NCBI GenBank assembly: GCA_963718615.1
Contig: OY970368.1
Coordinates: 5,472,001 to 5,536,000 of the forward strand
DNA: 64,000 nucleotides
Source of the DNA: an uncultured cyanobacterium
Lineage (GTDB): Bacteria; Cyanobacteriota; Cyanobacteriia; PCC-9006; JAAUQQ01
Reading direction: 5' to 3'
The number at the start of each line of letters is the position of its first letter. Position 1 is the stretch's first letter. This document shows, piece after piece, positions 1-64,000 of the stretch. Position numbers and translations under genes: made by a program. The notes below the pieces were generated by a model that made no database searches, was not told where the DNA came from, and worked only from the letters and a program-made list of their open reading frames with translations.

Positions 1-1297
1 CGAGCGTCGGTATCTTCACTGATTTCAGCCCTTCTGCCCCAAAAACGCTACCCGTCACCGGATTAATCGCCATCACCGCTTTGACGCGGGGGTCTTGTAG
101 CTGTTCCTGCCCCGTGGCCACGATGGGGACACGACATTGCAGCGCCAAGGATACATCCCAACTCCTGTCAAGGTTGGCACAATCCCGCTGGAGTTTTTCG
201 AGGTTGATGCGTGCCCCCCCCAGGGCTAGGGCTGTGTAGCCACCGAAGGACTGACCCACCACGCCCACATTATTGAGGTCGAGATTGGATTTTAGGGCTG
301 GATTTTCCCCCAGGGCATTGAGGAGATAGGTAATATCCAGCGGGCGATTGATAAATTCCTTGGGCTCCGACACTTCCGTTGACCGCCCTTTGAGCAGGGC
401 ATCGATCTGGGCCGCATTACTACCGGGGTGCTCTGGGACCGCGACGGCAAAGCCATAGGAGGCCAAGTGCTGGGCTAGATAGACAAAAGACGTGCGATCG
501 GATCCCAATCCATGGGAAATGACGACCACCGGGAAACGAGTATTGCCATCGACCGTTTGGGGACGATAGAGATCGACCGGAAAGCGGCGATCGCGACTGG
601 GATCCTGCAACTCCAAGGACTGCACCGTCCAGGTATAGGGTCCCAGTAGACGCAAATCCGGCTGCAAGTTCCAGTCGATGGGAGGTGCGGCGGCAGCTTC
701 TACTTGGGCCTGTTTTTGAACCGCTGCGATCGCCGCCTGACTCTGTTCGACCAAGCCCCCCAATTCGCGGGAAATCTCCAAACTGCGGCCCAGACTAATC
801 CGAATCCCCGGTGTGGGAAATTTTTTCAGGACATTCAGCAAGGTCACCCCCTCGGGATCCGCTGCCGCCAGAATTAGCGCCGCCCGAATGCCGTAGAACC
901 CTGGCTGCTGGGCCTCCGACTGAATCACCTGTCCGAGACGATTGAGCAGGACTTCTCCCTGGGGTGAATAGAGAAATTGGGCAATGGGGATGACGCCAAG
1001 GTCCGCTTTGGCCTTCAGGGCTGCCCGCACGGCCTCTCGCTGTTCTACCGGCACAAACCGCAGAAAATCGTAGAGGTCAGGTGCAATTTCACCCGTTTCG
1101 GCATAGTTTTCTAGGGACGAGACCTGAATTGAGTCGCTTAAAATCCCCAGGTTGACAATGATTCGCTCCGCACTTAAGGCAGGGGTTGCCGGCAACAGCC
1201 CTAGGCCACTCAGCCAGACTCCGAATAACCACCGCTGCCAGACGATTTTTGAGCTTGCGATCGCCTCTCCCCACTGAGCCACTTGCCATCGCCCCAT
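1..1297 (-). CDS. DUF1400 plus alpha/beta hydrolase (3' end runs off the window)
   Basis: Manual translation: MGRWQVAQW...PALSAERIIVNLGILSDSIQVSSLENYAETG (DUF1400-like); SHGLGS and VGQSFGGY (GxSxG nucleophile). Alternative in-frame ATG at 1315. Confidence 0.85.
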   Translation of the reverse strand, partial: MGRWQVAQWGEAIASSKIVWQRWLFGVWLSGLGLLPATPALSAERIIVNLGILSDSIQVSSLENYAETGEIAPDLYDFLRFVPVEQREAVRAALKAKADLGVIPIAQFLYSPQGEVLLNRLGQVIQSEAQQPGFYGIRAALILAAADPEGVTLLNVLKKFPTPGIRISLGRSLEISRELGGLVEQSQAAIAAVQKQAQVEAAAAPPIDWNLQPDLRLLGPYTWTVQSLELQDPSRDRRFPVDLYRPQTVDGNTRFPVVVISHGLGSDRTSFVYLAQHLASYGFAVAVPEHPGSNAAQIDALLKGRSTEVSEPKEFINRPLDITYLLNALGENPALKSNLDLNNVGVVGQSFGGYTALALGGARINLEKLQRDCANLDRSWDVSLALQCRVPIVATGQEQLQDPRVKAVMAINPVTGSVFGAEGLKSVKIPTL

Positions 1298-1448
1298 TAA
1301 AGTTAAATCAACCATAAATCAGCTATTTTGATGACCCAGCATTGCCTCTCCCCACGATAGCGTGATTGACTCGGAACGCGAATTGGATCAAATCATTCTT
1401 TGCATAGGGTTGATACTTTCCTTGGCTTTGGTGAGCACCCTTGCCAAT

Positions 1449-1469
1449 TTTGGTGAAAATCACTATAAA
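1449..1469. promoter_or_regulatory. Candidate NrtR operator
   Basis: Imperfect palindrome tttgGTGAaaaTCACtataaa with the GT-N7-AC core typical of NrtR sites, ~50 bp upstream of pncB in an operon containing nrtR. Confidence 0.7.
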
Positions 1470-1518
1470 TAGATCAAGCGGTACCGCACCACTCCTTATC
1501 GCTCTGGATTGCAGAGCC

Positions 1519-2937
1519 ATGCCCATGCTGAGCGCCTTACAGTCCAAGCCTTCGGCCCATTTGGCCGTTGCCTCCGACGATGTTGGACTTCTCACGGACC
1601 TCTATCAACTGACCATGGCGGCTTGCTATGTGGGCGAGGGATTGAGCGATCGCCCCGCCAGTTTTGAGCTTTTCACCCGCCGCCTGCCCGAGGGATTTAG
1701 CTATTTGATCGCCATGGGACTAGAACAGGTCCTGGCCTATCTGGAGAGTTTTCGGTTCACTGCCGACCAAATCGCGGCGCTGCAAGCCACGGGTTTGTTT
1801 AACCATGCCCCCGATGGCTTCTGGGATCTCCTGGCCCACGGCCAATTCACTGGAGACCTTTGGGCCGTCCCCGAAGGTACAGCGGTCTTTGCCCATGAGC
1901 CCTGGCTGCGGGTGGAAGCGCCCCTCTGGCAAGCGCAAATTGTGGAGACCTATCTGCTCAATACGATTAATTATCAAACCTTGATTGCAACTCGGGCGGC
2001 GCGGCTGCGGGATATTGCAGGACCCGAAACGCAGCTCTTGGAATTTGGCACCCGTCGCGCCTTTAGTCCTCAAGGCTCCGTCTGGGCCGCTCGGGCGGCG
2101 ATCGCCGGGGGACTCAACGCCACGTCCAATGTGTTTGCGGCGCTACAGTTGGGCCAACAACCCAGCGGGACCATGGCCCATGCCCTCGTCATGGCGCTAG
2201 CGGCCCTCGAAGGCACCGAGGATCAGGCCTTTCAAGCCTTTCATCGCTATTTTCCCGGAGCGGCACTGTTGATCGATACCTACGACACCGTCGCTGCGGC
2301 CCAGCGGTTATCCGAGGCGATCGCCCAAGGGGCAGAAATTCCGGCAGTTCGACTGGATTCGGGGAATTTGCTAGAGCTCTCGCGGATGGTGCGATCGCGA
2401 CTCCCCCAAACGAAAATCTTTGCCAGCGGGGATTTGGATGAAGGGGCGATCGCCCAACTCAAGGCCCATAATGCACCCATTGATGGCTACGGCCTCGGTA
2501 CCAAATTGGTCACAGGCCAGCCGGTGAATGGGGTATACAAACTGGTAGAAATTGATGGTATTCCCGTGATGAAAGGCTCGACGGGCAAACAGACCTACCC
2601 AGGCCGTAAGCAGATTTTTCGCACCTTTGAAAGCGGTCAGTGGCGGAAAGATTGTTTAGGGTTAATGGCAGAGACGGATACACAAATTCAAACGGGGGCA
2701 CAACCCCTATTGCAACCCGTGATGCAAGGGGGACAGCGGTTGCAGGAGCCGGAAACCGTCGCGGCGATCGCCCAGCGAACAGCCCAATCCGTGGAGAGTT
2801 TACCGCGATCGCTGCGAGATCTCCAAGCGGCTGTACTCGATCCGGTTAGCTTATCTGCGGCCCTAGAATCCTTGACCCTTGCAACCCAAGCCAACCTCCA
2901 AATACAAATTGGATCAACGCAAATTGGATCAACGTAG
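1519..2937 (+). CDS. pncB: Nicotinate phosphoribosyltransferase
   Basis: LLTDLYQLTM, EFGTRRA, GTMAHA, LIDTYD, VRLDSG and VYKLVE motifs; ATG 1519 preferred over TTG 1441. Confidence 0.93.
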   Translation: MPMLSALQSKPSAHLAVASDDVGLLTDLYQLTMAACYVGEGLSDRPASFELFTRRLPEGFSYLIAMGLEQVLAYLESFRFTADQIAALQATGLFNHAPDGFWDLLAHGQFTGDLWAVPEGTAVFAHEPWLRVEAPLWQAQIVETYLLNTINYQTLIATRAARLRDIAGPETQLLEFGTRRAFSPQGSVWAARAAIAGGLNATSNVFAALQLGQQPSGTMAHALVMALAALEGTEDQAFQAFHRYFPGAALLIDTYDTVAAAQRLSEAIAQGAEIPAVRLDSGNLLELSRMVRSRLPQTKIFASGDLDEGAIAQLKAHNAPIDGYGLGTKLVTGQPVNGVYKLVEIDGIPVMKGSTGKQTYPGRKQIFRTFESGQWRKDCLGLMAETDTQIQTGAQPLLQPVMQGGQRLQEPETVAAIAQRTAQSVESLPRSLRDLQAAVLDPVSLSAALESLTLATQANLQIQIGSTQIGST

Positions 2938-2965
2938 GTTGGGTAGAACGCAGTGAAACCCAACA
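2934..2965. repeat. REP-like palindromic repeat, family A
   Basis: gtagGTTGGGTagaacgcagtgaAACCCAACa; related copies at 15640-15706 and 31857-31976. Confidence 0.75.
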
Positions 2966-3045
2966 CCCCCAAGCTTTTCCCCCATTCTCCTTGACCCCGT
3001 TTTTCTTGACCCTGTTTTTCGTTACCTCATTATCCACCCGAATTC

Positions 3046-3690
3046 ATGCATATCGCTCTCTTTGGCACCAGCGCAGACCCACCCACCCTCGGCCATCGCC
3101 GCATTTTGGCTTGGTTGACCCAGCACTATGACTGGGTGGCGGTTTGGGCATCGGATAATCCCTTTAAGGCCCATCAGGTGGATTTGGAACACCGCAGCAC
3201 CATGTTGCGATTGCTCCTCGCCGACCTGCCCCTCGCCGACCTGCCGAACTGCCCCCAAAACATTGCCCTCTATCCAGAATTGAGCCATCCGCGATCGCTG
3301 ATCACCGTCCAGCGTGCCCGTGCCCATTGGCCCGAGGCGGAATTTACCCTGGTGATTGGGTCGGATTTGGTCGAACAGATTGGCCAGTGGTACAAAGCGG
3401 AGGAGTTGCTGCAACAGGTACAGTTACTGGTGTTTCCCCGACCGGGGTTTCGGCTGGAGGATCGGCAACTCAAGGTCTTGGGCGATCGCGGTGCCCGAAT
3501 TCGGGTCGCACCGATTATGGGTCTCGATGTCTCCTCCACGGCCTATCGCCAACGCCATCACCTTGGCGAAGCGACCGACCTCGAATCCTGCTGGTCCTCC
3601 GATCAGCTCCTGAGCCCTTCCGTGCAAGACTATATTCAACGAGAGAAGCTTTATCCATGTCCGGACGTACTGCTCGAAAAAACCTGCTAA
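3046..3690 (+). CDS. nadD: Nicotinate-nucleotide adenylyltransferase
   Basis: ALFGTSADPPTLGH, NPFK, VIGSD and VSSTAYR motifs; operon context. Confidence 0.93.
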   Translation: MHIALFGTSADPPTLGHRRILAWLTQHYDWVAVWASDNPFKAHQVDLEHRSTMLRLLLADLPLADLPNCPQNIALYPELSHPRSLITVQRARAHWPEAEFTLVIGSDLVEQIGQWYKAEELLQQVQLLVFPRPGFRLEDRQLKVLGDRGARIRVAPIMGLDVSSTAYRQRHHLGEATDLESCWSSDQLLSPSVQDYIQREKLYPCPDVLLEKTC

Positions 3691-4448
3691 AGCCGGACGC
3701 CAAAGCGACGGGGCCTGCTTCCTGCAAGACTTCCGTCCCAAGCAGTACCCCCTTAGCTGATTTTAAAGTAGGGGTCGATAACGTCATCTTCTCCGTGGAT
3801 TTGGTGCAAAATCGACTGCTGGCGCTGTTAGTTTTGCGCAACGAAGCCCCGTTCCAGGACCAGTGGAGTTTGCCGGGGACATTGGTGCGTCAGGGCGAGA
3901 CGCTGGAGGATGCGGCCTATCGAGTCTTGGCGGAAAAAATTCGGGTGGAAAACTTGTATCTGGAGCAACTGTACACCTTTGGCGGGCCAAATCGGGATCC
4001 GAGGGAAGCAAAAACGAGTTATGGCGATCGCTACCTTTCCGTCAGCTACTTCGCCCTCGTAGGCTACGACGAAGCGGAGCTAATCGCCGATGGCGTCAGC
4101 GGCATTGCCTGGTATCCGTTGGAGCAGGTACCGGAACTGGCCTTTGACCATAATCAAATTTTGCAATACGGCTATTGTCGTCTGCGCAACAAGTTGGAAT
4201 ATAGCCCGATCGCCTTTGAGGTTTTACCCGAACTCTTTACACTGAATGATTTGTATCAGCTTTACACCACGGTTTTGGGGGAGAACTTTTCCGATTATTC
4301 CAATTTTCGGACAAGGCTATTAAAGCTAGGGTTTCTAGCAGATACGGGGGTGAAAGCTTCGCGGGGAGCGGGTCGTCCGGCTTCGCTCTATCGGTTTGAT
4401 GCGGAGGCGTTCGCGCCCTTGAAGGATAAGCCTTTAGTCTTTATTTAA
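3657..4448 (+). CDS. nrtR: NrtR regulator (Nudix plus winged HTH)
   Basis: VGVDNVIF, WSLPG...ETLEDAAYRVL, LEQLYTFG...RDPR, LAFDH, NFRTRLL, GRPASLYRF; start at ATG 3657. Confidence 0.9.
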   Translation: MSGRTARKNLLKPDAKATGPASCKTSVPSSTPLADFKVGVDNVIFSVDLVQNRLLALLVLRNEAPFQDQWSLPGTLVRQGETLEDAAYRVLAEKIRVENLYLEQLYTFGGPNRDPREAKTSYGDRYLSVSYFALVGYDEAELIADGVSGIAWYPLEQVPELAFDHNQILQYGYCRLRNKLEYSPIAFEVLPELFTLNDLYQLYTTVLGENFSDYSNFRTRLLKLGFLADTGVKASRGAGRPASLYRFDAEAFAPLKDKPLVFI

Positions 4449-6211
4449 TGAGGGTTCCCATGGAATTGGGTATGAAATTAGGCATGAAACTGGGATTGGC
4501 ACAACTGAATCCGATCATTGGGGATTTACAGGGCAATGCAGCGCAAATTTTGGCAGCGGCACGGGAAGCCGTGGAGCAAGGCTGTCAGGTTTTGCTGACA
4601 CCAGAGCTGTCGCTCTGTGGCTATCCGCCTCGGGATTTGTTGCTGCAACCTCGATTCGTGGCTCAAATGGGCGAAGTGCTAGACCAACTAGCTCAGGATC
4701 TGCCCCCAGCGCTTTGGGTCTTGGTAGGGACAGTGGTGGAGAATGGGCGATCGCCCCAAATCGGCGGCAAACCGCTCTTCAACGCCATGGCCTTGATTCA
4801 CCAAGGCCAAATCCAGCAAATCTTCCACAAACGTCTCCTCCCCACCTACGATGTTTTCGATGAACACCGCTACTTCGAGCCCGGTTTACAAAGCAACCTG
4901 TTCACCCTTCCAACCCCAGATTCTGCCCAGGCAATCCGCATTGGCGTCACCATCTGCGAAGACCTCTGGAACGACGAAGAATTTTGGGGCAAACGCAGCT
5001 ACCGCGACAACCCCATTGCGGATCTAGCCGAGCAGGGCGTAGACCTCGTCGTTAACCTTTCCGCCTCTCCCTACAGCCTCGGCAAACAGCGCCTGCGGGA
5101 AGAGATGCTCAGCCACCTAGCCCAGCGCTATAACCTGCCGATTTTCTACGTCAACCCAGTTGGGGGCAACGACGATCTAATCTTCGATGGCGGCAGTTTC
5201 GGTGTCAACAATCAAGGCCAAGTGATCTGCCGTGCCCCTAGCTTCATCAGCCACTTGGCGATCGCCGAATTTCCCCCTGAGGCTTCAACCTCCATCCCTC
5301 CATCTTCATTCTCCCTCTCCGAACCCGCCGAACTTTGGCAAGCCCTCGTCCTCGGTGTCCGCGACTATGCCCGCAAATGTGGCTTTTCCCGAGCAATCCT
5401 GGGGTTAAGCGGCGGTATTGACTCGGCCTTGGTGGCGGCGATCGCCAGCGCCGCCCTCGGCCCCGAAAATGTCTTGGGCATCCTCATGCCCTCGCCCTAT
5501 AGCTCTGACCATTCCATTAGTGATGCGATCGCCCTCGCCCAAAATCTTGGTATCACCACCGAAAAGTTGCCCATCGAACCGATAATGGCAGCCTTTGACC
5601 AGAGCCTCGACCCTCTGTTTGCAGACACAGCGTTTGGCGTTGCGGAAGAGAACTTGCAATCGCGAATTCGTGGCACGCTGCTCATGGCGGTGGCGAATAA
5701 GTTTGGCTATTTACTGATTAGTACCGGCAACAAATCGGAAATGGCGGTGGGCTATTGTACGTTGTATGGGGATATGAATGGGGGGTTGGCGGCGATCGCC
5801 GATGTTCCCAAAACAAAAGTCTATGACCTCTGCCGCTGGCTCAATCAGGCGGTTCAAGACCCAACACAACAGTCTGTCCTACAACTTAATATTTCCAGTA
5901 CTGAAATCATCCCCAGCAATATCATCACGAAAGCCCCCAGTGCGGAGCTAAAACCGGGGCAGGTGGATCAGGATTCCTTGCCGCCCTATGAGGTGTTGGA
6001 TGAGATTCTCGATCGCTTGATCTGTCGGCATCAATCAGCGGCGGAGATCAAGGCTGCGGGGTTTGATGGGGCGGTTGTGGAGCGGGTGATGGGTCTGGTG
6101 AATCGGGCTGAGTTTAAGCGCAAGCAGGCTCCTCCAGGGTTGAAGGTAACCGATCGAGCGTTTGGGACAGGGTGGCGGATGCCGATCGCGAAGCGATGGT
6201 CTGGAAATTAG
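4448..6211 (+). CDS. nadE: Glutamine-dependent NAD+ synthetase
   Basis: Nitrilase domain (PEL, K...LPTYDVFDE, ICEDLW) plus GLSGGIDS, ENLQSRIRG, TGNKSE and KAPSAELKPGQ; exact start uncertain (several nearby Met). Confidence 0.95.
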   Translation: MRVPMELGMKLGMKLGLAQLNPIIGDLQGNAAQILAAAREAVEQGCQVLLTPELSLCGYPPRDLLLQPRFVAQMGEVLDQLAQDLPPALWVLVGTVVENGRSPQIGGKPLFNAMALIHQGQIQQIFHKRLLPTYDVFDEHRYFEPGLQSNLFTLPTPDSAQAIRIGVTICEDLWNDEEFWGKRSYRDNPIADLAEQGVDLVVNLSASPYSLGKQRLREEMLSHLAQRYNLPIFYVNPVGGNDDLIFDGGSFGVNNQGQVICRAPSFISHLAIAEFPPEASTSIPPSSFSLSEPAELWQALVLGVRDYARKCGFSRAILGLSGGIDSALVAAIASAALGPENVLGILMPSPYSSDHSISDAIALAQNLGITTEKLPIEPIMAAFDQSLDPLFADTAFGVAEENLQSRIRGTLLMAVANKFGYLLISTGNKSEMAVGYCTLYGDMNGGLAAIADVPKTKVYDLCRWLNQAVQDPTQQSVLQLNISSTEIIPSNIITKAPSAELKPGQVDQDSLPPYEVLDEILDRLICRHQSAAEIKAAGFDGAVVERVMGLVNRAEFKRKQAPPGLKVTDRAFGTGWRMPIAKRWSGN

Positions 6212-6310
6212 CGATTGCCCATCACCTGACAACCGCTAACGGCTGAGGCAATGCTGCTAGCCATCCGCCAAAAGCATTGCCCCAGTTCAAATCATCGATA
6301 TTCGTGAGAA

Positions 6311-6670
6311 TTACTCTTCAGTAATCGTGTAGACCCCACCCGCCAAACCACACAGATCCACATTGTAACGTTCCACTTCTGTACCATCACTGAGGACAGT
6401 CAGAAAATCATACTCACACACATCGCGGCTATCATTCACATTCACGTGAACACTTTCGTAAGGGCTCAGAGAATCACCAGCCAAAATATTATTTTCCCAA
6501 TCATCTAAACCCGAGGGAGAAGCGTAGAACTCAGCGATCGCATAGCTCGAATCATTATTCAAGACAAATCCCAAATCCTCTCCAGCAATTGTAACTTTCG
6601 CGGTGGAAATCAGGCCTAGGGCGATCGCAGTCGTTGCAGCAGTCAGGGTGAAGATTGTTTTTTTCAGCAT
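6311..6670 (-). CDS. Secreted hypothetical protein
   Basis: 119-aa ORF with signal peptide and F.L.N...AIAEFYASPS..DDWE.NIL...C.YD...VDLC pattern. Confidence 0.75.
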   Translation of the reverse strand: MLKKTIFTLTAATTAIALGLISTAKVTIAGEDLGFVLNNDSSYAIAEFYASPSGLDDWENNILAGDSLSPYESVHVNVNDSRDVCEYDFLTVLSDGTEVERYNVDLCGLAGGVYTITEE

Positions 6671-6868
6671 AGATGAAGAGATAGTATTTGGTGAGAAGCA
6701 GCAAGCCCTATGGCCATGATTAAGACTACATTTCTCTTTCTTTTCATTCCAGATAGAAGTGTTACTAAAATCGGCAATCCCATTTTTGTGAATTTCATAG
6801 CCTTAATGTTCTGGAATTTGGCATTATGGGCTTGTATGCCTCCCAAACGCCTCTAGGATCTGACCACC

Positions 6869-7825
6869 GTGGAAACCCCCGCTATCTGGACCAGCAACCT
6901 GACCAAACAGTTTGATAGCCATACCGCTGTTAGTCAGGTCAACCTCACCATTCATCCCGGCGAAGTCTACGGTCTCATTGGCCCCAATGGCGCGGGCAAA
7001 ACCACACTGCTGCGGATGTTAGCCACAGCGGAAGAACCCACCACGGGCGAGATTCAGATTTTTGGGGAACCCCTCCATCGTGACCGTGACAACCCGGCGG
7101 CCAAACGTCGACTTGGCTTTTTACCCGACGACTTTCCCCTCTACGACGACCTCAGCGTTTGGGACTATCTCGACTACTTTGCGCGGCTCTACTTTCTCAC
7201 CGAACCGCGACGGAGCCAGCGCCTCCATGAAGTCCTTGAATTGGTTCAGCTCACCGAAAAACGCGATAGCCTAATTTCCACCCTTTCTCGCGGCATGCGC
7301 CAACGGCTCAGTCTGGCCCGCACTGTCATTTACGAGCCCTCGCTGCTCCTCCTTGATGAGCCTGTTTCGGGTCTCGATCCCATTGCTCGGATCCAATTTC
7401 GCGATGCGGTGCGATCGCTCCAGATCAGCGGTATGACCATCATCATTTCCTCCCATATTCTCAGCGACCTCGACGAACTCTGCACCGCCATTGGCATCAT
7501 GCAACAGGGCCAGCTCGTGGAAAGTAGTAGCCTGACAGATCTCTATCAACGGTTGAGTGACCAACAGATTTTGATCCAAGCCCTCGAAGGAGCTGAAGCC
7601 ATTCAGCAACAGTTACAACGTTCTCCCTATGCTCAACAGATCACCGGAATTGAGCCTCTGCGGGACCAGCGGACGGTGGCGATGAAGTTTTCAGGGACCC
7701 AGGAAGAGGCGGCGGCGTTGTTGCGATCGCTCATCCAAGCCAACCTTTCCATCACCCAATTCCAACCCTCCCAAGAGGACCTTGAAAGTATCTTTTTGAA
7801 ATTGGGGTATCGGCAAACGGCCTAG
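6869..7825 (+). CDS. ABC transporter ATP-binding protein
   Basis: GPNGAGKTT, LSRGMRQR, LLLDEP, ISSH. Confidence 0.93.
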   Translation: METPAIWTSNLTKQFDSHTAVSQVNLTIHPGEVYGLIGPNGAGKTTLLRMLATAEEPTTGEIQIFGEPLHRDRDNPAAKRRLGFLPDDFPLYDDLSVWDYLDYFARLYFLTEPRRSQRLHEVLELVQLTEKRDSLISTLSRGMRQRLSLARTVIYEPSLLLLDEPVSGLDPIARIQFRDAVRSLQISGMTIIISSHILSDLDELCTAIGIMQQGQLVESSSLTDLYQRLSDQQILIQALEGAEAIQQQLQRSPYAQQITGIEPLRDQRTVAMKFSGTQEEAAALLRSLIQANLSITQFQPSQEDLESIFLKLGYRQTA

Positions 7826-7848
7826 ATCGAACGGCGGTTCGTCCCTAC
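7823..7848. repeat. REP-like palindrome, family B (degenerate)
   Basis: tagatCGAACggcgGTTCGtccctac, similar to 32151-32177. Confidence 0.55.
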
Positions 7849-7917
7849 GGAAAATTTCCTGTTTCCTGCTTCTTGCTTCCTTATCCTTTCGTTTCTATCT
7901 TTCTTTTTTACTTTACT

Positions 7918-9564
7918 ATGACCTCTTTTCTGAACGCTTTGGGCGATCGCAATCCCCAACTTCTGCGGGAACTCAAAAGCCGCCTCAAATCCCGAGGTGT
8001 CGCCACCGCACTCATACTTTCGCTGATTGCACAACTGCTTCTACTGGCTTTTTTTCGAGCGGGGTTAGAAAGTAGCCCTTGGCGCTATTGCATGGATCAA
8101 ACGGCTGATATGTATAGTTCTTGCATGGCCGATGGCAAGATCCTTTGGGACTCAATCGACTGGTCCCGCTGGTGGTTAGAGATTTTTATTGTGATGAACT
8201 GGGCTATTCCCATCCTGTTAACTGGGTTGGGGATGTATTTCCTAATTGGGGATATCCAACAGGAAGAGCAGCGGGGAACGATGAACTTTATTCGATTGAG
8301 TCCACGCCGAAGCCAGAACATTTTTCTCGGCAAGCTATTGGGTGTACCAATTTTGATTTACTTCGGTATTGCTCTAGCCATTCCGCTGCACCTCATCGCA
8401 GCCATTGGAGCGGTTTCCCCAATAGGATTTGTGGCGAGCTATTATGGCTTGCTATTGTTAGATACGCTGTTGTTTTTTGCAGGGGCGATCGCGATCGGTA
8501 TGCTAGCCCCCAAAGCCGCAAAAGCCCAAGGTCAATCCCGATTAACAGGAGGCACAACCCTAGCGGTCCCGTTACTTTCGGTCTTAACCCTATTGCCTCA
8601 ACATCTGTTCATGCGGCGGTACACGGTGTGGCATCCCTATCGTAAATATATGTATGGCAGCACTTGGAACGATGATACATGGCAATGGTTTGGTTTGGCA
8701 TTAGGTAAAAGTCCCCTTGCAGCCCATGGTGTTCAATTCCTCGCAATTGGATTGCTGGGGTTTTGGATTTGGCAAATGCTGCATCGTGCCTATCAACGCC
8801 CGAGTGCGACACCCCTTAGCAAGCTAGATTGCTATGGTATTGCCCTATCATTAACACTGTTTTTATTAGGCTTTTTCTCACCTCTAAAAACATTGAGTTA
8901 TGAAACCGCAGGTCTAGGATTTCTGCTATTGATCTTACAAATGTGGTTGCTTTTTATTCTATTCTTGTGGATGCTGTTGCCCAGTCGACAAACGTTGTTG
9001 GACTGGCTTCACACCCGCCGGATGCAGCAACCGAATCAGCGATCGCCCCTTTTTCTAGAATGGTTAGTAGGAGAACAAAGCCCAGGAGTCCTAGCCCTTG
9101 GCCTGACCCTATGCATCATGGCGGCGCTGGGGGCGATTTGGTTAGCGTTTCTCCCAACTCCAACGGAAAGCTATCAACAATCCGCAGCAAGCGTTGGTCT
9201 TTGGATTATAGTCACGATTTTAATGATGTCGATTTATGGGCTCTTGGCACAGTCGATATTGTTTCTTAAGACGCCGAAACGCATGTCTTGGGCAATGGGG
9301 TCTGTAGCCTTAGCGATGTTGCTGCCGTTGCTCTCAGGTGCGATTCTGGCGCTGGGTAATCCTAGCGCAGAGATAGCGAAGCTCTGTTTCCTCTTCTCGC
9401 CCTTGCCTTGGCCAGTGCTACTGGAAAATAGCAGCAGTGGAGCGCCGATAGAGATGATTCTTGGGGCGATCGCCACACAAGTTTTACTGATTGTAGGGCT
9501 CTCAGTTCAGTTTGTTCGACAGCTGCATTCAATAGTCGATGAGCCACCTGCCCGAAATAGCTAA
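7918..9564 (+). CDS. ABC-2 type permease
   Basis: NPQLLRELKSRL, EEQRGTMNFIRLSP, GKLLGVP, many TM segments; follows the ATPase. Confidence 0.85.
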   Translation: MTSFLNALGDRNPQLLRELKSRLKSRGVATALILSLIAQLLLLAFFRAGLESSPWRYCMDQTADMYSSCMADGKILWDSIDWSRWWLEIFIVMNWAIPILLTGLGMYFLIGDIQQEEQRGTMNFIRLSPRRSQNIFLGKLLGVPILIYFGIALAIPLHLIAAIGAVSPIGFVASYYGLLLLDTLLFFAGAIAIGMLAPKAAKAQGQSRLTGGTTLAVPLLSVLTLLPQHLFMRRYTVWHPYRKYMYGSTWNDDTWQWFGLALGKSPLAAHGVQFLAIGLLGFWIWQMLHRAYQRPSATPLSKLDCYGIALSLTLFLLGFFSPLKTLSYETAGLGFLLLILQMWLLFILFLWMLLPSRQTLLDWLHTRRMQQPNQRSPLFLEWLVGEQSPGVLALGLTLCIMAALGAIWLAFLPTPTESYQQSAASVGLWIIVTILMMSIYGLLAQSILFLKTPKRMSWAMGSVALAMLLPLLSGAILALGNPSAEIAKLCFLFSPLPWPVLLENSSSGAPIEMILGAIATQVLLIVGLSVQFVRQLHSIVDEPPARNS

Positions 9565-9569
9565 CCCGA

Positions 9570-9908
9570 AGCGCAAAGCCTATCCCAGCGACCTGAGTGA
9601 CCTGGAGTGGGAAAAGATAAAGCCGTATCTACCAGGACCCAAAGGGTTTGGACAATAATGCCCCATGACCTGCCGCCCAACGGCCTACAACTACTTCCAA
9701 AAATGGCAACGCAAATTTGAGCAACTCCCTCATCGTTGGATAGTAGAACGTAGTTTCGGCTGGCTCAATCGCTATCGTCGGATGAGCAAAGACTATGAAT
9801 TGCATACAGAATTTAGTGATGGCATGATCTACGGCGCTTTTATCCGCTTGATGTTGCGTCGCTTTGACAATTCCGCATCTTAAGCTTTTCCTTATAAATT
9901 AGCTCTAA
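9570..9908 (+). mobile_element. IS5-family (IS1031-like) transposase remnant, internally deleted
   Basis: Fragments RKAYPSDLSDLEWEKIKPYLP, PHDLPP/AYNYFQKWQ and RWIVERSFGWLNRYRRMSKDYE; possible right end ttataaattagctctaa. Confidence 0.85.
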
Positions 9909-10020
9909 CGCAGTTCCTAGTATCGTGATCTTTGGGGCGATCGCTCTCCAAGTGATACTCTTACTCTTGCTGTCCGGACAGCTCATGCAGCAACTTCGTC
10001 GCGCAAAACCCATCGACTAG
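9909..10020 (+). pseudogene. Orphan 3' fragment of an ABC-permease paralog
   Basis: AVPSIVIFGAIALQVILLLLLSGQLMQQLRRAKPID* aligns with the C-terminus of 7918-9564 (APIEMILGAIATQVLLIVGLSVQFVRQL). Confidence 0.7.
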
Positions 10021-10198
10021 CGAGTGCTCATAGTAGCAACTTTATGATCTTCACTTGGGACACCTACGGTGCTCATCGGCATAGCGTACAATTGAAGCTG
10101 TCAATAAAATATTGTAGAGTTTATTTCAGCTTCTTCAGGTTTTTACGTTGAAAGATTTTAAGTTCTACCATTAGCTGAAACTAGGACGCCGACAGACC

Positions 10199-11074
10199 AT
10201 GGTTAATCCAATAGATCAATCCAGCCTAGGCTACTCAGGTCGTTTGCCCAACCTTTTGATTATTGGTGCAATGAAAAGTGGAACCACCAGCCTATGCTAT
10301 TACCTTAATCTACATCCTGAGATTACCATGGCGCGAAAGAAGGAGGTGAATTTCTTTAGTGGCGATCGCCTAAACCCGAAAGATATTAATTGGTATTCCT
10401 TGCATTTTAATAAAAACACCAAAATCGCGGGAGAAGCATCTCCATCCTATACTAATTATCCCCTTAAGCCTGGTGTTGCTGAGCGGATTTTCAAACTCAT
10501 TCCGGATGTCAAGCTTATTTATATTCTTCGCGATCCTATAGATCGAATGATCTCCCAATACGTTCATCGCTATGCTGAAAATACTGAAAATAGAACGATT
10601 GAAGAAGTCTTCGAAAATCTAGATGATAATCCCTATATTCAAAGAAGTCAGTATGCAATGCAGCTAGACGAGTATTTATCCTACTTTCCGATGAGTAATA
10701 TTTTGATCACAACAGCAGAGGAGCTCAATGGCGATCGAGAACGAGTCCTTCGACAAATATTTAGTTTTCTAGAGGTCACAGCAGATTTTTATCATCCAAA
10801 GTTCGACAAAAAAATACATAGATCATCTTTTAAGCGACGCAAAACCGAGTTAGGTCTTGCCTTCTCAAAACGTCCTATTCCCCGAATGATTGCCCAGTTT
10901 CCATCTTACCTTCGCTATCCTATTCAAGAAGTGATGTATTATCCATTTTCTAGAAAAGTGGAGAGACCCAGGCTAAGTCCGACATTGCGAGAAAAAATTA
11001 CTAATTATCTCAAATTAGACGTTGAAAAGCTCAGAGAGCAAACCGGGAAAGACTTCTCGATGTGGAGTTTTTAA
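10199..11074 (+). CDS. PAPS-dependent sulfotransferase
   Basis: 5'PSB IIGAMKSGTTSL, KEVNFF, GEASPSY, 3'PB LRDPIDRMIS. Confidence 0.9.
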   Translation: MVNPIDQSSLGYSGRLPNLLIIGAMKSGTTSLCYYLNLHPEITMARKKEVNFFSGDRLNPKDINWYSLHFNKNTKIAGEASPSYTNYPLKPGVAERIFKLIPDVKLIYILRDPIDRMISQYVHRYAENTENRTIEEVFENLDDNPYIQRSQYAMQLDEYLSYFPMSNILITTAEELNGDRERVLRQIFSFLEVTADFYHPKFDKKIHRSSFKRRKTELGLAFSKRPIPRMIAQFPSYLRYPIQEVMYYPFSRKVERPRLSPTLREKITNYLKLDVEKLREQTGKDFSMWSF

Positions 11075-11125
11075 CAGAATCCTTTTAAGCGATCTCTTTA
11101 AACGACCTTTGGAAACAGGTATTAT

Positions 11126-12673
11126 CTAGTATCCTCCGGGAGCAAAGGTAATTGTTTTTCTTCCCACTGGCGCATCTGCGGCGAAGGTCTTGGGTAACCA
11201 GTCTTGTAGTTTACGTTTTTGTGATTGGTACTGAATATTACTAGCCAGATTGTTCCATTCATCGGGGTCGGTTTGATGGTCATAAAACTCCTCAGTTCCA
11301 TCTTCATAGCGGATGAGTCGAAACTGCTCAGAGCGAGCACTGGCATGGTGTTGCCAAGTCATAACCGCAGGATAATTCCACTCAGCCAAGGGATTTTTTA
11401 GCAGTGGCATGAGACTGTGACCAGAAACCTGATTGGATACCTCTATCTGACACAGATCGGCAAGGGTTTTATAGAGATCAAGTAAGCTGACAGTGCGATC
11501 GCAGAACGCTCCACCCAACTGGTTGTTCGAGGATGAGGTTAGCAACTCTTGAGGAACAGAGATCAACAGAGGCACACGGGTTGCCTCTTCCCACAAGGTT
11601 CCCTTTCGCCAATGTAGTTTTTCTCCTAAATGCCAGCCGTGGTCTGACCAAATCACAACAATCGTATTTTGACTATGGGGACCTGCGTCTAGCGCATCTA
11701 AAACACGGCCCAGCATATCGTCAGAAAAATAAATAGAGGCCAAATATCCTTGAACAGCTTGACGAAACTGTTGATATTTAAGCACGTTAGCATGGTCTTT
11801 CTCCGGCTTAGCTAAAGCAATTCCTGAGGGAGGAATATCATCTAAATCGTTGGTTTTAAGGCGCGGAAGCTGAATTTTATCCAAGGGAAACGCATCGAAA
11901 TAACGCTGTGGTGCATAAAATGGTAAATGGGGTAAAAAGAAACCACAGGCTAGAAAGAAAGGGCGATCGCGCTCCTGTTGCAGTTGCCCAGACACCCAGT
12001 TTGCCACTTTTGCCTCGTGCATTTCTTCCACATCAACAGACAGTGCACCCCAATCAAACTGACCTGAGGGATCGGGAATACCGCTGACAGGACGCGTTTG
12101 AGGACGGGGACTCCAATCAAAAGTACCGGACCGAGCACGATTGACAAATAGTCCCCGAGAGACTTCAACCCGTGGATGAGACTCATCCCAACCATCGGAC
12201 TCGGGAAAACGACCGTGATAGATTTTTCCAGCTCCACCCACCCAATAGCCATTTTGGTGAAAGAGCTGAGGCAACGTTATGGCATTGGGCAACGCGGCAC
12301 GCCAGTCATGATGATTATCATAAACACCGGATAGATGACTAGGAACTCCGGTTAACACTGCGGAGCGGGAAGAATTGCAGGTGGGAGAGGAGCAATAGGC
12401 CCGTCGAAACAGCACACCACGCTGACTGAAGCGATCGAAGTTCGGTGTTTTCGCCTGAGGATGACCCCCTAAAACACCGACCCAGTCATTGAGATCGTCA
12501 ATGGAAATAAACAGTACATTGGGCTTTTGGCTAAGTCTTGCAGGATTAACTGAAAGATCAGTCGGATTTGGGCTTAATGCAGGAGAGCGAGACGTTCTTT
12601 CAGATTGACAACTTGTGATAAGTGCCGTCGCCGAGGAAGCTCCGGCTAACCAACAAAAGTCTCTACGTTTCAT
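11126..12673 (-). CDS. Sulfatase (iduronate/choline-sulfatase-like), Tat lipoprotein
   Basis: KPNVLFISIDDL, CNSSRSAVLTG, GKIYH, PHLPF, SDHGWHLGEK; signal MKRRDF...LITSC. Confidence 0.9.
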   Translation of the reverse strand: MKRRDFCWLAGASSATALITSCQSERTSRSPALSPNPTDLSVNPARLSQKPNVLFISIDDLNDWVGVLGGHPQAKTPNFDRFSQRGVLFRRAYCSSPTCNSSRSAVLTGVPSHLSGVYDNHHDWRAALPNAITLPQLFHQNGYWVGGAGKIYHGRFPESDGWDESHPRVEVSRGLFVNRARSGTFDWSPRPQTRPVSGIPDPSGQFDWGALSVDVEEMHEAKVANWVSGQLQQERDRPFFLACGFFLPHLPFYAPQRYFDAFPLDKIQLPRLKTNDLDDIPPSGIALAKPEKDHANVLKYQQFRQAVQGYLASIYFSDDMLGRVLDALDAGPHSQNTIVVIWSDHGWHLGEKLHWRKGTLWEEATRVPLLISVPQELLTSSSNNQLGGAFCDRTVSLLDLYKTLADLCQIEVSNQVSGHSLMPLLKNPLAEWNYPAVMTWQHHASARSEQFRLIRYEDGTEEFYDHQTDPDEWNNLASNIQYQSQKRKLQDWLPKTFAADAPVGRKTITFAPGGY

Positions 12674-12764
12674 AAAAATGAAGTGGACCCAATGGACTGA
12701 ACAGATTTGGAAGGAGAGTAAGCTCTAAATTCTTCCTGTTCGTGGCCTTGATTTAGAGACTGCT

Positions 12765-13183
12765 CTCAGCTACACCGTCAAAGTAAATCTCATCCGGTGT
12801 TTTATAATCCAGTGACTGATGCAATTTCAACTGATTATATCAGCTAAACCATTTCTTCACCTCCTGATTTAAGTGATTCCCAGTCTCAAAACGCTTCAGA
12901 TAAATCAGCTCATACTTCAGCGAGCGCCACAGCCTTTCAATGAAGATGTTGTCGTGACATCTTCCTCGTCCGTCCATACTCACCTGAGCTCCGGCTGTTT
13001 TCAACCTCTCGGTAAACGCCTTCGCAGTAAACTGAGACCCTTGGTCTGAATTGAAAATCTCAGGGCATCCATACTCCTGCAACGCCTCCTCCAAAGCCTC
13101 CAAACAGAACTGCACATCCATCGCGGTTCGAGATTCGCCAACTCAGCACCTTACGGCTATACCAGTCCATGATCACCACCAGT
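12765..13183 (-). mobile_element. IS3-family transposase pseudogene fragment
   Basis: LVVIMDWYSRKVLSWRISN, then a frameshift, then FNSDQGSQFT, SMDGRGRCHDNIFIERLWRSLKYE, an in-frame TGA, and YNQLKLHQSLDYKTP. Confidence 0.88.
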
Positions 13184-13329
13184 CAGAGCTTAGCTCCCTG
13201 TCCAGTTTTTGGGAACCATTCTAATTTTGACCGCCACCAACCCATCCTACAAATCATTCAGCCTTCCTACTTAGCGGGCTCGGGCTGTCAAAATAAAATA
13301 GTTCAGGGAATCTCAGAGAAAATCGCACC

Positions 13330-14133
13330 ATGAATTCATCGCCCATTGCCGTTGCTTTACTCCTCACAGGGTTACTCACGGTCGGTTGTCAGGGGAAAAA
13401 CGCGATCGATAACCCATCAGCGAATCCATCAGCGAATCCATTAGCGAATCCATCAGGCAATCCATTGGCTAACCAGCCATCCCCAGCAGCTATCGCTATC
13501 GACCCAACGCCAGCTTCTACAGAAACATCACCAGCAGCTCCATCTTCCACCACCAACCAGCCCACCAACCAACCCACCATCGCCACCCTCACCCGCATCG
13601 AGCAGGGCGATCTCCAGTGCTACCTCAGTCTCCGCGATGACCAGGGCAAGACCTACGAGGTCGGCGGCAGCTTTGAAATTTGTGACCAGCAATACCTCGA
13701 CCAAAGGGTCCAGCTCACCTACGCTCGCGCTACGATCAACGACTGCCAAAGCAACGAACCCTGCGGCAAGACCAAAGAGGTCATGCTCATCACAGCGATT
13801 CAACCGATTACAGATTCTTCAGAAAATTCAGCGAACTCAGGCGATCGCATCACCCTCAGCAACCGGAACTGGACCATTACCGTGGGCAATCGAGACTCCT
13901 GGTCTGGGGTGAATGGCACCGGCAATCTGAGCTACAAGGGCTGCGATGCCGATGGCAACTGTCTAGAACTGAGCGGCGGCACCATCACCTGCCGGGACGG
14001 GAAATGCATCAGCGGTTGGAAAAACGGCAACTACACCTACGCCCTTGTCTCCCCTATCACCGAAACCGGTGACGGCCCCACCCAGCTCCTCGTGCGCGAA
14101 GGGGATAAAGTCATTGTGGATGAGCAGCTCTAG
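13330..14133 (+). CDS. Lipoprotein, Cys-rich, with NPSA/TNQP repeat linker
   Basis: Lipobox LTVGC; low-complexity linker; two Cys-containing domains. Confidence 0.8.
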   Translation: MNSSPIAVALLLTGLLTVGCQGKNAIDNPSANPSANPLANPSGNPLANQPSPAAIAIDPTPASTETSPAAPSSTTNQPTNQPTIATLTRIEQGDLQCYLSLRDDQGKTYEVGGSFEICDQQYLDQRVQLTYARATINDCQSNEPCGKTKEVMLITAIQPITDSSENSANSGDRITLSNRNWTITVGNRDSWSGVNGTGNLSYKGCDADGNCLELSGGTITCRDGKCISGWKNGNYTYALVSPITETGDGPTQLLVREGDKVIVDEQL

Positions 14134-14374
14134 GCCCAGTGATTCGCTGGATAAACCCGGTTCGTCATCAAAAATTGTGAAATCATTAAGCTACGATTTC
14201 GTTTTCTGAGGGAATTCCCCTAGAATCTCAATACATTCTTAGAGAGTTGCCCTTAGAGTGTAATCCCCGAGACGGTCTTCTAGGTGCTTTCCGGAGCACA
14301 CTGACAAAATCGGACCCCGTTTAGAATCTGTTTGAGTCGGCTGTAGTTATTGTTGGTTATTCCAGGGTCAATCC

Positions 14375-15619
14375 ATGACAAACTCTCCTGAGCCCCCGCA
14401 GCAACGCGATCGCAGAAATCCCCTAGATTTCGACGAATGGGTCGCCCTGTTGGTGGCCTTCGGTACCATTGGCGCGATTTTGTTTTGGAGCATGATGCGC
14501 CCCCAAGGCGGTACCTGGAACTGGGCCAAAGGTTTTGGGGCAAACAACAATCAAACCGGACTGGTGGGCAATGATGGCGCTGCCCAGATTGCAGCCGGTG
14601 GCAAAGGCTTAATGGCTGATTTGGGCCTGGGTGGAGAAGAGGTAGAACGCACCACAGGACCCATTGCTCAGCCCACCGTTAAAGGCGAAGCCGATGTCAA
14701 CGCTATCGATAACACGTTTATTGGACCCCAAGCCATTCCAGGGCGCAGACCCTCCGGTGCAGGGCTGGCGGCGGCAGGGGTAGCCGGTGCAGCTGCGGGG
14801 ATCGGCGCAACAGCCGGAGCTCCTGCCGCTGAAACTCCAGTAACTGAAACTCCGGCTCCCTTGAGTTCGGAGGCAGCGAGTCCGACCGCGATCGTGACAG
14901 AAACCCCCGCTGCCGTTGTCGCCCCTTCAACCGAGACCCCAGCCAGTCCAACGACGACCGCGACCGCGAGCCCGACCGAATCTCCGATTGTTGAGGCAAC
15001 GGACGCGCCGGAGTTAGGGCTGCCTGATATTCCTCAAAGCTCTTGGGTGTATCCCTTTGCGGCTTCGTTGAAGAAGGGCGATCGCCTCGGCGAACTCCCC
15101 AATGCGCAGAAATTTGACGTGGATGCCCCGGTCACCCGCGCCGAGTTTGCAACCTTAATTAGCCAAGGGGAGCAGGTGCAAGGGGACGCAGCGGCGGCAG
15201 CGAAGGAATTTGCTGATATCGGAGATACCTTCTGGGCTGCTTCGAGCATCGCGGGCGCTCAAGAGGCAGGCTTTATGAAAGGCTACACCGTACAAGGGGG
15301 TGGCAAAGTCTTTCGGCATGAGCAACAGATTCCTCGCTGGCAGGTGTTTGTGGCGATCGCCAGCGGTCTCCAACTCCAGCCCCCCACCGATGTGGATGCG
15401 GTTCTGAGCAAATTTGACACCGAAGGCATTCCCCAATGGGCCAGGGCTCAGGTGGCAGCAACGGTGAGTGAAGGCTTGGTGATTAATCCCAAGGACCAAA
15501 CCCAGTTAGAAGCTACCCGTCCGACCACCCGTGGTGAAGCGGCTGCCATGATTCAGCAGGTCCTGGAGCGGCAGAATAAGGTCGATAAGGTCGAGTCCAA
15601 AGTCACCGTCCAACCCTAG
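14375..15619 (+). CDS. Membrane-anchored S-layer homology (SLH) domain protein
   Basis: N-terminal TM, Pro/Thr/Ala linker, SLH motifs VTRAEFA, GFMKGY and TTRGEAA. Confidence 0.88.
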   Translation: MTNSPEPPQQRDRRNPLDFDEWVALLVAFGTIGAILFWSMMRPQGGTWNWAKGFGANNNQTGLVGNDGAAQIAAGGKGLMADLGLGGEEVERTTGPIAQPTVKGEADVNAIDNTFIGPQAIPGRRPSGAGLAAAGVAGAAAGIGATAGAPAAETPVTETPAPLSSEAASPTAIVTETPAAVVAPSTETPASPTTTATASPTESPIVEATDAPELGLPDIPQSSWVYPFAASLKKGDRLGELPNAQKFDVDAPVTRAEFATLISQGEQVQGDAAAAAKEFADIGDTFWAASSIAGAQEAGFMKGYTVQGGGKVFRHEQQIPRWQVFVAIASGLQLQPPTDVDAVLSKFDTEGIPQWARAQVAATVSEGLVINPKDQTQLEATRPTTRGEAAAMIQQVLERQNKVDKVESKVTVQP

Positions 15620-15639
15620 AATTCCCAACCCACCCCGTA

Positions 15640-15706
15640 GAAACCCAACAGGCTGAGCGTTTGTGCTAGGGCTTGTTGGGTTTCGCTTTGCTCAACGCCA
15701 ACCTAC
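15640..15706. repeat. REP-like inverted pair, family A, between convergent genes
   Basis: gaaacccaaca...tgttgggtttcgctttgctcaacgccaacctac. Confidence 0.7.
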
Positions 15707-16275
15707 GCGGGGGAGAGGGCGATCGCCTGTCGATAGATCGCTTCCAAATTCGCTGCAAGATCCTGGGACAACCGCTTCTCCACCACCTGCACCGGCATCG
15801 TCAGCTTCGGCAAAATGCTCAGACAGTAGGACAACCGTGTGTGGGGCTTACCATTCACCTCGATCGCCTCCAATGTCCAGGATCCCTTCATCATTTTGAA
15901 ATCCCCTTCAACCATGGCAAAAGAAATCGTGCTGGGATAGTTCTCTTCCATATCCAACACGACTCGGGCCGAGAAATTGAACTTATTGAAGACTTTTTGG
16001 GTGCCCACCTGCTCTAGACGAACCTTGTGATCCCCGTCGGGATGGGGAAGGCGACGGCTGACCGCGAGGTTGGGGATAATGTCTGCTAGGCGATCGTAAC
16101 TGGTCAAAATTCGCCACACCGGGTCCACGGAGCAGGGAATCTGAATCGAAGCGCACAGATCCCGCTGCCGCCCTTGGGCCTCCGTCTTTAGCTCAATGGG
16201 ACAAGACAAAGGGGGCAAATCTGGAGCGCCCGCCCAAGCCTTCTCTAAAATTGGATCATCTTTGAGGTTAGTCAC
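15703..16275 (-). CDS. SRPBCC / polyketide cyclase-dehydrase family protein
   Basis: VWRILTSYDRLADIIPNL, RLEQVG, FSARVVLD, MVEGDF..MKGSW. Confidence 0.85.
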   Translation of the reverse strand: MTNLKDDPILEKAWAGAPDLPPLSCPIELKTEAQGRQRDLCASIQIPCSVDPVWRILTSYDRLADIIPNLAVSRRLPHPDGDHKVRLEQVGTQKVFNKFNFSARVVLDMEENYPSTISFAMVEGDFKMMKGSWTLEAIEVNGKPHTRLSYCLSILPKLTMPVQVVEKRLSQDLAANLEAIYRQAIALSPA

Positions 16276-16350
16276 GGCACTTTAACCCAGGCTGAACGGT
16301 ATCAGTCTTCTTAAACATACCCCCACTTTCTACAAAATATCTAGGGCAAC

Positions 16351-16390
16351 TTTGAAGATAACTGTGGCGATTTGAAGACAACTGTGGCGA
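16351..16390. repeat. 20-bp tandem direct repeat in the divergent promoter region
   Basis: tttgaagataactgtggcga / tttgaagacaactgtggcga. Confidence 0.75.
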
Positions 16391-16524
16391 TTTAGCTCAG
16401 TAGCTCAGTTCCCTCACGGAGAGAGGCCCCCTATCCTCAGGCAATTTCCCAGATCAGGCTGTGCATGAAATTTAGCAAGCGGGAATAATGGCCATGGGTG
16501 CTAGATAGCGTTTCTTTGGCAAGA

Positions 16525-17397
16525 ATGCCAGGCCAGGATGAGTGTATGCGAGACACCTGCTTAGCCCCCGAACAATTGACCTCCGGACAATGTTTACCCA
16601 AAACATTATTAGACCCATTAAATACAAATGGCTTTGATGGCGTTCTCCAGGTAAAGGGGTTTGGAGTGGAATGGTTTATCTATTTCCGCGAGGGGCAGAT
16701 TGTCTATACGACCAATTCAGTAGACCCCCTAGAACGGCTTGAACGCTGCCTGCGCGGTTTTTCGCAGCAGCAACCCGAGCTAACCCAAGCTTGGCGAAAT
16801 CAAGCCTGTCGGCAATTTGAGGATCAAGCAGCAGCGGCGGACTCCCCCTTCACAGCCGACTATCAGGCAATGCTTTGGCTAGTTGACCAAGGACGCTTGG
16901 ATATCTTGATGGCAGGAACCCTGGCGAGCAAAATTACTGCTGAAGTCTTTGAGAGTTACTTACTGCTTCCCAGCGCAACCTATGAGATTCAGCACATCCT
17001 GCTGGCTGATCTACCCGCCTTTTGCGCCCTTGCCCCTCAAACCTTGATTGCTCGGACCCAAGAACGTCTCCAGCTCTGGGCTGCCCTGCCGCCACAAATC
17101 ACCTCTCCCTACCAACGCCCCTATTTGGCGGGAGAGATCTTAGCTCGGCAAAAGCTCTCGCCAGAAACGGTCAGCTCCCTCAGCCGCCTTCTGGTGGGTT
17201 TCAATTTTCGGCAACTGGGCATGCTGACCGAACAAGATGATCTCCTCGTCGCCAAGCGGTTTGCTCCGCTGATTACCCAGGGCGTTGTGATTTTACGGGA
17301 GCCGGTTTCTCCATTCGATCGCCTCCCTCGCATCCGTTCTCTCCCCCCCTCCCTGCACAATCCCCCCAGAGCCCTGCCTCCAGCACCAGTCAGGTGA
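16525..17397 (+). CDS. PatA-type regulator, N-terminal PATAN/DUF4388 part (frameshifted from its receiver)
   Basis: WFIYFREGQIVY, ERLER, EVFESY, SPYQRPY, PFDRLP; paralogous to 18158-19462; start uncertain. Confidence 0.8.
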   Translation: MPGQDECMRDTCLAPEQLTSGQCLPKTLLDPLNTNGFDGVLQVKGFGVEWFIYFREGQIVYTTNSVDPLERLERCLRGFSQQQPELTQAWRNQACRQFEDQAAAADSPFTADYQAMLWLVDQGRLDILMAGTLASKITAEVFESYLLLPSATYEIQHILLADLPAFCALAPQTLIARTQERLQLWAALPPQITSPYQRPYLAGEILARQKLSPETVSSLSRLLVGFNFRQLGMLTEQDDLLVAKRFAPLITQGVVILREPVSPFDRLPRIRSLPPSLHNPPRALPPAPVR

Positions 17398-17858
17398 ATG
17401 ACGTTAGGGTGAATGACGTTAGGGTGAATGACGTGGGTGAGTCTTTGCCAAATTCCACCGAGCCTTCAGCGACCCCACTTCAGCGTCAATGGCAAATTGT
17501 TTGTATTGATGATAGCCAAGCGGTCCTCAACGAAATGAAACGCTTGCTGGAAGGGAATACGTTCAGCCTTTCCCTGATTACAGACCCTAAGCAGGCGCTC
17601 ATGAAAATCATTTCGGTCAAACCCGATCTGATTCTTTTAGATGTCAATATGCCCGGCATTGACGGCTATCAGCTTTGTTCTCTCATCCGTAAATCTTCAG
17701 CATTGCAGCATATTCCCATTGTGATGATTACAGGCAATCGGGGCCTGATGGATCGCGCCCGAGCCAAAATGGTCGGAGCTACCGATTACTTAGTCAAACC
17801 GTTCACACAAAAAAGCCTACTAAAAATACTGTTCCGTCATCTCAGTGACGCTACGTAA
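17394..17858 (+). CDS. Receiver domain (C-terminal part of the split PatA-type gene)
   Basis: IVCIDDS, PDLILLDVNMPGIDGY, DYLVKPFT; very similar to the C-terminus of 18158-19462; begins with 15-bp repeats (VNDVR x2-3). Confidence 0.8.
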   Translation: MNDVRVNDVRVNDVGESLPNSTEPSATPLQRQWQIVCIDDSQAVLNEMKRLLEGNTFSLSLITDPKQALMKIISVKPDLILLDVNMPGIDGYQLCSLIRKSSALQHIPIVMITGNRGLMDRARAKMVGATDYLVKPFTQKSLLKILFRHLSDAT

Positions 17859-18157
17859 CGAGAAGGTCCTGGGAAACCTCAATTCAACGGACTTAAATAC
17901 GCTGCCCAGATACACAGAATCTAGTTCCTTAAAGACTTGGACATCTAGCCTTTGGTTCGTTCTAATCTCCATGACCTCCATTATAAATCTTGATGGTCTT
18001 CTCGTTTTAGGCTGTGATTCTCTACTTTCTTTCGGGAAGCTTAGAAATGTGGAGTTTGCTATAGACACGGACTTGTCCTCACCCCAGGTATCTCTGAATA
18101 AGTTGCGTTGCGATGCAATCTTGCTCAACAGCTTGAAGAAAGGAACCCCTGAACATC

Positions 18158-19462
18158 ATGGAAGCAGTCTACGTTAGCCCTGCGGAGCTTACCGCTGAAG
18201 CCCTGACCAGCCAGATCCAGAGTCTAGCCGAGGGATATATTAAGATTGATAGCGGAACGATACAGTGGTTTATCTACTGTAAACAGGGCCAAGTGGTTTA
18301 TGCGAGTAACTCCGTTGAACCCTTTGAGCGTTTAGAAAGAATTATCAAAAGTAGTCTCAGAGATTCATCCCTGAGTAGCTCTGATTTGCTCGGTCAAGTG
18401 CGCAGCTTGTTTGAACAGCTTGAGGCCGACCCCCAGAGCTTGATCCATTCTGATTATCAAGTGCTGCATTGGCTGGTGGAGGAAAAGCATTTAGAGCCGG
18501 CGATCGCCCAAACCCTCATCCATCGCCTCATGATTGAGGTGCTGGAAAGTTATTGTCTCTTGCCCAACTTGGCTTACCCGATCACTGCGATCGCCATTGC
18601 CAATCTCCCCAGTCTTTATCAAGCAGATCTCAATCAACTGCTGGAAGAAGCACAAGCTCGACTCCAAATCTGGAAAGGATTTCTTCCCCATTTCTACTCG
18701 CCCTATCAGCGTCCCTATTTGACGGGGGCACCTCTGACCCACAGCAATCTTGATCCTGAATTTAAATCCCGGCTCAGACAGCTCTTAATTGGCTTTAGCT
18801 TTCGACAGATCGCCATGCTCGTCGCTCAAGACGAAATTGATTTAGCCCGCCAATTTCTGCCCTTGGTTCAACAGGGCGTGATTCATCTTCATGATCCCTT
18901 TTCTCCCTTCGATCAACTGCCTTGGCGCAAGAATTGGGCTTCTTCGGGATTAGCCGGGGCAACAACAGAACGAGCCCCAATGATTTCAGAGAACAGTTCC
19001 GCAACTTCTAGCAGCAACACGTTCTCTCCAGAATTAACACCGGGACAGAGCTCAGGCGGAGCCATTCAAACCGATGTGTCAGCCACCCCGCAAAAAGTTT
19101 GGAAAATCGTTTGCATTGACGACAGCACAGCCGTATTAAAGGAAATTGAGCGTTTTCTAGAGGCTGATTTATTCTCGCTGACGTTGATCGACGATTCTAA
19201 AAAAGCATTGATGAAAATTAGTTCCGTTAAGCCAGATATCGTTTTGCTCGATGCCAATATGCCTGGGATCGATGGTTATCAAGTTTGCAGTATGCTGCGT
19301 AAGTCTTCGAGTCTCAAAGATATTCCTGTCATTATGGTGACCGGTAATCGAGGGCTGATGAATCGAGCCCGAGCCAAAGTGGCTGGTGTCACCGATTATC
19401 TGAATAAGCCCTTTACCCAGAAAGAATTACTAGATATGGTTTTTCGGCATCTCAACACCTAA
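18158..19462 (+). CDS. PatA-family response regulator (PixG/TaxP-like)
   Basis: PATAN domain plus receiver in one frame, at the head of the chemosensory operon. Confidence 0.9.
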   Translation: MEAVYVSPAELTAEALTSQIQSLAEGYIKIDSGTIQWFIYCKQGQVVYASNSVEPFERLERIIKSSLRDSSLSSSDLLGQVRSLFEQLEADPQSLIHSDYQVLHWLVEEKHLEPAIAQTLIHRLMIEVLESYCLLPNLAYPITAIAIANLPSLYQADLNQLLEEAQARLQIWKGFLPHFYSPYQRPYLTGAPLTHSNLDPEFKSRLRQLLIGFSFRQIAMLVAQDEIDLARQFLPLVQQGVIHLHDPFSPFDQLPWRKNWASSGLAGATTERAPMISENSSATSSSNTFSPELTPGQSSGGAIQTDVSATPQKVWKIVCIDDSTAVLKEIERFLEADLFSLTLIDDSKKALMKISSVKPDIVLLDANMPGIDGYQVCSMLRKSSSLKDIPVIMVTGNRGLMNRARAKVAGVTDYLNKPFTQKELLDMVFRHLNT

Positions 19463-19713
19463 ACCCCGAGACAAAGATCCACTAGGGTGGAAAAACAGGG
19501 CAGTGAAACAGGATTATGAGACACGCTGCAAAATAATATTTAGCCGGATTATTCTGATGCTTTTCCCGCGATTCTGGGGATTCTAAGCACAGGCGGATTA
19601 ACCCTGATCGAGGTCGAGCGATCAGCCTTCTTTTCAGGGCAACCTCGAATCTGCGCCACTCAAGATTTATCAGAATCAAATCTGATTTTTTCTTTTTCTA
19701 GGAGATAACTTAC

Positions 19714-20076
19714 ATGGCGACCATTCTACTGGTTGAAGATACAGCTTCTGAGCGTCAACTTTTGACTCAGTATCTGCAAGAAGCAGGCCATCTGATTATT
19801 GATGCCAGCAACGGAACCGAAGCGCTACAGAAGCTGCAATCGAACAAGCCAGATGTGATTGTGACCGATTTGGTCATGCCTGGAATGAGCGGTTTGGAAC
19901 TCTGCCGCAATCTCAAGAAGGATCCGAGCACCAAAGATTTGCCCATTGTGGCCTGTAGCTCCAAGGATCAGGATCTGGACAAGATGTGGGCGCTCAAGCA
20001 GGGCGTCAATGTCTATGTCACTAAGCCCTTTAGCCGTGAAGACATCGTCAACGCCGTTTCGTCTGTGGCAGGCTAA
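19714..20076 (+). CDS. CheY-like response regulator (PixH-like)
   Basis: Single receiver: LVED, TDLVMPGMSG, KPF; preceded by RBS AGGAG. Confidence 0.93.
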   Translation: MATILLVEDTASERQLLTQYLQEAGHLIIDASNGTEALQKLQSNKPDVIVTDLVMPGMSGLELCRNLKKDPSTKDLPIVACSSKDQDLDKMWALKQGVNVYVTKPFSREDIVNAVSSVAG

Positions 20077-20083
20077 GGCAGCG

Positions 20084-20572
20084 ATGGCCAGCATTGCTCC
20101 GACCCTCCAAGCGACGACAGCGCTGCAGAATAGCGGAGAACCCTATATTCGTCTTCAATTGGACCAGCGTGCGATCGCAGCGGTCAGTACAGCCCATGCC
20201 CAAGAAGTCGTGGTCGTCGCAGCGCAACAGCTCACGGTGATTCCCAATAAACCGCGTTCCATCATGGGTCTGTTAAATCACCGCAGTCGCATTTTTTGGG
20301 TTCTGGATCTTCCCCAGATTTTTGGCCTGACCCCCTTGGATCCGAGAGCTCCGGAGTACCATATTGCGATTCTTCGGGTGGGTTCTTTGCATGTGGGCGT
20401 TGCGGTCAAAGCCATTCAAGGTGTAACGCGATTGTCAGCGGATCTCATTGAGTCCCCTGTCGACAATGCCTTGCCGCTGGGATTGGTGCCCTATTTGCGG
20501 GGTTGTATTCCCTCCCAACAGGAAATGCTGTTGATTCTGGATGCGGAGGCGATCGCCACCTACACCGGTTAG
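20084..20572 (+). CDS. CheW-like adaptor (PixI-like)
   Basis: LTVIPN...MGLLNHRSRIFWVLDL, PYLRGC, LILDAEAI. Confidence 0.9.
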   Translation: MASIAPTLQATTALQNSGEPYIRLQLDQRAIAAVSTAHAQEVVVVAAQQLTVIPNKPRSIMGLLNHRSRIFWVLDLPQIFGLTPLDPRAPEYHIAILRVGSLHVGVAVKAIQGVTRLSADLIESPVDNALPLGLVPYLRGCIPSQQEMLLILDAEAIATYTG

Positions 20573-20728
20573 CTTGCGATCGCCATCAATCCCCTCTCGC
20601 CCAACCAGCGGCTCACCCTGGCGGTAGTTCCAAGTTCTACCGCCAATTCTCAGATTTCGTCATCCAGATTTCGTTTTTCCTTCCTCTCTTTATTTTCCCC
20701 TCCATCGTTCCATCGAGGTCTCTGCGGC

Positions 20729-23569
20729 ATGGTTAAGTCCAACGACATTCGTCCTGAGGAATCCGCCAAGATTTCTCCAGCCCCTGCGTCCCCAACCCCT
20801 GTTGGGATTCCTGAAGCGGCCCCATCGGATCAGTTTCAGCAGGTTGCGACCAACGTCATTACCCAAATGAATAGCGGACGTCCTGAAACGACGACCCCAT
20901 CATCGGGCCATGGTCAGGGACGCTTGCGAACGGTGGGCTTACGGGCTAAGGCGACTCTAGCTGCGCTGCTGATTGGAACGGTGCCGGTGGCGGCCATCGG
21001 CGGGATCGCGGTGAACTTGGCGGGCAAAGCGCTGGAGCGGCAATCCACAGAAGGGCAGCTGTCACGGACCAACGACATGGCGGATAAAATTAACCGCTTT
21101 ATGTTTGAGCGGTTTGGTGATATTCAGGTGATTGGTGCGCTGCCGACCTTTACGGATCCAGCCGTTCGAGAAATTACCAGCTTGGAGAGTAAGCAGGCGC
21201 TGCTCGAAGACTATCGGACGACCTATGGTGTATATACCAGTATTGCCGCCTTCGATCTCAAGGGAGATGTGATCGCTCAGTCTACAGCGGGCGCGAAACT
21301 AGAAAACCACTTTGACCGCGATTATATCCAAGCTGTTCTCAAAACCGGAAAACCTTACGTCAGTCAGCCCAAAATCTCAAAAACAAACGGTGACGTTTCG
21401 ATCTACTTTTCTGCTCCCATTCGTGACAAAGCAACCAATGAAATGATTGGGGTGATGCGAAGCCGAATGCCGATTACAGCGCTCACACCGCTCCTAGAAC
21501 TGTATAGCCAAGGGGGTGAAGAATATCACCTTGCAGATGCTAGTGGTCAGTTTTTTGCGGCTTTAGAATCAGAACAGGTCGGTAGACAGCTCAACGATGA
21601 CTTTCCCAAGATTATTCCCTTGGTCCAAGAAAAACGCAGTGGTACAGCGATTTCCATCGATAATATTGACAACGTCGAACAGCTCGTTGCCTATGCACCA
21701 TTTCAGTCTTTGGAAGGTCTTCAAGATTTAAACTGGTCAGCGGTAATTGGGGTTGACACCAATATTATCTTTGCAACCCAGCGTCAGCTCCTCACCGCCC
21801 TACTCTTAGGAACCGGTGCCGTGGCAGCCTTGGTGGCTCTGGTTGCGGTTTATCTGGCAACCCAAGCGACCCGCCCGGTGATTCAGGCGGCGTCGGTCGT
21901 GGAACAGATTGGTCGCGGTGAACTGGATGCGCGGTTGGCCGTGCCTGAGCAAGGGGACGAACTGGTGCAGCTGGGTCAAAACATCAACCAGATGGGCAGC
22001 CAGCTCCAGAGCTTCTTTGCACAGCAAGCCTCCGATGCCCAACTGTCGCAAATCCTCGGTGACTTGGCACGGGTGCGGGATCAGGCGGATCTGCCGGTGT
22101 TGTTGGATCAAGTGATGCATGAAGTCCAGCGTCGGGTGCAGGGCGATCGCGTCCTCTTCCAGCGCATCACCCAAGCCAACGGCAGTGGCTCGATCCTAGC
22201 GGAAGCGGTTCTCCCTACCCTGCGCAGCACCCGCAACCAATCCTTCGCTGCGCCCTCCGCCAACCAGCTTGCAGCCCTCCGCGATCAGCAAACCCTAGTG
22301 CTGAACAAGCTCTCCCAAGGGGATTTGTCCCTAGAGCAAGAGCAGCAGCTTCAGAACTGGCAGGTGCAGTCGTTGCTGTCTAGCCCCGTGTTTGTCAATG
22401 AAGAACTCTATGGCTTGGTGACGATCCATAGTTGTAACCAAGCAAGGGCTTGGACGACGGAGGAAAGTGAATTTGTCAGGCAGTTTGGCGATCGCCTCGC
22501 CCTCTCCCTCACCAGTGTGGAAGCTTACCAAACCGCCCAAACCCGAGCGCAAGAAGAACGGCAACAAAAAGAAGCCCTACAGCGAGAATTGATTGGCCTC
22601 CTGTCCGATGTGGAAGGGGCAAGTAGCGGTGACTTGACCGTGCGTGCCCAAATTACGGCGGGTGAAATTGGGATTGTTGCTGACTTTTTCAACGCGATCG
22701 TGGAAAACCTGCGGGATGTTGTTACCGAGGTGAAACTGGCCGCTGGTCAGGTGAACACCTCCGTCACCACCAGTGGTCAATCGATTCGCAAGCTGGCGTC
22801 GGAAACCCAGGATCAAGCCTTCCAGGTGAAGGAAACCCTAGTTTCCGTGGAACAAATGACCACGGCGCTGCAAACCGTTGCCACCAAGGCGCGGGAAGCC
22901 GCCCAAACCACGCAACAGGCTGAGCTCACCGCCCAAGCTGGCGGACAGGCCATGGAAAAAACCGTTGGCAGTATTCAGCAGGTCCGCGAAACCGTTGCTG
23001 AAACCGCGAAGAAGGTCAAACGATTGGGTGAATCGTCCCAGCAGATTTCCAAGGTCATCGAATTGATTAACCAGATTGCCTTGAAGACCAACCTACTCGC
23101 GGTCAACGCCGGGATTGAGGCGGCCCGCGCCGGGGAAGAAGGCCGAGGCTTCGCGGTGGTTGCGGAAGAAGTCGGTGCCTTGGCAGCCCAGTCCGCTGTG
23201 GCAACCAAGGAAATTGAACAGATCATTGCATCGATTCAACAGGGCACCAGCGAGGTGGTTGAAGCGATGGAAACCAGTACGACCCAGGTGGTCGAAGGCA
23301 CCCGCTCTGTTGAAGAGGCGAAACAGAGTCTGACTCAGATTCTGAAGGCATCTCAGCAGGTGAACCAGGTCTTCCAGATGATTTCTAAAGAAACCATTGA
23401 TCAGGCCGACACCTCGAAATTGGTACAGCAACTCATGTCGAAGATGGCGGCGGTTTCGGAAGCTGCCTCCACAGACTCCCAAAAAGTCTCCCAGCTTCTA
23501 GAAGAAACGGTGCAGGTGGCCCAACGACTACAAACCTCAGTGAGTACGTTCAAAATTGAGGCAGCCTAA
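20729..23569 (+). CDS. Methyl-accepting chemotaxis protein (TM-dCache-TM-HAMP-GAF-MA)
   Basis: Two TMs, Cache motif RDY...[49 protein letters not shown]. Confidence 0.95.
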
Positions 23570-26500
23570 TGACGCAGGATCAAGAATGGTTGGTGCGCCT
23601 CCAATTTCTTGAGGAGGCCCAAGAATACTTAAATACCGTTGAATCTGAACTCCTGGGTCTGGGTAGCGGTGGCATTGGGCGGGCCGGACTGGACAACATT
23701 CTGCGGGCAGCTCACTCGATCAAGGGGGGAGCAGCGTTGATGGGGTTCTCCGAGATCAGCCACTTGGCCCATCGCCTCGAAGACTTCTTCAAGGTCTTGC
23801 GATCAGGCCAGAAAGCAGACATTGTCGATGCTTCAGTGGAGCAGTTGTTCCTCGCAGCGGTCGACAGCATGCGCCAGATGACGGTGTTCTATCGGCAAAA
23901 ACGGCCTGTCACCGATGATTGGCTGGAGAGCCATGCTCAACCTTTTATCGAGCAACTCCATGCCCAACTCGGCGATCCGCTGCCGGAGGACGAGATCGCT
24001 GAGCTCTCGGCGGAAGCCGGGGAAGACATGGTGGCGCTGTTGTTTGAAAGCGAGGTGGGTCCTTGCTTGGAGCGGCTAGAGCGGGTCTTAAACACCCCTG
24101 AAATGCCGCTGCTACGGGAGGAAATGGTGATTGCCTGCCAGGAAATGGGTGGTCTGGGGGAAATGCTGGAACTGGCGGCCTTTGTGAGCCTTTGCCAGCA
24201 TATCGTTGAGACCGTGGACCAGACGAGTGATGGGGCGTTGCAGGCGATCGCCACCCAAGCCATCCAAACCCTACGCCGTTCCCAAGCCCTCGTGCTTTTG
24301 GGCCAAACGGATTTCTTGCCCAGCCAACTGGAATTATCGACCCTTCCCTCCTTTACTGAACTCACCCCCATAGAGAACGAAGAAGAGCTCGATAGCGAAA
24401 ATGATGGAGACAGTGAAACTGAGCGTGAAATCGAGAACGAAATTGACAAAGACGAAGATGATACGGAAGTCTTTGCTCCCCTGTCCACCTTGCTCAACGT
24501 TGATCCCTCCCAAATTGCGGGCCTAGCGGCGAGCCTCTCATTGCCTCCGCTGAGCGAATTCCCGCAGCCGCTAGACGAAGGCGATGAGTCGGTTTGGGCG
24601 ATCGAGTCGGAACCGGTGTTAGAACTGGCATTCGCCAACGACCCATCAGAACCGGAATTCCCAGACGATCTAGACGAGGAAGATCACTCAGACCCCACCC
24701 TCATTACCATTGGCGAACCGCAGAACACCCCAACCGCCGAAGCTCAGGGGCTTCGTCTATCCCGCGACGATTTATCGCTGCCTGCTCCACCCCAGACCCT
24801 GCCTTCCGTCGTTCCGGCCCAAGAGCCCACCTCGGCGTCGGAGACCTCAGAAGACTCAACGATCCGTGTCTCTGTCCAACAGCTAGAACGGCTCGGTGAA
24901 CTGTTTGGAGAGCTGACCACAGAACGCAATGGCCTTAATTTGCAACTGCGCTATCTCAAAAACCTAGTCACCCTGCTGAGCCGACGGGTCAAGGCACTGA
25001 ACCAGGCCAATGACCAATTGCGAGTGTCCTACGACCGAGCTTCGACGGCGCAACCCGTGGCTGCGTCGATCCCTCTGGCTGCGCCGATGATGGATCTGAG
25101 CGGACGTCAAGAGGATCTGGATCTCCTCGGCCTCGGTAAAACCTTTGATGTGTTGGAAATGGATCGCTACAGCGATTTGCATCTCGTCGCCCAGGAAATT
25201 ATTGAACGGGTGGTGCAGATTCAGGAAGTTTCTAACGATATTGAACTGGCGCTGGATGACACCGAAGGCGTCTCGCGGGAACTTAGCCGCACCGCCCAGC
25301 AGATGCAGATTGGCATTACCCAAGTGCGGATGCGACCGCTGTCGGAGATTACCCGGCGTTTCCCTCGACTCCTGCGTCAATTGTCGATGGAACATGGCAA
25401 ATCCGTCGAGCTGAAGGTCAAAGGGGGCGGCACCTTGATCGAGCGATCGATCCTAGAAGCCCTGCAAGATCCCCTGATGCATTTGCTGCGCAACTGTTTT
25501 GACCACGGCATTGAGCCCACCGAAACGCGCCTGGCCCAAGGGAAACCCCTCCAGGGCACCATTGAGATCAGTGCCAGCTATCGGGGTAACCAAACCGTTA
25601 TTACCGTGCGGGATGACGGCGGTGGGATCAACCTCGACAAAATCCGAGCCAAGGTCCTGACCATGGGCCTGACCCCAGCGGAAGTCGAAGCCTGTACCAA
25701 ACAGGAACTCCTAGACCTAATCTTTGAGCCCGGTTTCAGCACCGCCGATCGCGTCACCGATCTCTCCGGTCGGGGCGTTGGCATGGATGTGGTTCGCAGT
25801 AATCTCCAGGGCATTCGCGGCACCATCCAAGTGGATACGGAAGCCGGTCAAGGCAGCGTCTTCACCTTAACCGTTCCCCTATCTCTTTCTGTGACGCGGG
25901 TCTTGGTGGTCGAATGCCAAGGCATTTTCCTCGCATTCCCCGCCAATATTGTGGAAGAGATGGAACTGCTCCATCCCAGCCAAGTGATGGTTGCCGCCGA
26001 TCAAGAGCTGATTGAATGGCAGGGCTATACGGTTCCTCTCCTCCGCCTCGATCAATGGCTCCGGTTCTCCCGTCCGCCGATCAAGCTGGAAACGGAAAGT
26101 ATCCCGACGATTGATCAAGAAGCCATGCTCTTGGTTACCCAGGGGGAAGAGCCCTATGCCATTCATTGCGATCGCTACTGGGGCGAACAGGAAGTCACCA
26201 CCCGCATGGTCGAAGGCAATATTGCCCTGCCAGCGGGCTTCTCCGGTTGCGTTGTGTTGGGCGATGGCCGAGTCGTCCCGCTCGTGGACATCGAGGCTCT
26301 CCTGGATTGGATCCTGAGCGATTCGGCAGAACCTCGTGCGGGTGAGTCCAGTTTGGAGCTGTTGCAGCCGCAGAAATTCGAGGAAAAACCAACCATTTTG
26401 ATCATCGATGACTCGATCAACGTCCGGCGGTTTTTGGCCATTACGCTGGAAAAGGCTGGGTATCGTGTCGAGCAGGCCAAGGATGGTCAAGATGCCTTAG

Positions 26501-26838
26501 AAAAACTCCAGGAGATCTCCCCCGGTAGCCAAGGCATTGATGCCATTATCAGCGATGTGGAAATGCCCCGCGTCGATGGCTTCCGCTTCCTAGCCCAGGT
26601 CAAAGGAATTCCTGACAGCAAAGACATTCCTGTAGTCATGCTCACCTCCCGCAGCGGCGATAAGCACCGTCAGTTGGCGCTGCACTTGGGAGCCAGCGGC
26701 TATTTCTCGAAGCCGTTCAAACAAAATGAGTTACTTCAAGCCCTAGAAGACCTCACCCAATCCCGCCAGCCCTCTGCCGCTGTTTCTAATGCATCTGCTG
26801 CTAGTGCCTCCTTCCGCTCCGGCCTGCTGAAGGTGTAG
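23569..26838 (+). CDS. CheA-like hybrid histidine kinase (HPt-HATPase-CheW-REC; PixL-like)
   Basis: RAAHSIKGGA, HLLRNCFDHGIE, DDGGGI, FEPGFST, SGRGVGMDVV, C-terminal receiver. Confidence 0.95.
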   Translation: MTQDQEWLVRLQFLEEAQEYLNTVESELLGLGSGGIGRAGLDNILRAAHSIKGGAALMGFSEISHLAHRLEDFFKVLRSGQKADIVDASVEQLFLAAVDSMRQMTVFYRQKRPVTDDWLESHAQPFIEQLHAQLGDPLPEDEIAELSAEAGEDMVALLFESEVGPCLERLERVLNTPEMPLLREEMVIACQEMGGLGEMLELAAFVSLCQHIVETVDQTSDGALQAIATQAIQTLRRSQALVLLGQTDFLPSQLELSTLPSFTELTPIENEEELDSENDGDSETEREIENEIDKDEDDTEVFAPLSTLLNVDPSQIAGLAASLSLPPLSEFPQPLDEGDESVWAIESEPVLELAFANDPSEPEFPDDLDEEDHSDPTLITIGEPQNTPTAEAQGLRLSRDDLSLPAPPQTLPSVVPAQEPTSASETSEDSTIRVSVQQLERLGELFGELTTERNGLNLQLRYLKNLVTLLSRRVKALNQANDQLRVSYDRASTAQPVAASIPLAAPMMDLSGRQEDLDLLGLGKTFDVLEMDRYSDLHLVAQEIIERVVQIQEVSNDIELALDDTEGVSRELSRTAQQMQIGITQVRMRPLSEITRRFPRLLRQLSMEHGKSVELKVKGGGTLIERSILEALQDPLMHLLRNCFDHGIEPTETRLAQGKPLQGTIEISASYRGNQTVITVRDDGGGINLDKIRAKVLTMGLTPAEVEACTKQELLDLIFEPGFSTADRVTDLSGRGVGMDVVRSNLQGIRGTIQVDTEAGQGSVFTLTVPLSLSVTRVLVVECQGIFLAFPANIVEEMELLHPSQVMVAADQELIEWQGYTVPLLRLDQWLRFSRPPIKLETESIPTIDQEAMLLVTQGEEPYAIHCDRYWGEQEVTTRMVEGNIALPAGFSGCVVLGDGRVVPLVDIEALLDWILSDSAEPRAGESSLELLQPQKFEEKPTILIIDDSINVRRFLAITLEKAGYRVEQAKDGQDALEKLQEISPGSQGIDAIISDVEMPRVDGFRFLAQVKGIPDSKDIPVVMLTSRSGDKHRQLALHLGASGYFSKPFKQNELLQALEDLTQSRQPSAAVSNASAASASFRSGLLKV

Positions 26839-26936
26839 GGCCGAGGTGTAGAAACCAGAGATAGGGCATAGGCATCGCCCAGGGGATTATCTCCTAACCA
26901 TTCAACTCAGGACTTTCACTCAGGAGCTTCAAGGCC

Positions 26937-27434
26937 ATGGCCAGTCGTTCTTCTCTGCGGTTGCGTCGCTTGAGCGATCGCGCCACCATCGTTCAAAAGC
27001 AGCTCATCAAGTTCCAAATCCGGCAAACGGGGTTTCTACTGCCAATTGAATCGGTTTATCGCGCAGTGGTGTTTAACCGCTCGGAGATACGGCGGCAGGA
27101 GGTGATGTTTGAGGGACAATCTTTGCGGTTGGTGGAGGTCGATCGCCACATCTTGGGTCACGCCACCGCCCAACCCTCGGTAATCCCTCAAATCATTTCG
27201 CTGATTGTGCAAACCTCCGGGGAATTTGGCCAACGCTTCGTGCTGCCGATCGATTCCGCGCCGTCCCTCTGCCGGGTCCCAGAAACCAGCCTGGTTCCCT
27301 TGCCTAAAACCTATCGGGTGCAATGTGTGGAGTCGATTACCGACAGTAGCGCCGATGATCGACTGTGTTTTTTGCTCAATCCAGACCAGCTTGCTGCCGC
27401 AATTATGGATGCGAAGGTACTGGCGTTAAGCTAG
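26937..27434 (+). CDS. Divergent CheW-like protein
   Basis: LIKFQI..FLLPIESVYR, LVPLP, FLLNPDQL; located after cheA as in cyanobacterial tax operons. Confidence 0.75.
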   Translation: MASRSSLRLRRLSDRATIVQKQLIKFQIRQTGFLLPIESVYRAVVFNRSEIRRQEVMFEGQSLRLVEVDRHILGHATAQPSVIPQIISLIVQTSGEFGQRFVLPIDSAPSLCRVPETSLVPLPKTYRVQCVESITDSSADDRLCFLLNPDQLAAAIMDAKVLALS

Positions 27435-27463
27435 ACCGGGGCCTAGACCGGGGCCGGGTGGAG

Positions 27464-28111
27464 TTATCGTTGGGCGCGAATCTCGCGATAGCGCAGAACC
27501 AAACCCAGCGTGATCTGTTTAACGATCCAGTAGAGCACTGTAATGATCACAAAAGTGATAAAGATCACTAGGACTGGCCATTTGGTTGTGAGGGTATTAA
27601 TCAACCGCAAGGCCACCATCGTCGGGTCTTGAACCACATCCCAGCTATTAAGGCGATCGAAGCGTCCTAGATAAATGCCCAGGGCACAGAGGGCGTGGGT
27701 CATCAGCTCCGTGAGGTTGACCCAGCGTTTTGCCCCTTGGCGCACCAAATAATATTCCTGATTAATTAACGAGATTACATAGGCTTCAAAACCGCCCACG
27801 ATCGCCACAAAGTGCAGCGGAATAAACACCAAAACCACCGCCCAAACGGAATAGTGAGAGCGGGCGGCTTGAACCGAATGAATAATATCGGTGAGTAGGT
27901 AGGGGGCATTGGGCAAAAAGGATAGGTAAACCAGAAAGACTCCCCACCAAACCCAGGAACGCTTTTGATGGAGCTGACGCCGAAACAGCCAGAAACTGAA
28001 GGCGAGAGGAATCACCGCTAGGAAAAGATTCCAAGCGATCCAACCGCTGTAGGGAAAGGTGCAGGTAATCGGAAACAGGTCGCAGCTAAGTTCTCGCAGA
28101 AAAGGTTTCAT
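27464..28111 (-). CDS. DUF1361 membrane protein
   Basis: WNLFLAVIP, FLPNAPYLLTDIIH, GIYLGRFDRLNSWD. Confidence 0.9.
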   Translation of the reverse strand: MKPFLRELSCDLFPITCTFPYSGWIAWNLFLAVIPLAFSFWLFRRQLHQKRSWVWWGVFLVYLSFLPNAPYLLTDIIHSVQAARSHYSVWAVVLVFIPLHFVAIVGGFEAYVISLINQEYYLVRQGAKRWVNLTELMTHALCALGIYLGRFDRLNSWDVVQDPTMVALRLINTLTTKWPVLVIFITFVIITVLYWIVKQITLGLVLRYREIRAQR

Positions 28112-28313
28112 CGGCGCGGTTGCCTATGGCTGAGGTGCAGGTGCTTAATGTTTAGAGCAGGGATTAGAACAGGGATGGCTGTAGAACAGATCTACACAGA
28201 TCTACAATGTTCATGGCCAAAATTACGGATTCCCTGCCCCTTGGAAGATGCGATCGCCCCGTTTCTATTCCTAAAGTGCTAAGGCTCATTTTGATTTCCT
28301 ACCTATTCTAATC

Positions 28314-29735
28314 TTGACTCGACTGATACGCCCCTTTCTAGGTTCCCTGGTCCTCAGCACGGCCCTGTTTAATAGTGCCCTGAATGGTGGAGGGTTGAAG
28401 GGGGTGGGATTAGCTCCGGCGATCGCCCAGGAGGCCCCACCCGCACTCACCGAATCCGCTCCATCAAATACGACATCCAGCTCACCCCCCAGTGCTGCCA
28501 CCCAAACCCCCGATGACGGCATTTATTTCGCTGATATCTTGGTGCGGGGGCGGCCTGTGTTTCAGGTGGGGAGCCTCAGTGGCATTAATGCTCGTCAGCG
28601 GGCTGAGATTATCAATCGCCGCATCGCTAGCCTTTTGTCTCGCACCAGCCAGGATCAATCGATTCAGGTCGAGGTGAGCAACGCCGCCGCCGTCGCGACG
28701 CTGCGGGCCAACCAGCGGATTCTGATGACGATTACCCAGCAGGATGCTGAAGACTTTGGCCTCTCGGTGGCAGATCTAGCCGATCAGTGGGCGACACAAC
28801 TGAACCAAGCCTTTGACCGTCCGCCGCTGGCCCTAGATGTAGCGCAGCGACTCAGTGCGACGACCCGCAGTTTTGGGCGCAGTGTCATTGATGGTTTACC
28901 GGCACTCGTGGGGGCGATCGTCGTGATTGGGGTGACTTGGGCGATCGCCAATCTAGTCCGCTATCTGGCCTTTACCTGGGCGCAAAAGACCGAAGGGGAC
29001 CACAGCACAGAAATTCTGCTTGGGCGGTTGGCCTACGGTGCAGTTTGGATTCTGGGTTCGGTGATTGCGCTGGGGATTTTGGGGGTTGAATTTGGTGCAT
29101 TGCTGGGGGCCTTGGGGCTCACGAGCGTGGCGATCGGCTTCAGCCTCAAGGATGTTTTGAGTAACTATATTTCCGGCGTGATTTTGCTAGCGGCCCGTCC
29201 CTTTCGTCTGGGGGATGAGGTGGTGATCGAAGGGTATGAAGGACGAATTACCCAAATTCAATTGCGGGCAACGACGCTGCGTACCTACGATGGGCGAGTG
29301 GTTTATATCCCCAATCAGGAGGTGTTTGGGGCGATTGTCACGAACAATACAGCTAGTAATAGCCGCCGCAGTTCGGTGATCGTGGGGGTGGATTACGAGG
29401 CTGATCTTCAGGAGGCCCAACGGGTGATTAAGGCGGCGATCGCCCAAGTCTCGACCATCCAACCGAATCCTAAACCGGATATTTTGATTAAGGAACTTGC
29501 CGCCAGTACGGTCAATTTAGAAGTGCGATTCTGGGTCGATTCTCGCCGCAGCGGCTTTTTAGAAACGACGTCGTTGGTGACCCGAACCATTAAGGAAGCC
29601 CTAGAACAAGCCGAGATTGAAATGCCCACGGAAATCTACACGCTGTTGTTTCGCAATGCGCCACCGGGGATGATTGATGGTGAGGCAACCCATACCATTG
29701 CCGTGAAGTCCGATGTGGGAACAACAGATGTTTAG
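28314..29735 (+). CDS. MscS-family mechanosensitive channel with N-terminal periplasmic domain
   Basis: GFSLKDVLSNYISGVIL, RPFRLGD, EGRITQIQLRAT, YIPN. Confidence 0.9.
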   Translation: MTRLIRPFLGSLVLSTALFNSALNGGGLKGVGLAPAIAQEAPPALTESAPSNTTSSSPPSAATQTPDDGIYFADILVRGRPVFQVGSLSGINARQRAEIINRRIASLLSRTSQDQSIQVEVSNAAAVATLRANQRILMTITQQDAEDFGLSVADLADQWATQLNQAFDRPPLALDVAQRLSATTRSFGRSVIDGLPALVGAIVVIGVTWAIANLVRYLAFTWAQKTEGDHSTEILLGRLAYGAVWILGSVIALGILGVEFGALLGALGLTSVAIGFSLKDVLSNYISGVILLAARPFRLGDEVVIEGYEGRITQIQLRATTLRTYDGRVVYIPNQEVFGAIVTNNTASNSRRSSVIVGVDYEADLQEAQRVIKAAIAQVSTIQPNPKPDILIKELAASTVNLEVRFWVDSRRSGFLETTSLVTRTIKEALEQAEIEMPTEIYTLLFRNAPPGMIDGEATHTIAVKSDVGTTDV

Positions 29736-29777
29736 AGGATTGAATCACAGAAAAAGTCGAATCTGGGGTGGGCTGAG

Positions 29778-31406
29778 TCATGATACTTTTGCGGTTGCTT
29801 CGGCTACCAGACTCAACGCTACCGCCTCCGCGACCCGAATTCCATCCACCCCCGCAGAAAGAATCCCGCCAGCATAGCCCGCGCCCTCTCCGGCTGGATA
29901 GAGACCCTTCGTATTGATACTCTGTAAATCTTCCCCCCGCTTAATCCGAATCGGCGAAGAGGTGCGGGTTTCGACCCCCGTCAGCAGGGCATCGGCGCTG
30001 GCAAAACCGGGAATTTGCTGTTCAAAGGCGGGGAGGGCCTCTCGGAGGGCGGCGATCGCATAATCGGGCAAACTCCCACTCAAATCACACAACTGCACCC
30101 CCGGTCGATACGTTGGCTTGACGCTACCCCAATTCGCCGAAGGACGCCCCGCCAGAAAATCCTCGACCAATTGCCCCGGAGCCTGATAGGTACCGCCGCC
30201 CAACTCAAACGCCCGCGCCTCTAGTTGTCGCTGAAACTCGATTCCCGCGAGGGGACTCCCCGGATAATCCTCTGGCGTAATGCCTACGACAATGCCGCTA
30301 TTGGCATTTTTGCCGCTGCGTTCGTATTGACTCATGCCATTGGTCACCACTCGGCCCACTTCTGAAGTTGCTGCCACAACCTGGCCGCCGGGACACATGC
30401 AAAAACTATACACCGCGCGACCGTTTGCACAATGATGCACCAGCTTATAATCCGCTGCGCCCAAAATCGGATGACCAGCCTGATCGCCAAATCGGCACTG
30501 ATCGATCAGCGGCTGGGGATGCTCAATCCGAAATCCGATGGAAAAGGGCTTGGGCTCGATATAGACTCCCCGTTCATAGAGCATTGCAAAGGTATCGCGG
30601 GCGCTGTGGCCCACGGCGAGGATAACGTGGTGGGTGGGCAGCCTCTCACCATTCTCCAATACCACCCCCTGCACCTGTCCCGCTTCGATCTCTAGGTCCA
30701 CCACCCGCGTTTGGAAGCGAATTTCACCGCCCATGGCTTCGATCCGGTGGCGCATTTGCTCGACGATTTTGACCAGTCGATAGGTGCCAATGTGGGGCTT
30801 ATTGATGTACAAAATTTCCGGTGCGGCCCCCGATTCAACTAGCTCTGTCAAAACCTTGCGGGCACGATTGTCGGGGTCTTTGATGCGGCTATACAACTTG
30901 CCATCGGAGAACGTCCCGGCACCACCTTCGCCAAACTGGACGTTGGATTCGGGGTTAAAGGTGCCCTTGCTCCAGAATCGGAACGTGTCCTGGGAGCGCT
31001 CATGCACTGCTTTCCCTCGTTCTAGAATAATGGGGCAAAATCCCATCTGTGCCAGCAATAGCCCTGCGAACATGCCACAAGGCCCATTGCCAATGACAAT
31101 CGGGCGTTCGGTCAGGGCTGAAGATGCGGAAGATGCCGTGGCAACCATCCGGTAGCGCGTATCGGGGGTGGGGAGAATATGGGGGTCTTTTTTGAACCGT
31201 TGGAGGAGTTGCTTTTCCTTGGGGGTTTCGAGGTCGATGATGTAGACCAGGGCGATCGCCCCCCGTTTGCGGGCGTCGTAGCTGCGTTTGAAGATTTGGT
31301 AACTCGTGAGTGCGTCGGCGGGGAGCCGCAGTTTTTTGAGGATCGCGGCTTTGAGGTCGGTTTCGCTGTGGTCGAGGGGGAGTTTGAGTTCGGTCAGACG
31401 GAGCAT
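29778..31406 (-). CDS. FAD-dependent oxidoreductase (uncharacterised conserved family)
   Basis: GNGPCG, FGEGGAGTFSDGKL, SFCMCPGG, GVETRTSSP, GEGAGYAGGI. Confidence 0.9.
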   Translation of the reverse strand: MLRLTELKLPLDHSETDLKAAILKKLRLPADALTSYQIFKRSYDARKRGAIALVYIIDLETPKEKQLLQRFKKDPHILPTPDTRYRMVATASSASSALTERPIVIGNGPCGMFAGLLLAQMGFCPIILERGKAVHERSQDTFRFWSKGTFNPESNVQFGEGGAGTFSDGKLYSRIKDPDNRARKVLTELVESGAAPEILYINKPHIGTYRLVKIVEQMRHRIEAMGGEIRFQTRVVDLEIEAGQVQGVVLENGERLPTHHVILAVGHSARDTFAMLYERGVYIEPKPFSIGFRIEHPQPLIDQCRFGDQAGHPILGAADYKLVHHCANGRAVYSFCMCPGGQVVAATSEVGRVVTNGMSQYERSGKNANSGIVVGITPEDYPGSPLAGIEFQRQLEARAFELGGGTYQAPGQLVEDFLAGRPSANWGSVKPTYRPGVQLCDLSGSLPDYAIAALREALPAFEQQIPGFASADALLTGVETRTSSPIRIKRGEDLQSINTKGLYPAGEGAGYAGGILSAGVDGIRVAEAVALSLVAEATAKVS

Positions 31407-31547
31407 GGGTTTACCCTGGGCGATCGGGGGGGAGGATTTCCAAGGGGTTTGGATGTCCTCCGTTGTTTATTGTGTCATGGCGTTCTGAACAAAGGGCTGG
31501 GGAGTAGAATCTTACTAACGTCTTACCTATGTGCGGATGGGGGTTCG

Positions 31548-31811
31548 ATGGAAATCACGCGTTTGTCGAGTAAGGGGCAGGTCATTATCCCAAAGGCTTT
31601 GCGAGCGGCTCGAAACTGGGTGGCGGGTCAGGAGCTGATTGCGATCGATATTGGAGATGGGATTTTGCTGAGGCCAAGGCGAGCCTTTAGGCTAACGTCT
31701 CTGGTGGATGTGGCGGGATGTTTGAAGTACGAAGGTGCTCCCAAAAGTCTGGAGGACTGGGACGTTGCAGTGCGCGAAGGAGTAAGGGAGCAGTGGCATG
31801 ATCGCGGTTGA
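31548..31811 (+). CDS. AbrB/MazE-type antitoxin (VapB-like)
   Basis: MEITRLSSKGQVIIPKALR...GDGILLRP. Confidence 0.85.
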   Translation: MEITRLSSKGQVIIPKALRAARNWVAGQELIAIDIGDGILLRPRRAFRLTSLVDVAGCLKYEGAPKSLEDWDVAVREGVREQWHDRG

Positions 31812-31839
31812 TACCAATGTTGTGGTGCGTCTTTTATAA
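31798..31839 (+). pseudogene. Truncated VapC/PIN toxin (13 codons)
   Basis: MIAVDTNVVVRLL* overlapping the antitoxin 3' end; DTNV is the classic PIN N-terminus. Confidence 0.75.
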
Positions 31840-31856
31840 ATCCCTCAAGCAAATTC

Positions 31857-31976
31857 GTAGGTTGGGTTGAGCCCTAGCGAAACCCAACAGAGCCTGTGCA
31901 TGTTGGGTTTCTGGAGCAACTCCTGAAACTTTGCAGCGCTTGTGCGTGTTGGGTTTCGTGCCTTAACCCAACCTAC
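31857..31976. repeat. Cluster of REP-like palindromes, family A (inverted arrangement)
   Basis: gtaggttgggttgagccctagcgaaacccaaca ... tgttgggtttc ... tgttgggtttcgtgccttaacccaacctac. Confidence 0.8.
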
Positions 31977-32150
31977 GCATCTTCACTCCTCATCAACTTC
32001 TTCTCGTCTATCAAGGATGTCAGTGTTATCATCGGTGGCTACCCTGAGACTCCCGAAACTCCCTCCACGCTAGCAGATCGCCCCTTTTCTCTCCAGCTCC
32101 TTGAATTCCATATTGAGCCTGCAACTATTGGAATTGCGCCATGCACCTGG

Positions 32151-32177
32151 GTAGGACGAACAGCTGTTCGTCCCTAC
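32151..32177. repeat. REP-like palindrome, family B
   Basis: gtaGGACGAACagctGTTCGTCCctac. Confidence 0.75.
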
Positions 32178-32212
32178 GGTTGGCTGGTTACGCATGGGGA
32201 ATTGTTGGATGG

Positions 32213-32436
32213 ATTTTAAAAAAATCCGATCGCGCTGCACGCGAGGGCAAAATAGCCCCAAAATAGCTGCTATATCAACAGAAATACGAAAAAGGCAAGA
32301 GGGCAAAGGGCTAGGTCCTCAGGGCGGCGCACACCACCCGAAAACCGGTGAAGAAGTTGAAGTCGTCGGGCACATTCCCGACGCGCTGCGCGGAGCGGCA
32401 GTTCCTCGGATTGAAGTTCCAGGAGCCGCCGCGTAG
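32213..32436 (-). other. Putative DGR variable region with downstream pyrimidine tract and hairpin
   Basis: C-terminal RGGSW...GFRVVC with NNC/NNT codons at variable positions; stem-loop TCGCG-N5-CGCGA at 32230-32244 followed by a T-run on the minus strand. Confidence 0.65.
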
Positions 32437-34386
32437 TATATGCAACTCTTTGCTATCGTCAAAAGTTATCCAAGTTGAACCATCCGTTGGAGCTTTCTCG
32501 TAGTTGTCATGCCATTTGTCAGCACACCATTCCCACACATTCCCATGCATGTCATATAGCCCAAAGGCATTGGGCGGAAAGCTACCCACTTCAGTGGTCT
32601 GTTCTCGATACTTCCCCTTGCTGCTCTTGCCGTAGGTGTAGTTTCCGTCGTAATTCACGAGGTCTGGTGTGATCGTTTCACCAAAGTAAAACGGCGTGGT
32701 TGTCCCCGCCCGACAGGCATACTCCCACTCCGCTTCGCTCGGCAACCGATACTCTCGCCCCGTCCTCTCGCTCAGCTTTTTACAAAACTCCTGGGCATCA
32801 TTCCAGCTCACCTGCTCCACCGGACGGTTCTCGCCTTTGAAATTTGAGGGATTTTCCCCCATCACCGCCTCATACTGTGCCTGGGTCAACGCATACTTGC
32901 CCACACAAAACTCTGGGACCTGAACCCGATGGTGTGGGTATTCACTGCTTAAAGCCTCTTCTTCGCCATCCGCTGCCCCCATCCAAAACTCACCCCCAGG
33001 GATATCCACCATCTCCAACGTGATGCTATTGCCCAGATCTTCGATAAACTGCTCCGCCGATCGGGCCTCGCGCTGGGTGATCTGGCCCCGCTCATCCACC
33101 TGCACTGTCTTAAAGTCAAACCGAATGAGTTTGGGGCCGTTGGCGGGGGCTGAGGGCGGGACGAACGGCTGTTCGTCCGTACGGGGGGTGGGCGATGTTC
33201 GGGATCCTGGGGGGGATGGCTGGGGCTCTGGCTGCGGCGACTTGGGTGCTGATCGAGGCTGTAGCTGCCGCTCTTGGATCATCGCCTGCTCAATCCGCTC
33301 CGCATCCGCCTTCCCCAACTGTAAATTTTGCCGAATCCCCTCCAACCGACGCCTCGAGCGCTCACTCGGCAGACAACCATCCCCCACCGCCTGCCCAAAA
33401 TACTCGCGATACTTCGCCCGCTGCCGTGCCCGCACCCCATAGGGAGCCTGCACCTTTTGCTCTAGCTGCTGCGCCACCTCCAGGGGCACCTCCAACCGCA
33501 CCCGCAGCGTCTCTAGAAAGCCCCGGTCTAGCGGATCGCTAATCTCCCCATCAAACGCCAGCCCCAACTCCCCATCCAACTCCTGAAAAATCCGATCCAC
33601 CTCCCGCCGATACTCCAACACCGGATCCAACCTCGGAGCCCGCACGATCGGAATCTCATAGCCCGCATCCCGCGCCACAATAATCTTCGGCGACACCCCA
33701 CCCTTCTGCTCCACCTCAAACCGCCGCTCCGCATAACCATGCAGATCCCGCGCCACAATCCAGTCCCCCGCCCGCTCCCCCCGCCCATCCTGAGGCAACG
33801 CCGCCCCCGCCATCCCCTCCAGCAAATAGTGCGTATAGAGCGACAACCCATCCACCGCCTGAAACGAAGACTGCGCCGCACTCGACGACGCCAAAATCAC
33901 CCGCCCCGGAGCCTTCAGCGCCTCCAGCGCATTCTCTCCCTCCCCCTTGCGCAACAGATCCGCAATGGCCCCGCTATAACAACAGTCCAAAATCACCACA
34001 ATCTGCCCCGCCTTACTCAGCGACATCTGCCGCTTCAGCGTCTCCGCCGACATCGCCGTCCATTCCTGCAACCGCTTTTGCTCCTTCCGCGACCCCTTCA
34101 CACAGAAATGCAACTGCTGTTGCGCCACACTGATGCCCAAATCCCCATGGCCCGAAAAATAAAACAGCAGTAAATCCCCTGCACCCGCCCCCTGGAAAAA
34201 CTGCCCCGTCGCCGCCTCCATCGCCAGCCGTTCCGGATTCTCCAACGCGATCGGCGCTTCAAACGCCCCCTGCTGCGGATCCCCCAACGCCGCCGCCATC
34301 CCCCGCACATCCAGCAAACTTCCCGGCAACGACTCAAAGCCTTCGCCATATTCGCTCACACCGATTAGCAACGCTCGTCGTGCCAT
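32311..34386 (-). CDS. Caspase (peptidase C14) plus helical repeats plus FGE-sulfatase/C-type-lectin-fold protein
   Basis: RRALLIGVSEY, FYFSGHG (His), ILDCCYSG (Cys); C-terminal RLPSEAEWEYACRAGT, NAFGLYDMHGNVWEWC, RGGSW. Confidence 0.93.
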   Translation of the reverse strand: MARRALLIGVSEYGEGFESLPGSLLDVRGMAAALGDPQQGAFEAPIALENPERLAMEAATGQFFQGAGAGDLLLFYFSGHGDLGISVAQQQLHFCVKGSRKEQKRLQEWTAMSAETLKRQMSLSKAGQIVVILDCCYSGAIADLLRKGEGENALEALKAPGRVILASSSAAQSSFQAVDGLSLYTHYLLEGMAGAALPQDGRGERAGDWIVARDLHGYAERRFEVEQKGGVSPKIIVARDAGYEIPIVRAPRLDPVLEYRREVDRIFQELDGELGLAFDGEISDPLDRGFLETLRVRLEVPLEVAQQLEQKVQAPYGVRARQRAKYREYFGQAVGDGCLPSERSRRRLEGIRQNLQLGKADAERIEQAMIQERQLQPRSAPKSPQPEPQPSPPGSRTSPTPRTDEQPFVPPSAPANGPKLIRFDFKTVQVDERGQITQREARSAEQFIEDLGNSITLEMVDIPGGEFWMGAADGEEEALSSEYPHHRVQVPEFCVGKYALTQAQYEAVMGENPSNFKGENRPVEQVSWNDAQEFCKKLSERTGREYRLPSEAEWEYACRAGTTTPFYFGETITPDLVNYDGNYTYGKSSKGKYREQTTEVGSFPPNAFGLYDMHGNVWEWCADKWHDNYEKAPTDGSTWITFDDSKELHILRGGSWNFNPRNCRSAQRVGNVPDDFNFFTGFRVVCAALRT

Positions 34387-34391
34387 TCCCC

Positions 34392-34817
34392 TTATTGCGC
34401 CTGCTTCGCGGATTCGATCGCCGTTACAAATCCCTTAAATTCATCCATCACCGCCGCCAATTCCTTCGCATTGCGCCCATCAAACTCAAACTTTGCCCCC
34501 CCATACTCAAACTTCGCCTTCGTAGACGTCCCCACCAGGCGACCATAGAGCCACTTGCCAAAGGCCGCAATATTTTCCAGATTGATTTCCACATCCAAAA
34601 TACTGCCGCCAGGTTCCCCCTTCGGAATCCCTGCCATCACCGGCACCTGCCCCGCCGAAAACGGTACCACCCGCGCCGAATGCTCCTCCAGCTCCGTGGC
34701 AATCACCCGCGTCATCGCTTGCAGTTCCTCATCGGAAGCCGCTTCATCCTCAACCCAGAGATGAAATTCAACCGTCTTTGCGTCACTCATGCGATATACG
34801 GAAAAACTACCTGCCAT
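34392..34817 (-). CDS. Small caspase-associated protein (EACC1-like)
   Basis: EELQAMTRVIATEL...GIPKG...LDVEINLENIAAFGKWLYGRL...EL; 5 bp upstream of the caspase gene. Confidence 0.65.
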   Translation of the reverse strand: MAGSFSVYRMSDAKTVEFHLWVEDEAASDEELQAMTRVIATELEEHSARVVPFSAGQVPVMAGIPKGEPGGSILDVEINLENIAAFGKWLYGRLVGTSTKAKFEYGGAKFEFDGRNAKELAAVMDEFKGFVTAIESAKQAQ

Positions 34818-35722
34818 TATAAATCCCTCAAGATAAACCGCTCAATCGCCCTGGCCACCGCCTCCGGCTTCTCCAAATGGGGCACATGGCCACAGTCTTT
34901 GATCCACTCCAACTGGCATTGAGGAATCGCCTGGGCAAAGGGCACCGCATCCTTCGTTCCCAGAATTCGATCCTGCCGTCCCCAAATCAGTAGGGTTTCG
35001 GCTTGAATTTGGGGGAGACGCGATCGCAACTTCGGATACCCCCCACTCTTCGTAAACCCCTTGAGCCCCTCATCCCAACGAGGCATTTGTAAATGCAACG
35101 CCGCGCAAAGTTCCGCATCGGGTGTGACGAGGCGATCGCCCGCAAAATAGGCATTCAAACTAATCTTCCGCCGCACATCAGACCGCCGCAAAAATTCCAC
35201 CGCCCACTGGTCTAAGGGCGAAAATAAAAACTTACCCATCACCGGACCATTCTGATAGCCTGCACTGTCCAAAAGCACCAACCGCTCAACCGTTTCCGGG
35301 TAAGTCAAGCAAAAGTCAATGGCCGCTGCGCCGCCCATCGATGCTCCTACAAGAACTACAGGACGTTGCAGTTTCTGTTGCCAGAAAGCGTAGAGATGGG
35401 TTTTGAGGGTTGCGGGGTTGAGGGGGATGTCTGTGGGGCGATCGCTAAAGCCAAATCCCAACAAATCCACCAGCCAAACTTCGCGAGTCTCAGCCAAGCG
35501 CGGAAACAACCGCCGAAATTCCAAAAGCGAGCTGTCAAAGCCGTGGAGAATCAACAAGGGCGGTGCTTCAGACGGGCGGCCTGCGGTGGCATAGGCCGTG
35601 GCGATGGGCTCGGAGCGGAGGGGCGTGGCGATCGCCTCCACCTGAATCCCCTGGGCGAGGGCGATCGAGGTTGGCTCTGTCAGTTGGCTAGCCAATTGGC
35701 GAATGGGATCGGGCAGCGACAT
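34817..35722 (-). CDS. Alpha/beta hydrolase
   Basis: LHGFDSS, DLLGFGFS, GASMGG, WGRQD, GHVPHLE. Confidence 0.9.
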   Translation of the reverse strand: MSLPDPIRQLASQLTEPTSIALAQGIQVEAIATPLRSEPIATAYATAGRPSEAPPLLILHGFDSSLLEFRRLFPRLAETREVWLVDLLGFGFSDRPTDIPLNPATLKTHLYAFWQQKLQRPVVLVGASMGGAAAIDFCLTYPETVERLVLLDSAGYQNGPVMGKFLFSPLDQWAVEFLRRSDVRRKISLNAYFAGDRLVTPDAELCAALHLQMPRWDEGLKGFTKSGGYPKLRSRLPQIQAETLLIWGRQDRILGTKDAVPFAQAIPQCQLEWIKDCGHVPHLEKPEAVARAIERFILRDL

Positions 35723-35828
35723 TCAAACTCCGGAAAGACGTGGACCTACAGGCTTGAATATACGACCCTAGACATCCCCCTGACACCTGCTAAAATGCGC
35801 CCAAGATTGAAGGTAAGGAAGGATCCCG

Positions 35829-36584
35829 ATGGCAGGCAGGTTGAACTGGACTTGGAACTTAGCTCGGAACTCAGCTTGGAACTCAGCTTGGCGCTGGGGA
35901 GTAGTGGCGATCGCCCTCCTAGCCCCTCCTTTGGCCCAACCGGCTGGAGCTCAGGCACCGCCTGGGGTGGTCCGTCCAGAACTGGAATTAGGCTCCCAGG
36001 GCACCACGGTTCAAGAAATTCAGGCCGTGCTCAAACTGTTGGGCTTTTATCGGGGAAGCGTGGATGGGGTCTTTTCCCAGGACTTTAGCCTAGCGGTGGC
36101 GCAGTTTCAGCAGGCAGCGGGGTTGCCGGGAACGGGCCGGGTCACGGTTGCGATGTGGGAGCGACTTTTTCCACCGACTGCTGTGGCGACGCAATTGCCG
36201 CTGACGACGAATCCGGTCAGCAATCGACCGATCACGCCCATTGGCAGTCTGACGGCTTCCGCGCCCCAGCCGGTTCCGCCCGCGATCGCCCAACCCGTTC
36301 CGCAACCGGAGGCCCCGCCAGAATTTCAAGACATCCGGCCCGAAGCCGAATTTGCCCCCCAGCCGGATCCCTTGGATCCCTACCCAATTTTGCGAGTGGG
36401 GGCTCAAGGCGATGCGGTGATGCGGCTTCAGGAGAAATTGCAGGCCCTGGGGGTATTTGAGGGATCCGTGGATGGGGATTTTGGCCCCATGACCGAAACA
36501 GCGGTGATGGCAGCCCAGGCGCAGTTGGGCCTGGAGCCCGATGGGGTGGTGGGGCCAGCCACTTGGGATGCGTTAGGACGTTAA
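35829..36584 (+). CDS. Peptidoglycan-binding domain protein (two PG_binding_1 domains)
   Basis: LELGSQG..VQEIQ..L..LGFY...VDGVF and LRVGAQG..V..LQ...DGDFGP.TE.AV...DGVVGPATW. Confidence 0.9.
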   Translation: MAGRLNWTWNLARNSAWNSAWRWGVVAIALLAPPLAQPAGAQAPPGVVRPELELGSQGTTVQEIQAVLKLLGFYRGSVDGVFSQDFSLAVAQFQQAAGLPGTGRVTVAMWERLFPPTAVATQLPLTTNPVSNRPITPIGSLTASAPQPVPPAIAQPVPQPEAPPEFQDIRPEAEFAPQPDPLDPYPILRVGAQGDAVMRLQEKLQALGVFEGSVDGDFGPMTETAVMAAQAQLGLEPDGVVGPATWDALGR

Positions 36585-36619
36585 GGCCGAACGTTAAGGC
36601 CGAACGTTCAGGCAAGACG

Positions 36620-37381
36620 CTATTGTTTTTGCAGAACCAGAAAGCCGCGATTTTTCCCCGAGGTGCGGTCTAGGGTGTTCATGGCTTGCCAGAGCTCCGT
36701 TGTCTTGACCCAGACCGGTGGATACTTGTAGCGCGAGACATCCAAGATCAAAAAGCGATCGCTCGCCGCACTATAGGCCGCCAGCGGCGAAATATGGCCC
36801 CCCCGCTCCTGACCGATCGCCGCCCGCAGATAATTGATCACCATAAAATTTTGGGGGTCCTGGAGATTGGCGATCGCCAACGCCCGAAACTCATCCACCC
36901 CTATCTCTCCACCGTAGTGAATTTCAGCTGTCACCGGATAGGTTGCAAAAATTCCCGCCAATTCTGCCAGGGTGAGGCCTTGGCGTGCGATCAGCGATCG
37001 CGCAATAATCGCCTCCGTCTGGGAATTTAAGACATTTTCCTGGGTGAAATAATCCTGGTCCCAGGCCGCCGCATCCGGCGCATCAATCCCTAGGGCATTC
37101 AGGACCATCGCAAGACTCGCCACCCCGCAAAAGGCCTGATTATCCTGGGTTACAAACTGGCTGCTCAGCGGCACAAAATCCGCCTGGGCCTTGCTCTGAC
37201 GCAGCAACAGCGCCCCTCGGTCAGAATTGAGCGGTAGCAAATTCTCCGGCAAGGGCAGCGTCTGGGCCTCTCCTCGGAATACGGGACCGGTCAGCGCTGT
37301 GATGAGGCTTAAGGCGATCGCCCCAAGAAACCCCCGCGCCTTTGATGTTCTCAAGCCCCGCCGCCCTTTTGAGAGACCCAT
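36620..37381 (-). CDS. Phytochelatin synthase-like protein (prokaryotic, exported)
   Basis: TQDNQAFCGVAS (Cys), GGHISP (His), LILDVSRYKYPP (Asp); signal peptide. Confidence 0.9.
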   Translation of the reverse strand: MGLSKGRRGLRTSKARGFLGAIALSLITALTGPVFRGEAQTLPLPENLLPLNSDRGALLLRQSKAQADFVPLSSQFVTQDNQAFCGVASLAMVLNALGIDAPDAAAWDQDYFTQENVLNSQTEAIIARSLIARQGLTLAELAGIFATYPVTAEIHYGGEIGVDEFRALAIANLQDPQNFMVINYLRAAIGQERGGHISPLAAYSAASDRFLILDVSRYKYPPVWVKTTELWQAMNTLDRTSGKNRGFLVLQKQ

Positions 37382-37922
37382 ACTGCTACCCTAACTGCTG
37401 GTTTTAGTGTTCAGTCTATAGCTGCTGCTCCGTTTCTAGGGGATTGGCATAGTCTAGGGGCGAGATTTTGGTGGAATCTAGCGGTCTGGTGTCCTGGAAG
37501 GGGAGGATGGCGATCGCGGGTGCGACCCCCAAGACCAGGGAAAACAGCAGCACAAGCCAAAAAAGGGAACGGGGTAGATGGGTTTTCATGATTAAAGTTC
37601 CTCAATCTAAAGGATCAGGGAGTTTGTAACCTGGACATCCATCGGTCTAAATCGCGAGTCGTCTCGCCAGCCGTTTCAGAGCAGCATGTCCTGGGATTAT
37701 CTACGTCTAGAAGGAAATTTATATGCAGCAGCATGCCCACCTCTCCCCAGGATTAATTTTATTTTTTTAGTCAAAATGCTGATTAGATAAGCCTTTCATG
37801 GCCAATGAGGTCGCCAATGTTCTAAGCCCCTAAATCCGATTTGAACCGAGCCCAGTATCTTTGACAGACCTAAAAAAACGGGTCTGCTAACCGATATTTC
37901 TCACCCTAGGAGAACTAGATCC

Positions 37923-39017
37923 ATGGCCCCTTTAAATCTGATTCTGGGCAATTTCTTAGACAACATCCTGACCGGTACTGATCAAGATGATTTAATCTTT
38001 GGTCTAAATGGTAACGACACAATCGAAGGAGGGTTGGGTGCTGATATTTTGATAGGTGGCTTTGGCGACGATTTTTTGGAAGGGAATAAAGGCGACGATA
38101 CGATGATCGGCGGGTTTGGCAATGATGTTTTAGATTGGGATGACGGCGACGGCAGCGATATCATGAGCGGTGGCTTTGGTTACGACACCATTGAAGTGGA
38201 TGGCTCCGTTACCCGAGGCGATAACTTTACCCTAGAAGCGAGAGGTCAGCAGGCCATTTTTACCCGTGTGGGTTTGGATGGACAAAAGGGCGTCGGCGTT
38301 TTTAGTTTGACGGTCGATTCTTCAGAGCTTTTCGATGTCAGTGGTGAGGGGGGAAATGACACCTTTTTTGTGGGCAATCTCAACGGAACAGGGGTTCAAA
38401 AGGTCAAGTTTGATGGAGGAGACGGTGACGATTTGTTTGATGGGAGTAACAGCAGCGTTAGCATTGAAGCCATCGGCGGCAGCGGAAATGACCGATTGAT
38501 TGGCAGCCAGTTTGATGACCTGCTAGTGGGGGGAGATGGGGTTGATACGATGACTGGGGGTGGGGGGCGCGATCGCTTTCTCTACACCGGCAATCCTTTT
38601 GCAAACGGCACACCCAACGTCACCCCGAACGGCATTTCTGCCCTCAATCGCCCGGATATTATTACCGACTTTACGCTCAATCATGACCAGTTTGCCCTGG
38701 ATGCCAGCGACCTTGGTATCCACTCGATTCACTTTAGTTCAGGTCTATCTAATCAGCTGGGGGATGGCAATATTTTGGTGCTGACCGATGGCTTTGCCAA
38801 TGCTGCTGCTGCCGCTAAAGCGATCGACAATAACCATAATATTACGGCTGATGAAGGTGTATTTATTTACTTCAATACTAGTCTGGGCATCAGCCGTTTG
38901 GTTTATTCCGAGAACCTGGGCGATGGTGGACCGATTAGCGTTTTGGCCAATCTGACGAACCTGACGAATGTGGGCAATCAGGCAAACTTTGGGGCACAAA
39001 ACTTCACGGTTGTTTAA
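37923..39017 (+). CDS. RTX/hemolysin-type calcium-binding protein
   Basis: Multiple GGxGxD nonapeptides; RBS AGGAG. Confidence 0.9.
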   Translation: MAPLNLILGNFLDNILTGTDQDDLIFGLNGNDTIEGGLGADILIGGFGDDFLEGNKGDDTMIGGFGNDVLDWDDGDGSDIMSGGFGYDTIEVDGSVTRGDNFTLEARGQQAIFTRVGLDGQKGVGVFSLTVDSSELFDVSGEGGNDTFFVGNLNGTGVQKVKFDGGDGDDLFDGSNSSVSIEAIGGSGNDRLIGSQFDDLLVGGDGVDTMTGGGGRDRFLYTGNPFANGTPNVTPNGISALNRPDIITDFTLNHDQFALDASDLGIHSIHFSSGLSNQLGDGNILVLTDGFANAAAAAKAIDNNHNITADEGVFIYFNTSLGISRLVYSENLGDGGPISVLANLTNLTNVGNQANFGAQNFTVV

Positions 39018-39117
39018 CGGTCTGGAGCCGGACAAGCCGCCAGACGAACAAACCGGAATAATAGCCGGACGAACGCGGTGTACCCCTCCTGGTTAAGGCC
39101 CAATTCTTTTATGGATG

Positions 39118-39147
39118 TACCCCTTGTCTAGCGCTAGACAAGGGGTA
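39118..39147. terminator. Perfect 30-bp palindrome (stem-loop)
   Basis: TACCCCTTGTCTAGCGCTAGACAAGGGGTA is self-complementary; lies downstream of the RTX gene; no clear U-tract. Confidence 0.5.
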
Positions 39148-39277
39148 AACGATTTGGATTTGATAAATCGTAAACTGCCAAATCCAACTGAAGGTTTAGA
39201 CTGAAGCACAGAATTCGATCACGAACGCCCATCGCGAACGCCCATCGCGAAGCCCGACCCTTTGTCTCTGGTAGTCT

Positions 39278-39847
39278 ATGGCCCATCCCCTGTCATCGCT
39301 GACTGATGCAGATCTGTGCGATCGCCTGCGTCAAGGCGATGCCAATGCCCTGCGCGTTTTGTATGATCGCTATAGTCGATTGGTCTACACCTTGGCCTAT
39401 CGCATCCTAGATCGGGCCGAAGAGGCCGAAGACCTGACGCAAGATATCTTTTTGTCGTTTTGGAAAACCCCCAAATTTGACGCCCAGCGGGCCTCCCTCG
39501 GCACCTATCTCAGCTTGCTCACCCGCTCCCGTGCCCTCGATCGCATTAGCCAGCGGGCCTCTCGCCAGCGATCGCTCCAGCGTCTCCAAACCGCCGAAAG
39601 TGCCTCGTCCCTCTGCGCCACGCCCCTAGACTACGCGGCCTACGACGAGCAGCAGCAGCAGCTCAAAACGGTCTTGGCGCAGCTCTCCGAACCCCAGCGT
39701 CAAGTCCTCAGTCTGAGTTATTATCAGGGGCTCAGCCAGTCCGCCATTGCCCAGCAGCTTGCCCTCCCCTTAGGGACCGTCAAAACCCATGCTCGCCAAG
39801 GCTTAATCAAACTTCGTCAATTATTGAATGATGCTAGTGAACTCTGA
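39278..39847 (+). CDS. ECF sigma-70 factor (SigK-like)
   Basis: LYDRY, AEDLTQDIFL, LSYYQGLSQSAIA..L.LPLGTVKT. Confidence 0.93.
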   Translation: MAHPLSSLTDADLCDRLRQGDANALRVLYDRYSRLVYTLAYRILDRAEEAEDLTQDIFLSFWKTPKFDAQRASLGTYLSLLTRSRALDRISQRASRQRSLQRLQTAESASSLCATPLDYAAYDEQQQQLKTVLAQLSEPQRQVLSLSYYQGLSQSAIAQQLALPLGTVKTHARQGLIKLRQLLNDASEL

Positions 39848-40703
39848 AGATCAAGACCTCGCTGCTGGGTATGTGCTGGGTGATTTAGAGACCGCCGAGC
39901 AGACTGAGTTTGAGCTGAGACTGAGCCAAAACCCAGCCCTCCAGGCGGAAGTCAGTCGGTTGCAAACCAGTTTGCATCAGTTGCCTCTGGCCCTAGAGCC
40001 GTTAACGCCGCCAGATGGTTTGGGCGATCGCATCCTCGCAGCCTTTACCGCTACCCAGACCCCAGCATCCGCTGCTGAACCCGAGACCGTCTCCCTACCC
40101 GAGTCGGTTGCCGCCGATCGGGGCCACTTCGATCGGGGCCACTTAGGGGATCTCGGTGAAATCAGCCGCAGTCGCAGGTCTGGCTCGGGTCGACCTTGGC
40201 TGAAACTGCTGGGAATTTTGGTGGCCCTGGCGACGATCGCCCTCGGTCTTGATAATTTGCGGTTGCGGAATCAGTTGGCGATCGCTACCCAATCCAATAG
40301 CCAAGCCAACAGCCAAGCCAACACCAACCCACTGATTTCCAGCCTCGCCGATATCCTACAGCAACCCAAAAGCCGCCTGGTTTCTCTGCAAAACCCAGAG
40401 GCGGGTCTCTCGGGCACACTGCTGTTTACTCCTGGTCACTGGCAGGAAGTGGTCATTGCTTTTGGCGACTTACCGCCCCTGCCCCCGGATCAGGTCTATC
40501 GCATGTGGCTGGAGCTGGCGAATGGAGAGGTGCTGCCCTGTGGGGAGTTTATCCCCAATGCAGAAGGCCAAGTTTTGATCCGACTGACCCCTCCCCAAAC
40601 GCCTCCGAAGGGAGTCAAGGCAACGGGAATTTTTGTCACAGCCGACGCTGCCGGAGCCCCACTCCAGCCCACCGGTAACCGATTACTCTCTAGCGAGCTG
40701 TGA
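39828..40703 (+). CDS. Anti-sigma factor (RskA-like)
   Basis: LAAGYVLGDL, TM segment, LPPLPPDQVYRMW, ...PTG; overlaps the sigma gene. Confidence 0.9.
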   Translation: MMLVNSEDQDLAAGYVLGDLETAEQTEFELRLSQNPALQAEVSRLQTSLHQLPLALEPLTPPDGLGDRILAAFTATQTPASAAEPETVSLPESVAADRGHFDRGHLGDLGEISRSRRSGSGRPWLKLLGILVALATIALGLDNLRLRNQLAIATQSNSQANSQANTNPLISSLADILQQPKSRLVSLQNPEAGLSGTLLFTPGHWQEVVIAFGDLPPLPPDQVYRMWLELANGEVLPCGEFIPNAEGQVLIRLTPPQTPPKGVKATGIFVTADAAGAPLQPTGNRLLSSEL

Positions 40704-40764
40704 TGGCGTAACCGGCCCAGGCACTCAAGGGGCTAGCCAGTTCCAGCCCCTAGGCCAGAACGGT

Positions 40765-42003
40765 TTAGGCAGGAATCGGTTCGAGGGGCAGGGACGTCGG
40801 TACTTGCTGACGACTCCAGCGCTCCAGCATCCGAGCACAGCGATCCTCAACGATCACCTTGGCGTTGTAGGGTTGTGCGGCCCGCAGACAGGCTTCGGCA
40901 GTGTAGTGCTGCGGCTGTTGCAGAACTTGTTGGATCGTGGTGGCCACCGCTTGGGGCGATCGCCCTTCACAAATCAAGCCACTGCCCTCCGACAGCACAC
41001 GCGGGGTTTCGCCACATCGAGTGGAAACGACCGGAGTCCCGCAGGCCAAGGCTTCGAGAATCACCAGAGGAAGCCCTTCATAGAGGCTAGTTAATAGACA
41101 GATACTTGATAATTGATGAAGTTGGGCCAAGCGAGCCGGGGTAACGGGACCGAGGAGCGTGATGCGATCGCCCAATCCCAAACGCTGAATTTCAGCTTCG
41201 ACATCGGCCCGCATTTCCCCATCCCCAGCAATCAAAAGATGCACATCCGGCAATGGCAATTGGGCAAAGGATTGAATTAATAGGAGTGGATCCTTTTGGG
41301 GGTGCAATCGGCCAGCAAAGAGAATAAAGCGTGTCTCCGGTGCCAGACCTCGCTCGGCAGCAAAGGCTTGTCGTGCCATGTTCCGTTCGGCTGCACCAAG
41401 GGGATAAAAGACTTCTTCGTCAAAGGTATTGGGAACTAGGGAGAGGCGATCGGCCAAGTTGGGGTAGCGCTCACGATATTGCACCAGCGCATCCGTGTTA
41501 CAAGACCAAATTTCAGTAAACTGTGGCAATAACTGCTGCTCTAAACGAAGATAAAGCGAAGGGGCATGACGCCACAGAATAGCGCCCTTGCTCCCTTCCG
41601 TTCCCATTACTTGGGTATAGACATCATTTTGAACAAACCAGGTTTTTTCGCCGGACCAGCGATGTCCAACCAGGCAGGGCTCTAAGCGGTAAAAATGAAT
41701 AAAGTCAGACGAGAGATTATGCCTGAGCAGCGCCATCGTATAGCGTAGCGAGGTTGGAATCAGGCGTCGGTGATTGTCATCGGGGATATAGAGCAACGGT
41801 AAAAACTGTACGTCTCGCCCGCAAAATTCTCGGCGATGCCAGCGGTTCAGTTCAACTCCCGGCACCGCACTGACGCCCGCAAATCGAACTTCAAAGTCGT
41901 TGGGAATATATTTGAGAAAATAATTAACCATCGTTTGAATTCCCCCGATTGAGGAATTCCATGGATCATGTTGATATAGTAGGGAAATTGTAGGCTTACG
42001 CAT
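40765..42003 (-). CDS. Glycosyltransferase family 4
   Basis: GGIQT, LFAGRLHPQKD, SLYEGLPLVILEALACGTPVV. Confidence 0.92.
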   Translation of the reverse strand: MRKPTISLLYQHDPWNSSIGGIQTMVNYFLKYIPNDFEVRFAGVSAVPGVELNRWHRREFCGRDVQFLPLLYIPDDNHRRLIPTSLRYTMALLRHNLSSDFIHFYRLEPCLVGHRWSGEKTWFVQNDVYTQVMGTEGSKGAILWRHAPSLYLRLEQQLLPQFTEIWSCNTDALVQYRERYPNLADRLSLVPNTFDEEVFYPLGAAERNMARQAFAAERGLAPETRFILFAGRLHPQKDPLLLIQSFAQLPLPDVHLLIAGDGEMRADVEAEIQRLGLGDRITLLGPVTPARLAQLHQLSSICLLTSLYEGLPLVILEALACGTPVVSTRCGETPRVLSEGSGLICEGRSPQAVATTIQQVLQQPQHYTAEACLRAAQPYNAKVIVEDRCARMLERWSRQQVPTSLPLEPIPA

Positions 42004-42965
42004 GTTTTTTAACCTTCCAATAGAGGACGGCGGGCGAAACAACTACGAACGCAGGAAAAACAGAACAACGACCATCGAATCGATCAGTGCAGGTTAAGGT
42101 GCTGATCGACAGAGGACGTCAGGGCAAGCTCAATACGACCCATAAACAGCGCTGAGGGACTACTGGGCTGCTAGGTATATTGATTTAGCACAATGAATCG
42201 TGATGAAGAAAATATTTCAAATAGACTGATATAGATACACCTCAGAGCAATTCTGTTCCAGAAAAGATCTGAACCTAGACCCATAGCCTGTAACGTTTAT
42301 CTTGCTTAAGCTCAACTTTGAGTTCAGTCTTGAGAATACTGCGTATCGCAATGAAGTTAGTATAGATCAGCCCTCGGTTCTCGCTAGATCTGGTCAAAAA
42401 GATTCATCGATTCTTTAAGGATTTGGCAGTGAATTTACGGTGTTCTCTCTCAACTCACCCAGAGAAGAGTACGCTATCCGGATCTAATCGAGTTTAATTC
42501 GAATTTTAAAGACTCTATAAAAAATCTGATTTTTTCCGGATGGAAAGGTATTGCTTAGAAACACAGCCCCATACAGGTGCTAGAGACCTTAGTCTGTCCT
42601 GACTAGAATTAAGCACCACAAAAGACAACAAAAGATTGAGAAACAGTCAGATTAGATCGCAGGTCATGAATTCCCGTTGATGGCTATCTTTAAAGCCTTG
42701 TTAAAGAAACGGACCTTATTCAGTTCTTTTATTCAGCTATTTTGCTTATAAATTTTTATTCATCTAAATGCCTGCCAGTTTGGCAGCTCTTTTTCAAAAG
42801 ATTGAGCCACGATTAACCAAACGTTTGAGTCCTAATGGTTTTCTTTTGCTAAGCAAAAATAAGCAATTCAGGCTTGCTGTGCTTAATTTTAGACAAAAAA
42901 CCATTTAGCCTCATTGTTCTAAATGTTAGAGCGTTTGCAAAGCCGGTACCTGTCTTTTACTCGCC

Positions 42966-44438
42966 ATGACTACAGAAACCTTATTTCTTCAGCCTAGTTC
43001 TTCAACGACGAAGCCCTTTAACAATGTGGCCAACGGGACGGGAAGTCTCAGTTTTTATGACAGTAGTAAAAGCTCTACTGCGGTTCTAACGTCTACAGAA
43101 GCTCAAACGCTTGTGAGTGGTGGTGTAGCTGCTGCGATCGCCGAAGCAGCCGCTACTTATCTGGCGAGTCCAGATTTTTCCAATGTGTTCAATACCAGCA
43201 CCGTCATTGGTCAAGACGGAACCTATCAAGGGGTTGCGAGCAGCGCCGCAGAGATCCTGGCAACCTATGCGGTCAAGCCGGGAGATACACTGGACTTTAA
43301 TTTCAATGCTGATGTGGCGTTGCAGGCCACTGAAATCGAAAAGCCCAATAAGTATTATTCTTTGGTTGAGCAAAAAACTAGCTTTTTGGTCATTGATTTG
43401 GATCCGGCTCCATCCAATTGGTATAAGTGGTCGAAGTGGGGCAAACCTCAATCCCCTAAAATTATTGGCTACTTTGGCCTAACGGGGGATTTGGAATCTT
43501 CGAAGCAGTCTCTCAAGCAATCCTTGACGAAGAGCAATAATGTCCAACTGTTCTCCGATAAGAAGTCTTCTGATATCGATCGCAATAATGGTATAGACTT
43601 CCTTACGCGTCAAGTTTCCGGTAATTTTCGAGACAAGTTCTCTGACAGCAGCCGGATTGCCGTCGTGAAATTGACGACCAGTTTTGTCAAGGTAACCGGG
43701 GATGAATTGATTGATGGCTTGGGTCGTGACGTGACCTATGGAACCATTTTTAATGACACACTCTATGCTTCTTCTAGAGGCGGAAAAGTGTACGCTAGCT
43801 TGGGCGATGACACGCTAAAGGGCAGCAAGGGACAAGACATCCTCGAAGGCGGGGGCGGGAATGACAAACTCTACGGCGAAGATGGCAACGACAAGCTGTT
43901 TGGCGGGGATGGTAACGATTATTTAGAGGGTGGTTCTGGGGATGATTTTTTGATTGGGGGATCTCAGAATGACACTCTCAATGGTGGGTACGGGAACGAC
44001 AAGATAGTGGGTGTTGATTTCCGGATGGCCAATGCCGGAGCCTACGAAATCGATCAGTTGAGCGGGGGCGGATATCCGGGGGGCAATGTTTCAGACAAGT
44101 TTGTGCTGGGGGATAATAAGCAAGCCTACTACCAAGGGGGTGGAAATCAAGACTACGCCCTGATCAAAGACTTTGCAAAGGGTTGGGACAAGATTTGGCT
44201 GTACGGTGCAGCCGGGGACTATACCGTGGAATATGTAGGCTCAAGCTGGGGTTATAATCCTTGGGGATCTTGGGGCGGTGGCGGCGGCACGCCTTCCGAT
44301 GGATTGGCTTCCGGGTCACGCATTTATCGGACTGCGGGTGGGCAAAAAGATCTGATTGGTGTGGTTGAGAATGTCAATCTTTCTGGACAACTCAATTCGT
44401 CTTCGATATTCCAATACAATCAAACCGTAACGGCTTAG
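42966..44438 (+). CDS. RTX-type calcium-binding secreted protein
   Basis: GGxGND repeats in the C-terminal half; DKFVLGD...DYALIKDF..GWDKIWL tail. Confidence 0.88.
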   Translation: MTTETLFLQPSSSTTKPFNNVANGTGSLSFYDSSKSSTAVLTSTEAQTLVSGGVAAAIAEAAATYLASPDFSNVFNTSTVIGQDGTYQGVASSAAEILATYAVKPGDTLDFNFNADVALQATEIEKPNKYYSLVEQKTSFLVIDLDPAPSNWYKWSKWGKPQSPKIIGYFGLTGDLESSKQSLKQSLTKSNNVQLFSDKKSSDIDRNNGIDFLTRQVSGNFRDKFSDSSRIAVVKLTTSFVKVTGDELIDGLGRDVTYGTIFNDTLYASSRGGKVYASLGDDTLKGSKGQDILEGGGGNDKLYGEDGNDKLFGGDGNDYLEGGSGDDFLIGGSQNDTLNGGYGNDKIVGVDFRMANAGAYEIDQLSGGGYPGGNVSDKFVLGDNKQAYYQGGGNQDYALIKDFAKGWDKIWLYGAAGDYTVEYVGSSWGYNPWGSWGGGGGTPSDGLASGSRIYRTAGGQKDLIGVVENVNLSGQLNSSSIFQYNQTVTA

Positions 44439-44442
44439 TGAA

Positions 44443-44481
44443 GAGAAAGAATGCGATCGCCTCTGCCGCATCTACACCATA
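44443..44481. repeat. 39-bp direct repeat, left copy
   Basis: gagaaagaatgcgatcgcctctgccgcatctacaccata; 35/39 identical to 48315-48353. Confidence 0.85.
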
Positions 44482-44550
44482 GTGCCGAGGCGATCGCGTT
44501 CCTTTTCAGCGTAAGACTTTTGACGAAGGATCGCTTCTTGTGAAAAGGAT

Positions 44551-45807
44551 TTATTCCTCTTCATCGTCATCGTAATCCTCGTCTTCTTCGTCATCGTAAT
44601 CCTCGTCTTCTTCTTCATCGTAATCCTCGTCGTCGTCATCTTCATCGTCATTGTCTTCATCCTCGTCGTCGTAGTCCTCGTCTTCTTCGTCCTCGTCTTC
44701 TTCGGAATCTAAGGAATATTCATAATCTTCGTCAATTGCGAAGGTTTCACAGAGGCTATCTAGCTCTTCTAAAAAATCCTCTGAATCATCGATAGTTAAA
44801 TCAAAGTTGCTAATCGTAATTCTGTAATCATCTTCAGTTTCCTCCTCTTCATAGTCAAAGTAATAATCCTCTTCATTATCAATATAGCTTTGGCATAGTT
44901 CTTCTAACTTTTCAATAAAGCCTTCCGAATCATTTGTACGAATATAAAAATCATAGAGCAGAAGTGAGTCTTCACCCGCGAAGACGGAGTCTCCATCCTC
45001 CCAAATGTCAACACTAAAATCTAGATCGCTAATGGCTTTAATAATCCAAGAATCGTGACCGTTATAGTCATTGTGGATCACGTAGGAATAGGGAATATAG
45101 CAATAGCCTTTATCTCCCCATTCTGTACCCCAAGAGTTTCGTACAATAAACATGCGATCTTTATCGGAATAGCCCACACAGAGCATCGCGTGCCAGCCGT
45201 GGGTTTCGCGTACGTTGTCTGAACGCTTGGGCATAGGCACACGGCCCCGATGGCGGGTCGCTTCATCAAACGAATCAAAGGTATTGAGGGCAAAGGCGAT
45301 GGGGTAGCCTTCAGCCAGGGTATGCCGCCATAGGTTTAAATCAGTTTCAATTGCTTCAGCTTCAACAATTTTAAAGTTACTTGCTTGTTCATAGGCGCTT
45401 TTGTCAGGTTCTTCACAAATAAGCGATTCATCGTTTGCCCAGAGGTCTTCACAGCAGGCCCCATGTTCAATCAAAGCATTGATGGCGCAAAACATTTGTG
45501 AACCTTCATCGCTCTGTTCACAGCCTTCCTGGGCGCGGGCATTGTAGTAAACAAACAGACGACTGACATTCTCTGATTCACCCAGGTTGCGCTTGGCAAG
45601 ATATTCGTAGGCACCCACAAAGGCATTGGCCACACAGCTATTTCCGACCTGTTCTTCCACCTCAGTCATGTGCTTCCGCAAATCTACCCTGCGGGGCAAC
45701 TGCGCTGCTTGGAACCGATTATTTTGGTGGTATTTCGTATTTTCGGGCTTTTTACCGGGACGATAGCCCCCGATGCGACGATTGCGCACTGGCAAAAGAG
45801 TCAGCAT
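44551..45807 (-). CDS. Papain-like C1 peptidase with very acidic C-terminal tail
   Basis: VDLR, EEQVGNSCVANA (Gln/Cys), GWHAMLCVGY (His), RNSWG (Asn); last ~50 aa almost all D/E. Confidence 0.9.
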   Translation of the reverse strand: MLTLLPVRNRRIGGYRPGKKPENTKYHQNNRFQAAQLPRRVDLRKHMTEVEEQVGNSCVANAFVGAYEYLAKRNLGESENVSRLFVYYNARAQEGCEQSDEGSQMFCAINALIEHGACCEDLWANDESLICEEPDKSAYEQASNFKIVEAEAIETDLNLWRHTLAEGYPIAFALNTFDSFDEATRHRGRVPMPKRSDNVRETHGWHAMLCVGYSDKDRMFIVRNSWGTEWGDKGYCYIPYSYVIHNDYNGHDSWIIKAISDLDFSVDIWEDGDSVFAGEDSLLLYDFYIRTNDSEGFIEKLEELCQSYIDNEEDYYFDYEEEETEDDYRITISNFDLTIDDSEDFLEELDSLCETFAIDEDYEYSLDSEEDEDEEDEDYDDEDEDNDDEDDDDEDYDEEEDEDYDDEEDEDYDDDEEE

Positions 45808-46014
45808 GATCCTTCGGCTCCTTCAGCATCAGGACTAAGTAATTTTACAAGGGGCTATTCAGCCTGTCCTAGGGTTAAAGTTCCCAATTCCGGCCTCGCC
45901 ATTGCTTGTGTCCTGCATCTTATTGAGATTGAATCCCCCACGAAGAGCTTCTCTTCTGCCTAGGGAATGCTAGGGGAATAAATTCACTTTGAAGGGTTGA
46001 GAGGCTCAAGAATC

Positions 46015-46254
46015 ATGGCAACAATTCGCAAAGTCAACACCGATCCCAGCACCACCTGGGACGATCTGAGTTGGACCGAGATGAACAGTACTGAACAAGA
46101 ACTCTGGGCCAAGCTAGGTTGGACCGAAGCCAGTTGGGAAGAAGACATTGATTCTCCTGCCAGCGATGACCAGTACTGGGCAGAGCTCAGCGCCACTGAA
46201 CGCCAAGCGGCCCAAGACCTGGGCTATACCCCAACAACTTGGGATGAAGAATAG
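46015..46254 (+). CDS. Small acidic Trp-repeat protein
   Basis: 79 aa with two repeats of W.E(M/L)..TE..(LW/AA)..LG(W/Y)T...W(E/D)EE; purine-rich upstream sequence. Confidence 0.75.
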   Translation: MATIRKVNTDPSTTWDDLSWTEMNSTEQELWAKLGWTEASWEEDIDSPASDDQYWAELSATERQAAQDLGYTPTTWDEE

Positions 46255-46361
46255 TTCTTTGATCTTTCCGTAACACCAGGCACTCAGCGAGCAGGCTGGG
46301 AACGTCTCAAGCCTTACTTATCCCACTTCTGTTGCGATACTATATATCTTGCTCTTTGCTC

Positions 46362-48302
46362 ATGCAACAACTCATTAAGGGATACCCTCCTGCGCGTCGC
46401 CGTACGCGCTATGGTACTTTGGCAGACCGATGGCGCTATGGCTTTGATAATTTTATGTCTCGGGGAACCGCTGCCTTGGTCAGTGGTTTGATCCTGGCCT
46501 CGTTGGCTTTCATTTTGCCCATCAGTGTTTTGGTGAGCCTCGCAGGTATTGCTCCAGAGGGCGGCGATCGCCTCAGTCTACCGGAATCCATCTGGGCCGT
46601 GCTCATGCGCAGCCTTGACGCAGGGACCGTCGGTGGTGATACAGGCTGGGTCTTTCGTTTAACAATGCTGGTCGTCACCTTTGGTGGCATCTTTGTTGTG
46701 AGTACACTCATCGGTTTACTCAGCAGTGGCATTGACTCCAAACTTGAAGATTTGCGCCAGGGGCGATCGCGAGTCATCGAAACCGACCACATTGTAATTT
46801 TGGGCTGGTCGCTGCAGATCTTTACGCTGATTTCTGAGTTGGCGATCGCCAACGCCAATCGCCCCGATACCTGCATTGTCATCCTGAGCGAACAAGACAA
46901 AGTGCAGATGGAAATGGCCCTTTACGATACGCTGGGCAAGCTGCCTCGAATTCGATTAGTTTGCCGCACCGGTAGTCCGAGTAATATGACAGACCTCGGT
47001 ATCGTCAGTATTCAGACGGCTCGATCAGTCATTATTCTCAATTCCACTCAGGACCGTGCTGATACTCAATTGGTAAAGACTTTGTTGGCCGTTGCGAATA
47101 TTCCGCGATCGCTCCCCGAGCCCTATCATATCGTCGCCCAAGTTCAATCAGAAAAAACTTTAGAGGTGCTTAAGCTCATCAGCAAAAACCAGGAAGTTGA
47201 GCCTTTACTAACCCATGACTTAATCTCGCGCATTGTCGTCCAAACCTGTCGACAATCGGGGCTTTCGATTGTCTATATGGATTTGCTCAACTTTAGCGGT
47301 GACGAAATCTACTTCAAGGAAGAGCCTGCACTTCAGGGTAAAACCTATGACCAAGCACTCCTCGCCTACAACAACTCAACGGTGATTGGGATTCAAACCA
47401 TCCAGGGTGAAATTCAACTCAATCCACCCGGTCAAACGGTCTTGCAACCTGGTGAACGGTTAATTGTCATTAGTGAAGATGATGATACGATTTGTTTGAC
47501 AAATTCTGGCCATCGAGCCGTCGATGCTCAAGCCATTCAGCCTGCCAAGCCGATTACGCTGAAAGCCGAACACACTTTAATATTAGGTTGGAACGATCAA
47601 GTTAAAAATATTATTCGACAATTAGACCAATATGTTGCCCTGGGGTCTACCGTCACGGTGCTTGCCGAGTTGTCCGAGGAAGCACTATCGCGATCGGATG
47701 AATCCCTGAGCGAGTACAAACAGGCAGTACGTTATCTCTCTGGTGACCCCACAGACCGAGAGGTCCTCGAAAGTCTTCATTTAACTAAGTATAATCAGGT
47801 CATTGTTCTCTGTAATCCTAATTTAGATGCGGAACAGGCGGATGCACAAACGCTGATGACGTTGCTGCATTTGCGAGATATTGCCGATCGCCATCACCAT
47901 GATTTTCAGATTGTCACCGAAATTCTGGATGTCAAAAATCAAGCTCTAGCTCAGGTTGCTAGACCGGATGACTTCGTGATTAGTGAGCAAATTATTAGCT
48001 TGATGCTAGCCCAGGTGGCAGAGCAGAAAAGCATCAATGCAGTCCTCACTCGCCTCTTTAGTCCCGAAGGTTCGGAGATCTATCTTAAGCCCGCAGATTC
48101 CTATGTGACAGTAGATCGACCCGTTAACTTCTACACGGTAGTAGAAGCCGCCAGGCAGCGAGGAGAATCGGTGATTGGCTATCGCTGTCAAGGGGATGCT
48201 GACAATATGGCGAGAGCCTATGGGATTGTGATTAACCCACCCAAGGATCAGCCCATTCACTTTTCCTGTGAGGACAAGATTATCCTCTTAGCGGAAACTT
48301 AA
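46362..48302 (+). CDS. CASTOR/POLLUX (DMI1)-related cation channel
   Basis: RWRYGFDNFMSRG, pore SLDAGTVGGD, GRSRVIETDHIVILGW, LLNFSGDEIYF, two RCK-like domains, EGSEIYLKP, INPPK. Confidence 0.88.
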   Translation: MQQLIKGYPPARRRTRYGTLADRWRYGFDNFMSRGTAALVSGLILASLAFILPISVLVSLAGIAPEGGDRLSLPESIWAVLMRSLDAGTVGGDTGWVFRLTMLVVTFGGIFVVSTLIGLLSSGIDSKLEDLRQGRSRVIETDHIVILGWSLQIFTLISELAIANANRPDTCIVILSEQDKVQMEMALYDTLGKLPRIRLVCRTGSPSNMTDLGIVSIQTARSVIILNSTQDRADTQLVKTLLAVANIPRSLPEPYHIVAQVQSEKTLEVLKLISKNQEVEPLLTHDLISRIVVQTCRQSGLSIVYMDLLNFSGDEIYFKEEPALQGKTYDQALLAYNNSTVIGIQTIQGEIQLNPPGQTVLQPGERLIVISEDDDTICLTNSGHRAVDAQAIQPAKPITLKAEHTLILGWNDQVKNIIRQLDQYVALGSTVTVLAELSEEALSRSDESLSEYKQAVRYLSGDPTDREVLESLHLTKYNQVIVLCNPNLDAEQADAQTLMTLLHLRDIADRHHHDFQIVTEILDVKNQALAQVARPDDFVISEQIISLMLAQVAEQKSINAVLTRLFSPEGSEIYLKPADSYVTVDRPVNFYTVVEAARQRGESVIGYRCQGDADNMARAYGIVINPPKDQPIHFSCEDKIILLAET

Positions 48303-48305
48303 ACT

Positions 48306-49232
48306 TCAGAGGACGAGAAAGGATGCGATCGCCTCTGCCACCTCTACGCCATATTCTTCCCCTAGACCCAGGCTACCTGGGAGTTTAAGCATAGGAAAAA
48401 GAGCAGTGGGAGAAGAGGAAGACAGTGCCGTGGCGATCGCTTCCATTTCGGCTTTAGATGAGGGTGGAGCTTGGTCTGCAATCACGACCCCAATGGGAAT
48501 AGAGCATTGAGCCAACATCTGGAGAAATGCCTCCCGCGATTCGACTGGATCGAGCCCACCCGTGACAAAGGCGGCTGGGGCATAGCGGGCACCAGTTTTT
48601 TGGGTGTTCTGATGGCGTTGGGCAAGATAGTCGGGGGTGAGCTGAGTTGCGTCAACAAAGACGTGGCGACGGTACATCCATTTGAGAAAGCTAGGGCGGG
48701 TGTTGAGACCGTAAAGCGCTTGGCCTAGGAGGGGCGATCGCACCAGTTCCCGTAAGGCAGTCCGAACCCCTTTAGGCGCACCCATAACGGCCAGTGGCCC
48801 CCGCCAAGTCGGCGCAACGAGCACGAGTTTTGTGCATAGTCCTTGGTTCGCAGCCGTGAGGGCGTAGCCTGCGGCATGACCCGCAGCAATCAGGACAGGA
48901 GGCTGGGCTAGTTCCCGGATGAAGTCTTGGAGAAACTGATGGTAGAGAGTAGGTTCGTAGGACAGTTTGGGGCGATCGGAGTCGCCGAAGCCCGGCCAGT
49001 CGAGGGTGATGACTTGAACGCGATCGGGAAATTGTTGCAGCAACTGCATAGCCATAGCCCGCAGTTCGTGGCGGCTGGAGACGGTACTGAAGGCTGGCAG
49101 TAGCACCAGCGGTGTCCCTTGCCCCCAGGTTTCAAAACAGATGTTGAGGGCTTGGGTTTTCCAGGTCCAGGTCCAGGATGTGGTCTTGCTGGAAGACGTT
49201 GCGAGGGTTTGCGGAGCAGAGGCCTGATTCAT
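48306..49232 (-). CDS. Alpha/beta hydrolase-fold protein (cyanobacterial type)
   Basis: LLPAFSTVSSR, DWPGFGDSDRP, AAGHAAGY, APTWRGPL. Confidence 0.85.
   Translation of the reverse strand: MNQASAPQTLATSSSKTTSWTWTWKTQALNICFETWGQGTPLVLLPAFSTVSSRHELRAMAMQLLQQFPDRVQVITLDWPGFGDSDRPKLSYEPTLYHQFLQDFIRELAQPPVLIAAGHAAGYALTAANQGLCTKLVLVAPTWRGPLAVMGAPKGVRTALRELVRSPLLGQALYGLNTRPSFLKWMYRRHVFVDATQLTPDYLAQRHQNTQKTGARYAPAAFVTGGLDPVESREAFLQMLAQCSIPIGVVIADQAPPSSKAEMEAIATALSSSSPTALFPMLKLPGSLGLGEEYGVEVAEAIASFLVL
48315..48353. repeat. 39-bp direct repeat, right copy (inside the 3' end of the hydrolase gene)
   Basis: gagaaaggatgcgatcgcctctgccacctctacgccata. Confidence 0.85.
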
Positions 49233-49329
49233 GATGGTTGCACCAATGATGGATTTCAATCTCAATATCACCCAATTTATCCAAGCATGCTCCCCAAGTC
49301 TGCAATCATTTAATCCTTGGCCCAGATAG

Positions 49330-50088
49330 TCATCCGTGGCGAATAAATGCAGGGCCATAGGCTGCCGTTAGGGTATCTGGGTGTAGAACTTCCTCCGGGG
49401 AACCTTGATGAATCAACTGACGATTGAGACAAAGAACACAATCACAGTGGGTTCTGACCATATTTAAGTCATGGGAAATTTGTAAAATCGACCAGCCCTG
49501 TTCTCGTTTGAGTTGACTCAGTAAGGCATAAAACTCTGCTTCCCCTCGTACATCTAAGCCTGCGGGTGCTTCGTCCAGAATCAACAACTGTCGAGGACGA
49601 ATCAAGCAGTAGGCCAGTAATACTCGTTTGATTTCACCTCCTGATAAACTGCTGATAGCTTGGCGATGCAGATGGCTGGCTTCTACCTGGGCTAGCGCAA
49701 GCTGAACCGCATGGGATCGCTCTCGCCATCCCACCCAAGGAAGTTGCCAGCCTAATCGATCCCAGCCCAATCCCACCAGCTCCGCAACGGTCATGGGAAT
49801 CCGTTGATCAATCAAGAAGTTTTGTGGTAGGTAAGCAACATGATGGCGGAGCAAGGTTTCGGTCTTAGGACCCAGGCGTTGCCCCAGCAATGTAACCTGT
49901 CCAGCCTGATAGGGTAATAGCCCTAAAATAGCTTGAATCAGCGTACTTTTGCCTGCACCATTGGGGCCAATAATGGCCATGTCCATACCCGCAGGCAGCG
50001 AAAAAGAAATATCTTGGATAGCGGCTGTCTTTCCTCGATGGACGGTTAGACGTTCTACGGTCAGAATGGGAGGCATTGATGACATCAT
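49330..50088 (-). CDS. znuC: Zn/Mn ABC transporter ATPase
   Basis: GPNGAGKST, YLPQ, LSGGEIKRVLLA, LILDEA, ISHDL; downstream of znuA. Confidence 0.85.
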   Translation of the reverse strand: MMSSMPPILTVERLTVHRGKTAAIQDISFSLPAGMDMAIIGPNGAGKSTLIQAILGLLPYQAGQVTLLGQRLGPKTETLLRHHVAYLPQNFLIDQRIPMTVAELVGLGWDRLGWQLPWVGWRERSHAVQLALAQVEASHLHRQAISSLSGGEIKRVLLAYCLIRPRQLLILDEAPAGLDVRGEAEFYALLSQLKREQGWSILQISHDLNMVRTHCDCVLCLNRQLIHQGSPEEVLHPDTLTAAYGPAFIRHG

Positions 50089-50101
50089 AGGGGGGTTGGC
50101 A

Positions 50102-51148
50102 TCATGAGCCCGCAAAGGCTTGTTGCAGTTGAATAACATTCTCCCGCATGACGGTAAAGTAGGCATCGGGCCTAATACTATCCATCTCTCCCACTTCATT
50201 GGGCTGAAATGTACTGATGTTTACATTCAAATCTTGAGCTAAGGCCTGGAAGGGACCCGCTGTTGCTTGAGATTCAGTTAAGAGGGTTTTGAGCTCAGAT
50301 TTTTTTACGGCTTCCATGACTCGTTTGACATCATTAGGGGCAGGATTCTCTTCGGGAATTCCCACTAAAAATTCGACTTTTAAGCCATAGCGATCGGCAA
50401 AGTAATTGGCAAAGTCGTGATAGGTGACAAAGGTTTTACCTGCAAAGGGAGACAGGGTCTTCTGAATCTCCTGGTGAAGTGCTTCTAACTGTGCGTTATA
50501 GGTAGCAGCATTGGCCGTAAATTGTGCTTCACAAGTGGGCTGAGCTACGATCAAGCCATCGCGAATATTGTTCACTTGATCCATCGCTCGCACCGGATCT
50601 AACCAAATATGGGGATCGAATTCACCATGATCATGGCTCTCTGTTTCTTCGCCGTGATGTTCTGACTCTGTACCGTGATGATCATGCTCGCTCTCTACCA
50701 TGGGAATCAGATCGAGTCCTTCGCTACTATCAATAATCTTCAAGTTTGGATTGCCCGTATTCTCGATCATAGAGTCTAGAAAATGTTCAATTTCTAGGCC
50801 GTTTTGTACCAAGACATCTGCCTGTGACAGGCTTTGAGCATCACTGGGTTTAGCCTGATAATCGTGGGGACCAACATTGGTCGGCAAGAGTTGAGTGACC
50901 TCAGCGCAGTCACCCGCTACCGCTTTAGTGAACTGGGTCATGGGCAAAAATGTCGTTACAACCTTCAGCTTCTGCTCGCTGCTAGGGGCCGCATTATTGG
51001 CTAAGTCTTGAGCAGAGGTTTTGCCTGCGTTTTGGCCTGCGTTCTGGGCTACCTCTGGATTGGATTGGCCGGAGCAAGCACCTAGCACTAGGGCGATCGC
51101 CAGACCTAAAAATCGAACGTGAATGGATTGACCTTTAGCTAAAACCAT
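50102..51148 (-). CDS. znuA: Zinc ABC transporter substrate-binding lipoprotein
   Basis: Lipobox LGAC, GPHDY, His-rich loop, DPHIWLDP, TYHD; TTG 51166 is an alternative start. Confidence 0.88.
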   Translation of the reverse strand: MVLAKGQSIHVRFLGLAIALVLGACSGQSNPEVAQNAGQNAGKTSAQDLANNAAPSSEQKLKVVTTFLPMTQFTKAVAGDCAEVTQLLPTNVGPHDYQAKPSDAQSLSQADVLVQNGLEIEHFLDSMIENTGNPNLKIIDSSEGLDLIPMVESEHDHHGTESEHHGEETESHDHGEFDPHIWLDPVRAMDQVNNIRDGLIVAQPTCEAQFTANAATYNAQLEALHQEIQKTLSPFAGKTFVTYHDFANYFADRYGLKVEFLVGIPEENPAPNDVKRVMEAVKKSELKTLLTESQATAGPFQALAQDLNVNISTFQPNEVGEMDSIRPDAYFTVMRENVIQLQQAFAGS

Positions 51149-51156
51149 GGCTAAAA

Positions 51157-52272
<1,116 letters not shown>

Positions 52273-52280
52273 TTATTATA

Positions 52281-52301
52281 TGATAATGAAAATCATTATC
52301 A
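52281..52301. promoter_or_regulatory. Zur box (two overlapping)
   Basis: TGATAATGAAAATCATTATCA between divergent hemB and the fur-family gene; cyanobacterial Zur consensus TGATAATnATTATCA. Confidence 0.88.
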
Positions 52302-52355
52302 CTCAATTCGTCAAGAGAAAATGCTTCGTTTAGAAATGTTATTGAGAGGAAATCT

Positions 52356-52766
52356 GTGGTGAACCGGAGGTTAACGAGTAGTCAGATGTTGGTATACGAG
52401 GTGTTACAAGACACGTCTCTGGAATTAAGTGCTCAGGCGATTCATGCCGCTTTAGTTCGTCGCGGGCATGCCCGTGGCTTGGCAACGGTTTATCGGGCAT
52501 TGCGAGGGTTGCAATTGCTGGGGTTGGTGCGATCGCATTCCTTGCTCGCAGGAGAACAGGGATTTAGCTTGTGTCACAAAAACTCCCCCTACCTCACCTG
52601 TTTGCAATGCGGACAATCGGTATCTTTAGCAATGAGTCCGATGGAAAACTTTGTCCGACATCTTGCTCAACAAGCGAACTTTCTAGTCTATTACCACACG
52701 CTAGAGCTTATTGGGATCTGTTTGCCTTGTCAAGACAATATTCAAGGGGAACATCATCAAACGTAG
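52356..52766 (+). CDS. Fur-family regulator, Zur-like paralog
   Basis: LSAQ, GLATVYRAL, LTCLQCG, YYHTLE..GICLPC. Confidence 0.85.
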   Translation: MVNRRLTSSQMLVYEVLQDTSLELSAQAIHAALVRRGHARGLATVYRALRGLQLLGLVRSHSLLAGEQGFSLCHKNSPYLTCLQCGQSVSLAMSPMENFVRHLAQQANFLVYYHTLELIGICLPCQDNIQGEHHQT

Positions 52767-52768
52767 CC

Positions 52769-53404
52769 TTAGAAGTGGCGTTGATTTTGAATCGCTTCAA
52801 GGTCGCAAGTCCCGGTCTCCGCACAGCGATACCCGGCTAAAAGTGCCTTGTTAATCTCGACCACATGGTGGGAAAACTTTTGGTCGTGGGGTTTCGCATT
52901 TGGAAGACGATCGGCCTGTTGCTGATGCACAATGATTGATCCGGATGGAACATACTTTCCAGGCAGAATTTCTACATCCTGGATGAGTGCATGCATCATG
53001 ACGATGCAACCTTGACCGACCTTGGCATTAAAGACTGTGGAACGAAAGCCGATAAAACAATTATCGCCTACGTAGGCTGGTCCGTGAATTAGAGCCATGT
53101 GAGTAATACAGGTATTTCGACCAATCCAGACTGAATACAATTGTTGATCATCTCCAGTGACACGACCTTCCTCGAGGCCATGAATGACGACGCCATCTTG
53201 AATATTGCTGCGATCGCCAATGTGAAAGGGGGTCCCTTCATCCGCTCGAATCGAGCAATGGGGAGCAATCAGTACGCCTTCGCCAATGTGAATATCACCA
53301 ATGAGACTAGAGGCCGGATGAACATAGGCGGATGGGTGAGCTTGGGGACGATCTGTACTTTGGTCCCAGGGGGTTGGTGGTGCAGGTTGATAACGGAGTG
53401 GCAT
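52769..53404 (-). CDS. Stand-alone CcmM-type gamma-carbonic anhydrase (no SSUL repeats)
   Basis: [52 protein letters not shown]; ends just after the CA domain. Confidence 0.88.
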
Positions 53405-53477
53405 AGAAATGAAGCTTGCAGATGGATGGTATTTAAGGCACTGAAAACCAAACGTTGAGTTGAATGACCGGGAACCC

Positions 53478-53954
53478 TTAAAGTTGAGTTGGATTAGGTG
53501 CATCGCCATACACCTGTTGCGGATCGAAGGTTTTTTCTAACTCAGTAAAGTGCAGTGTGATCGACTGGGCTACTGCGTCCCCCAGCGGAATTTCACGATA
53601 GAAACAAGAATGATATCCCACATGACAGCTTGCCCCAGTTCCAGCCACATCGACTTTCATCCAGAGGCAATCTTGATCATCGTCAATCAGCAGTTGTCGA
53701 ACATGCTGAATCAGCCCACTGGTCGCCCCCTTATGCCAAAGAACCTGACGACTGCGGCTGTAGTAATGGGCTTCGCGGGTGACGATTGTGCGCCGTAGTG
53801 CTTCGGCATTCATGTATCCCTGCATGAGCACTTCGCCGCTGGAGGCGTTGGTGGTGATCACGGGGATTAATCCTTGGGCATCGAACCTTGGGGCAAGGCT
53901 GGTGCTTTCTTCAACTTGCTGAACGGACTGCCGCTGCGAAAAGGGGAAACTCAT
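53478..53954 (-). CDS. hisI: Phosphoribosyl-AMP cyclohydrolase paralog
   Basis: [47 protein letters not shown]. Confidence 0.92.
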
Positions 53955-53989
53955 GGCCAGAAAACGACATAGAATAATGATGGATAGTT

Positions 53990-54004
53990 TGATAATGATT
54001 ATCA
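53990..54004. promoter_or_regulatory. Zur box
   Basis: Perfect TGATAATGATTATCA, 35 bp upstream of hisI. Confidence 0.92.
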
Positions 54005-54077
54005 TTTCTATTGTAGGGTACCATGGCGCTCTAACGCCGAGTGGTGCTAAATTGACGCCTAAGCACACCGTTCTAGG

Positions 54078-54986
54078 GTGATTGATGAGTTCCGTTCTGA
54101 AATTGTGAAAACACCAGTTTGTTGCTTTAGCGCTGTTCTGGGCTTTGGTCTGGGTTCTGTTTTCAGCCTGGGAGGTTTGTCGGCGATCGCCTACGAAGTC
54201 ACCCTAAGCCCCAGCAGCCCCCAACTGGGTGACACCCTCAGCGTTGACATTCGAGCCGAGCAGCCCAACTCTACCGAGCCGCCCCAGGTGCAGGTCGGCA
54301 GCAAAACCTATCCCAGCTTTGCTCTTCCCGGTCGTGGTTTACCCCAGTTTCGGGCCTTGATTCCGACGAGCCCTTTAGATAAGCCAAGCCGGTTGGTGGT
54401 ACAAGTCAGTGGTCAGGACAGAACCCGTAATCTGGCGGTGGAGTTGCGGGGGCGATCGTTCCGCACCCAGAGCATTTGGTTGCCCCCCGGAGATGACGAT
54501 TTGGGGACGGATTTTGAGTTCGATCGCGTCGATGCCTTCAAGCAACTGGTGAGCCCAGAACGCCACTGGTCTGGGCCGTTGCTGCGTCCGAGTGCAGGCT
54601 CAATCACGACGGAGTATGGGGTTCAGCGTTATTACAACGGCAAATTTGCGGATGACTACTACCACCGAGGGGTGGATTATGCCGCGCCCACGGGCACGCC
54701 TGTGGTGGCTCCGGCGGCGGGCTACGTGCGTTTGGTGGGGCGCGAGGCCGAGGGCTTTGAAATCCATGGCAATACCATTGGGGTTGACCATGGCCAGGGG
54801 GTGCTGAGTATTATGATTCACCTCAGCCGCATTGATGTGAAGGAGGGGGATTTCGTGACGGCGGGGCAGCGCATTGGGGCGATCGGCAATACGGGGGCTT
54901 CAACCGGGCCTCATCTCCATTGGGGTCTCTATGTCCATGGGGTGGCGGTTGATCCAGTGCCCTGGCGAACCACCGGTGTAGAGTAG
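54078..54986 (+). CDS. M23 family metallopeptidase
   Basis: HRGVD, DHG, GNTGASTGPHLHW. Confidence 0.92.
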   Translation: MIDEFRSEIVKTPVCCFSAVLGFGLGSVFSLGGLSAIAYEVTLSPSSPQLGDTLSVDIRAEQPNSTEPPQVQVGSKTYPSFALPGRGLPQFRALIPTSPLDKPSRLVVQVSGQDRTRNLAVELRGRSFRTQSIWLPPGDDDLGTDFEFDRVDAFKQLVSPERHWSGPLLRPSAGSITTEYGVQRYYNGKFADDYYHRGVDYAAPTGTPVVAPAAGYVRLVGREAEGFEIHGNTIGVDHGQGVLSIMIHLSRIDVKEGDFVTAGQRIGAIGNTGASTGPHLHWGLYVHGVAVDPVPWRTTGVE

Positions 54987-55015
54987 TCCATTCTTCGCAG
55001 TACCCAGGTCAAGAC

Positions 55016-55663
55016 TCATTCATCTACTGCTTTGTCGAGGAGCATTATAGAAAGCTTGCATCGCTCCCTGATCGAAGTTTTTTGCGGTGCATACAGGTAG
55101 AAGAAATGACTCTTGGTCTGGGCTAGAAATCCCTCCTGTTGCAGTTGTTTCAATAGTCGAGTTGTTGTCACGCGTGTACTGCCCACAAAGTCTGCAATCA
55201 TTTGGTGCGTGAGACGCAAGTTGATCAGCATTCCGGTTTCTGTGCGTTCACCAAATCGTGAACCTAACCACATGAATAAACGCTCAATTCGCTGCATGAC
55301 TGGACCGTGACGCAAGGTTAGGAGAACTTGAGTCTGTTTAACTTGGTTAAGGGACTGATGTACCCATAGATCCGGGGTGAGGGTGCTGATCGGAACAACC
55401 GTGACCTGGGTAATGCTCTCAACTTCAAGGGCATCCTGGGGAACCAAGGGAAATCCCAGTAAGTCACCTTGGCTCCAGATACCGACGGGGATGAGCGTAC
55501 CGTCTTCGGCGAGAATGCAGGTGAGGATGAAGCCCTGAGTGATTTGCCAAAATCCATGTTGAGGTAGCTGTAATCGTTCTCTACGTTGAAAAGTGATGGT
55601 TTGAGGCTCTCGATTTGGCAGTGCGTACTCTGGGCAATCACCACTCATGTCTCTAACTTTCAT
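55016..55663 (-). CDS. Crp/Fnr-family transcriptional regulator
   Basis: LTHQMIADFVGSTRVTTTRLL HTH; start uncertain (55648-55741). Confidence 0.85.
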   Translation of the reverse strand: MKVRDMSGDCPEYALPNREPQTITFQRRERLQLPQHGFWQITQGFILTCILAEDGTLIPVGIWSQGDLLGFPLVPQDALEVESITQVTVVPISTLTPDLWVHQSLNQVKQTQVLLTLRHGPVMQRIERLFMWLGSRFGERTETGMLINLRLTHQMIADFVGSTRVTTTRLLKQLQQEGFLAQTKSHFFYLYAPQKTSIRERCKLSIMLLDKAVDE

Positions 55664-55751
55664 CAGTGAGCTTTTCCATCGGGGTAACTCATTTTGTTCC
55701 TGCTGCTGCCAAGAATCACCTAGCCCTAATAAATCATCCATAAAATGGTGC

Positions 55752-56027
55752 CTAGGAATCGTTTAGATTCTCATTGTTCTGAAAAGCTTTGATTAAATCG
55801 ACTGGCTCGATCTCAGCCACAGCTTTATGAACCTTAAACTGCCTAACGGGATCTGTCATGACTGTAATTGCCGTTTCAATGGGAGGACAGTGAGGTTCAT
55901 GGCACTGTAATTGGCTAATTGAGATCACGATTTCTTCCTCAACATGGAGAAGTTCAAAGAGCCAACTTTTCAGTTGTTCGACTTGAGCGGGTTCGGCTTT
56001 GAGCGGTTGAGATGAAAAGAGATTCAT
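55752..56027 (-). CDS. Small hypothetical protein with CxEPxCPP motif
   Basis: QLKSW...ISISQLQCHEPHCPPIETAI. Confidence 0.75.
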   Translation of the reverse strand: MNLFSSQPLKAEPAQVEQLKSWLFELLHVEEEIVISISQLQCHEPHCPPIETAITVMTDPVRQFKVHKAVAEIEPVDLIKAFQNNENLNDS

Positions 56028-56150
56028 GGTTACGATAGGTTTTGGATAAGCTGAAATAGATTGCTTCAGACCTTGATAAGACTGAGTTCATGAGACTGAG
56101 TTCAACCAACTGGAACTCAAGACATTGAGAAATAGTGAGGATGGAAAGCT

Positions 56151-58007
56151 TTAGATGAGAGATTTTTGGGCGATCGCCTCCTGCATTTTGTCGATGAGCA
56201 CTTGAAGCTTTAAGCAGCCTAAATCTCCCCCCATTCGGGTCCGAACACTGAGGGTTTCGCTCTCTACCTCTCGTTTGCCAATTACCGCAATCACAGGGAT
56301 TTTTTCAAGTTCTGCGGTTCGAATCATTTTGCCGAGGCGATCGCCACTCTGATCCACCTCTGCCCGAAATCCTTGTTTTTTTAACTGCTGAACCCATTGA
56401 TCTGCATAGTCCCGCTGTTTATCACTCACGGGCAATAGCCTGACTTGTACCGGAGCCAACCACAGCGGAAAAAGGCCCGCATAGTTCTCAATTAAAATGC
56501 CAAAGAATCGCTCTAGGGAACCGAAGATGGCGCGGTGAATCATGATGGGTCGTTTCCGTGAACCGTCCGCTGCGACATATTCCATGTCAAACCGTTCTGG
56601 CAAGTTGAAATCCACCTGAATGGTAGAACATTGCCACAGACGACCAATGGCATCGCGAATTTTGATGTCAATCTTGGGACCATAGAAAGCCCCGCCCCCT
56701 TCATCCGTGAGGTAGGGCCACCCCTTGGTTTCTAATGCTTCGATCAACGCAGCGGTGGCCAATTGCCAAATCTCATCCCCACCGACGGATTTCTCTGGTC
56801 GAGTTGAAAGATTGACTTCATAATCCTGGAAGCCAAAGTCTGAGAGGATTTTTTCCGTGAGGTCTAGAACGCCTAAAATTTCAACGGCGACCTGATCGGG
56901 TAAACAGAAAATATGCGCATCATCCTGAGTAAATCCGCGAACGCGCATCAACCCGTGGAGCGTGCCAGATCGCTCGTAGCGATAGACTGTGCCGAGTTCT
57001 GCCCAACGCAGGGGAAACTCCCGATAGGAATGGAGATCATGCTGGTAGGTCAACACATGAAAGGGGCAATTCATGGGTTTGAGCTGATAGGCTTGCTCCT
57101 CCACATCAATGGCATCAAACATGCCATCTCGATAGAAATCAAAATGGCCCGAGGTTTTCCAAAGCTCTAGGTTGGCCAGATGGGGGGTGAACAATAGCTC
57201 ATAGCCTGCCTCCGTATGAGCCTGCCGCCAATAGTCTTCGATCACACGGCGAATTCTTGCGCCCTTAGGGTGCCAAAACACCAAGCCGCCCCCCGCTTGC
57301 TCTTCAATGCTGAAGAGCTTTAGTTCTTGGCCCAACTTGCGATGATCCCGCCGTTTAGCCTCCTCTTTTTGTTGGAGATAGCTTTGGAGCTGTTCTGGAG
57401 TTTCCCAAGCGGTGCCATACACCCGCTGTAACTGTGCCTTGGTTTCGTCACCTCGCCAATAGGCTCCGGCCACACTTTCCAAGGCAAAGGCCTGGGGATT
57501 GATCTGCCCCGTCCGGGTCAAATGGGGGCCAGCACAGAGATCCCACCAGCAGGGGTGGGGGGGAATGACGACTGGGTGAATCAGAGACGGTTCGACTTCC
57601 GGGTGATTGGTCCAACCGCTGTCAGGGCAGCCGATGAAATAGCGACTAATGACGGCCTCCTCTGGGAGACTATCAAGAATTTCGAGCTTGTAGGGTTCGT
57701 TGAGTTGCTCAATTTCCGCCTTAATGGCTGTGCGATCAACAGTTTCTTGAATGATGGGCAGATCCGCTTTGATGATTTGCCGCATTTCCAGCTCAATCTG
57801 CTCTAGATCCTCTGGGGTGAAGGGAGTGGGGCAATCAAAATCGTAGTAGAAGCCAGTCTCCGTCCAGGGGCCAAGGGTCACCTTCGCCTCCGGAAAGAGT
57901 CGCTGCACGGCCATGGCGAGAACATGGGAGCAGGTGTGGCGAATCCGCTGGAGCTGGTCAGCGACCTCAGGAAGAGGTGAGAGTTGAACAAAAGCAGGAT
58001 GGGACAT
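56151..58007 (-). CDS. thrS: Threonyl-tRNA synthetase (Zur-regulated thrS2 type)
   Basis: RHTCSHVLA, DLCAGPH, RDHRKLG, KPMNCP, RVRGFTQDDAH, FYGPKID, IHRAIFGSLERF. Confidence 0.96.
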   Translation of the reverse strand: MSHPAFVQLSPLPEVADQLQRIRHTCSHVLAMAVQRLFPEAKVTLGPWTETGFYYDFDCPTPFTPEDLEQIELEMRQIIKADLPIIQETVDRTAIKAEIEQLNEPYKLEILDSLPEEAVISRYFIGCPDSGWTNHPEVEPSLIHPVVIPPHPCWWDLCAGPHLTRTGQINPQAFALESVAGAYWRGDETKAQLQRVYGTAWETPEQLQSYLQQKEEAKRRDHRKLGQELKLFSIEEQAGGGLVFWHPKGARIRRVIEDYWRQAHTEAGYELLFTPHLANLELWKTSGHFDFYRDGMFDAIDVEEQAYQLKPMNCPFHVLTYQHDLHSYREFPLRWAELGTVYRYERSGTLHGLMRVRGFTQDDAHIFCLPDQVAVEILGVLDLTEKILSDFGFQDYEVNLSTRPEKSVGGDEIWQLATAALIEALETKGWPYLTDEGGGAFYGPKIDIKIRDAIGRLWQCSTIQVDFNLPERFDMEYVAADGSRKRPIMIHRAIFGSLERFFGILIENYAGLFPLWLAPVQVRLLPVSDKQRDYADQWVQQLKKQGFRAEVDQSGDRLGKMIRTAELEKIPVIAVIGKREVESETLSVRTRMGGDLGCLKLQVLIDKMQEAIAQKSLI

Positions 58008-58073
58008 CGACGTCTGAGAGAATCCCTACGAGAGCAATGCACTTGGAATACACCCTTGCGATCATAACATTTT

Positions 58074-58088
58074 TGATAATGATTATCA
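58074..58088. promoter_or_regulatory. Zur box
   Basis: Perfect TGATAATGATTATCA, 66 bp upstream of thrS. Confidence 0.92.
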
Positions 58089-58398
58089 TTCTTGTTGATG
58101 GAAAGCCATCAATTGGGTTGGCTTTGGCGGCTTCAAGGTGAGAGGATGTTTGAGAATAGCTGAGGCTGTGGCCATTTTCGCCATTACTCCCTGGCTTGCA
58201 CCGAAGCATCAGGCCATTCTGAGCTAGCCAAGGTATCAATTCCTGCAACTTGGCGCATTCTTAAACATCCTCTGAAAGATGTCACCCAACTATCCTCCCT
58301 CAGGGGATCTCTTATCCCCCCTAGGGGTATTGTTGTGTGTCAACCTTAGCATTTAGGGTTAGGGGAAGATTGCAAACATTTTTTGGGAGTCTTGTCTC

Positions 58399-58998
58399 AT
58401 GGCCTACGAATTACCGGCATTGCCCTATGACTACAATGCCCTAGATCCATACATTTCAAAAAGCACTTTAGAATTTCACCATGACAAGCACCATGCTGCC
58501 TATGTGAGTAAATTTAATCAGGCCATCCAGGGAACGGATTGGGATCAAATGCCCATTGAAAAAGTGATTCAGGCGATCGCAGGGGATGCCGATAAGACTG
58601 CCATTTTTAACAACGCGGCCCAAGCCTGGAACCATACCTTCTATTGGAACAGTATGAAACCAGGGGGAGGAGGGATGCCCAGCGGAGAATTAATGAAGAA
58701 AATTGAAGCTGATTTTGGGGGCTTTGAGTCATTTGCAGAAGCCTTTAAAAATGCAGGAGCTACACAATTTGGCAGTGGTTGGGCTTGGTTGGTGCTAGAA
58801 GGTCGCACCCTCAAGGTCACAAAAACCCTCAATGCAGATAATCCCCTCACCCAAGGACAAGTCCCTCTGCTCACGATGGATGTTTGGGAACATGCCTATT
58901 ATTTGGATTATCAAAATAAGCGCCCCGACTACATTGAAACGTTCTTGGGAAATCTCGTGAACTGGGAATTTGCAGCTCAAAATTTAGCTGCGGCCTAA
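58399..58998 (+). CDS. sodB: Fe superoxide dismutase
   Basis: HHDKHHAAY, FNNAAQAWNH (Fe-type), FGSGWAW, DVWEHAYY. Confidence 0.95.
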   Translation: MAYELPALPYDYNALDPYISKSTLEFHHDKHHAAYVSKFNQAIQGTDWDQMPIEKVIQAIAGDADKTAIFNNAAQAWNHTFYWNSMKPGGGGMPSGELMKKIEADFGGFESFAEAFKNAGATQFGSGWAWLVLEGRTLKVTKTLNADNPLTQGQVPLLTMDVWEHAYYLDYQNKRPDYIETFLGNLVNWEFAAQNLAAA

Positions 58999-59126
58999 GC
59001 TTTTGTGCGGTTTCAGAGTCTTGACCCGATGTATGGGTGCAGGACACTGCTTGAACTGGAAAACTGACGATCCGATGGCTCTGTCCAAGCGGTAGAGCCT
59101 GATTCTTCATCCCCGTTGAGCCCACC

Positions 59127-59345
59127 ATGATTTTGAATCCTGACTTTCCTCATATTGTCTGGTCATTTCCCTATCGCGGCTGGCGATTGGAGGTAGATCG
59201 GAGCGAAAATGATGGGCAAGTTGTATATGCTGTTTGGGCTAATCATGAGGGAGGGACGGCGATCGCAGTGCCCTGTGCTTTGACCCGTGAAGAGGCCATC
59301 AAGCGCGCCAAGCACTATGTCGATTCCCGAATCAGCGCTGATTAG
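59127..59345 (+). CDS. Small hypothetical protein
   Basis: 72-aa ORF with YRGWRLEV...YAVWA...AIAVP...EAIKRAK.YVD. Confidence 0.6.
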   Translation: MILNPDFPHIVWSFPYRGWRLEVDRSENDGQVVYAVWANHEGGTAIAVPCALTREEAIKRAKHYVDSRISAD

Positions 59346-60418
59346 AACATTCGCCAAATCAACCATTCCCCCGCCTGCCCTCCAGCCACCAAAAACTGCC
59401 CTGAAGGATGCCACGCGACGGTAGAAAATCCCTGCATCGTGGCCTCAATTATTTGGCTTAAAATATGGCCCTTGCGCCAAAGCCCCAGAGAGCCATCCGC
59501 CGAGGCCGTGGCGAGTAACAAACTTTGGGGATGAAAGGCGATCGCCTCCACCCGTTCTGTATGCAACTCCAGTAATCGTGCCTCCCAGCCAATCGCATCA
59601 TCCTCGGATTTTTGCCACAGGACAATATCTTGGCTACTGGCACTCGCCAATAATGGAGCCTGACCCGACAGCACTGGGCTCCAGACGAGCTGCCTCACCT
59701 TCCCCGGAAAGCCCCCCATGCGCCAAGGATTCTCACTGTTGCCCTGTTGCCAGACCCAGAGCGTCCGGTCGAGATTGCCTGAGGCTAAGTATTGACCTTC
59801 TGGTGAGCAGGCGATCGCCAGCCCCGCAGAGGGCATCTCTAAAATCTGCGGTTCCCGGTCCCAATCGCCAGCCTTCCAAATTTTGACGCCCTGCTGTCCA
59901 CTGACGGCGAGCCAGTGCCCCGCCGGGTGCCATTGCAGATCTAATACTGACGACTGCTCAAAATCCACCGTCATCACGACAGCCTGGTCGATCGCATCCC
60001 AAACCTGAACATAATGACCCAAACTGAACGCCAGCTCAGGCTTGCAAGGATTCCAGGCTAGGCGATCGACCCAGACCCGTGGATGTTCAAGTTGGGTGAG
60101 CAGCGTCGGCCCCTCTTTGGAATCAGCTTGGATTGGCATCGACCACAGATACAGACATCCCTCCTGACCCCCGGCTGCCAGAAATCGGCCATCGGCGGAA
60201 AATTCTAAGGTATCGATGGAAGATCCCTGCGGTTCCGTCAATGGATGCAGAGACAATTCTTCCCCTAGCCAATGGCCCCAAACCACCTCACCCGCCGCAG
60301 AAGCAAGGGCAATGACTTGGCCCGTGGGAGACCAGGCGATCGCCGTGATGTAGTCCTGTAAATGGCCCTGGCTATGGGGGGTTACCAGGGTTTGCAGGGG
60401 TGCTCTTACTGTATACAT
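59342..60418 (-). CDS. WD40-repeat protein (COG0523-associated)
   Basis: Repeated AWSP/FSADG/WHP..G motifs; overlaps the COG0523 gene. Confidence 0.9.
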   Translation of the reverse strand: MYTVRAPLQTLVTPHSQGHLQDYITAIAWSPTGQVIALASAAGEVVWGHWLGEELSLHPLTEPQGSSIDTLEFSADGRFLAAGGQEGCLYLWSMPIQADSKEGPTLLTQLEHPRVWVDRLAWNPCKPELAFSLGHYVQVWDAIDQAVVMTVDFEQSSVLDLQWHPAGHWLAVSGQQGVKIWKAGDWDREPQILEMPSAGLAIACSPEGQYLASGNLDRTLWVWQQGNSENPWRMGGFPGKVRQLVWSPVLSGQAPLLASASSQDIVLWQKSEDDAIGWEARLLELHTERVEAIAFHPQSLLLATASADGSLGLWRKGHILSQIIEATMQGFSTVAWHPSGQFLVAGGQAGEWLIWRMF

Positions 60419-61380
60419 GCGCAGAAGTCCCGCCGAAGTTGTTCTCCATCTAAGTCACGACCGATAAACACCAATTCATTCTTGCGCGTTTCGTTAGACT
60501 TCCAGGGGCGATCGGGTTGTCCATCGAAGAGCATATGTACCCCTTGAAACACAAAGCGTTGATCCTCTCCGGCAATATTCAAAATGCCCTTCATCCGAAA
60601 GATGTTTGTGCCTTGGGTTTGTAGCAAATGGCTCAGCCAATCATTCAACTTCACGCCATCCAATTCTCCTGCTTCCACGATAGCTACAGACCCCACCGAA
60701 TCATCATGCTCATGGGCATGTTCTTCCTCTAAAAACTCAGGCTCAATTTCCAAGGCTCGGTTGAGATCAAAGGCTTTGACTCCTAAGATTGCATCCATTT
60801 CAACCGCAGCATCCTGGGTCCGATAAATCTTGGCCATGGCATTCATGGCACGAATTCGCTGCTCTAGGGCAATTAAATCTGCCTCTTCCACGAGATCCGT
60901 TTTATTCAGCAAGATTACATCGGCAAAGGCTAATTGTTCCTGGGCTTCATCGGCTTCCCAATGCTGATGGATATGTTTGGCATCTACTACGGTGACCACA
61001 GCATCCAAGGCGAGTTGGCCTCGCATATCCTCATCAACAAAGAAGGTCTGAATGACAGGAGCTGGGTCTGCCAAGCCGGTCGTCTCAATGACCAGATGAT
61101 CAAACTTGTTTCGACGCTTCATTAAGTTGCCAATAATGCGAATCAAATCCCCTCGCACCGTACAGCAAATACAGCCATTGTTCATTTCAAAGATTTCTTC
61201 ATCGGCATCAATGACCAACTGGTTATCAATGCCGACCTCGCCAAACTCATTGACGATCACCGCAATCTTTTGACCATGCTCATGGGTGAGAATGCGGTTG
61301 AGCAGCGTTGTCTTGCCTGCTCCCAGATAGCCCGTGAGAACCGTGACGGGCACAACGCTTTCTTCGTATGCAATGCTCAT
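60406..61380 (-). CDS. COG0523/CobW-family GTPase metallochaperone
   Basis: TGYLGAGKTT, VNEFGEVGID, NGCICC, ETTGLADP, NKTD, short HAHEH. Confidence 0.95.
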   Translation of the reverse strand: MSIAYEESVVPVTVLTGYLGAGKTTLLNRILTHEHGQKIAVIVNEFGEVGIDNQLVIDADEEIFEMNNGCICCTVRGDLIRIIGNLMKRRNKFDHLVIETTGLADPAPVIQTFFVDEDMRGQLALDAVVTVVDAKHIHQHWEADEAQEQLAFADVILLNKTDLVEEADLIALEQRIRAMNAMAKIYRTQDAAVEMDAILGVKAFDLNRALEIEPEFLEEEHAHEHDDSVGSVAIVEAGELDGVKLNDWLSHLLQTQGTNIFRMKGILNIAGEDQRFVFQGVHMLFDGQPDRPWKSNETRKNELVFIGRDLDGEQLRRDFCACIQ

Positions 61381-61393
61381 AGCCGCCCTGGAT

Positions 61394-61414
61394 TGAAAAT
61401 GATTATCGATATCA
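61394..61414. promoter_or_regulatory. Zur box (degenerate, overlapping pair)
   Basis: TGAAAATGATTATCGATATCA immediately upstream of the COG0523 gene. Confidence 0.7.
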
Positions 61415-61494
61415 AATAATATAGAGCAGGTTAGGGCTGAGGGCTACAAAGAATCATTACGGGGAATCATGGCAGACCCCTAGAGAGAATGGGT

Positions 61495-62559
<1,065 letters not shown>

Positions 62560-62589
62560 AGAGATCCAGAAATGAAAAGGAGAGAAGAA

Positions 62590-63597
62590 TTAGAAATGGC
62601 TAATACAGTTGTTGAGTCGTTGCTGAAGCTCCAATCTATTCAACTGTTTGCCAATAAAAACAAGTTGATTGATAGGTTCACGTTTGAGAGAAATCACATC
62701 GAGGCTAAATCGTTTTCCACTGAGCTGAAAAACGTAGTGGGGCTCTTGCCCTGCAAACCACAGAATTCCCTTAGCTCGATAAACAGTTTCTGGTAGATAA
62801 TCCGTCAGAAACAACTGAAACCGCTGTACGTCCAAGGGATACTGACTCGTGAAGGAGAACGACACAAAGCCGTCTTGATTCAAATGATTGGCGGAAGCCA
62901 AAGCGGGCGAAGGCGAACCCGTGGAGAGATCTTGCGGATCAAGGAGCTCCACCTCAGATCCTCCTAACCCTAGAATGACCGGCAATGGAACCTTTCCCCG
63001 TTCACAGCGAATAATCCTTGCCCCTTCTCGATAGTTATGGCATTGTTGCTCAATGCCTTCTAGCCTTTGTGTATCAACTAAGTCAACCTTGTTGAGCAAT
63101 AAAATATCGCCGTAGGTCAACTGACTCAGGGCAGCTTGACTGTTAAACAGATCAAGGGAGAAGTTTTCTGCATCAATGACCGTCAGAATACTATCAAGAT
63201 GCGTCAAGTCCCTCAGCTCCGATGATAGGAGGGTCAAGGCAATGGGAAGAGGATCCGCAAGACCCGTGGTTTCGATGACCATGTAGTCTACGCGATCGCT
63301 CCGCTCCATTACACTATAGATGGTGTCAACTAAGCTATCATTAATTGTGCAACAAATGCACCCATTGCTCAACTCCATCATATCTTCTTCTAAGGCAACC
63401 AAGAGTTGAGAGTCAATATTAATATCGCCAAATTCATTCACAAGAACGGCTACTTTTAGCGCTTGTCGATTATTCAAAATATGATTGACTAGGGTCGTTT
63501 TTCCACTGCCGAGAAACCCTGTAATAATCGTGATGGGAAGGCCGCATTTGGCTAGATTTAGTTCTAAATCTTGAGCGGCTTTAGTGGCTTGGAACAT
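62590..63597 (-). CDS. COG0523 GTPase without His-rich insert
   Basis: TGFLGSGKTT, NGCICC, ETTGLADP, NKVD. Confidence 0.95.
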   Translation of the reverse strand: MFQATKAAQDLELNLAKCGLPITIITGFLGSGKTTLVNHILNNRQALKVAVLVNEFGDINIDSQLLVALEEDMMELSNGCICCTINDSLVDTIYSVMERSDRVDYMVIETTGLADPLPIALTLLSSELRDLTHLDSILTVIDAENFSLDLFNSQAALSQLTYGDILLLNKVDLVDTQRLEGIEQQCHNYREGARIIRCERGKVPLPVILGLGGSEVELLDPQDLSTGSPSPALASANHLNQDGFVSFSFTSQYPLDVQRFQLFLTDYLPETVYRAKGILWFAGQEPHYVFQLSGKRFSLDVISLKREPINQLVFIGKQLNRLELQQRLNNCISHF

Positions 63598-63658
63598 AGG
63601 ATTTTATGAGATAGTTTTCTCTGTTTTTATGATTTCCAGAAAAATCAAAATCTGTTGG

Positions 63659-64000
63659 CTATAGGGGCAAAATGTGAAGATTTGGAATTGCGATCGCCCC
63701 CAAAAACAGCGCCAGCTGAACGACGACGATACTGGGGCCAGAGGGTAGATTGAAGAGGGCAGAAAGCAGAATGCCGGCGATCGCGCTACTCCCACCTAGC
63801 AGGGATGAAAGCAATACATACTGACTAAACTGACGACTCACTAACCTTGCAGTACAAGCGGGAATCACAACAAAGGCACTGACTAGCAAAACACCGACTG
63901 ATTTAATCGCAACTGCAACCATCAAAGACAACAAAATGACAAAAGCAAGGCGATGTGCATAGACAGAAATTCCTCGAGCCTTCGCTAAAGATTCATTAAG
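63659..64000 (-). CDS. znuB: Metal ABC transporter permease (5' end outside the window)
   Basis: LNESLAKARG, IKSVGVLLVSAFVVIPA, LPSGPSIV. Confidence 0.85.
   Translation of the reverse strand, partial: LNESLAKARGISVYAHRLAFVILLSLMVAVAIKSVGVLLVSAFVVIPACTARLVSRQFSQYVLLSSLLGGSSAIAGILLSALFNLPSGPSIVVVQLALFLGAIAIPNLHILPL

What the first reader, a model, noticed from the sequence alone, without database searches (positions are those of the whole stretch)
32213..34817. EACC1-like plus caspase-FGE gene pair whose ligand-binding tail looks like a remote DGR hypervariable target
Seen: a small gene coupled (5-bp gap) to a caspase with an intact His/Cys dyad fused to an FGE/C-type-lectin-fold domain. The last ~40 codons read tgg aac ttc aat ccg agg aac tgc cgc tcc gcg cag cgc gtc ggg aat gtg ccc gac gac ttc aac ttc ttc acc ggt ttt cgg. 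The non-conserved positions are mostly NNC/NNT, as expected from adenine mutagenesis of AAC/AAT template codons. The stop is followed by a pyrimidine tract (CCCTTTGCCCTCTTGCC) and a GC hairpin with a T-run. No RT, Avd or template repeat is in the window. Established: cyanobacterial DGRs diversify C-terminal FGE-type CLec domains of multidomain signalling proteins, including remote targets, and EACC1-caspase pairs are described as conflict systems of multicellular bacteria. Inference: a diversifying receptor wired to a protease, i.e. a candidate immune or self/non-self cell-death module.
Basis: partly seen in the sequence, partly recalled or inferred. Interest (0 to 1): 0.85.

Follow-up and report, generated by a model that had tools for sequence, protein, structure and literature searches.

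The report
Caspase sensor pair, relic DGR target
A cyanobacterial cell-death module (a small pore-protein-like gene plus a caspase fused to a lectin-fold sensor) carries the scars of reverse-transcriptase-driven hypermutation in its sensor tip, but the genome has lost the enzyme, so the sensor now looks frozen; this kind of system is already described.

Summary
On the minus strand, a 141-aa gene (34392-34817) lies 5 bp upstream of a 691-aa caspase (H80/C136) fused to a C-terminal FGE/C-type-lectin domain (32311-34386).

About 370 kb away the genome holds a template-repeat-like element (G000:C1:5133911-5133986). The window's last ~76 nt differ from it at 11 positions, 8 of them template adenines (Fisher p=0.001). 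Four other FGE genes show the same bias.

The complete single-contig genome has no reverse transcriptase and no bAvd. The template is 3'-truncated and sits in repeat-laden DNA. Same-family relatives carry intact cassettes: one has small gene, caspase-FGE, bAvd, RT and TR in a row, and the closest ortholog has a TR just downstream.

Best reading (0.72): a remote DGR target that was written in the past and is now frozen.

The small protein fails Pfam EACC1. It links to EACC1 only through sub-threshold hits in relatives, a language-model search and the conserved caspase neighbour (23 of 29 loci). By analogy, the sensor would activate the caspase, which would cleave the small protein into a pore former.

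This is a new member of a known kind (eLife 2020, BMC Genomics 2020, a bioRxiv 2025 preprint). Interest is modest.

The parts
34392..34817 (-). Small gene, 141 aa, EACC1-like (divergent; not a Pfam EACC1 member)
   Evidence: - ORF found.
- No Pfam or NCBIfam hit.
- Its family has 41 representatives at E<=1e-3 among 1.84 billion proteins.
- 2 of 33 family members hit PF19953 below threshold.
- The ESM Atlas top clusters carry EACC1 in 29% and 14% of members.
- A caspase lies directly downstream in 23 of 29 homologous loci.
34605..34658 (-). Codons 54-71 of the small gene: low-confidence loop between two alpha/beta halves; candidate cleavage linker (inferred)
   Evidence: The AlphaFold2 model has mean pLDDT 78.5. 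Its elements are E15-24, H29-45, E49-53, a loop (pLDDT below 50 at residues 62-67), then E72-79, H80-94, E99-105, E108-113, H117-140. The comparison with the two-fragment EACC1 of the bioRxiv preprint 10.1101/2025.11.14.688446 is by analogy only.
33805..34380 (-). Caspase (Peptidase_C14) domain, aa 3-194; His80 (34147-34149), Cys136 (33979-33981)
   Evidence: - Pfam E 2.9e-14.
- NCBIfam NF047832 'caspase, EACC1-associated type' scores 122.5 bits, below its cut-off of 140.
- The dyad motifs were located and are invariant in 17 of 17 homologs.
33067..33606 (-). Middle region aa 261-440 (helical, then Pro-rich linker), no family assigned
   Evidence: No Pfam hit. It is conserved next to the caspase domain in several homologous loci. 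The Pro-rich linker plus FGE part is 82% identical in DNA to that of a kinase-FGE paralog.
32332..33015 (-). FGE-sulfatase / C-type-lectin-fold domain, aa 458-685
   Evidence: Pfam PF03781, E 2.1e-56.
32359..32434 (-). Variable region (VR): the 76 nt that align without gaps to the genomic template repeat at G000:C1:5133911-5133986
   Evidence: - 11 mismatches, 8 of them at template adenines. That is 8 of 21 A against 3 of 55 non-A, Fisher p=0.001.
- With the VR taken as the template, 0 of 11 mismatches fall at its own A positions.
32311..32358 (-). 3' end of the gene after the TR-matching stretch. It includes the GC-rich end shared by the five TR-matching VR genes (IMH-like; the window copy has one C-to-T change)
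   Evidence: Codon alignment of the 9 paralogs. Relatives' VR/TR pairs differ here in the way IMH and IMH* do.
32213..32310 (-). Conserved 3' module: pyrimidine tract, then a GC palindrome/hairpin (32230-32244) with a T-run. It is a terminator-like element and possibly the DGR target hairpin. The window copy has a ~45-nt insertion between tract and hairpin
   Evidence: The terminator-like site was found. The same module sits behind the stop of all 9 VR-type FGE copies in the genome.

Best explanation
The locus is a two-gene protease-effector module of a cyanobacterium. It comprises an EACC1-like small protein and a caspase with a C-terminal FGE/C-type-lectin sensor domain. The sensor's tip (VR) was written in the past by a diversity-generating retroelement (DGR).

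The template survives only as a 3'-truncated orphan about 370 kb away, among three stand-alone FGE genes. The reverse transcriptase and bAvd have been lost from the genome. The window gene is therefore a former remote DGR target whose sequence is now frozen.

Inferred mechanism, by analogy with published EACC1-caspase systems:
1. Ligand binding by the lectin-fold tip activates the caspase.
2. The caspase cuts the small protein in its central loop.
3. The freed C-terminal half permeabilises the membrane and kills the cell.

Shown here: the anatomy, the TR/VR relation, the absence of RT and bAvd, and the intact cassettes in relatives. Inferred: past homing, the order of the losses, and all biochemical steps.
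For: TR and VR relation
1. A TR-like element lies at G000:C1:5133911-5133986. It is rich in AAY codons and is intergenic.
2. Mismatches to five VRs concentrate at its adenines over the same 76 nt:
   - window: 8 of 21 A against 3 of 55 non-A
   - gene1: 13/21 against 6/55
   - gene2: 12/21 against 6/55
   - gene3: 11/21 against 4/55
   - kinase-FGE: 15/21 against 6/55
   - p ranges from 1e-3 to 6e-7; the reverse comparison gives 0-11% of mismatches at A.
3. There is a sharp discontinuity between paralogs. Identity is 0.60-0.66 in the 450 nt upstream (0.83 for window versus kinase). It is 0.87-0.98 at TR non-A positions and 0.19-0.67 at TR A positions.

Loss of the machinery
4. No RT was found by any of four tests:
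   - PF00078 gave 0 candidates, while its control genomes responded.
   - A motif regex gave 0 hits.
   - tblastn with 7 relatives' DGR RTs gave best E 0.46.
   - blastx around the TR gave nothing.
5. There is no bAvd. The one 23S_rRNA_IVP-type protein lies among hydrolases, far from any TR.
6. The TR lacks the 3' part that relatives' TRs keep; a hairpin sequence stands there instead. The 389 bp upstream, where relatives have the RT, consists mostly of multi-copy short repeats.

Relatives
7. G003:C103 has small gene, caspase-FGE, bAvd, RT and TR in a row. Its TR/VR mismatches are 15 of 28 A against 4 of 97 non-A.
8. G006:C69 has the closest ortholog pair (75% identity in the caspase domain) with a TR about 380 bp downstream. 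Its mismatches are 17/28 A against 8/97 non-A.

The module itself
9. The caspase dyad is invariant in 17 of 17 homologs.
10. A caspase lies next to the small-gene homolog in 23 of 29 loci.
11. Links to EACC1 come, and from the best NCBIfam caspase model.

Literature
12. EACC1 is cleaved by its caspase and then forms pores, and EACC1-protease pairs are fused to DGR targets (bioRxiv 10.1101/2025.11.14.688446, passages read).
13. Remnant TR-VR homology without an RT has been reported in Nostoc PCC 7120 (PMC7517822, passages read).
Against: - Only 73% of the window's mismatches fall at template A, below the >80% rule of PMC7517822.
- The three non-A mismatches (in two codons) are shared with gene1, gene2 and the kinase-FGE, but not with gene3. 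The window VR was therefore probably last written from a slightly different template, either an earlier state or a lost sister TR. The surviving TR may be cognate only to gene3.
- The A-share does not separate relic from active. The G006 pair, which has its TR close by, has 68%.
- Absence of an RT is shown only for this one-contig assembly. A plasmid or phage that was not assembled could carry one.
- The TR match covers only about 76-94 nt of the ~125-nt VR.
- EACC1 membership fails both curated thresholds.
- No read data could be obtained to test for present-day variation.
Confidence: 0.72

Rival explanations
1. Active remote DGR target. The VR is still being rewritten in trans from the surviving template, or another one, by an RT that this assembly does not show.
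For: - A TR exists, and the mismatches to it are biased to its adenines.
- The 3' module thought to guide homing is kept.
- Trans-acting diversification of remote targets is reported in other bacteria (PMC10907252, passages read).
- Remote variable proteins are common in cyanobacteria (PMC7517822).
Against: - No RT by four independent tests and no bAvd in a genome of completeness 100 on one contig.
- The TR lacks its 3' end, including the IMH*-type stretch present in relatives.
- The window's IMH-like end has a base change.
- The window's non-A mismatches point to another template.
Confidence: 0.1
2. There is no DGR history at this gene. The VR-like pattern comes from ordinary paralog divergence with diversifying selection on ligand-contact codons, and the 'template' is only a decayed fragment of another FGE gene.
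For: - The TR-like element is short and truncated and has no RT beside it.
- Ligand-contact positions of this fold would vary under selection anyway.
Against: - The asymmetry is directional. With the TR as template, 67-73% of mismatches fall at its A. With any VR as template against the TR, 0-11% do.
- The step from about 62% identity upstream to 87-98% at non-A positions needs copying from a common template.
- The element matches relatives' true TRs, which sit next to RTs, at up to 85%.
- It is not preceded by FGE coding sequence.
Confidence: 0.05
3. The pair is not a death module. The caspase-FGE would be a housekeeping or signalling orthocaspase, and the small protein an unrelated partner such as a chaperone, an inhibitor or an immunity-like protein.
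For: - The small protein fails the EACC1 HMMs.
- PMC7517822 argues that orthocaspase variable proteins may serve homeostasis or differentiation.
Against: - Tight coupling (5-nt gap) and a conserved caspase neighbour in 23 of 29 loci.
- A two-half fold with a central loop, like the cleavable EACC1 described in the preprint.
- The same genome also has a Pepco-caspase-FGE pair, and Pepco is a known protease-activated pore former.
Confidence: 0.13

Closest known systems
Cyanobacterial DGR variable proteins with an N-terminal orthocaspase or kinase grafted to a C-terminal CLec/FGE domain, including 'remote' variable proteins (Vallota-Eastman et al. 2020, PMC7517822; passages read)
   Same: - Same architecture: caspase at the N-terminus, FGE/CLec at the C-terminus, and the VR at the extreme 3' end.
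- Paralogs with kinase, caspase or no N-terminal domain occur in one genome.
- The TR lies far from the target.
- Transposase remnants lie nearby (an IS1 fragment in L001).
   Different: Here no RT or Avd is left in the genome and the TR is truncated. The A-share of 73% is below that paper's 80% rule. I could not see its supplementary tables, so I cannot say whether this genome is already listed there.
all3226 of Nostoc/Anabaena PCC 7120: remnant TR-VR homology without a nearby RT (PMC7517822, passage read)
   Same: A frozen former DGR target. The authors propose removal of the diversification parts once a variant is selected.
   Different: In the window's genome the whole machinery is missing genome-wide. 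At least five genes share the orphan template.
EACC1-caspase two-gene conflict system (Kaur et al. 2020, PMC7159879, section 33 read; Evans et al. 2025 preprint 10.1101/2025.11.14.688446, passages read)
   Same: - A small 5' gene coupled to a 3' gene with an N-terminal caspase and a variable C-terminal sensor.
- The preprint says EACC1-protease pairs occur fused to DGR targets.
- The predicted two-half fold with a linker resembles the cleavable EACC1.
   Different: - The small protein does not reach PF19953 (no hit).
- The caspase is below the NF047832 cut-off.
- Kaur et al. describe a conserved Gly-rich TM helix, which I did not test for.
- Kaur et al. report the system mainly in actinobacteria. 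This branch was found in 147 of 401 cyanobacterial genomes, against 1 of 201 for PF19953.
DGR-diversified putative antigen sensors of multicellular bacteria (Dore et al. 2024, PMC10907252; passages read)
   Same: CLec targets are linked to caspase-type effectors and adapter proteins. Incomplete DGR loci and remote targets occur there too, and mobile elements reshape the loci.
   Different: In that work most incomplete loci were still diversified in natural populations. Here no RT exists in the assembly and no read data were available.

Membership tests
DGR target gene (variable protein) | VR at the 3' end of a gene encoding a C-type-lectin/FGE-fold domain | tested here: met
   FGE-sulfatase at aa 458-685. 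The VR is the last ~125 nt of the ORF.
DGR target gene (variable protein) | A template repeat in the genome whose differences from the VR are biased to template adenines | tested here: met
   TR-like element at G000:C1:5133911-5133986. The window shows 8 of 21 A against 3 of 55 non-A, p=0.001; the reverse direction gives 0 of 11.
DGR target gene (variable protein) | More than 80% of VR/TR mismatches at template adenines (rule used in PMC7517822) | tested here: not met
   8 of 11 = 73% for the window; 67-73% for the other four VRs over the same 76 nt.
Active DGR system | DGR-type reverse transcriptase in the genome | tested here: not met
   - PF00078: 0 candidates.
- Motif regex: 0 hits.
- tblastn with 7 relatives' RTs: best E 0.46.
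- blastx around the TR: nothing.
- Caveat: the assembly is a single contig, so plasmids are not excluded.
Active DGR system | Accessory protein (bAvd) next to TR/RT | tested here: not met
   PF22296 gave 0 hits. The single PF05635 hit at 1882208 is flanked by hydrolases, with no TR or RT nearby.
Active DGR system | Full-length TR including the 3' IMH*-type end | tested here: not met
   Homology ends after about 76-94 nt and a hairpin sequence follows. Relatives' TRs run on to the stretch that matches the VR end.
Active DGR system | Conserved GC-rich end and hairpin 3' of the VR (target recognition) | tested here: inconclusive
   The module is present behind all 9 VR-type copies and the hairpin was found. 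The window copy has a C-to-T change in the GC-rich end and a ~45-nt insertion. Function was not tested.
EACC1-caspase two-gene system | The 5' gene matches the EACC1 model (PF19953) | tested here: not met
   No hit at E<=10; 0 matches in the genome at E<=1.
EACC1-caspase two-gene system | Remote homology of the 5' gene to EACC1 | tested here: inconclusive
   - 2 of 33 family members hit PF19953 below the cut-off. The best E is 1.1e-4; P0027 scores 19.8 bits against the 23.6 cut-off.
- The ESM Atlas top two clusters score 0.91 and carry EACC1 in 29% and 14% of members.
EACC1-caspase two-gene system | The 3' gene has an N-terminal caspase of the EACC1-associated type with an intact dyad | tested here: inconclusive
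   The dyad is intact and invariant. NF047832 is the best caspase model, but it scores 122.5 bits against a cut-off of 140.
EACC1-caspase two-gene system | Conserved adjacency of the small gene and the caspase gene | tested here: met
   23 of 29 non-own loci have a homolog of the window's caspase domain next to the small-gene homolog; 6 of 29 do not (flanks of only 1.5 kb).
EACC1-caspase two-gene system | Conserved Gly-rich TM helix in EACC1 (Kaur et al. 2020) | not tested
   No TM predictor was run. The AF2 model shows a helix at residues 80-94.
EACC1-caspase two-gene system | Cleavage of EACC1 by the caspase, then pore formation | not testable with these tools
   Known only from the preprint on a Ktedonobacter system.

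The most novel reading that the evidence does not exclude
After losing its DGR machinery, this cyanobacterium kept a fixed set of formerly hypervariable sensors. The set comprises at least five genes written from one template family, wired to a caspase with an EACC1-like protein, a Ser/Thr kinase, or nothing; further copies include a caspase-Pepco pair. It would be a 'germline-frozen' receptor repertoire derived from an adaptive-like diversifier, with specificities selected and then locked. The bolder alternative is that the truncated orphan template is still used in trans by an RT carried on an unassembled plasmid or a phage.
Probability: 0.12. Interest if true: 0.6.

Novelty: new member of a known kind. 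Interest (0 to 1): 0.35.

Why it matters
The finding gives a clean natural example of a DGR target repertoire after the diversifier is gone. An orphan, truncated template is still recognisable. Five targets can be dated against it. Intact cassettes in same-family relatives serve as controls. This supports the published idea that diversification parts are removed once useful variants are fixed.

It also shows that a cyanobacterial branch of EACC1-like proteins escapes the current Pfam and NCBIfam models. The branch was found in 147 of 401 genomes searched, against 1 of 201 for PF19953. This matters for annotating protease-effector defence modules.

It does not reveal a new mechanism.

Tried and rejected
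- Public sequencing runs: none was listed for window 32200-33200. Read-level variation could not be tested and read laying was not used.
- Complex prediction of the caspase domain (alignment A3) with the small protein (alignment A2): no verdict (score 0.03, mark 0.32). This is no evidence either way.
- PF19953 in 201 cyanobacterial genomes: 1 of 201. It could not supply true EACC1 sequences for a profile-profile comparison, which was therefore not done.
- Comparing own VRs with relatives' TRs over 126 nt: non-A differences were high (15-35), as expected between species, so this was uninformative. One exception: the stand-alone FGE gene at 6.036 Mb fits the TR of G003:C46, with 6 non-A and 18 A mismatches. 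One 'TR' picked by A-count in that script (L025+731) was a false pattern match and was ignored. In one search my automatic choice of the most A-rich segment in L063 was wrong, and the comparison was redone by hand.
- The Avd-like protein at 1.88 Mb: rejected as part of a DGR, because there is no RT or TR nearby.
- The alpha/beta hydrolase upstream (34817-35722) as a third module part: rejected, since it was found beside 0 of 29 other small-gene loci.
- No fold search was run on the small-protein model. I know of no solved EACC1 structure (recalled, not checked).
- Supplementary tables of PMC7517822 and PMC10907252 were closed. They may already list this genome or locus.
Full report
**What is in the window**

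On the minus strand, three ORFs run head to tail.
- An alpha/beta hydrolase gene lies at 34817-35722. Its stop overlaps the next start by 1 nt.
- A 141-aa gene lies at 34392-34817.
- After a 5-nt gap comes a 691-aa gene at 32311-34386.

Pfam finds Peptidase_C14 at aa 3-194 and FGE-sulfatase at aa 458-685 in the large protein, and nothing in the small one. NCBIfam's best caspase model is NF047832, 'caspase, EACC1-associated type'. It scores 122.5 bits, below the curated cut-off of 140.

His80 (SGHG) and Cys136 (DCCYSG) are present. Both are invariant in 17 of 17 aligned homologs.

The stop is followed by a pyrimidine tract and a GC hairpin with a T-run at 32244-32230.

**The template repeat exists, outside the window**

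The window is G000:C1:5472001-5536000 of a 6,095,823-bp single-contig genome. The genome is cyanobacterial: Ycf48 and other markers appear in the fetched loci.

BLASTN of the last 126 nt against the genome found several FGE paralogs. It also found one short hit at 5133911-5133986 that is not inside an FGE ORF. That element carries a run of AAY codons. It lies between the second and third of three stand-alone FGE genes.

Over the same ungapped 76 nt, the five VRs differ from it as follows.

| VR | Mismatches at template A | Mismatches at non-A |
|---|---|---|
| window | 8 of 21 | 3 of 55 |
| gene1 | 13 of 21 | 6 of 55 |
| gene2 | 12 of 21 | 6 of 55 |
| gene3 | 11 of 21 | 4 of 55 |
| kinase-FGE | 15 of 21 | 6 of 55 |

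- Fisher p ranges from 1e-3 (the window) to 6e-7.
- The reverse comparison, with a VR as 'template' against the TR, puts only 0-11% of mismatches at A.
- All 7 AAY template codons keep a pyrimidine in the third position in the window.

- The paralogs are 60-66% identical in the 450 nt upstream of the VR (83% for window against kinase-FGE).
- They are 87-98% identical at the template's non-A positions.
- They are only 19-67% identical at its A positions.

That step is what copying from a common template with adenine mutagenesis predicts.

**The machinery is gone**
- PF00078 finds no candidate in the genome, while its control genomes respond.
- A six-frame RT-motif regex finds none.
- tblastn with seven DGR-type RTs taken from relatives gives no hit better than E 0.46.
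- blastx of the 700 bp around the TR finds nothing.
- bAvd (PF22296) is absent.
- The only 23S_rRNA_IVP-type protein sits among hydrolases at 1.88 Mb.

In relatives the order is RT, then TR, then the next FGE target. In the own genome, the 389 bp upstream of the TR is made mostly of short multi-copy repeats.

TR homology stops after about 76-94 nt, and a hairpin sequence with one other copy nearby follows. Relatives' TRs continue into the stretch that mirrors the GC-rich end of the VR.

**Which template wrote the window's VR**

The window's three non-A mismatches fall in two codons. They are shared with gene1, gene2 and the kinase-FGE, but not with gene3, the gene directly downstream of the TR. 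DGR homing copies non-A positions faithfully. These four VRs were therefore probably last written from a slightly different template state, or from a lost sister TR. The surviving element fits gene3 best.

This weakens 'this TR wrote this VR'. It does not weaken 'a TR of this family did'.

**Relatives**
- G003:C103 (same family) has the full cassette: small gene, caspase-FGE, bAvd (PF22296, E 1.1e-17), RT (PF00078, E 6.1e-20) and TR. Its mismatches are 15 of 28 A against 4 of 97 non-A.
- G006:C69 has the closest ortholog pair, with 75% identity in the caspase domain. A TR lies about 380 bp downstream of its stop, with 17/28 A against 8/97 non-A mismatches. The contig ends 90 nt later.
- That pair's A-share is 68%. 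The window's 73% therefore does not by itself mark decay.

**The small protein**
- Its word-based relatives number 7.
- A profile search of 1.84 billion representatives gives 41 at E<=1e-3.
- 2 of 33 aligned members hit PF19953 below the cut-off.
- The ESM Atlas puts EACC1-bearing clusters first, at score 0.91.
- The A2 profile finds the family in 147 of 401 cyanobacterial genomes. PF19953 itself finds 1 of 201.
- A homolog of the window's caspase lies next to it in 23 of 29 loci, and not in 6.
- AlphaFold2 (pLDDT 78.5) gives two alpha/beta halves joined by a low-confidence loop at residues 54-71.

I call the protein EACC1-like, not a member.

**Mechanism, inferred**

The preprint 10.1101/2025.11.14.688446 (passages read) reports three things:
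- a caspase cleaves EACC1 into two fragments;
- the C-terminal fragment is toxic and permeabilises liposomes;
- EACC1-protease pairs occur fused to DGR targets.

Kaur et al. (PMC7159879) defined the two-gene system. By analogy, the lectin-fold tip would sense a ligand and the caspase would cut the small protein in its loop. The released half would then kill the cell.

**The wider repertoire in this genome**
- A Ser/Thr kinase-FGE.
- A second caspase-FGE preceded by a Pepco gene.
- An FGE protein with an unassigned N-terminus.
- Four stand-alone FGE genes.
- A decayed paralog of the window pair, with a split small gene and an FGE domain that has no VR homology.

**Novelty**

Four things are already in print:
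- orthocaspase-CLec variable proteins;
- remote targets;
- remnant TR-VR homology without an RT (PMC7517822);
- EACC1-caspase-DGR links.

This locus is a well-documented new member, not a new kind. Supplementary tables could not be read.

Noticed in passing
window 34817-35722 (-): An alpha/beta hydrolase gene (Abhydrolase_1, E 2e-26) overlaps the small gene's start codon by 1 nt. Protease-activated alpha/beta hydrolases exist in defence modules, according to the preprint read. However, no homolog lies beside the 29 other small-gene loci.
   Followed up: partly
L027 2297-5039 (G000:C1 ~2468296-2471038): A decayed paralog of the window pair. The small gene is split into two ORFs. The caspase is 71% identical in its domain, is followed by a TM-like segment, and ends in an FGE domain with no VR/TR homology.
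   Followed up: partly
L028 1022-3435 (G000:C1 ~3273021-3275434, minus strand): A second caspase-FGE gene, preceded by a 143-aa Pepco gene (PF24393, E 1.5e-25). One genome thus couples two different protease-activated effector types to DGR-type sensors.
   Followed up: partly
L029 1357-3150 (G000:C1 3707853-3709691, minus strand): A Ser/Thr kinase-FGE whose Pro-rich linker and FGE domain are 82% identical in DNA to the window's. This suggests the sensor cassette was swapped between N-terminal domains. In its best local alignment to the TR, 10 of 10 VR mismatches fall at TR adenines.
   Followed up: partly
L001 6523-7075 (G000:C1 5133522-5134074): The orphan TR is embedded in short multi-copy repeats and is followed by a long hairpin, which has one further copy at 5135722. 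IS1 transposase fragments lie 5 kb upstream.
   Followed up: partly
G000:C1 6032737-6036939 (L030): Two further FGE genes have VRs that fit a TR in relative G003:C46 (6 non-A and 18 A mismatches for the second gene). They have no TR in the own genome, which points to a second lost DGR lineage.
   Followed up: no
G000:C1 5051933-5052301 and 5886862-5887077: Two more distant homologs of the small protein lie in the own genome (tblastn E about 1e-9). Their neighbours were not examined.
   Followed up: no
window 31179-31811 (+), C-terminal part: The ORF ends in a sequence that looks like an AbrB/SpoVT-type antitoxin. This was judged by eye from the translation and was not tested.
   Followed up: no
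window 34816-34845 (-): A promoter-like site (10 of 12 matches) has a -10 hexamer that overlaps the small gene's start codon. Its meaning is unclear.
   Followed up: no

Follow-up and report, generated by a model that had tools for sequence, protein, structure and literature searches.

A short direct repeat encloses three protein-coding genes in a 64,000-nt stretch of the genome of an uncultured cyanobacterium (hereafter the window), and one copy of the repeat belongs to the 3' end of a hydrolase gene. How did this arrangement arise, and do the three genes belong together?

A displaced copy of the hydrolase gene end

Comparison of positions 44443-44481 with 48315-48353 gave 35 identical bases out of 39, the same identity that a preliminary description had reported for a 39-bp direct repeat. 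A repeat search extended the pair to 44440-44481 and 48312-48353 (37/42) and recovered a second homologous piece, 44481-44505 against 48424-48448 (21/25); HIP1 (GCGATCGC) is present in both pieces. The IUPAC pattern of both copies had exactly two sites in the window (0 expected, from 100 shuffles) and exactly two in the whole genome (6,095,823 bases), where the reversed-pattern control had none. By gapped local alignment, 44440-44536 was matched to 48312-48352 plus 48424-48472, with 77 identical bases out of 90 aligned, the left copy being without the 71 nt that correspond to 48353-48423. The score of this alignment was 83.6, versus a mean of 23.2 and a maximum of 39.8 for 300 shuffles, and a mean of 32.8 and a maximum of 50.8 for 180 other HIP1-anchored segments of the window.

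On the right, the copy forms the 3' end of an alpha/beta hydrolase open reading frame (48306-49358, minus strand, 350 aa; Pfam Abhydrolase_6, 2.5e-14), which ends in ...EEYGVEVAEAIASFLVL; the left copy, read directly from the sequence, translates as YGVDAAEAIAFFL. The in-use copy of the duplicated segment corresponds to the last ~160 nt of the coding sequence (48312-48472, minus strand), and the duplication stops two codons short of the hydrolase stop (48306-48308). Its counterpart (44440-44516, minus strand) is a relic of the same gene end, a pseudogene fragment made of 44440-44480, similar to 48312-48352 (36/41), and 44481-44516, similar to 48424-48458 (30/35). It has decayed by 14% mismatches and by the 71-nt deletion between its two parts, and weaker hydrolase homology may continue beyond it, up to 44536. 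The gapped alignment (77/90) supports the earlier view of the left copy as a hydrolase 3' end that has been displaced; the arrangement of the copies supports the attL/attR-like layout then proposed, with DNA inserted at the 3' end of a gene. The insert, at the end of the hydrolase gene, is 3,775 nt long (44537-48311).

On the other side of the relic, 1 nt away, is the TAG stop codon of a gene for an RTX-repeat (HemolysinCabind) protein (42966-44438, plus strand, 490 aa; PF00353, 1.9e-22). A minus-strand TAA (44435-44437) overlaps this stop, and could be the original stop of the hydrolase.

Within the relic, two halves, each centred on HIP1, form an inverted repeat (44443-44507) with 24-nt arms that are 83% complementary. 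Folding of 44430-44520 gave -38.3 kcal/mol (z -4.9) for the plus strand and -33.1 (z -3.1) for the minus strand. U-rich tracts follow the hairpin on both strands. The RTX and protease genes converge on it, and it is possibly reused as a bidirectional terminator. HIP1 occurs 95 times per 64 kb in the window, versus 1.2 expected, and 1.44 times per kb genome-wide. The idea that recombination was mediated by HIP1 gained no support: the motif lies inside the repeat, away from its borders, and loci with the same anatomy elsewhere in the genome are devoid of it.

Inspection of the open reading frames of 27-64 kb with Pfam and NCBIfam revealed no integrase or transposase family, in agreement with the earlier remark that the insert contains no integrase, and no recombinase, transposase, tRNA or Rfam element was found in or beside it. 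Its intergenic gaps are only 34, 207, 107 and 9 nt, which leaves too little space for a decayed integrase. Of the traits expected of an island, the locus displays flanking direct repeats made of the target-gene 3' end (37/42, plus the second piece), and neither a recombinase inside or adjoining the element nor a cargo that is co-travelling or foreign in composition.

Three genes and their surroundings

The first gene (44551-45807, minus strand) would encode a papain-family (C1) cysteine peptidase of 418 aa (PF00112, 1.9e-12, 48.2 bits versus a cutoff of 20.7; PDB 3ois, 7.9e-33). A xylellain-like catalytic domain (residues ~1-290) is followed by a polyacidic C-terminal tail. In the alignment with 3ois, which we take to be xylellain (the entry title reads only 'Cysteine protease'), the motifs SC(V/T)ANA, HA(M/V)LCVGY and RNSWG, holding the catalytic Cys, His and Asn, are conserved within residues 5-259; with the Peptidase_C1 domain, they make the protein a predicted C1 member of the xylellain type. 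Unlike 3ois, it carries the 130-aa acidic tail, which is conserved in cyanobacterial relatives (20 of 20 fetched, D/E fraction 0.21-0.79). The protein had been described as a C1 cysteine protease with an acidic tail, and the PF00112 and 3ois matches, together with the tail, agree with this.

A 79-aa acidic, Trp-rich protein with two repeats, without a Pfam family, is encoded at 46015-46254 (plus strand). Its alignment of 15 sequences has 22 invariant columns, seven of which are Trp, and its AlphaFold2 model reached a pLDDT of 90.6, with no PDB fold match to the model at E<=0.001. It represents a conserved family of its own, encoded by stand-alone genes.

The third gene (46362-48302, plus strand) is 107 nt from the microprotein gene, on the same strand. 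Its predicted product is a CASTOR/POLLUX/DMI1-like ion channel of 646 aa from the ATG at 46362, or 656 aa from a TTG at 46332, with matches to Castor_Poll_mid (PF06241, 7.1e-39, 132.4 bits versus a cutoff of 26.7), Slo-like_RCK (3e-16) and TrkA_N. Structures matched were CASTOR (6o6j, 3e-69) and DMI1 (7vm8, 3.3e-66), whose solved chains match the soluble part only, channel residues 132-511. An N-terminal membrane part, its hydrophobic segments judged by eye, precedes two RCK-type domains, and Castor_Poll_mid with tandem RCK domains places the protein in the channel family. The homology to plant symbiosis channels announced earlier is upheld by this domain and by the CASTOR and DMI1 matches. 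Like the plant proteins, the channel has Castor_Poll_mid and RCK domains; unlike them, it is encoded by a bacterial stand-alone gene without conserved partners. Orthologues at 66-76% identity were found in 21 other genomes.

Linkage of the three genes, each present in one copy in this genome, was examined in 300 other cyanobacterial genomes, among which the channel was found in 33, the protease domain in 70 and the microprotein in 33. In none of the 300 were any two of them adjacent, the nearest pairs on a same contig being separated by ~41, ~43, ~112 and ~152 kb (genomes G029, G052, G071 and G072, respectively). None of 20 channel, 20 microprotein and 20 protease loci had another of the three genes nearby, nor was a conserved neighbour found for any of them (20 loci per gene); the most frequent neighbour family was present at no more than 4 of 21 channel loci and 3 of 21 protease loci. 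None of five proteins had a PADLOC match at E<=0.01. The three genes do not stand out from the genome in composition: their GC3 percentiles (12-33) and codon-score percentiles (26-43) are close to those of the neighbouring znuC and znuA.

From these comparisons, we read the peptidase, microprotein and channel as probably unrelated, individually widespread genes, carried as chance passengers. A mobile or functional three-gene module had been proposed, to be given up if its genes were nowhere found together, and it fails on that very point. The defence role finds no PADLOC match in its favour, and a recent or foreign origin is at odds with the unremarkable composition and codon use. What stands of the preliminary interpretation is the insertion at a gene 3' end; its mobile, defence-related, foreign and HIP1-driven character does not.

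The hydrolase has other associations. Its orthologues adjoin znuA/znuC, hemB, zur and COG0523 genes, and by this gene order it is a putative conserved member of zinc-limitation (Zur-type) clusters. In the window, the zinc cluster continues from the hydrolase (49330-52766, NCBIfam assignments) with a znuC-type ATPase (49330-50199), a znuA/aztC-type binding protein (50102-51166) and porphobilinogen synthase hemB (51157-52251), all on the minus strand, and a Fur/Zur-family regulator (52356-52766, plus strand). A displaced remainder occupies 56151-64000 on the minus strand, with a thrS paralogue (56151-58007), a WD40 protein (59342-60418), three COG0523 GTPases (60406-61380, 61495-62559 and 62590-63597) and a znuB-type permease (63659 to the window end). 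The hydrolase is thus co-located with znuABC, COG0523 GTPases, zinc-independent paralogues and a Fur-family regulator, gene classes that are also reported for the Anabaena Zur regulon (PMC10957091). In relatives, the gene usually found downstream of the hydrolase corresponds to the GTPase at 60406-61380, whose orthologue (76-94% identity) follows the hydrolase orthologue within ~850 nt at 9 of 29 loci. Here, this GTPase and znuB are found at a distance of 12-15 kb, on the opposite side, and the zinc cluster is therefore rearranged. Channel, protease, microprotein and RTX genes were absent from all 29 hydrolase loci, all of them in genomes of other genera and with neighbours unlike those seen here.

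Recurrence of the same anatomy in the genome

At least eight further places in the genome have a gene-end duplication that bounds an insert of 0.8-7 kb, and because of this shared layout the insertion process is considered recurrent. A survey of isolated two-copy direct repeats, 35-300 nt long and 0.3-20 kb apart, yielded 47 pairs, 18 of which had one copy in an open reading frame and the other in an intergenic region. For 10 of these 18, the copy in the reading frame was within 60 nt of the stop codon, versus ~3.4 expected (binomial P 6e-4), and in nine of the 10 the relic was on the downstream side.

The cargo of the other inserts comprised ParE, HepT+MNT, PIN, DUF5615, UPF0175+DUF3368, DUF433 or a cox operon; most of them hold toxin-antitoxin cassettes. 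No site-specific integrase was found in these inserts; two IS3-type transposase copies were present in one. Altogether, nine loci with this anatomy involve eight different target genes and duplications of 39-201 nt, with no shared junction motif or common core sequence. At cobN, argS (twice), a HEAT-repeat gene and orf276, similarity between the copies ends at the stop codon or a few nt from it, as expected if donor and recipient were alike only in coding sequence. At argS, two cassettes lie in series, each closed by a relic. At two of the loci with toxin-antitoxin cassettes, the repeats are 99% identical.

Origin of the insert

We consider it fairly probable (about 0.6) that the locus is the scar of an old insertion at the hydrolase stop codon, carrying three chance genes and not a module. 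The anatomy, the unlinked genes and the recurrence are observations; the direction, age and mechanism of the event are inferred, one-sided homologous recombination being the most likely route. Incoming DNA would have recombined homologously, on one side, within the conserved hydrolase coding sequence, and been joined illegitimately, on the other, slightly upstream of the recipient's own stop codon. Either homology-facilitated illegitimate recombination or a Campbell-type single crossover could do so, no recombinase being required, and the product would have the order gene, insert, displaced gene end. The hydrolase would keep a working 3' end (48312-48472), whereas the second copy, ending beside the convergent RTX stop, would be left to decay, its HIP1-centred halves forming a hairpin and maybe a terminator.

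Both routes are known from naturally transformable bacteria, and use one-sided homology without a dedicated enzyme; similarity that ends at the gene boundary and arbitrary cargo fit them. The classical outcome of homology-facilitated illegitimate recombination is a deletion in the recipient, in contrast to the duplication seen here. Other observations count against capture. The expected donor arrangement, a hydrolase adjoining the channel, was found at none of 29 hydrolase and none of 20 channel loci, and for the youngest sister case, a cobN end near ParE, at none of 29 ParE loci (ParE relatives at most 57% identical). A clean empty site, with the RTX gene directly convergent on the hydrolase, was not seen among the relatives, which are distant: metagenome relatives reached at most 66% identity over a matched segment, and at most 14% of sampled words were present per run in the contigs searched. 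In favour of the insertion, a relative in one run (X1), whose contigs differ by about 1-7% from the protease, channel and hydrolase, also has hydrolase-like sequence right after the RTX stop, on one 648-nt contig. On this one contig, the relic piece is closer to the gene copy (48418-48458) than to the relic of the present genome, and no match to the first relic piece appeared. This pattern counts against the insertion reading, since a single old shared relic would not predict it.

A remnant of a site-specific integrative element, comparable to a cis-mobilisable element (CIME), that had supplied a replacement gene end, its integrase lost or encoded elsewhere, is an unlikely origin. It would account for an anatomy like that of E. 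coli icd, whose functional 3' end lies on the e14 side and a diverged C-terminal fragment, icdC, at the far end (PMC13626634). In both cases the working gene end adjoins the inserted DNA and a displaced fragment lies beyond the insert, but e14 excises and has its own site-specific recombination system; here, no recombinase is present, and 3.8 kb with three ordinary genes is followed by a relic with a 71-nt deletion. CIMEs and accreted islands are integrase-less DNA flanked by gene-3'-end repeats, and can form tandem arrays split by repeats, which the relic-closed argS cassettes resemble, as if accreted at an att site. CIMEs, however, have att sites in common with an established family of integrative elements; here a different gene is used at each locus, and no partner element was found. 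Neither an integrase nor its remnant was found in 27-64 kb, the gaps between the genes of the insert leave no room for one, a single site-specific enzyme accords poorly with nine loci in eight target genes without a common junction motif and with duplications of 39-201 nt, and the cargo genes do not travel together elsewhere.

It is equally improbable that nothing came from outside, the three genes being long resident and the relic being debris of zinc-cluster reshuffling. A purely internal rearrangement could yield the junction because the cluster itself was reshuffled in this genome, with its COG0523 GTPase and znuB moved 12-15 kb off to the other side; the composition of the genes is native, and a channel pseudogene remnant in a genome of the same family (G003) shows that the family formerly had the channel. 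At least two precise steps would nevertheless be needed to place a gene-end copy beyond exactly three genes, and recurrence around toxin-antitoxin cassettes at other genes, two of them with 99% identical repeats, would be left unexplained. It is very unlikely that the left copy was selected as a HIP1 hairpin, a terminator or regulatory element resembling the hydrolase by convergence: the strong fold (z -4.9), the U-rich tails on both strands and the position between convergent genes suit this reading, but the homology (77/90) runs inside and outside the stem in gene order, scores above all 180 HIP1-anchored controls and has only two copies in the genome. A mobile module acting in defence, abortive depolarisation or Ca2+/K+ signalling has hardly any probability left. 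Tight packing between repeats and the co-oriented microprotein and channel genes, 107 nt apart, suggest it, but no pair is adjacent in 300 other genomes, and there is no PADLOC family, no mobility gene and a single genome copy of each gene.

The locus calls for caution in inferring function from neighbourhood: packing between repeats looked modular, and other genomes show a chance cargo. The 79-aa Trp-rich protein and the polyacidic-tailed C1 peptidase are families that merit ordinary characterisation. A more useful lead is that at least nine places in one genome have an integrase-less gene-end duplication bounding inserted DNA. More doubtfully, these may reflect recurrent, recombinase-free capture of DNA exactly at resident stop (sometimes start) codons, anchored by coding-sequence homology and leaving relics of 40-200 nt that can be reused, here as a bidirectional terminator hairpin, with toxin-antitoxin systems as the commonest cargo and cox or channel and protease genes captured likewise; this would be a general islet-building process, not known to have been described as such, with the present locus as an old example. 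If the pattern does stem from one-sided homologous capture of foreign DNA in a naturally transformable, polyploid cyanobacterium, the spread of toxin-antitoxin and other small cassettes without the machinery of mobile elements would be explained, and displaced gene-end relics would provide a simple sequence signature of capture events.

Duplicated end of the hydrolase gene

The locus consists of an RTX-repeat gene (42966–44438, plus strand), the left repeat copy or relic (44440 to 44516 or 44536), a C1 peptidase gene (44551–45807, minus), a gene for a 79-aa Trp-rich microprotein (46015–46254, plus), a CASTOR-like channel gene (46362–48302, plus) and an alpha/beta hydrolase gene (48306–49358, minus), beyond which lie znuC, znuA, hemB and a gene for a Fur/Zur-family regulator. 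The 39-bp direct repeat of the preliminary description (44443–44481 and 48315–48353) was recovered with 35/39 identical positions. A repeat search lengthened the pair to 42 nt, 37 of them identical, and revealed a further homologous piece (44481–44505 with 48424–48448, 21/25). The merged pattern of both copies has two sites in the window, for none expected from 100 shuffles, and the same two sites, with no others, in the entire 6.10-Mb single contig.

Gapped alignment joined 44440–44536 to 48312–48352 plus 48424–48472, with identity at 77 of the 90 aligned positions; the left copy lacks 71 nt (48353–48423). The result agrees with the proposal that this copy is a displaced hydrolase 3' end. The alignment score was 83.6; the highest scores were 39.8 among 300 shuffles and 50.8 among 180 HIP1-anchored segments taken elsewhere in the window. 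As this is above all shuffles and HIP1-anchored controls, a mere HIP1-containing 39-mer was rejected; judged by the alignment, the left copy derives from the final ~160 nt of the hydrolase gene and has decayed. The stretch between the copies that is not duplicated measures 3,775 nt, starting 14–34 nt outside the protease stop and reaching 9 nt beyond that of the channel. The border of the duplication is two codons short of the hydrolase stop. A minus-strand TAA overlaps the RTX stop 5 nt past the relic border, which would fit hydrolase and RTX genes that once lay tail-to-tail.

HIP1 is frequent, with 95 sites in the 64 kb and 1.44 per kb across the genome. It falls within the repeat and not at the repeat borders, and the suggested HIP1-mediated recombination is without support. 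The HIP1-centred halves of the relic pair into a hairpin (−38.3 kcal/mol, z −4.9), with U-rich tracts beyond it on both strands, and the relic is perhaps reused as a putative bidirectional terminator. A simple terminator scan did not flag this hairpin, because its loop exceeds the length allowed in the scan.

As had been reported, the cassette lacks an integrase: the region scanned contained no integrase, transposase or tRNA gene and gave no Rfam match, and the intergenic gaps are too small to leave room for a decayed integrase. Composition of the three genes is ordinary (GC3 percentiles 12–33, codon-score percentiles 26–43), and the adjoining znuC and znuA are similar.

Public sequencing runs shared at most 14% of the sampled words of the stretch in any one run, with no RNA run among those matching, and the contigs of the four runs used (X1–X4) are fragments only. 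Contigs of X1, differing by about 1–7%, include portions of the RTX, protease, channel and hydrolase genes. One of them, 648 nt long, starts in the RTX gene and, once past the RTX stop, matches 48418–48458, in the hydrolase gene, and on this single contig the X1 relative appears likewise to have a hydrolase-end relic straight after the RTX gene. The relic piece on this contig is closer to the gene copy than to the relic of our genome, and no counterpart of the first relic piece was detected there; possible causes are that the copies decayed independently, gene conversion, or that the junction is a different one. An X4 joint (46224 to 48731) was discarded as noise, one side being 21 nt in a metagenome at an 85% threshold.

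Independence of the three cargo genes

All three genes belong to known families. The papain-like assignment of the protease was borne out by a Peptidase_C1 match and by alignment with the bacterial enzyme 3ois (7.9e-33), in which the Cys, His and Asn motifs coincide. The acidic tail is also present, and was found in 20 of 20 relatives examined, with a D/E fraction of 0.21–0.79. Across these relatives the architecture of the tail region (44551–44937 in the window) is kept, while sequence and length vary. Elsewhere in the window, a 691-aa ORF (32311–34386) combines an N-terminal caspase-like domain, matching the EACC1-associated type model below that model's cutoff, with a C-terminal FGE-sulfatase/PvdO-like domain.

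The channel carries the Castor_Poll_mid and RCK domains expected of a CASTOR/POLLUX-like protein, and its E-values against the solved soluble domains of CASTOR and DMI1 are 3e-69 to 3e-66. Its orthologues (66–76% identity) are spread over many families. Within the window's own family it was seen only as a pseudogene remnant, at another locus in G003. Broken remnants of the gene, interrupted by stop codons, occur at unrelated places in G003 (G003:C123, L082 9954–10295) and in a second genome (G014:C1 3233731–3234514, L083), and the channel appears to have been lost repeatedly. At two of the 20 other channel loci (L021 6237–7943; L035 10638–12017) an RTX-type protein is encoded next to the channel, and two RTX-type genes lie near it in our genome (37923–39017 and 42966–44438); RTX proteins being very common in cyanobacteria, this proximity may be due to chance.

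The microprotein, described beforehand as a two-repeat Trp/acidic protein, proved to be a genuine conserved stand-alone family. Aligning 15 sequences showed 22 invariant columns, seven of them Trp, and the AlphaFold2 model reached a pLDDT of 90.6. No Pfam family covers it, and a Foldseek comparison of the model with the PDB gave no match at E≤0.001. In 19 of 20 genomes of one genus, the match lies in open frames of 115–129 codons and comes in two overlapping pieces, which suggests that these homologues carry an extra repeat.

Linkage was examined in 300 other genomes of the same class, among which the channel is present in 33, the protease catalytic domain in 70 and the microprotein in 33. Where any two of the three share a contig, they are separated by ~41 kb (G029), ~43 kb (G052), ~112 kb (G071), ~152 kb (G072) or more than 1 Mb (G237). 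None of the 20 channel, 20 microprotein and 20 protease loci inspected has another of the three genes adjoining. The commonest neighbour family occurs in at most 4 of 21 channel loci and 3 of 21 protease loci; the microprotein loci have recurring neighbours (at most 7/21), which are neither channel nor protease. A search of the PADLOC defence families gave no match, leaving the proposed defence role without support. The preliminary description, which saw a mobile three-gene module, had named lack of co-occurrence elsewhere as grounds for abandoning it; with no linkage in other genomes, no PADLOC match and ordinary composition, the channel, protease and microprotein are not a unit.

Zinc cluster and similar duplications in the genome

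Hydrolase orthologues (48–66% identity) were examined at 29 loci, 25 from a metagenome scan (best identities 62–66%) and four from genomes; none contains the channel, protease, microprotein or RTX gene. Among 40 relatives considered for an empty-site comparison, none was of the same genus. The orthologues lie in zinc-limitation clusters that also hold znuA/C, hemB, a Fur-family regulator and COG0523 GTPases, the same gene classes as in the Anabaena Zur regulon as described in PMC10957091, where the word "hydrolase" does not occur. The alpha/beta hydrolase thus belongs regularly to zinc-limitation clusters in cyanobacteria, which suggests a zinc-related role. In 9/29 loci an orthologue of the GTPase encoded at 60406–61380 lies within ~850 nt downstream of the hydrolase. 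In our genome this GTPase is 12–15 kb off, on the opposite side of the cluster, grouped with two more COG0523 genes, a WD40 gene, a thrS paralogue and znuB, so that the cluster has been reshuffled as well as interrupted. To tell vertical from horizontal descent, thrS and a sensor kinase were considered as housekeeping yardsticks but dropped, being paralogue-rich.

The genome was also scanned for direct repeats (35 nt or longer, copies 0.3–20 kb apart), with copy numbers determined by BLAST. The scan gave 1,925 pairs, mostly multicopy families. HIP1-bearing pairs of 35–59 nt numbered 92, only six of them two-copy, the focal pair included. One family of about 22 copies supplies 71/92 of the HIP1-bearing short-range pairs. 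Of 47 isolated two-copy pairs of 35–300 nt, 18 consist of an ORF copy and an intergenic copy. Ten of these 18 have the ORF copy no more than 60 nt from the stop, for ~3.4 expected (binomial P 6e-4), and nine of those ten have their intergenic copy downstream. A few pairs are the mirror image, at start codons.

At seven further loci (eight repeat pairs), a 49–201 nt duplication of a gene 3' end bounds an insert of 0.8–7 kb. On G000:C1, the window's own contig, the genes concerned are cobN/Mg-chelatase (1280627, L105; 157 nt, 99% identity; insert of ParE and a small ORF), hsdM (2488342, L108; 127 nt, 91%; HepT and MNT), argS (5717516–5721059, L110; 61–79 nt, 85–90%; UPF0175 and DUF3368, then DUF433, in two serial cassettes each closed by a relic), a HEAT-repeat gene (1552424, L106; 90 nt, 91%; PIN, DUF5615 and two IS3 copies), a 101-aa ORF (986570, L109; 201 nt, 99%; PIN_3 and DUF4160), an MscS-like gene (1734354, L107; 86 nt, 91%; an HSDR_N-like ORF) and, just right of the window, the 276-aa orf276 (5537420, L084; 49 nt, 94%; two DUF2231 genes, coxBAC and a GMC oxidoreductase). 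The cargo is thus mostly toxin-antitoxin pairs and once a cox operon, and no insert contains an integrase. Similarity of the copies ends at or inside the stop codon for cobN, both argS cassettes, the HEAT gene and orf276; the cobN, HEAT and argS relics have their own stop codon. Neither the focal insert nor the seven others have a second copy in the genome, save an IS3 element in the HEAT-gene insert. Since this IS3 is the sole repeated piece, an origin of the inserts by copy-and-paste within the genome was rejected.

Origin of the probable insertion

We consider the focal locus to be an insertion scar with chance cargo, with a probability of about 0.6. Insertions flanked by a duplicate of a gene's 3' end are an already known kind, of which this locus is a further example: its layout is that of icd, prophage e14 and the displaced fragment icdC in E. 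coli, according to PMC13626634. However, eight different genes were targeted, the duplications vary in length, no integrase is present, and no junction motif common to the four borders of the nine loci was seen by eye, all of which argues against a single site-specific enzyme.

A specific route to the scar, which we hold only tentatively and about half as probable as the scar itself, is one-sided homology. Incoming DNA would cross over homologously inside the resident gene, and its other end would be joined illegitimately slightly upstream of the recipient stop, giving gene, cassette and displaced gene end in that order. If incoming and recipient DNA were alike only in coding sequence, the border would be expected to coincide with the end of the gene. 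Against an insertion of this kind stands the absence of the donor arrangement in the channel, hydrolase and ParE loci examined; for the youngest sister locus, a cobN C-terminus lies near ParE in 0/29 loci of other genomes. The odd X1 relic also counts against it, as do the rearrangements of the zinc cluster, which, having been reshuffled in this very genome, could by themselves have produced the junction.

A search of the literature on cyanobacterial toxin-antitoxin cassettes with direct repeats or duplications did not find this pattern described, though it may already have been published. If one-sided homology did produce the focal and sister loci, the bolder possibility is that DNA capture in this genome is recurrent and recombinase-free.

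Follow-up and report, generated by a model that had tools for sequence, protein, structure and literature searches.

A cyanobacterial Zur paralog predicted to lack the sensory zinc site, encoded divergently from hemB2 in a zinc-starvation island

The window studied here, the whole stretch of 64,000 nucleotides of DNA from an uncultured cyanobacterium, encodes a Fur-family protein which belongs by descent to the cyanobacterial Zur lineage and that, as judged by alignment, has lost the zinc-sensing site. The protein is most likely a sensor-less descendant of a second Zur whose gene is linked to a Zur box. We propose tentatively, as a reading that falls somewhat short of probable, that it is a functional Fur-family regulator derived from this box-linked second Zur, that it binds Zur-box-like DNA without a zinc switch, and that it acts as a second-tier regulator. 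It is called a Zur paralog here, and not a Zur, because the sensory site, which is the defining functional feature of Zur, fails in it. The gene and its best-conserved part are located as follows:

52356 to 52766, plus strand: Zur paralog, predicted to be zinc-sensor-less (open reading frame, Pfam FUR, alignment to 7NE9, AlphaFold2 fold)
52476 to 52517, plus strand: recognition helix, residues G41 to L54 (GLATVYRALRGLQL), of which 12 of 14 are invariant in a four-member clade

The gene is an intact open reading frame of 136 codons for amino acids that begins with GTG, preceded by the Shine-Dalgarno-like stretch GAGAGGA. The preliminary description of this DNA had placed the gene start at 52281, a position that turns out to be that of the operator. 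A longer frame from the ATG at 52280 was rejected, as it lies in another reading frame and meets a stop at 52333. The Pfam FUR profile (PF01475) matches the protein with 54.1 bits against a cut-off of 23.1, over profile positions 5–120 of 121, and the closest solved relative by sequence is SynZur from Synechococcus WH8102 (7NE9; E 3.8e-15). The AlphaFold2 model, with a mean pLDDT of 79.5, matches solved Zur, Fur and PerR structures with a Foldseek probability of 1.00. Pfam and the modelled fold agree on the Fur-family architecture, with a winged-helix DNA-binding domain at the N-terminus and a dimerization domain at the C-terminus. In NCBIfam, neither the paralog nor the genome's canonical Zur reached the cut-off of any equivalog. 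The stretch GLATVYRAL, both CxxC pairs and YYHTLE are all retained, as the preliminary description had read from the letters, and residues G41 to R47 are invariant in the 17 Zur-type sequences aligned.

A BLASTP search of 5.8 billion clustered proteins revealed three relatives (P0002, P0003 and P0004) with 56–67% identity to the paralog, all other matches being at or below 49%. The four proteins constitute a clade in which every open reading frame is intact, and which is made up of proteins from the genus of the window, from a single sister-genus genome and, in two cases, from metagenomes. An exhaustive search of 1.84 billion representatives returned the clade as a single 50% cluster, with 254.5 bits for the paralog itself and 131.2 for the next protein. 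A match of more than 50% identity is present in only 2 of 401 cyanobacterial genomes, namely that of the window and G001, the metagenome-assembled genome of Synechococcales cyanobacterium CRU_2_2, which belongs to another genus. The ortholog in G001 (L006) occupies the same locus, divergent from hemB2-znuA-znuB-...-COG0523 and with hisI-like and gamma-carbonic-anhydrase-like genes downstream, and both orthologs start with GTG behind a Shine-Dalgarno-like stretch. When JGI metagenomes were scanned with peptides specific to the clade, 131 stretches fitted a pattern, none of which encodes a relative.

In SynZur, the structural zinc site is formed by C83, C86, C123 and C126, and the sole sensory site by D77, H79, C95 and H115; Arg78 has been proposed to relay zinc occupancy to the DNA-binding domain (PMC9337993). 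The positions of the paralog that correspond to the sensory site are encoded in three places:

52572 to 52592, plus strand: hinge and former sensory strand, C73-H74-K75-N76-S77-P78-Y79 (sequence, alignments)
52635 to 52637, plus strand: codon of S94, which replaces the sensory Cys95 of SynZur (sequence, alignments)
52695 to 52697, plus strand: codon of H114, the sole retained sensory ligand (H115 in SynZur), within YYHTLE (sequence, alignments)

The alignment with 7NE9 pairs the structural cysteines of SynZur, in order, with C82, C85, C122 and C125 of the paralog, which is thus predicted to possess a structural Zn(Cys)4 site of the two-CxxC type. At the sensory positions the same alignment gives N76, P78, S94 and H114, so that only one of the four ligands is retained. 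Pro is unable to coordinate a metal, and Asn and Ser do so poorly. The protein, judged by its aligned residues, cannot form the sensory site of SynZur, and hence would not sense zinc in the SynZur manner. The segment DRHH of SynZur reads NSPY in the paralog, and HCPI reads MSPM. The preliminary description had claimed that a conserved DxHH has become NSPY and that the CPV motif has become SPM, and both replacements are confirmed by the alignment together with the ligand set of SynZur (PMC9337993).

The losses extend to the whole clade, none of whose four members has a sensory site of the SynZur type. H79 is replaced by Pro in all four, C95 by Ser or Asn, and D77 by Asn or Ala. The relay residue Arg78 is Ser77 in the paralog and Ser or Thr across the clade, and the equivalent of Arg62 of SynZur, located by a manual count of positions, is His, Tyr or Arg. 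Further residues specific to the clade are Cys73, His or Glu at position 74, and the segments EQGF and FLVYYH. The paralog therefore resembles SynZur in domain order, structural Cys4, the ATVYR of the recognition helix, the equivalent of His115 and the fold match, but differs from it in Asp77, His79 and Cys95 (N76, P78 and S94 in the paralog), in Arg78 and in an extra Cys in the hinge.

Like all cyanobacterial Zurs, the paralog is devoid of the canonical inter-domain sensory site of non-cyanobacterial Zurs. C73 is present, but the His pair of that site corresponds to S77 and Y79 and its Asp to Arg59, on the ligand numbering of the M. tuberculosis protein, which we assumed for this comparison. 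C73, specific to the clade and invariant within it, aligns with the hinge Cys of the non-cyanobacterial Zurs, such as FurB of M. tuberculosis (...YRRCSEHHHHH). This residue lends some appeal to a doubtful reading in which the protein senses another signal, with Cys73 and His/Glu74 forming either a weaker metal site together with His114 or a redox or thiol switch; the protein would then resemble the non-metal-sensing offshoots of other metal-sensor families. Cys73 is found in 4/4 members and a Cys at this position occurs otherwise only in the rows of HHHH type, the printed rows of cyanobacterial type having a different residue or a gap. Position 74 is always a possible ligand, whether His or Glu, and H114 is retained. 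The clade has, however, no conserved set of four ligands, since positions 76 (N/A), 79 (Y/H) and 94 (S/N) vary and an HxH motif is absent, and invariance over n=4 sequences is weak evidence.

The genome is assembled as one contig of 6.10 Mb and contains five genes of the Fur family. Besides the paralog there are a FurA-like gene (L001), a PerR/FurC-like gene (L002), an atypical Fur-like gene that lacks CxxC motifs (L004) and, 3.77 Mb from the paralog, a Zur with a complete set of ligands (L003, protein P0030), which reads ...KADRHHLTCLQCG...DHCPVH...YYHTLEF. The earlier claim that the gene is a paralog and that a canonical zur is to be found elsewhere is thereby borne out. The canonical Zur is 41% identical to the paralog (BLASTP). 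Their dimerization strands, VYYHTLE, are identical; helix α5 of the paralog differs strongly from that of the canonical protein.

The orthologous pairs of the window's genome and G001 were compared for three genes. The paralog pair has a pN of 0.30 and a pS of 0.78 over 126 codons, the canonical Zur pair a pN of 0.124 and a pS of 0.70, and the hemB2 pair a pN of 0.130 and a pS of 0.71; synonymous sites are saturated at these values (pS 0.70–0.78, dS being undefined for the paralog pair), and therefore only pN, pS and dN are given. Between the same two genomes, the paralog exceeds the canonical Zur about 2.8-fold in its rate of evolution (dN 0.38 vs 0.135). A frame free of constraint would not be expected to stay open with a pN of 0.30 over such a distance. 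Purifying selection and the conserved synteny in a second genus thus argue that the gene is not a pseudogene, and, on the strength of these sequence comparisons, it is functional and maintained by selection. Pseudogene-like decay, which the preliminary description had held up as a check on its own reading, is not seen: the frames are intact, pN stays well apart from pS, and the locus is kept in a second genus.

Conservation is unevenly distributed along the protein. Within the clade, 12 of 14 residues are invariant in the recognition helix, 10 of 14 in the YYHTLE strand and 3 of 12 in helix α5, and both CxxC pairs are retained. As the recognition helix is the best-conserved part, the pattern argues more for a protein that has retained DNA binding.

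These data bear on the proposal that the paralog is a redundant duplicate drifting towards loss, its sensory site having eroded because the canonical Zur suffices, to which we give very little credence. Its faster evolution would suit such a drift, and no paralog was found in G002, which shares its genus with a genome that carries the gene. Ligand erosion is also a recurrent event, being seen in P0055, P0064, P0073, P0082, P0084, P0085, L040 and L059, and L042 has an in-frame stop. The losses of the clade are, however, common to 4/4 members, and hence are older than a split deep enough to give a pS of 0.78. From then on the frames have acquired neither stops nor frameshifts, pN has stayed at 0.30, the helix and the Cys4 are intact, and the synteny and the context of the start codon have been kept. 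Simple decay is thus unlikely, because the losses are shared and ancient and have been followed by constraint.

The paralog lies in an island of genes for zinc starvation, of which the following surround it:

51157 to 52251, minus strand: hemB2, a porphobilinogen synthase of the Asp-rich, zinc-independent type, with DVALDPY..GHDG (Pfam ALAD)
50102 to 51166, minus strand: znuA, periplasmic protein that binds zinc and has a His-rich loop (Pfam ZnuA, 244.8 bits)
49330 to 50199, minus strand: znuC, ABC ATPase (Pfam ABC_tran)
52275 to 52302, minus strand: promoter-like site for hemB2, with -35 GTGATA, 16 nt and -10 TATAAT (consensus scan only, 10/12 matches)
52281 to 52301, no strand: Zur/Fur-box operator, a perfect 9-3-9 palindrome, TGATAATGA-AAA-TCATTATCA (sequence)
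52769 to 54068, minus strand: hisI-like and gamma-carbonic-anhydrase-like (hexapeptide) genes, convergent with the paralog (Pfam PRA-CH, Hexapep)

The paralog faces the hemB2-znuA-znuC operon divergently across the palindrome, which agrees with the divergence from hemB noted earlier. The other hemB of the genome bears the Cys-rich zinc motif TDTCLCEY..GHCG, and both Zn and non-Zn variants of HemB are known to occur in Zur regulons (PMC2770081). The znuC frame as listed overlaps znuA, and the real start of znuC is therefore probably later. On the other side, the stop codon of the unit of hisI-like and gamma-carbonic-anhydrase-like genes is 2 bp from that of the paralog, and a perfect Zur box core (0 mismatches) precedes these genes at 53991–54003.

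Zur boxes are located in the island at 52282, 53991, 58075 and 61395, with one more just past the end of the window; those at 53991, 58075 and 61395 have 0–1 mismatch against a core of 13 bases. The boxes are followed by hemB2-znuA-znuC, the hisI-like and gamma-carbonic-anhydrase-like pair, an M23 peptidase, thrS2/sod, three genes of COG0523 and znuB; thrS2, a second thrS, is divergent from the gene of an Fe/Mn superoxide dismutase. Paralogs of HisI, gamma-carbonic anhydrase, HemB and ThrRS, together with COG0523, are classic content of Zur regulons (PMC2770081, PMC10957091).

The hemB neighbor also prompted us to consider haem sensing of the Irr kind, which was ruled out. Irr is a haem-responsive Fur-family regulator of rhizobia that is linked to the regulation of hemB and is not known to work as a classic metal-corepressed repressor. 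It senses haem via a Cys-Pro motif and His-rich motifs, and is not known to have a Cys4 site. The paralog, by contrast, has no Cys-Pro dipeptide in its 136 amino acids and does have the Cys4. The Irr models of NCBIfam are scored weakly by the canonical Zur of the genome and not at all by the paralog, and hemB2 is here the zinc-sparing isozyme of a Zur island.

Another reading of the palindrome is as a pair of overlapping 7-1-7 Zur motifs, one with 2 mismatches and the other with 1; it is, by what we take to be the classical 19-bp Fur box consensus, one mismatch from it. The "double Zur box" of the preliminary description is thus right as to the box, but the doubling is one reading of a single perfect palindrome. 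In the comparison of the window with L006 this palindrome is the sole conserved block of the intergenic region, and it is identical in the two. The 6.1-Mb genome has two exact copies of the 19-mer, where about 4e-5 occurrences are expected by chance, and each copy stands before znu genes; the second is found 514 bp past the end of the window, before znuB and three COG0523 genes. An identical box lies directly before znuA in G002, a genome that is 93% complete and in which the paralog was not found with the paralog as query. The presence of the same box elsewhere in the genome, and in G002 without the paralog, indicates an ordinary Zur operator that is not private to the paralog.

The claim that the paralog is expressed from the Zur box was not confirmed. 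The box overlaps the -35 and spacer of the promoter-like site for hemB2, the consensus scan gave no promoter-like site for the paralog on the plus strand of the intergenic region, and the distance from the box to the start codon is not conserved, with 54 bp in the paralog and approximately 100 bp in its ortholog. It is nonetheless plausible that the box controls the paralog, with induction in zinc starvation, because analogous relatives have an intergenic region of only 47 bp. Since the operator is shared with hemB2-znuAC, the true Zur would probably derepress the paralog when zinc is scarce.

A mechanism can be outlined for the favored reading, that of a DNA-binding regulator without a zinc switch. 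A protein that has kept the Cys4 site, the dimerization strand and the recognition helix, and has lost Asp77, His79, Cys95 and Arg78, would be expected still to dimerize and to bind Zur-box-like DNA, with its response to zinc gone. The former pocket (N/A76, P78, S/N94 and L110) and the remodelled hinge (C73, E/H74) may fix the protein in one conformation; Leu110 would share a face of the strand with H114, given the alternation of residues in a β-strand. Once derepressed, the paralog would act as a zinc-independent brake on the starvation response or as a modulator of it, its own regulation and the direction of its effect being presumed in this scheme.

The nearest experimental stand-in is the C95A variant of SynZur, which like the paralog is without the sensory Cys. 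It binds one zinc, forms a stable dimer and shows no meaningful binding to the znuA promoter, according to the legend of Extended Data Fig. 5 (PMC9337993). As this variant loses binding, the paralog should be a non-binder unless compensating changes have occurred. C95A is, however, an engineered single change, whereas the paralog has three ligand changes and a remodelled hinge and is apparently maintained by selection, and its behavior may differ.

The result with C95A makes a non-binding protein that acts through heterodimers a serious rival, even if an unlikely one. The paralog, with no DNA binding of its own, would pair with the canonical Zur via YYHTLE as a dominant-negative or set-point-shifting partner, titrate or weaken it, and thereby create positive feedback in starvation. 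It carries the same loss as the one-zinc, non-binding C95A dimer plus two more, and the VYYHTLE strand through which partners would meet is the same in the paralog and the canonical Zur. A pure poison would need no recognition helix, yet this helix is the best-conserved part of the clade (12/14). Helix α5 also packs in dimers of the Fur family, and that of the paralog is strongly unlike its counterpart in the canonical Zur.

Zur has been regarded as the one sensor of zinc starvation in cyanobacteria, with an unusual sensory site that was not defined until 2022. A protein that occurs in nature, lacks this site and appears to be under selection offers a ready test of what the site is needed for, and of whether evolution can lock a Fur-family repressor "on" or "off". 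Offshoots of metal-sensor families that have no metal site are known in other families; a sensor-less regulator is not new as a kind, and what is new is this variant and its wiring. The literature covered (PMC9337993, PMC3323870, PMC10957091, PMC2770081) contained no sensor-less Zur and no two-Zur module in cyanobacteria. Supplementary Fig. 4 of PMC9337993 reports a "single exception" to the conservation of the ligands, so that a protein of this sort may have come to attention before.

The island can be compared with the regulon of Zur in Anabaena sp. PCC 7120, where all4725 is presumably a hemB paralog. The upstream region of all4725 is bound with high affinity by Anabaena Zur (FurB, All2473), and the regulon of this protein, like the island, comprises ZnuABC, COG0523 and zinc-independent paralogs (PMC10957091, PMC3323870). 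Unlike the genome analyzed here, Anabaena is described in these papers with a single Zur, and a sensor-less partner is not mentioned there (PMC10957091, PMC3323870).

The arrangement around the paralog recurs in other cyanobacteria. With the paralog as query, a Zur-type match (E ≤ 1e-12) was obtained in 385 of 401 cyanobacterial genomes and at least two in 71 of them, with 463 matches altogether; an earlier sample of 201 genomes, drawn from other families across the whole phylum, had two copies only in G012, G034 and the window's genome. Forty loci were fetched, 39 from 19 two-copy genomes with both copies among the top 150 matches listed and one from G431. Twenty-one of these lie within 3 kb of hemB2, znuA, znuC, COG0523 or thrS2. 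Sixteen adjoin hemB2, and in 15 of the 16 zur is divergent from hemB2 with a Zur box (0–2 mismatches) between the genes. G012 is an example, with zur (L027, 4681 to 5094), the box and hemB2-znuA-znuC-znuB arranged about an intergenic region of 47 bp. Of the 40 loci, 37 encode a full set of sensory ligands; L040 has Leu for H79, L059 has Tyr for H115, and L042 is a third copy interrupted by an in-frame stop. A zur and a hemB2 that face away from each other about a Zur box form a widespread module, normally with a ligand-complete Zur, which the preliminary description had overlooked.

A second Zur wired divergently to hemB2/znu in many cyanobacteria suggests that zinc regulation has two tiers. 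A broader scheme, which we regard as possible rather than likely, is that a two-Zur circuit is common in filamentous cyanobacteria (about one-sixth of the genomes sampled) and consists of an unlinked Zur and an autoregulated, box-linked Zur. In the lineage of the paralog the box-linked copy would be sensor-dead and would be induced by the true Zur in starvation. It would then target the same operators with no need of zinc, and would serve as a brake or pulse generator, or else as an anti-repressor.

The descent of the paralog was examined in a tree of 70 rows, which comprises 66 proteins picked by hand from 202 and four translated from loci, near-duplicates, fragments and very long branches being omitted. 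The cyanobacterial Zur group, which includes the clade of the paralog, is separated from the HHHH-type Zurs with SH-aLRT support of 97* in a tree of 91 rows and 99* in that of 70 rows, and the paralog is therefore placed among the cyanobacterial Zurs. The clade is monophyletic (99*), has a long stem and arises from the basal polytomy of this group. Two further groups, named "type A" and "type B" after the tree was seen, are apparent in the 70-row tree: type B is a clade (SH-aLRT 95*) that contains the box-linked copies from G012 and from G004, and type A is the group into which the unlinked Zur of G004 falls, with those of G001 and of the genome of the window. AU tests rejected neither the union of the paralog's clade with type B (p 0.324) nor that with type A (p 0.206). 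The descent from a box-linked second Zur is accordingly proposed on the basis of synteny, in position and orientation, and not on that of the tree.

The type B Zurs (G012 L027, P0007, P0011 and P0016) are placed like the paralog, with a Zur box between them and a divergent hemB2-znuA-znuC(-znuB) and with an unlinked Zur elsewhere, but they retain the sensory ligands and are 40–49% identical to it. If the two-Zur scheme holds, repeated erosion of part of the sensory site in other box-linked copies would be a recurring evolutionary route and not a one-off. Among the 110 of 202 rows listed, ligand erosion in other Zur-type proteins affects at least the six already named with the prefix P. Of five further representatives with deficient ligands, four (P0064, P0073, P0082 and P0084) fall within type B.

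The zinc-starvation island spans about 27 kb, from 52769 to 64000 in the window and on through genome C1:5536001-5551000 (L017, the stretch directly beyond the window end), and contains at least six Zur boxes.

Zur boxes and genes of the zinc-starvation island
Zur boxes inside the window: 52282, 53991, 58075 and 61395
Zur boxes beyond the window: genome 5536514 and 5550730
hisI-like and gamma-CA-like genes
M23 peptidase gene
second thrS, divergent from Fe/Mn SOD
WD40 gene
three COG0523 genes and znuB
cytochrome b561-like gene, divergent from the last island Zur box (genome 5550730)

A Crp-family regulator gene (55016-55741, minus strand) is also found within the island, with the M23 peptidase gene on one side and the second thrS on the other.

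The operator between the sensor-less Zur paralog and hemB2 has a duplicate at genome C1:5536514-5536537 (L017 514-537), ahead of znuB and the three COG0523 genes. The two copies match over 24 identical bases, including the ACTCA flank, and the operator 19-mer is also kept in G001, a MAG of another genus that carries an ortholog of the paralog, and in G002, where an identical box precedes znuA. Sequence conservation this strict is unusual for such an element. At its 3' end, the paralog is convergent with the gamma-CA-like gene; the two ends lie 2 bp apart (52766/52769), and a search for a terminator-like site found none. Read-through from the Zur-box-controlled hisI operon, if it occurs, would be antisense to the paralog. 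At the orthologous locus in G001 (L006), a convergent WD40 ORF runs 32 bp into the 3' end of the paralog.

A second Zur with all sensory ligands is present in a sister genus (L028, G004:C40:60000-74000), a stretch from which hemB2 is absent. This gene is convergent with a hydrolase-znuB-znuC-znuA operon and divergent, across a Zur box, from a COG0523 gene that is 85% identical to window 60406-61380.

Judged from the sequences compared, sensory-site erosion in Zur copies is recurrent. Single defects were found in three island-linked or extra copies, namely His79 to Leu (L040, G385:C51), His115 to Tyr (L059, G348:C271) and an in-frame stop codon (L042, G413:C27), and at least two sensory ligands are missing in six representative proteins (P0055, P0064, P0073, P0082, P0084 and P0085). 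The sole Zur-type match of a 3.8-Mb, 99%-complete cyanobacterial genome (G075:C1:2056377-2056727) contains six stop codons, and is therefore an apparent zur pseudogene.

The fifth Fur-family protein of the genome (L004 1390-1959; genome C1:3309283-3309852) has 189 residues and a Pfam FUR score of 76 bits. It lacks CxxC motifs, with SHSHVNCLD where the first would be, and displays a long N-terminal extension and an acidic, Pro-rich tail.
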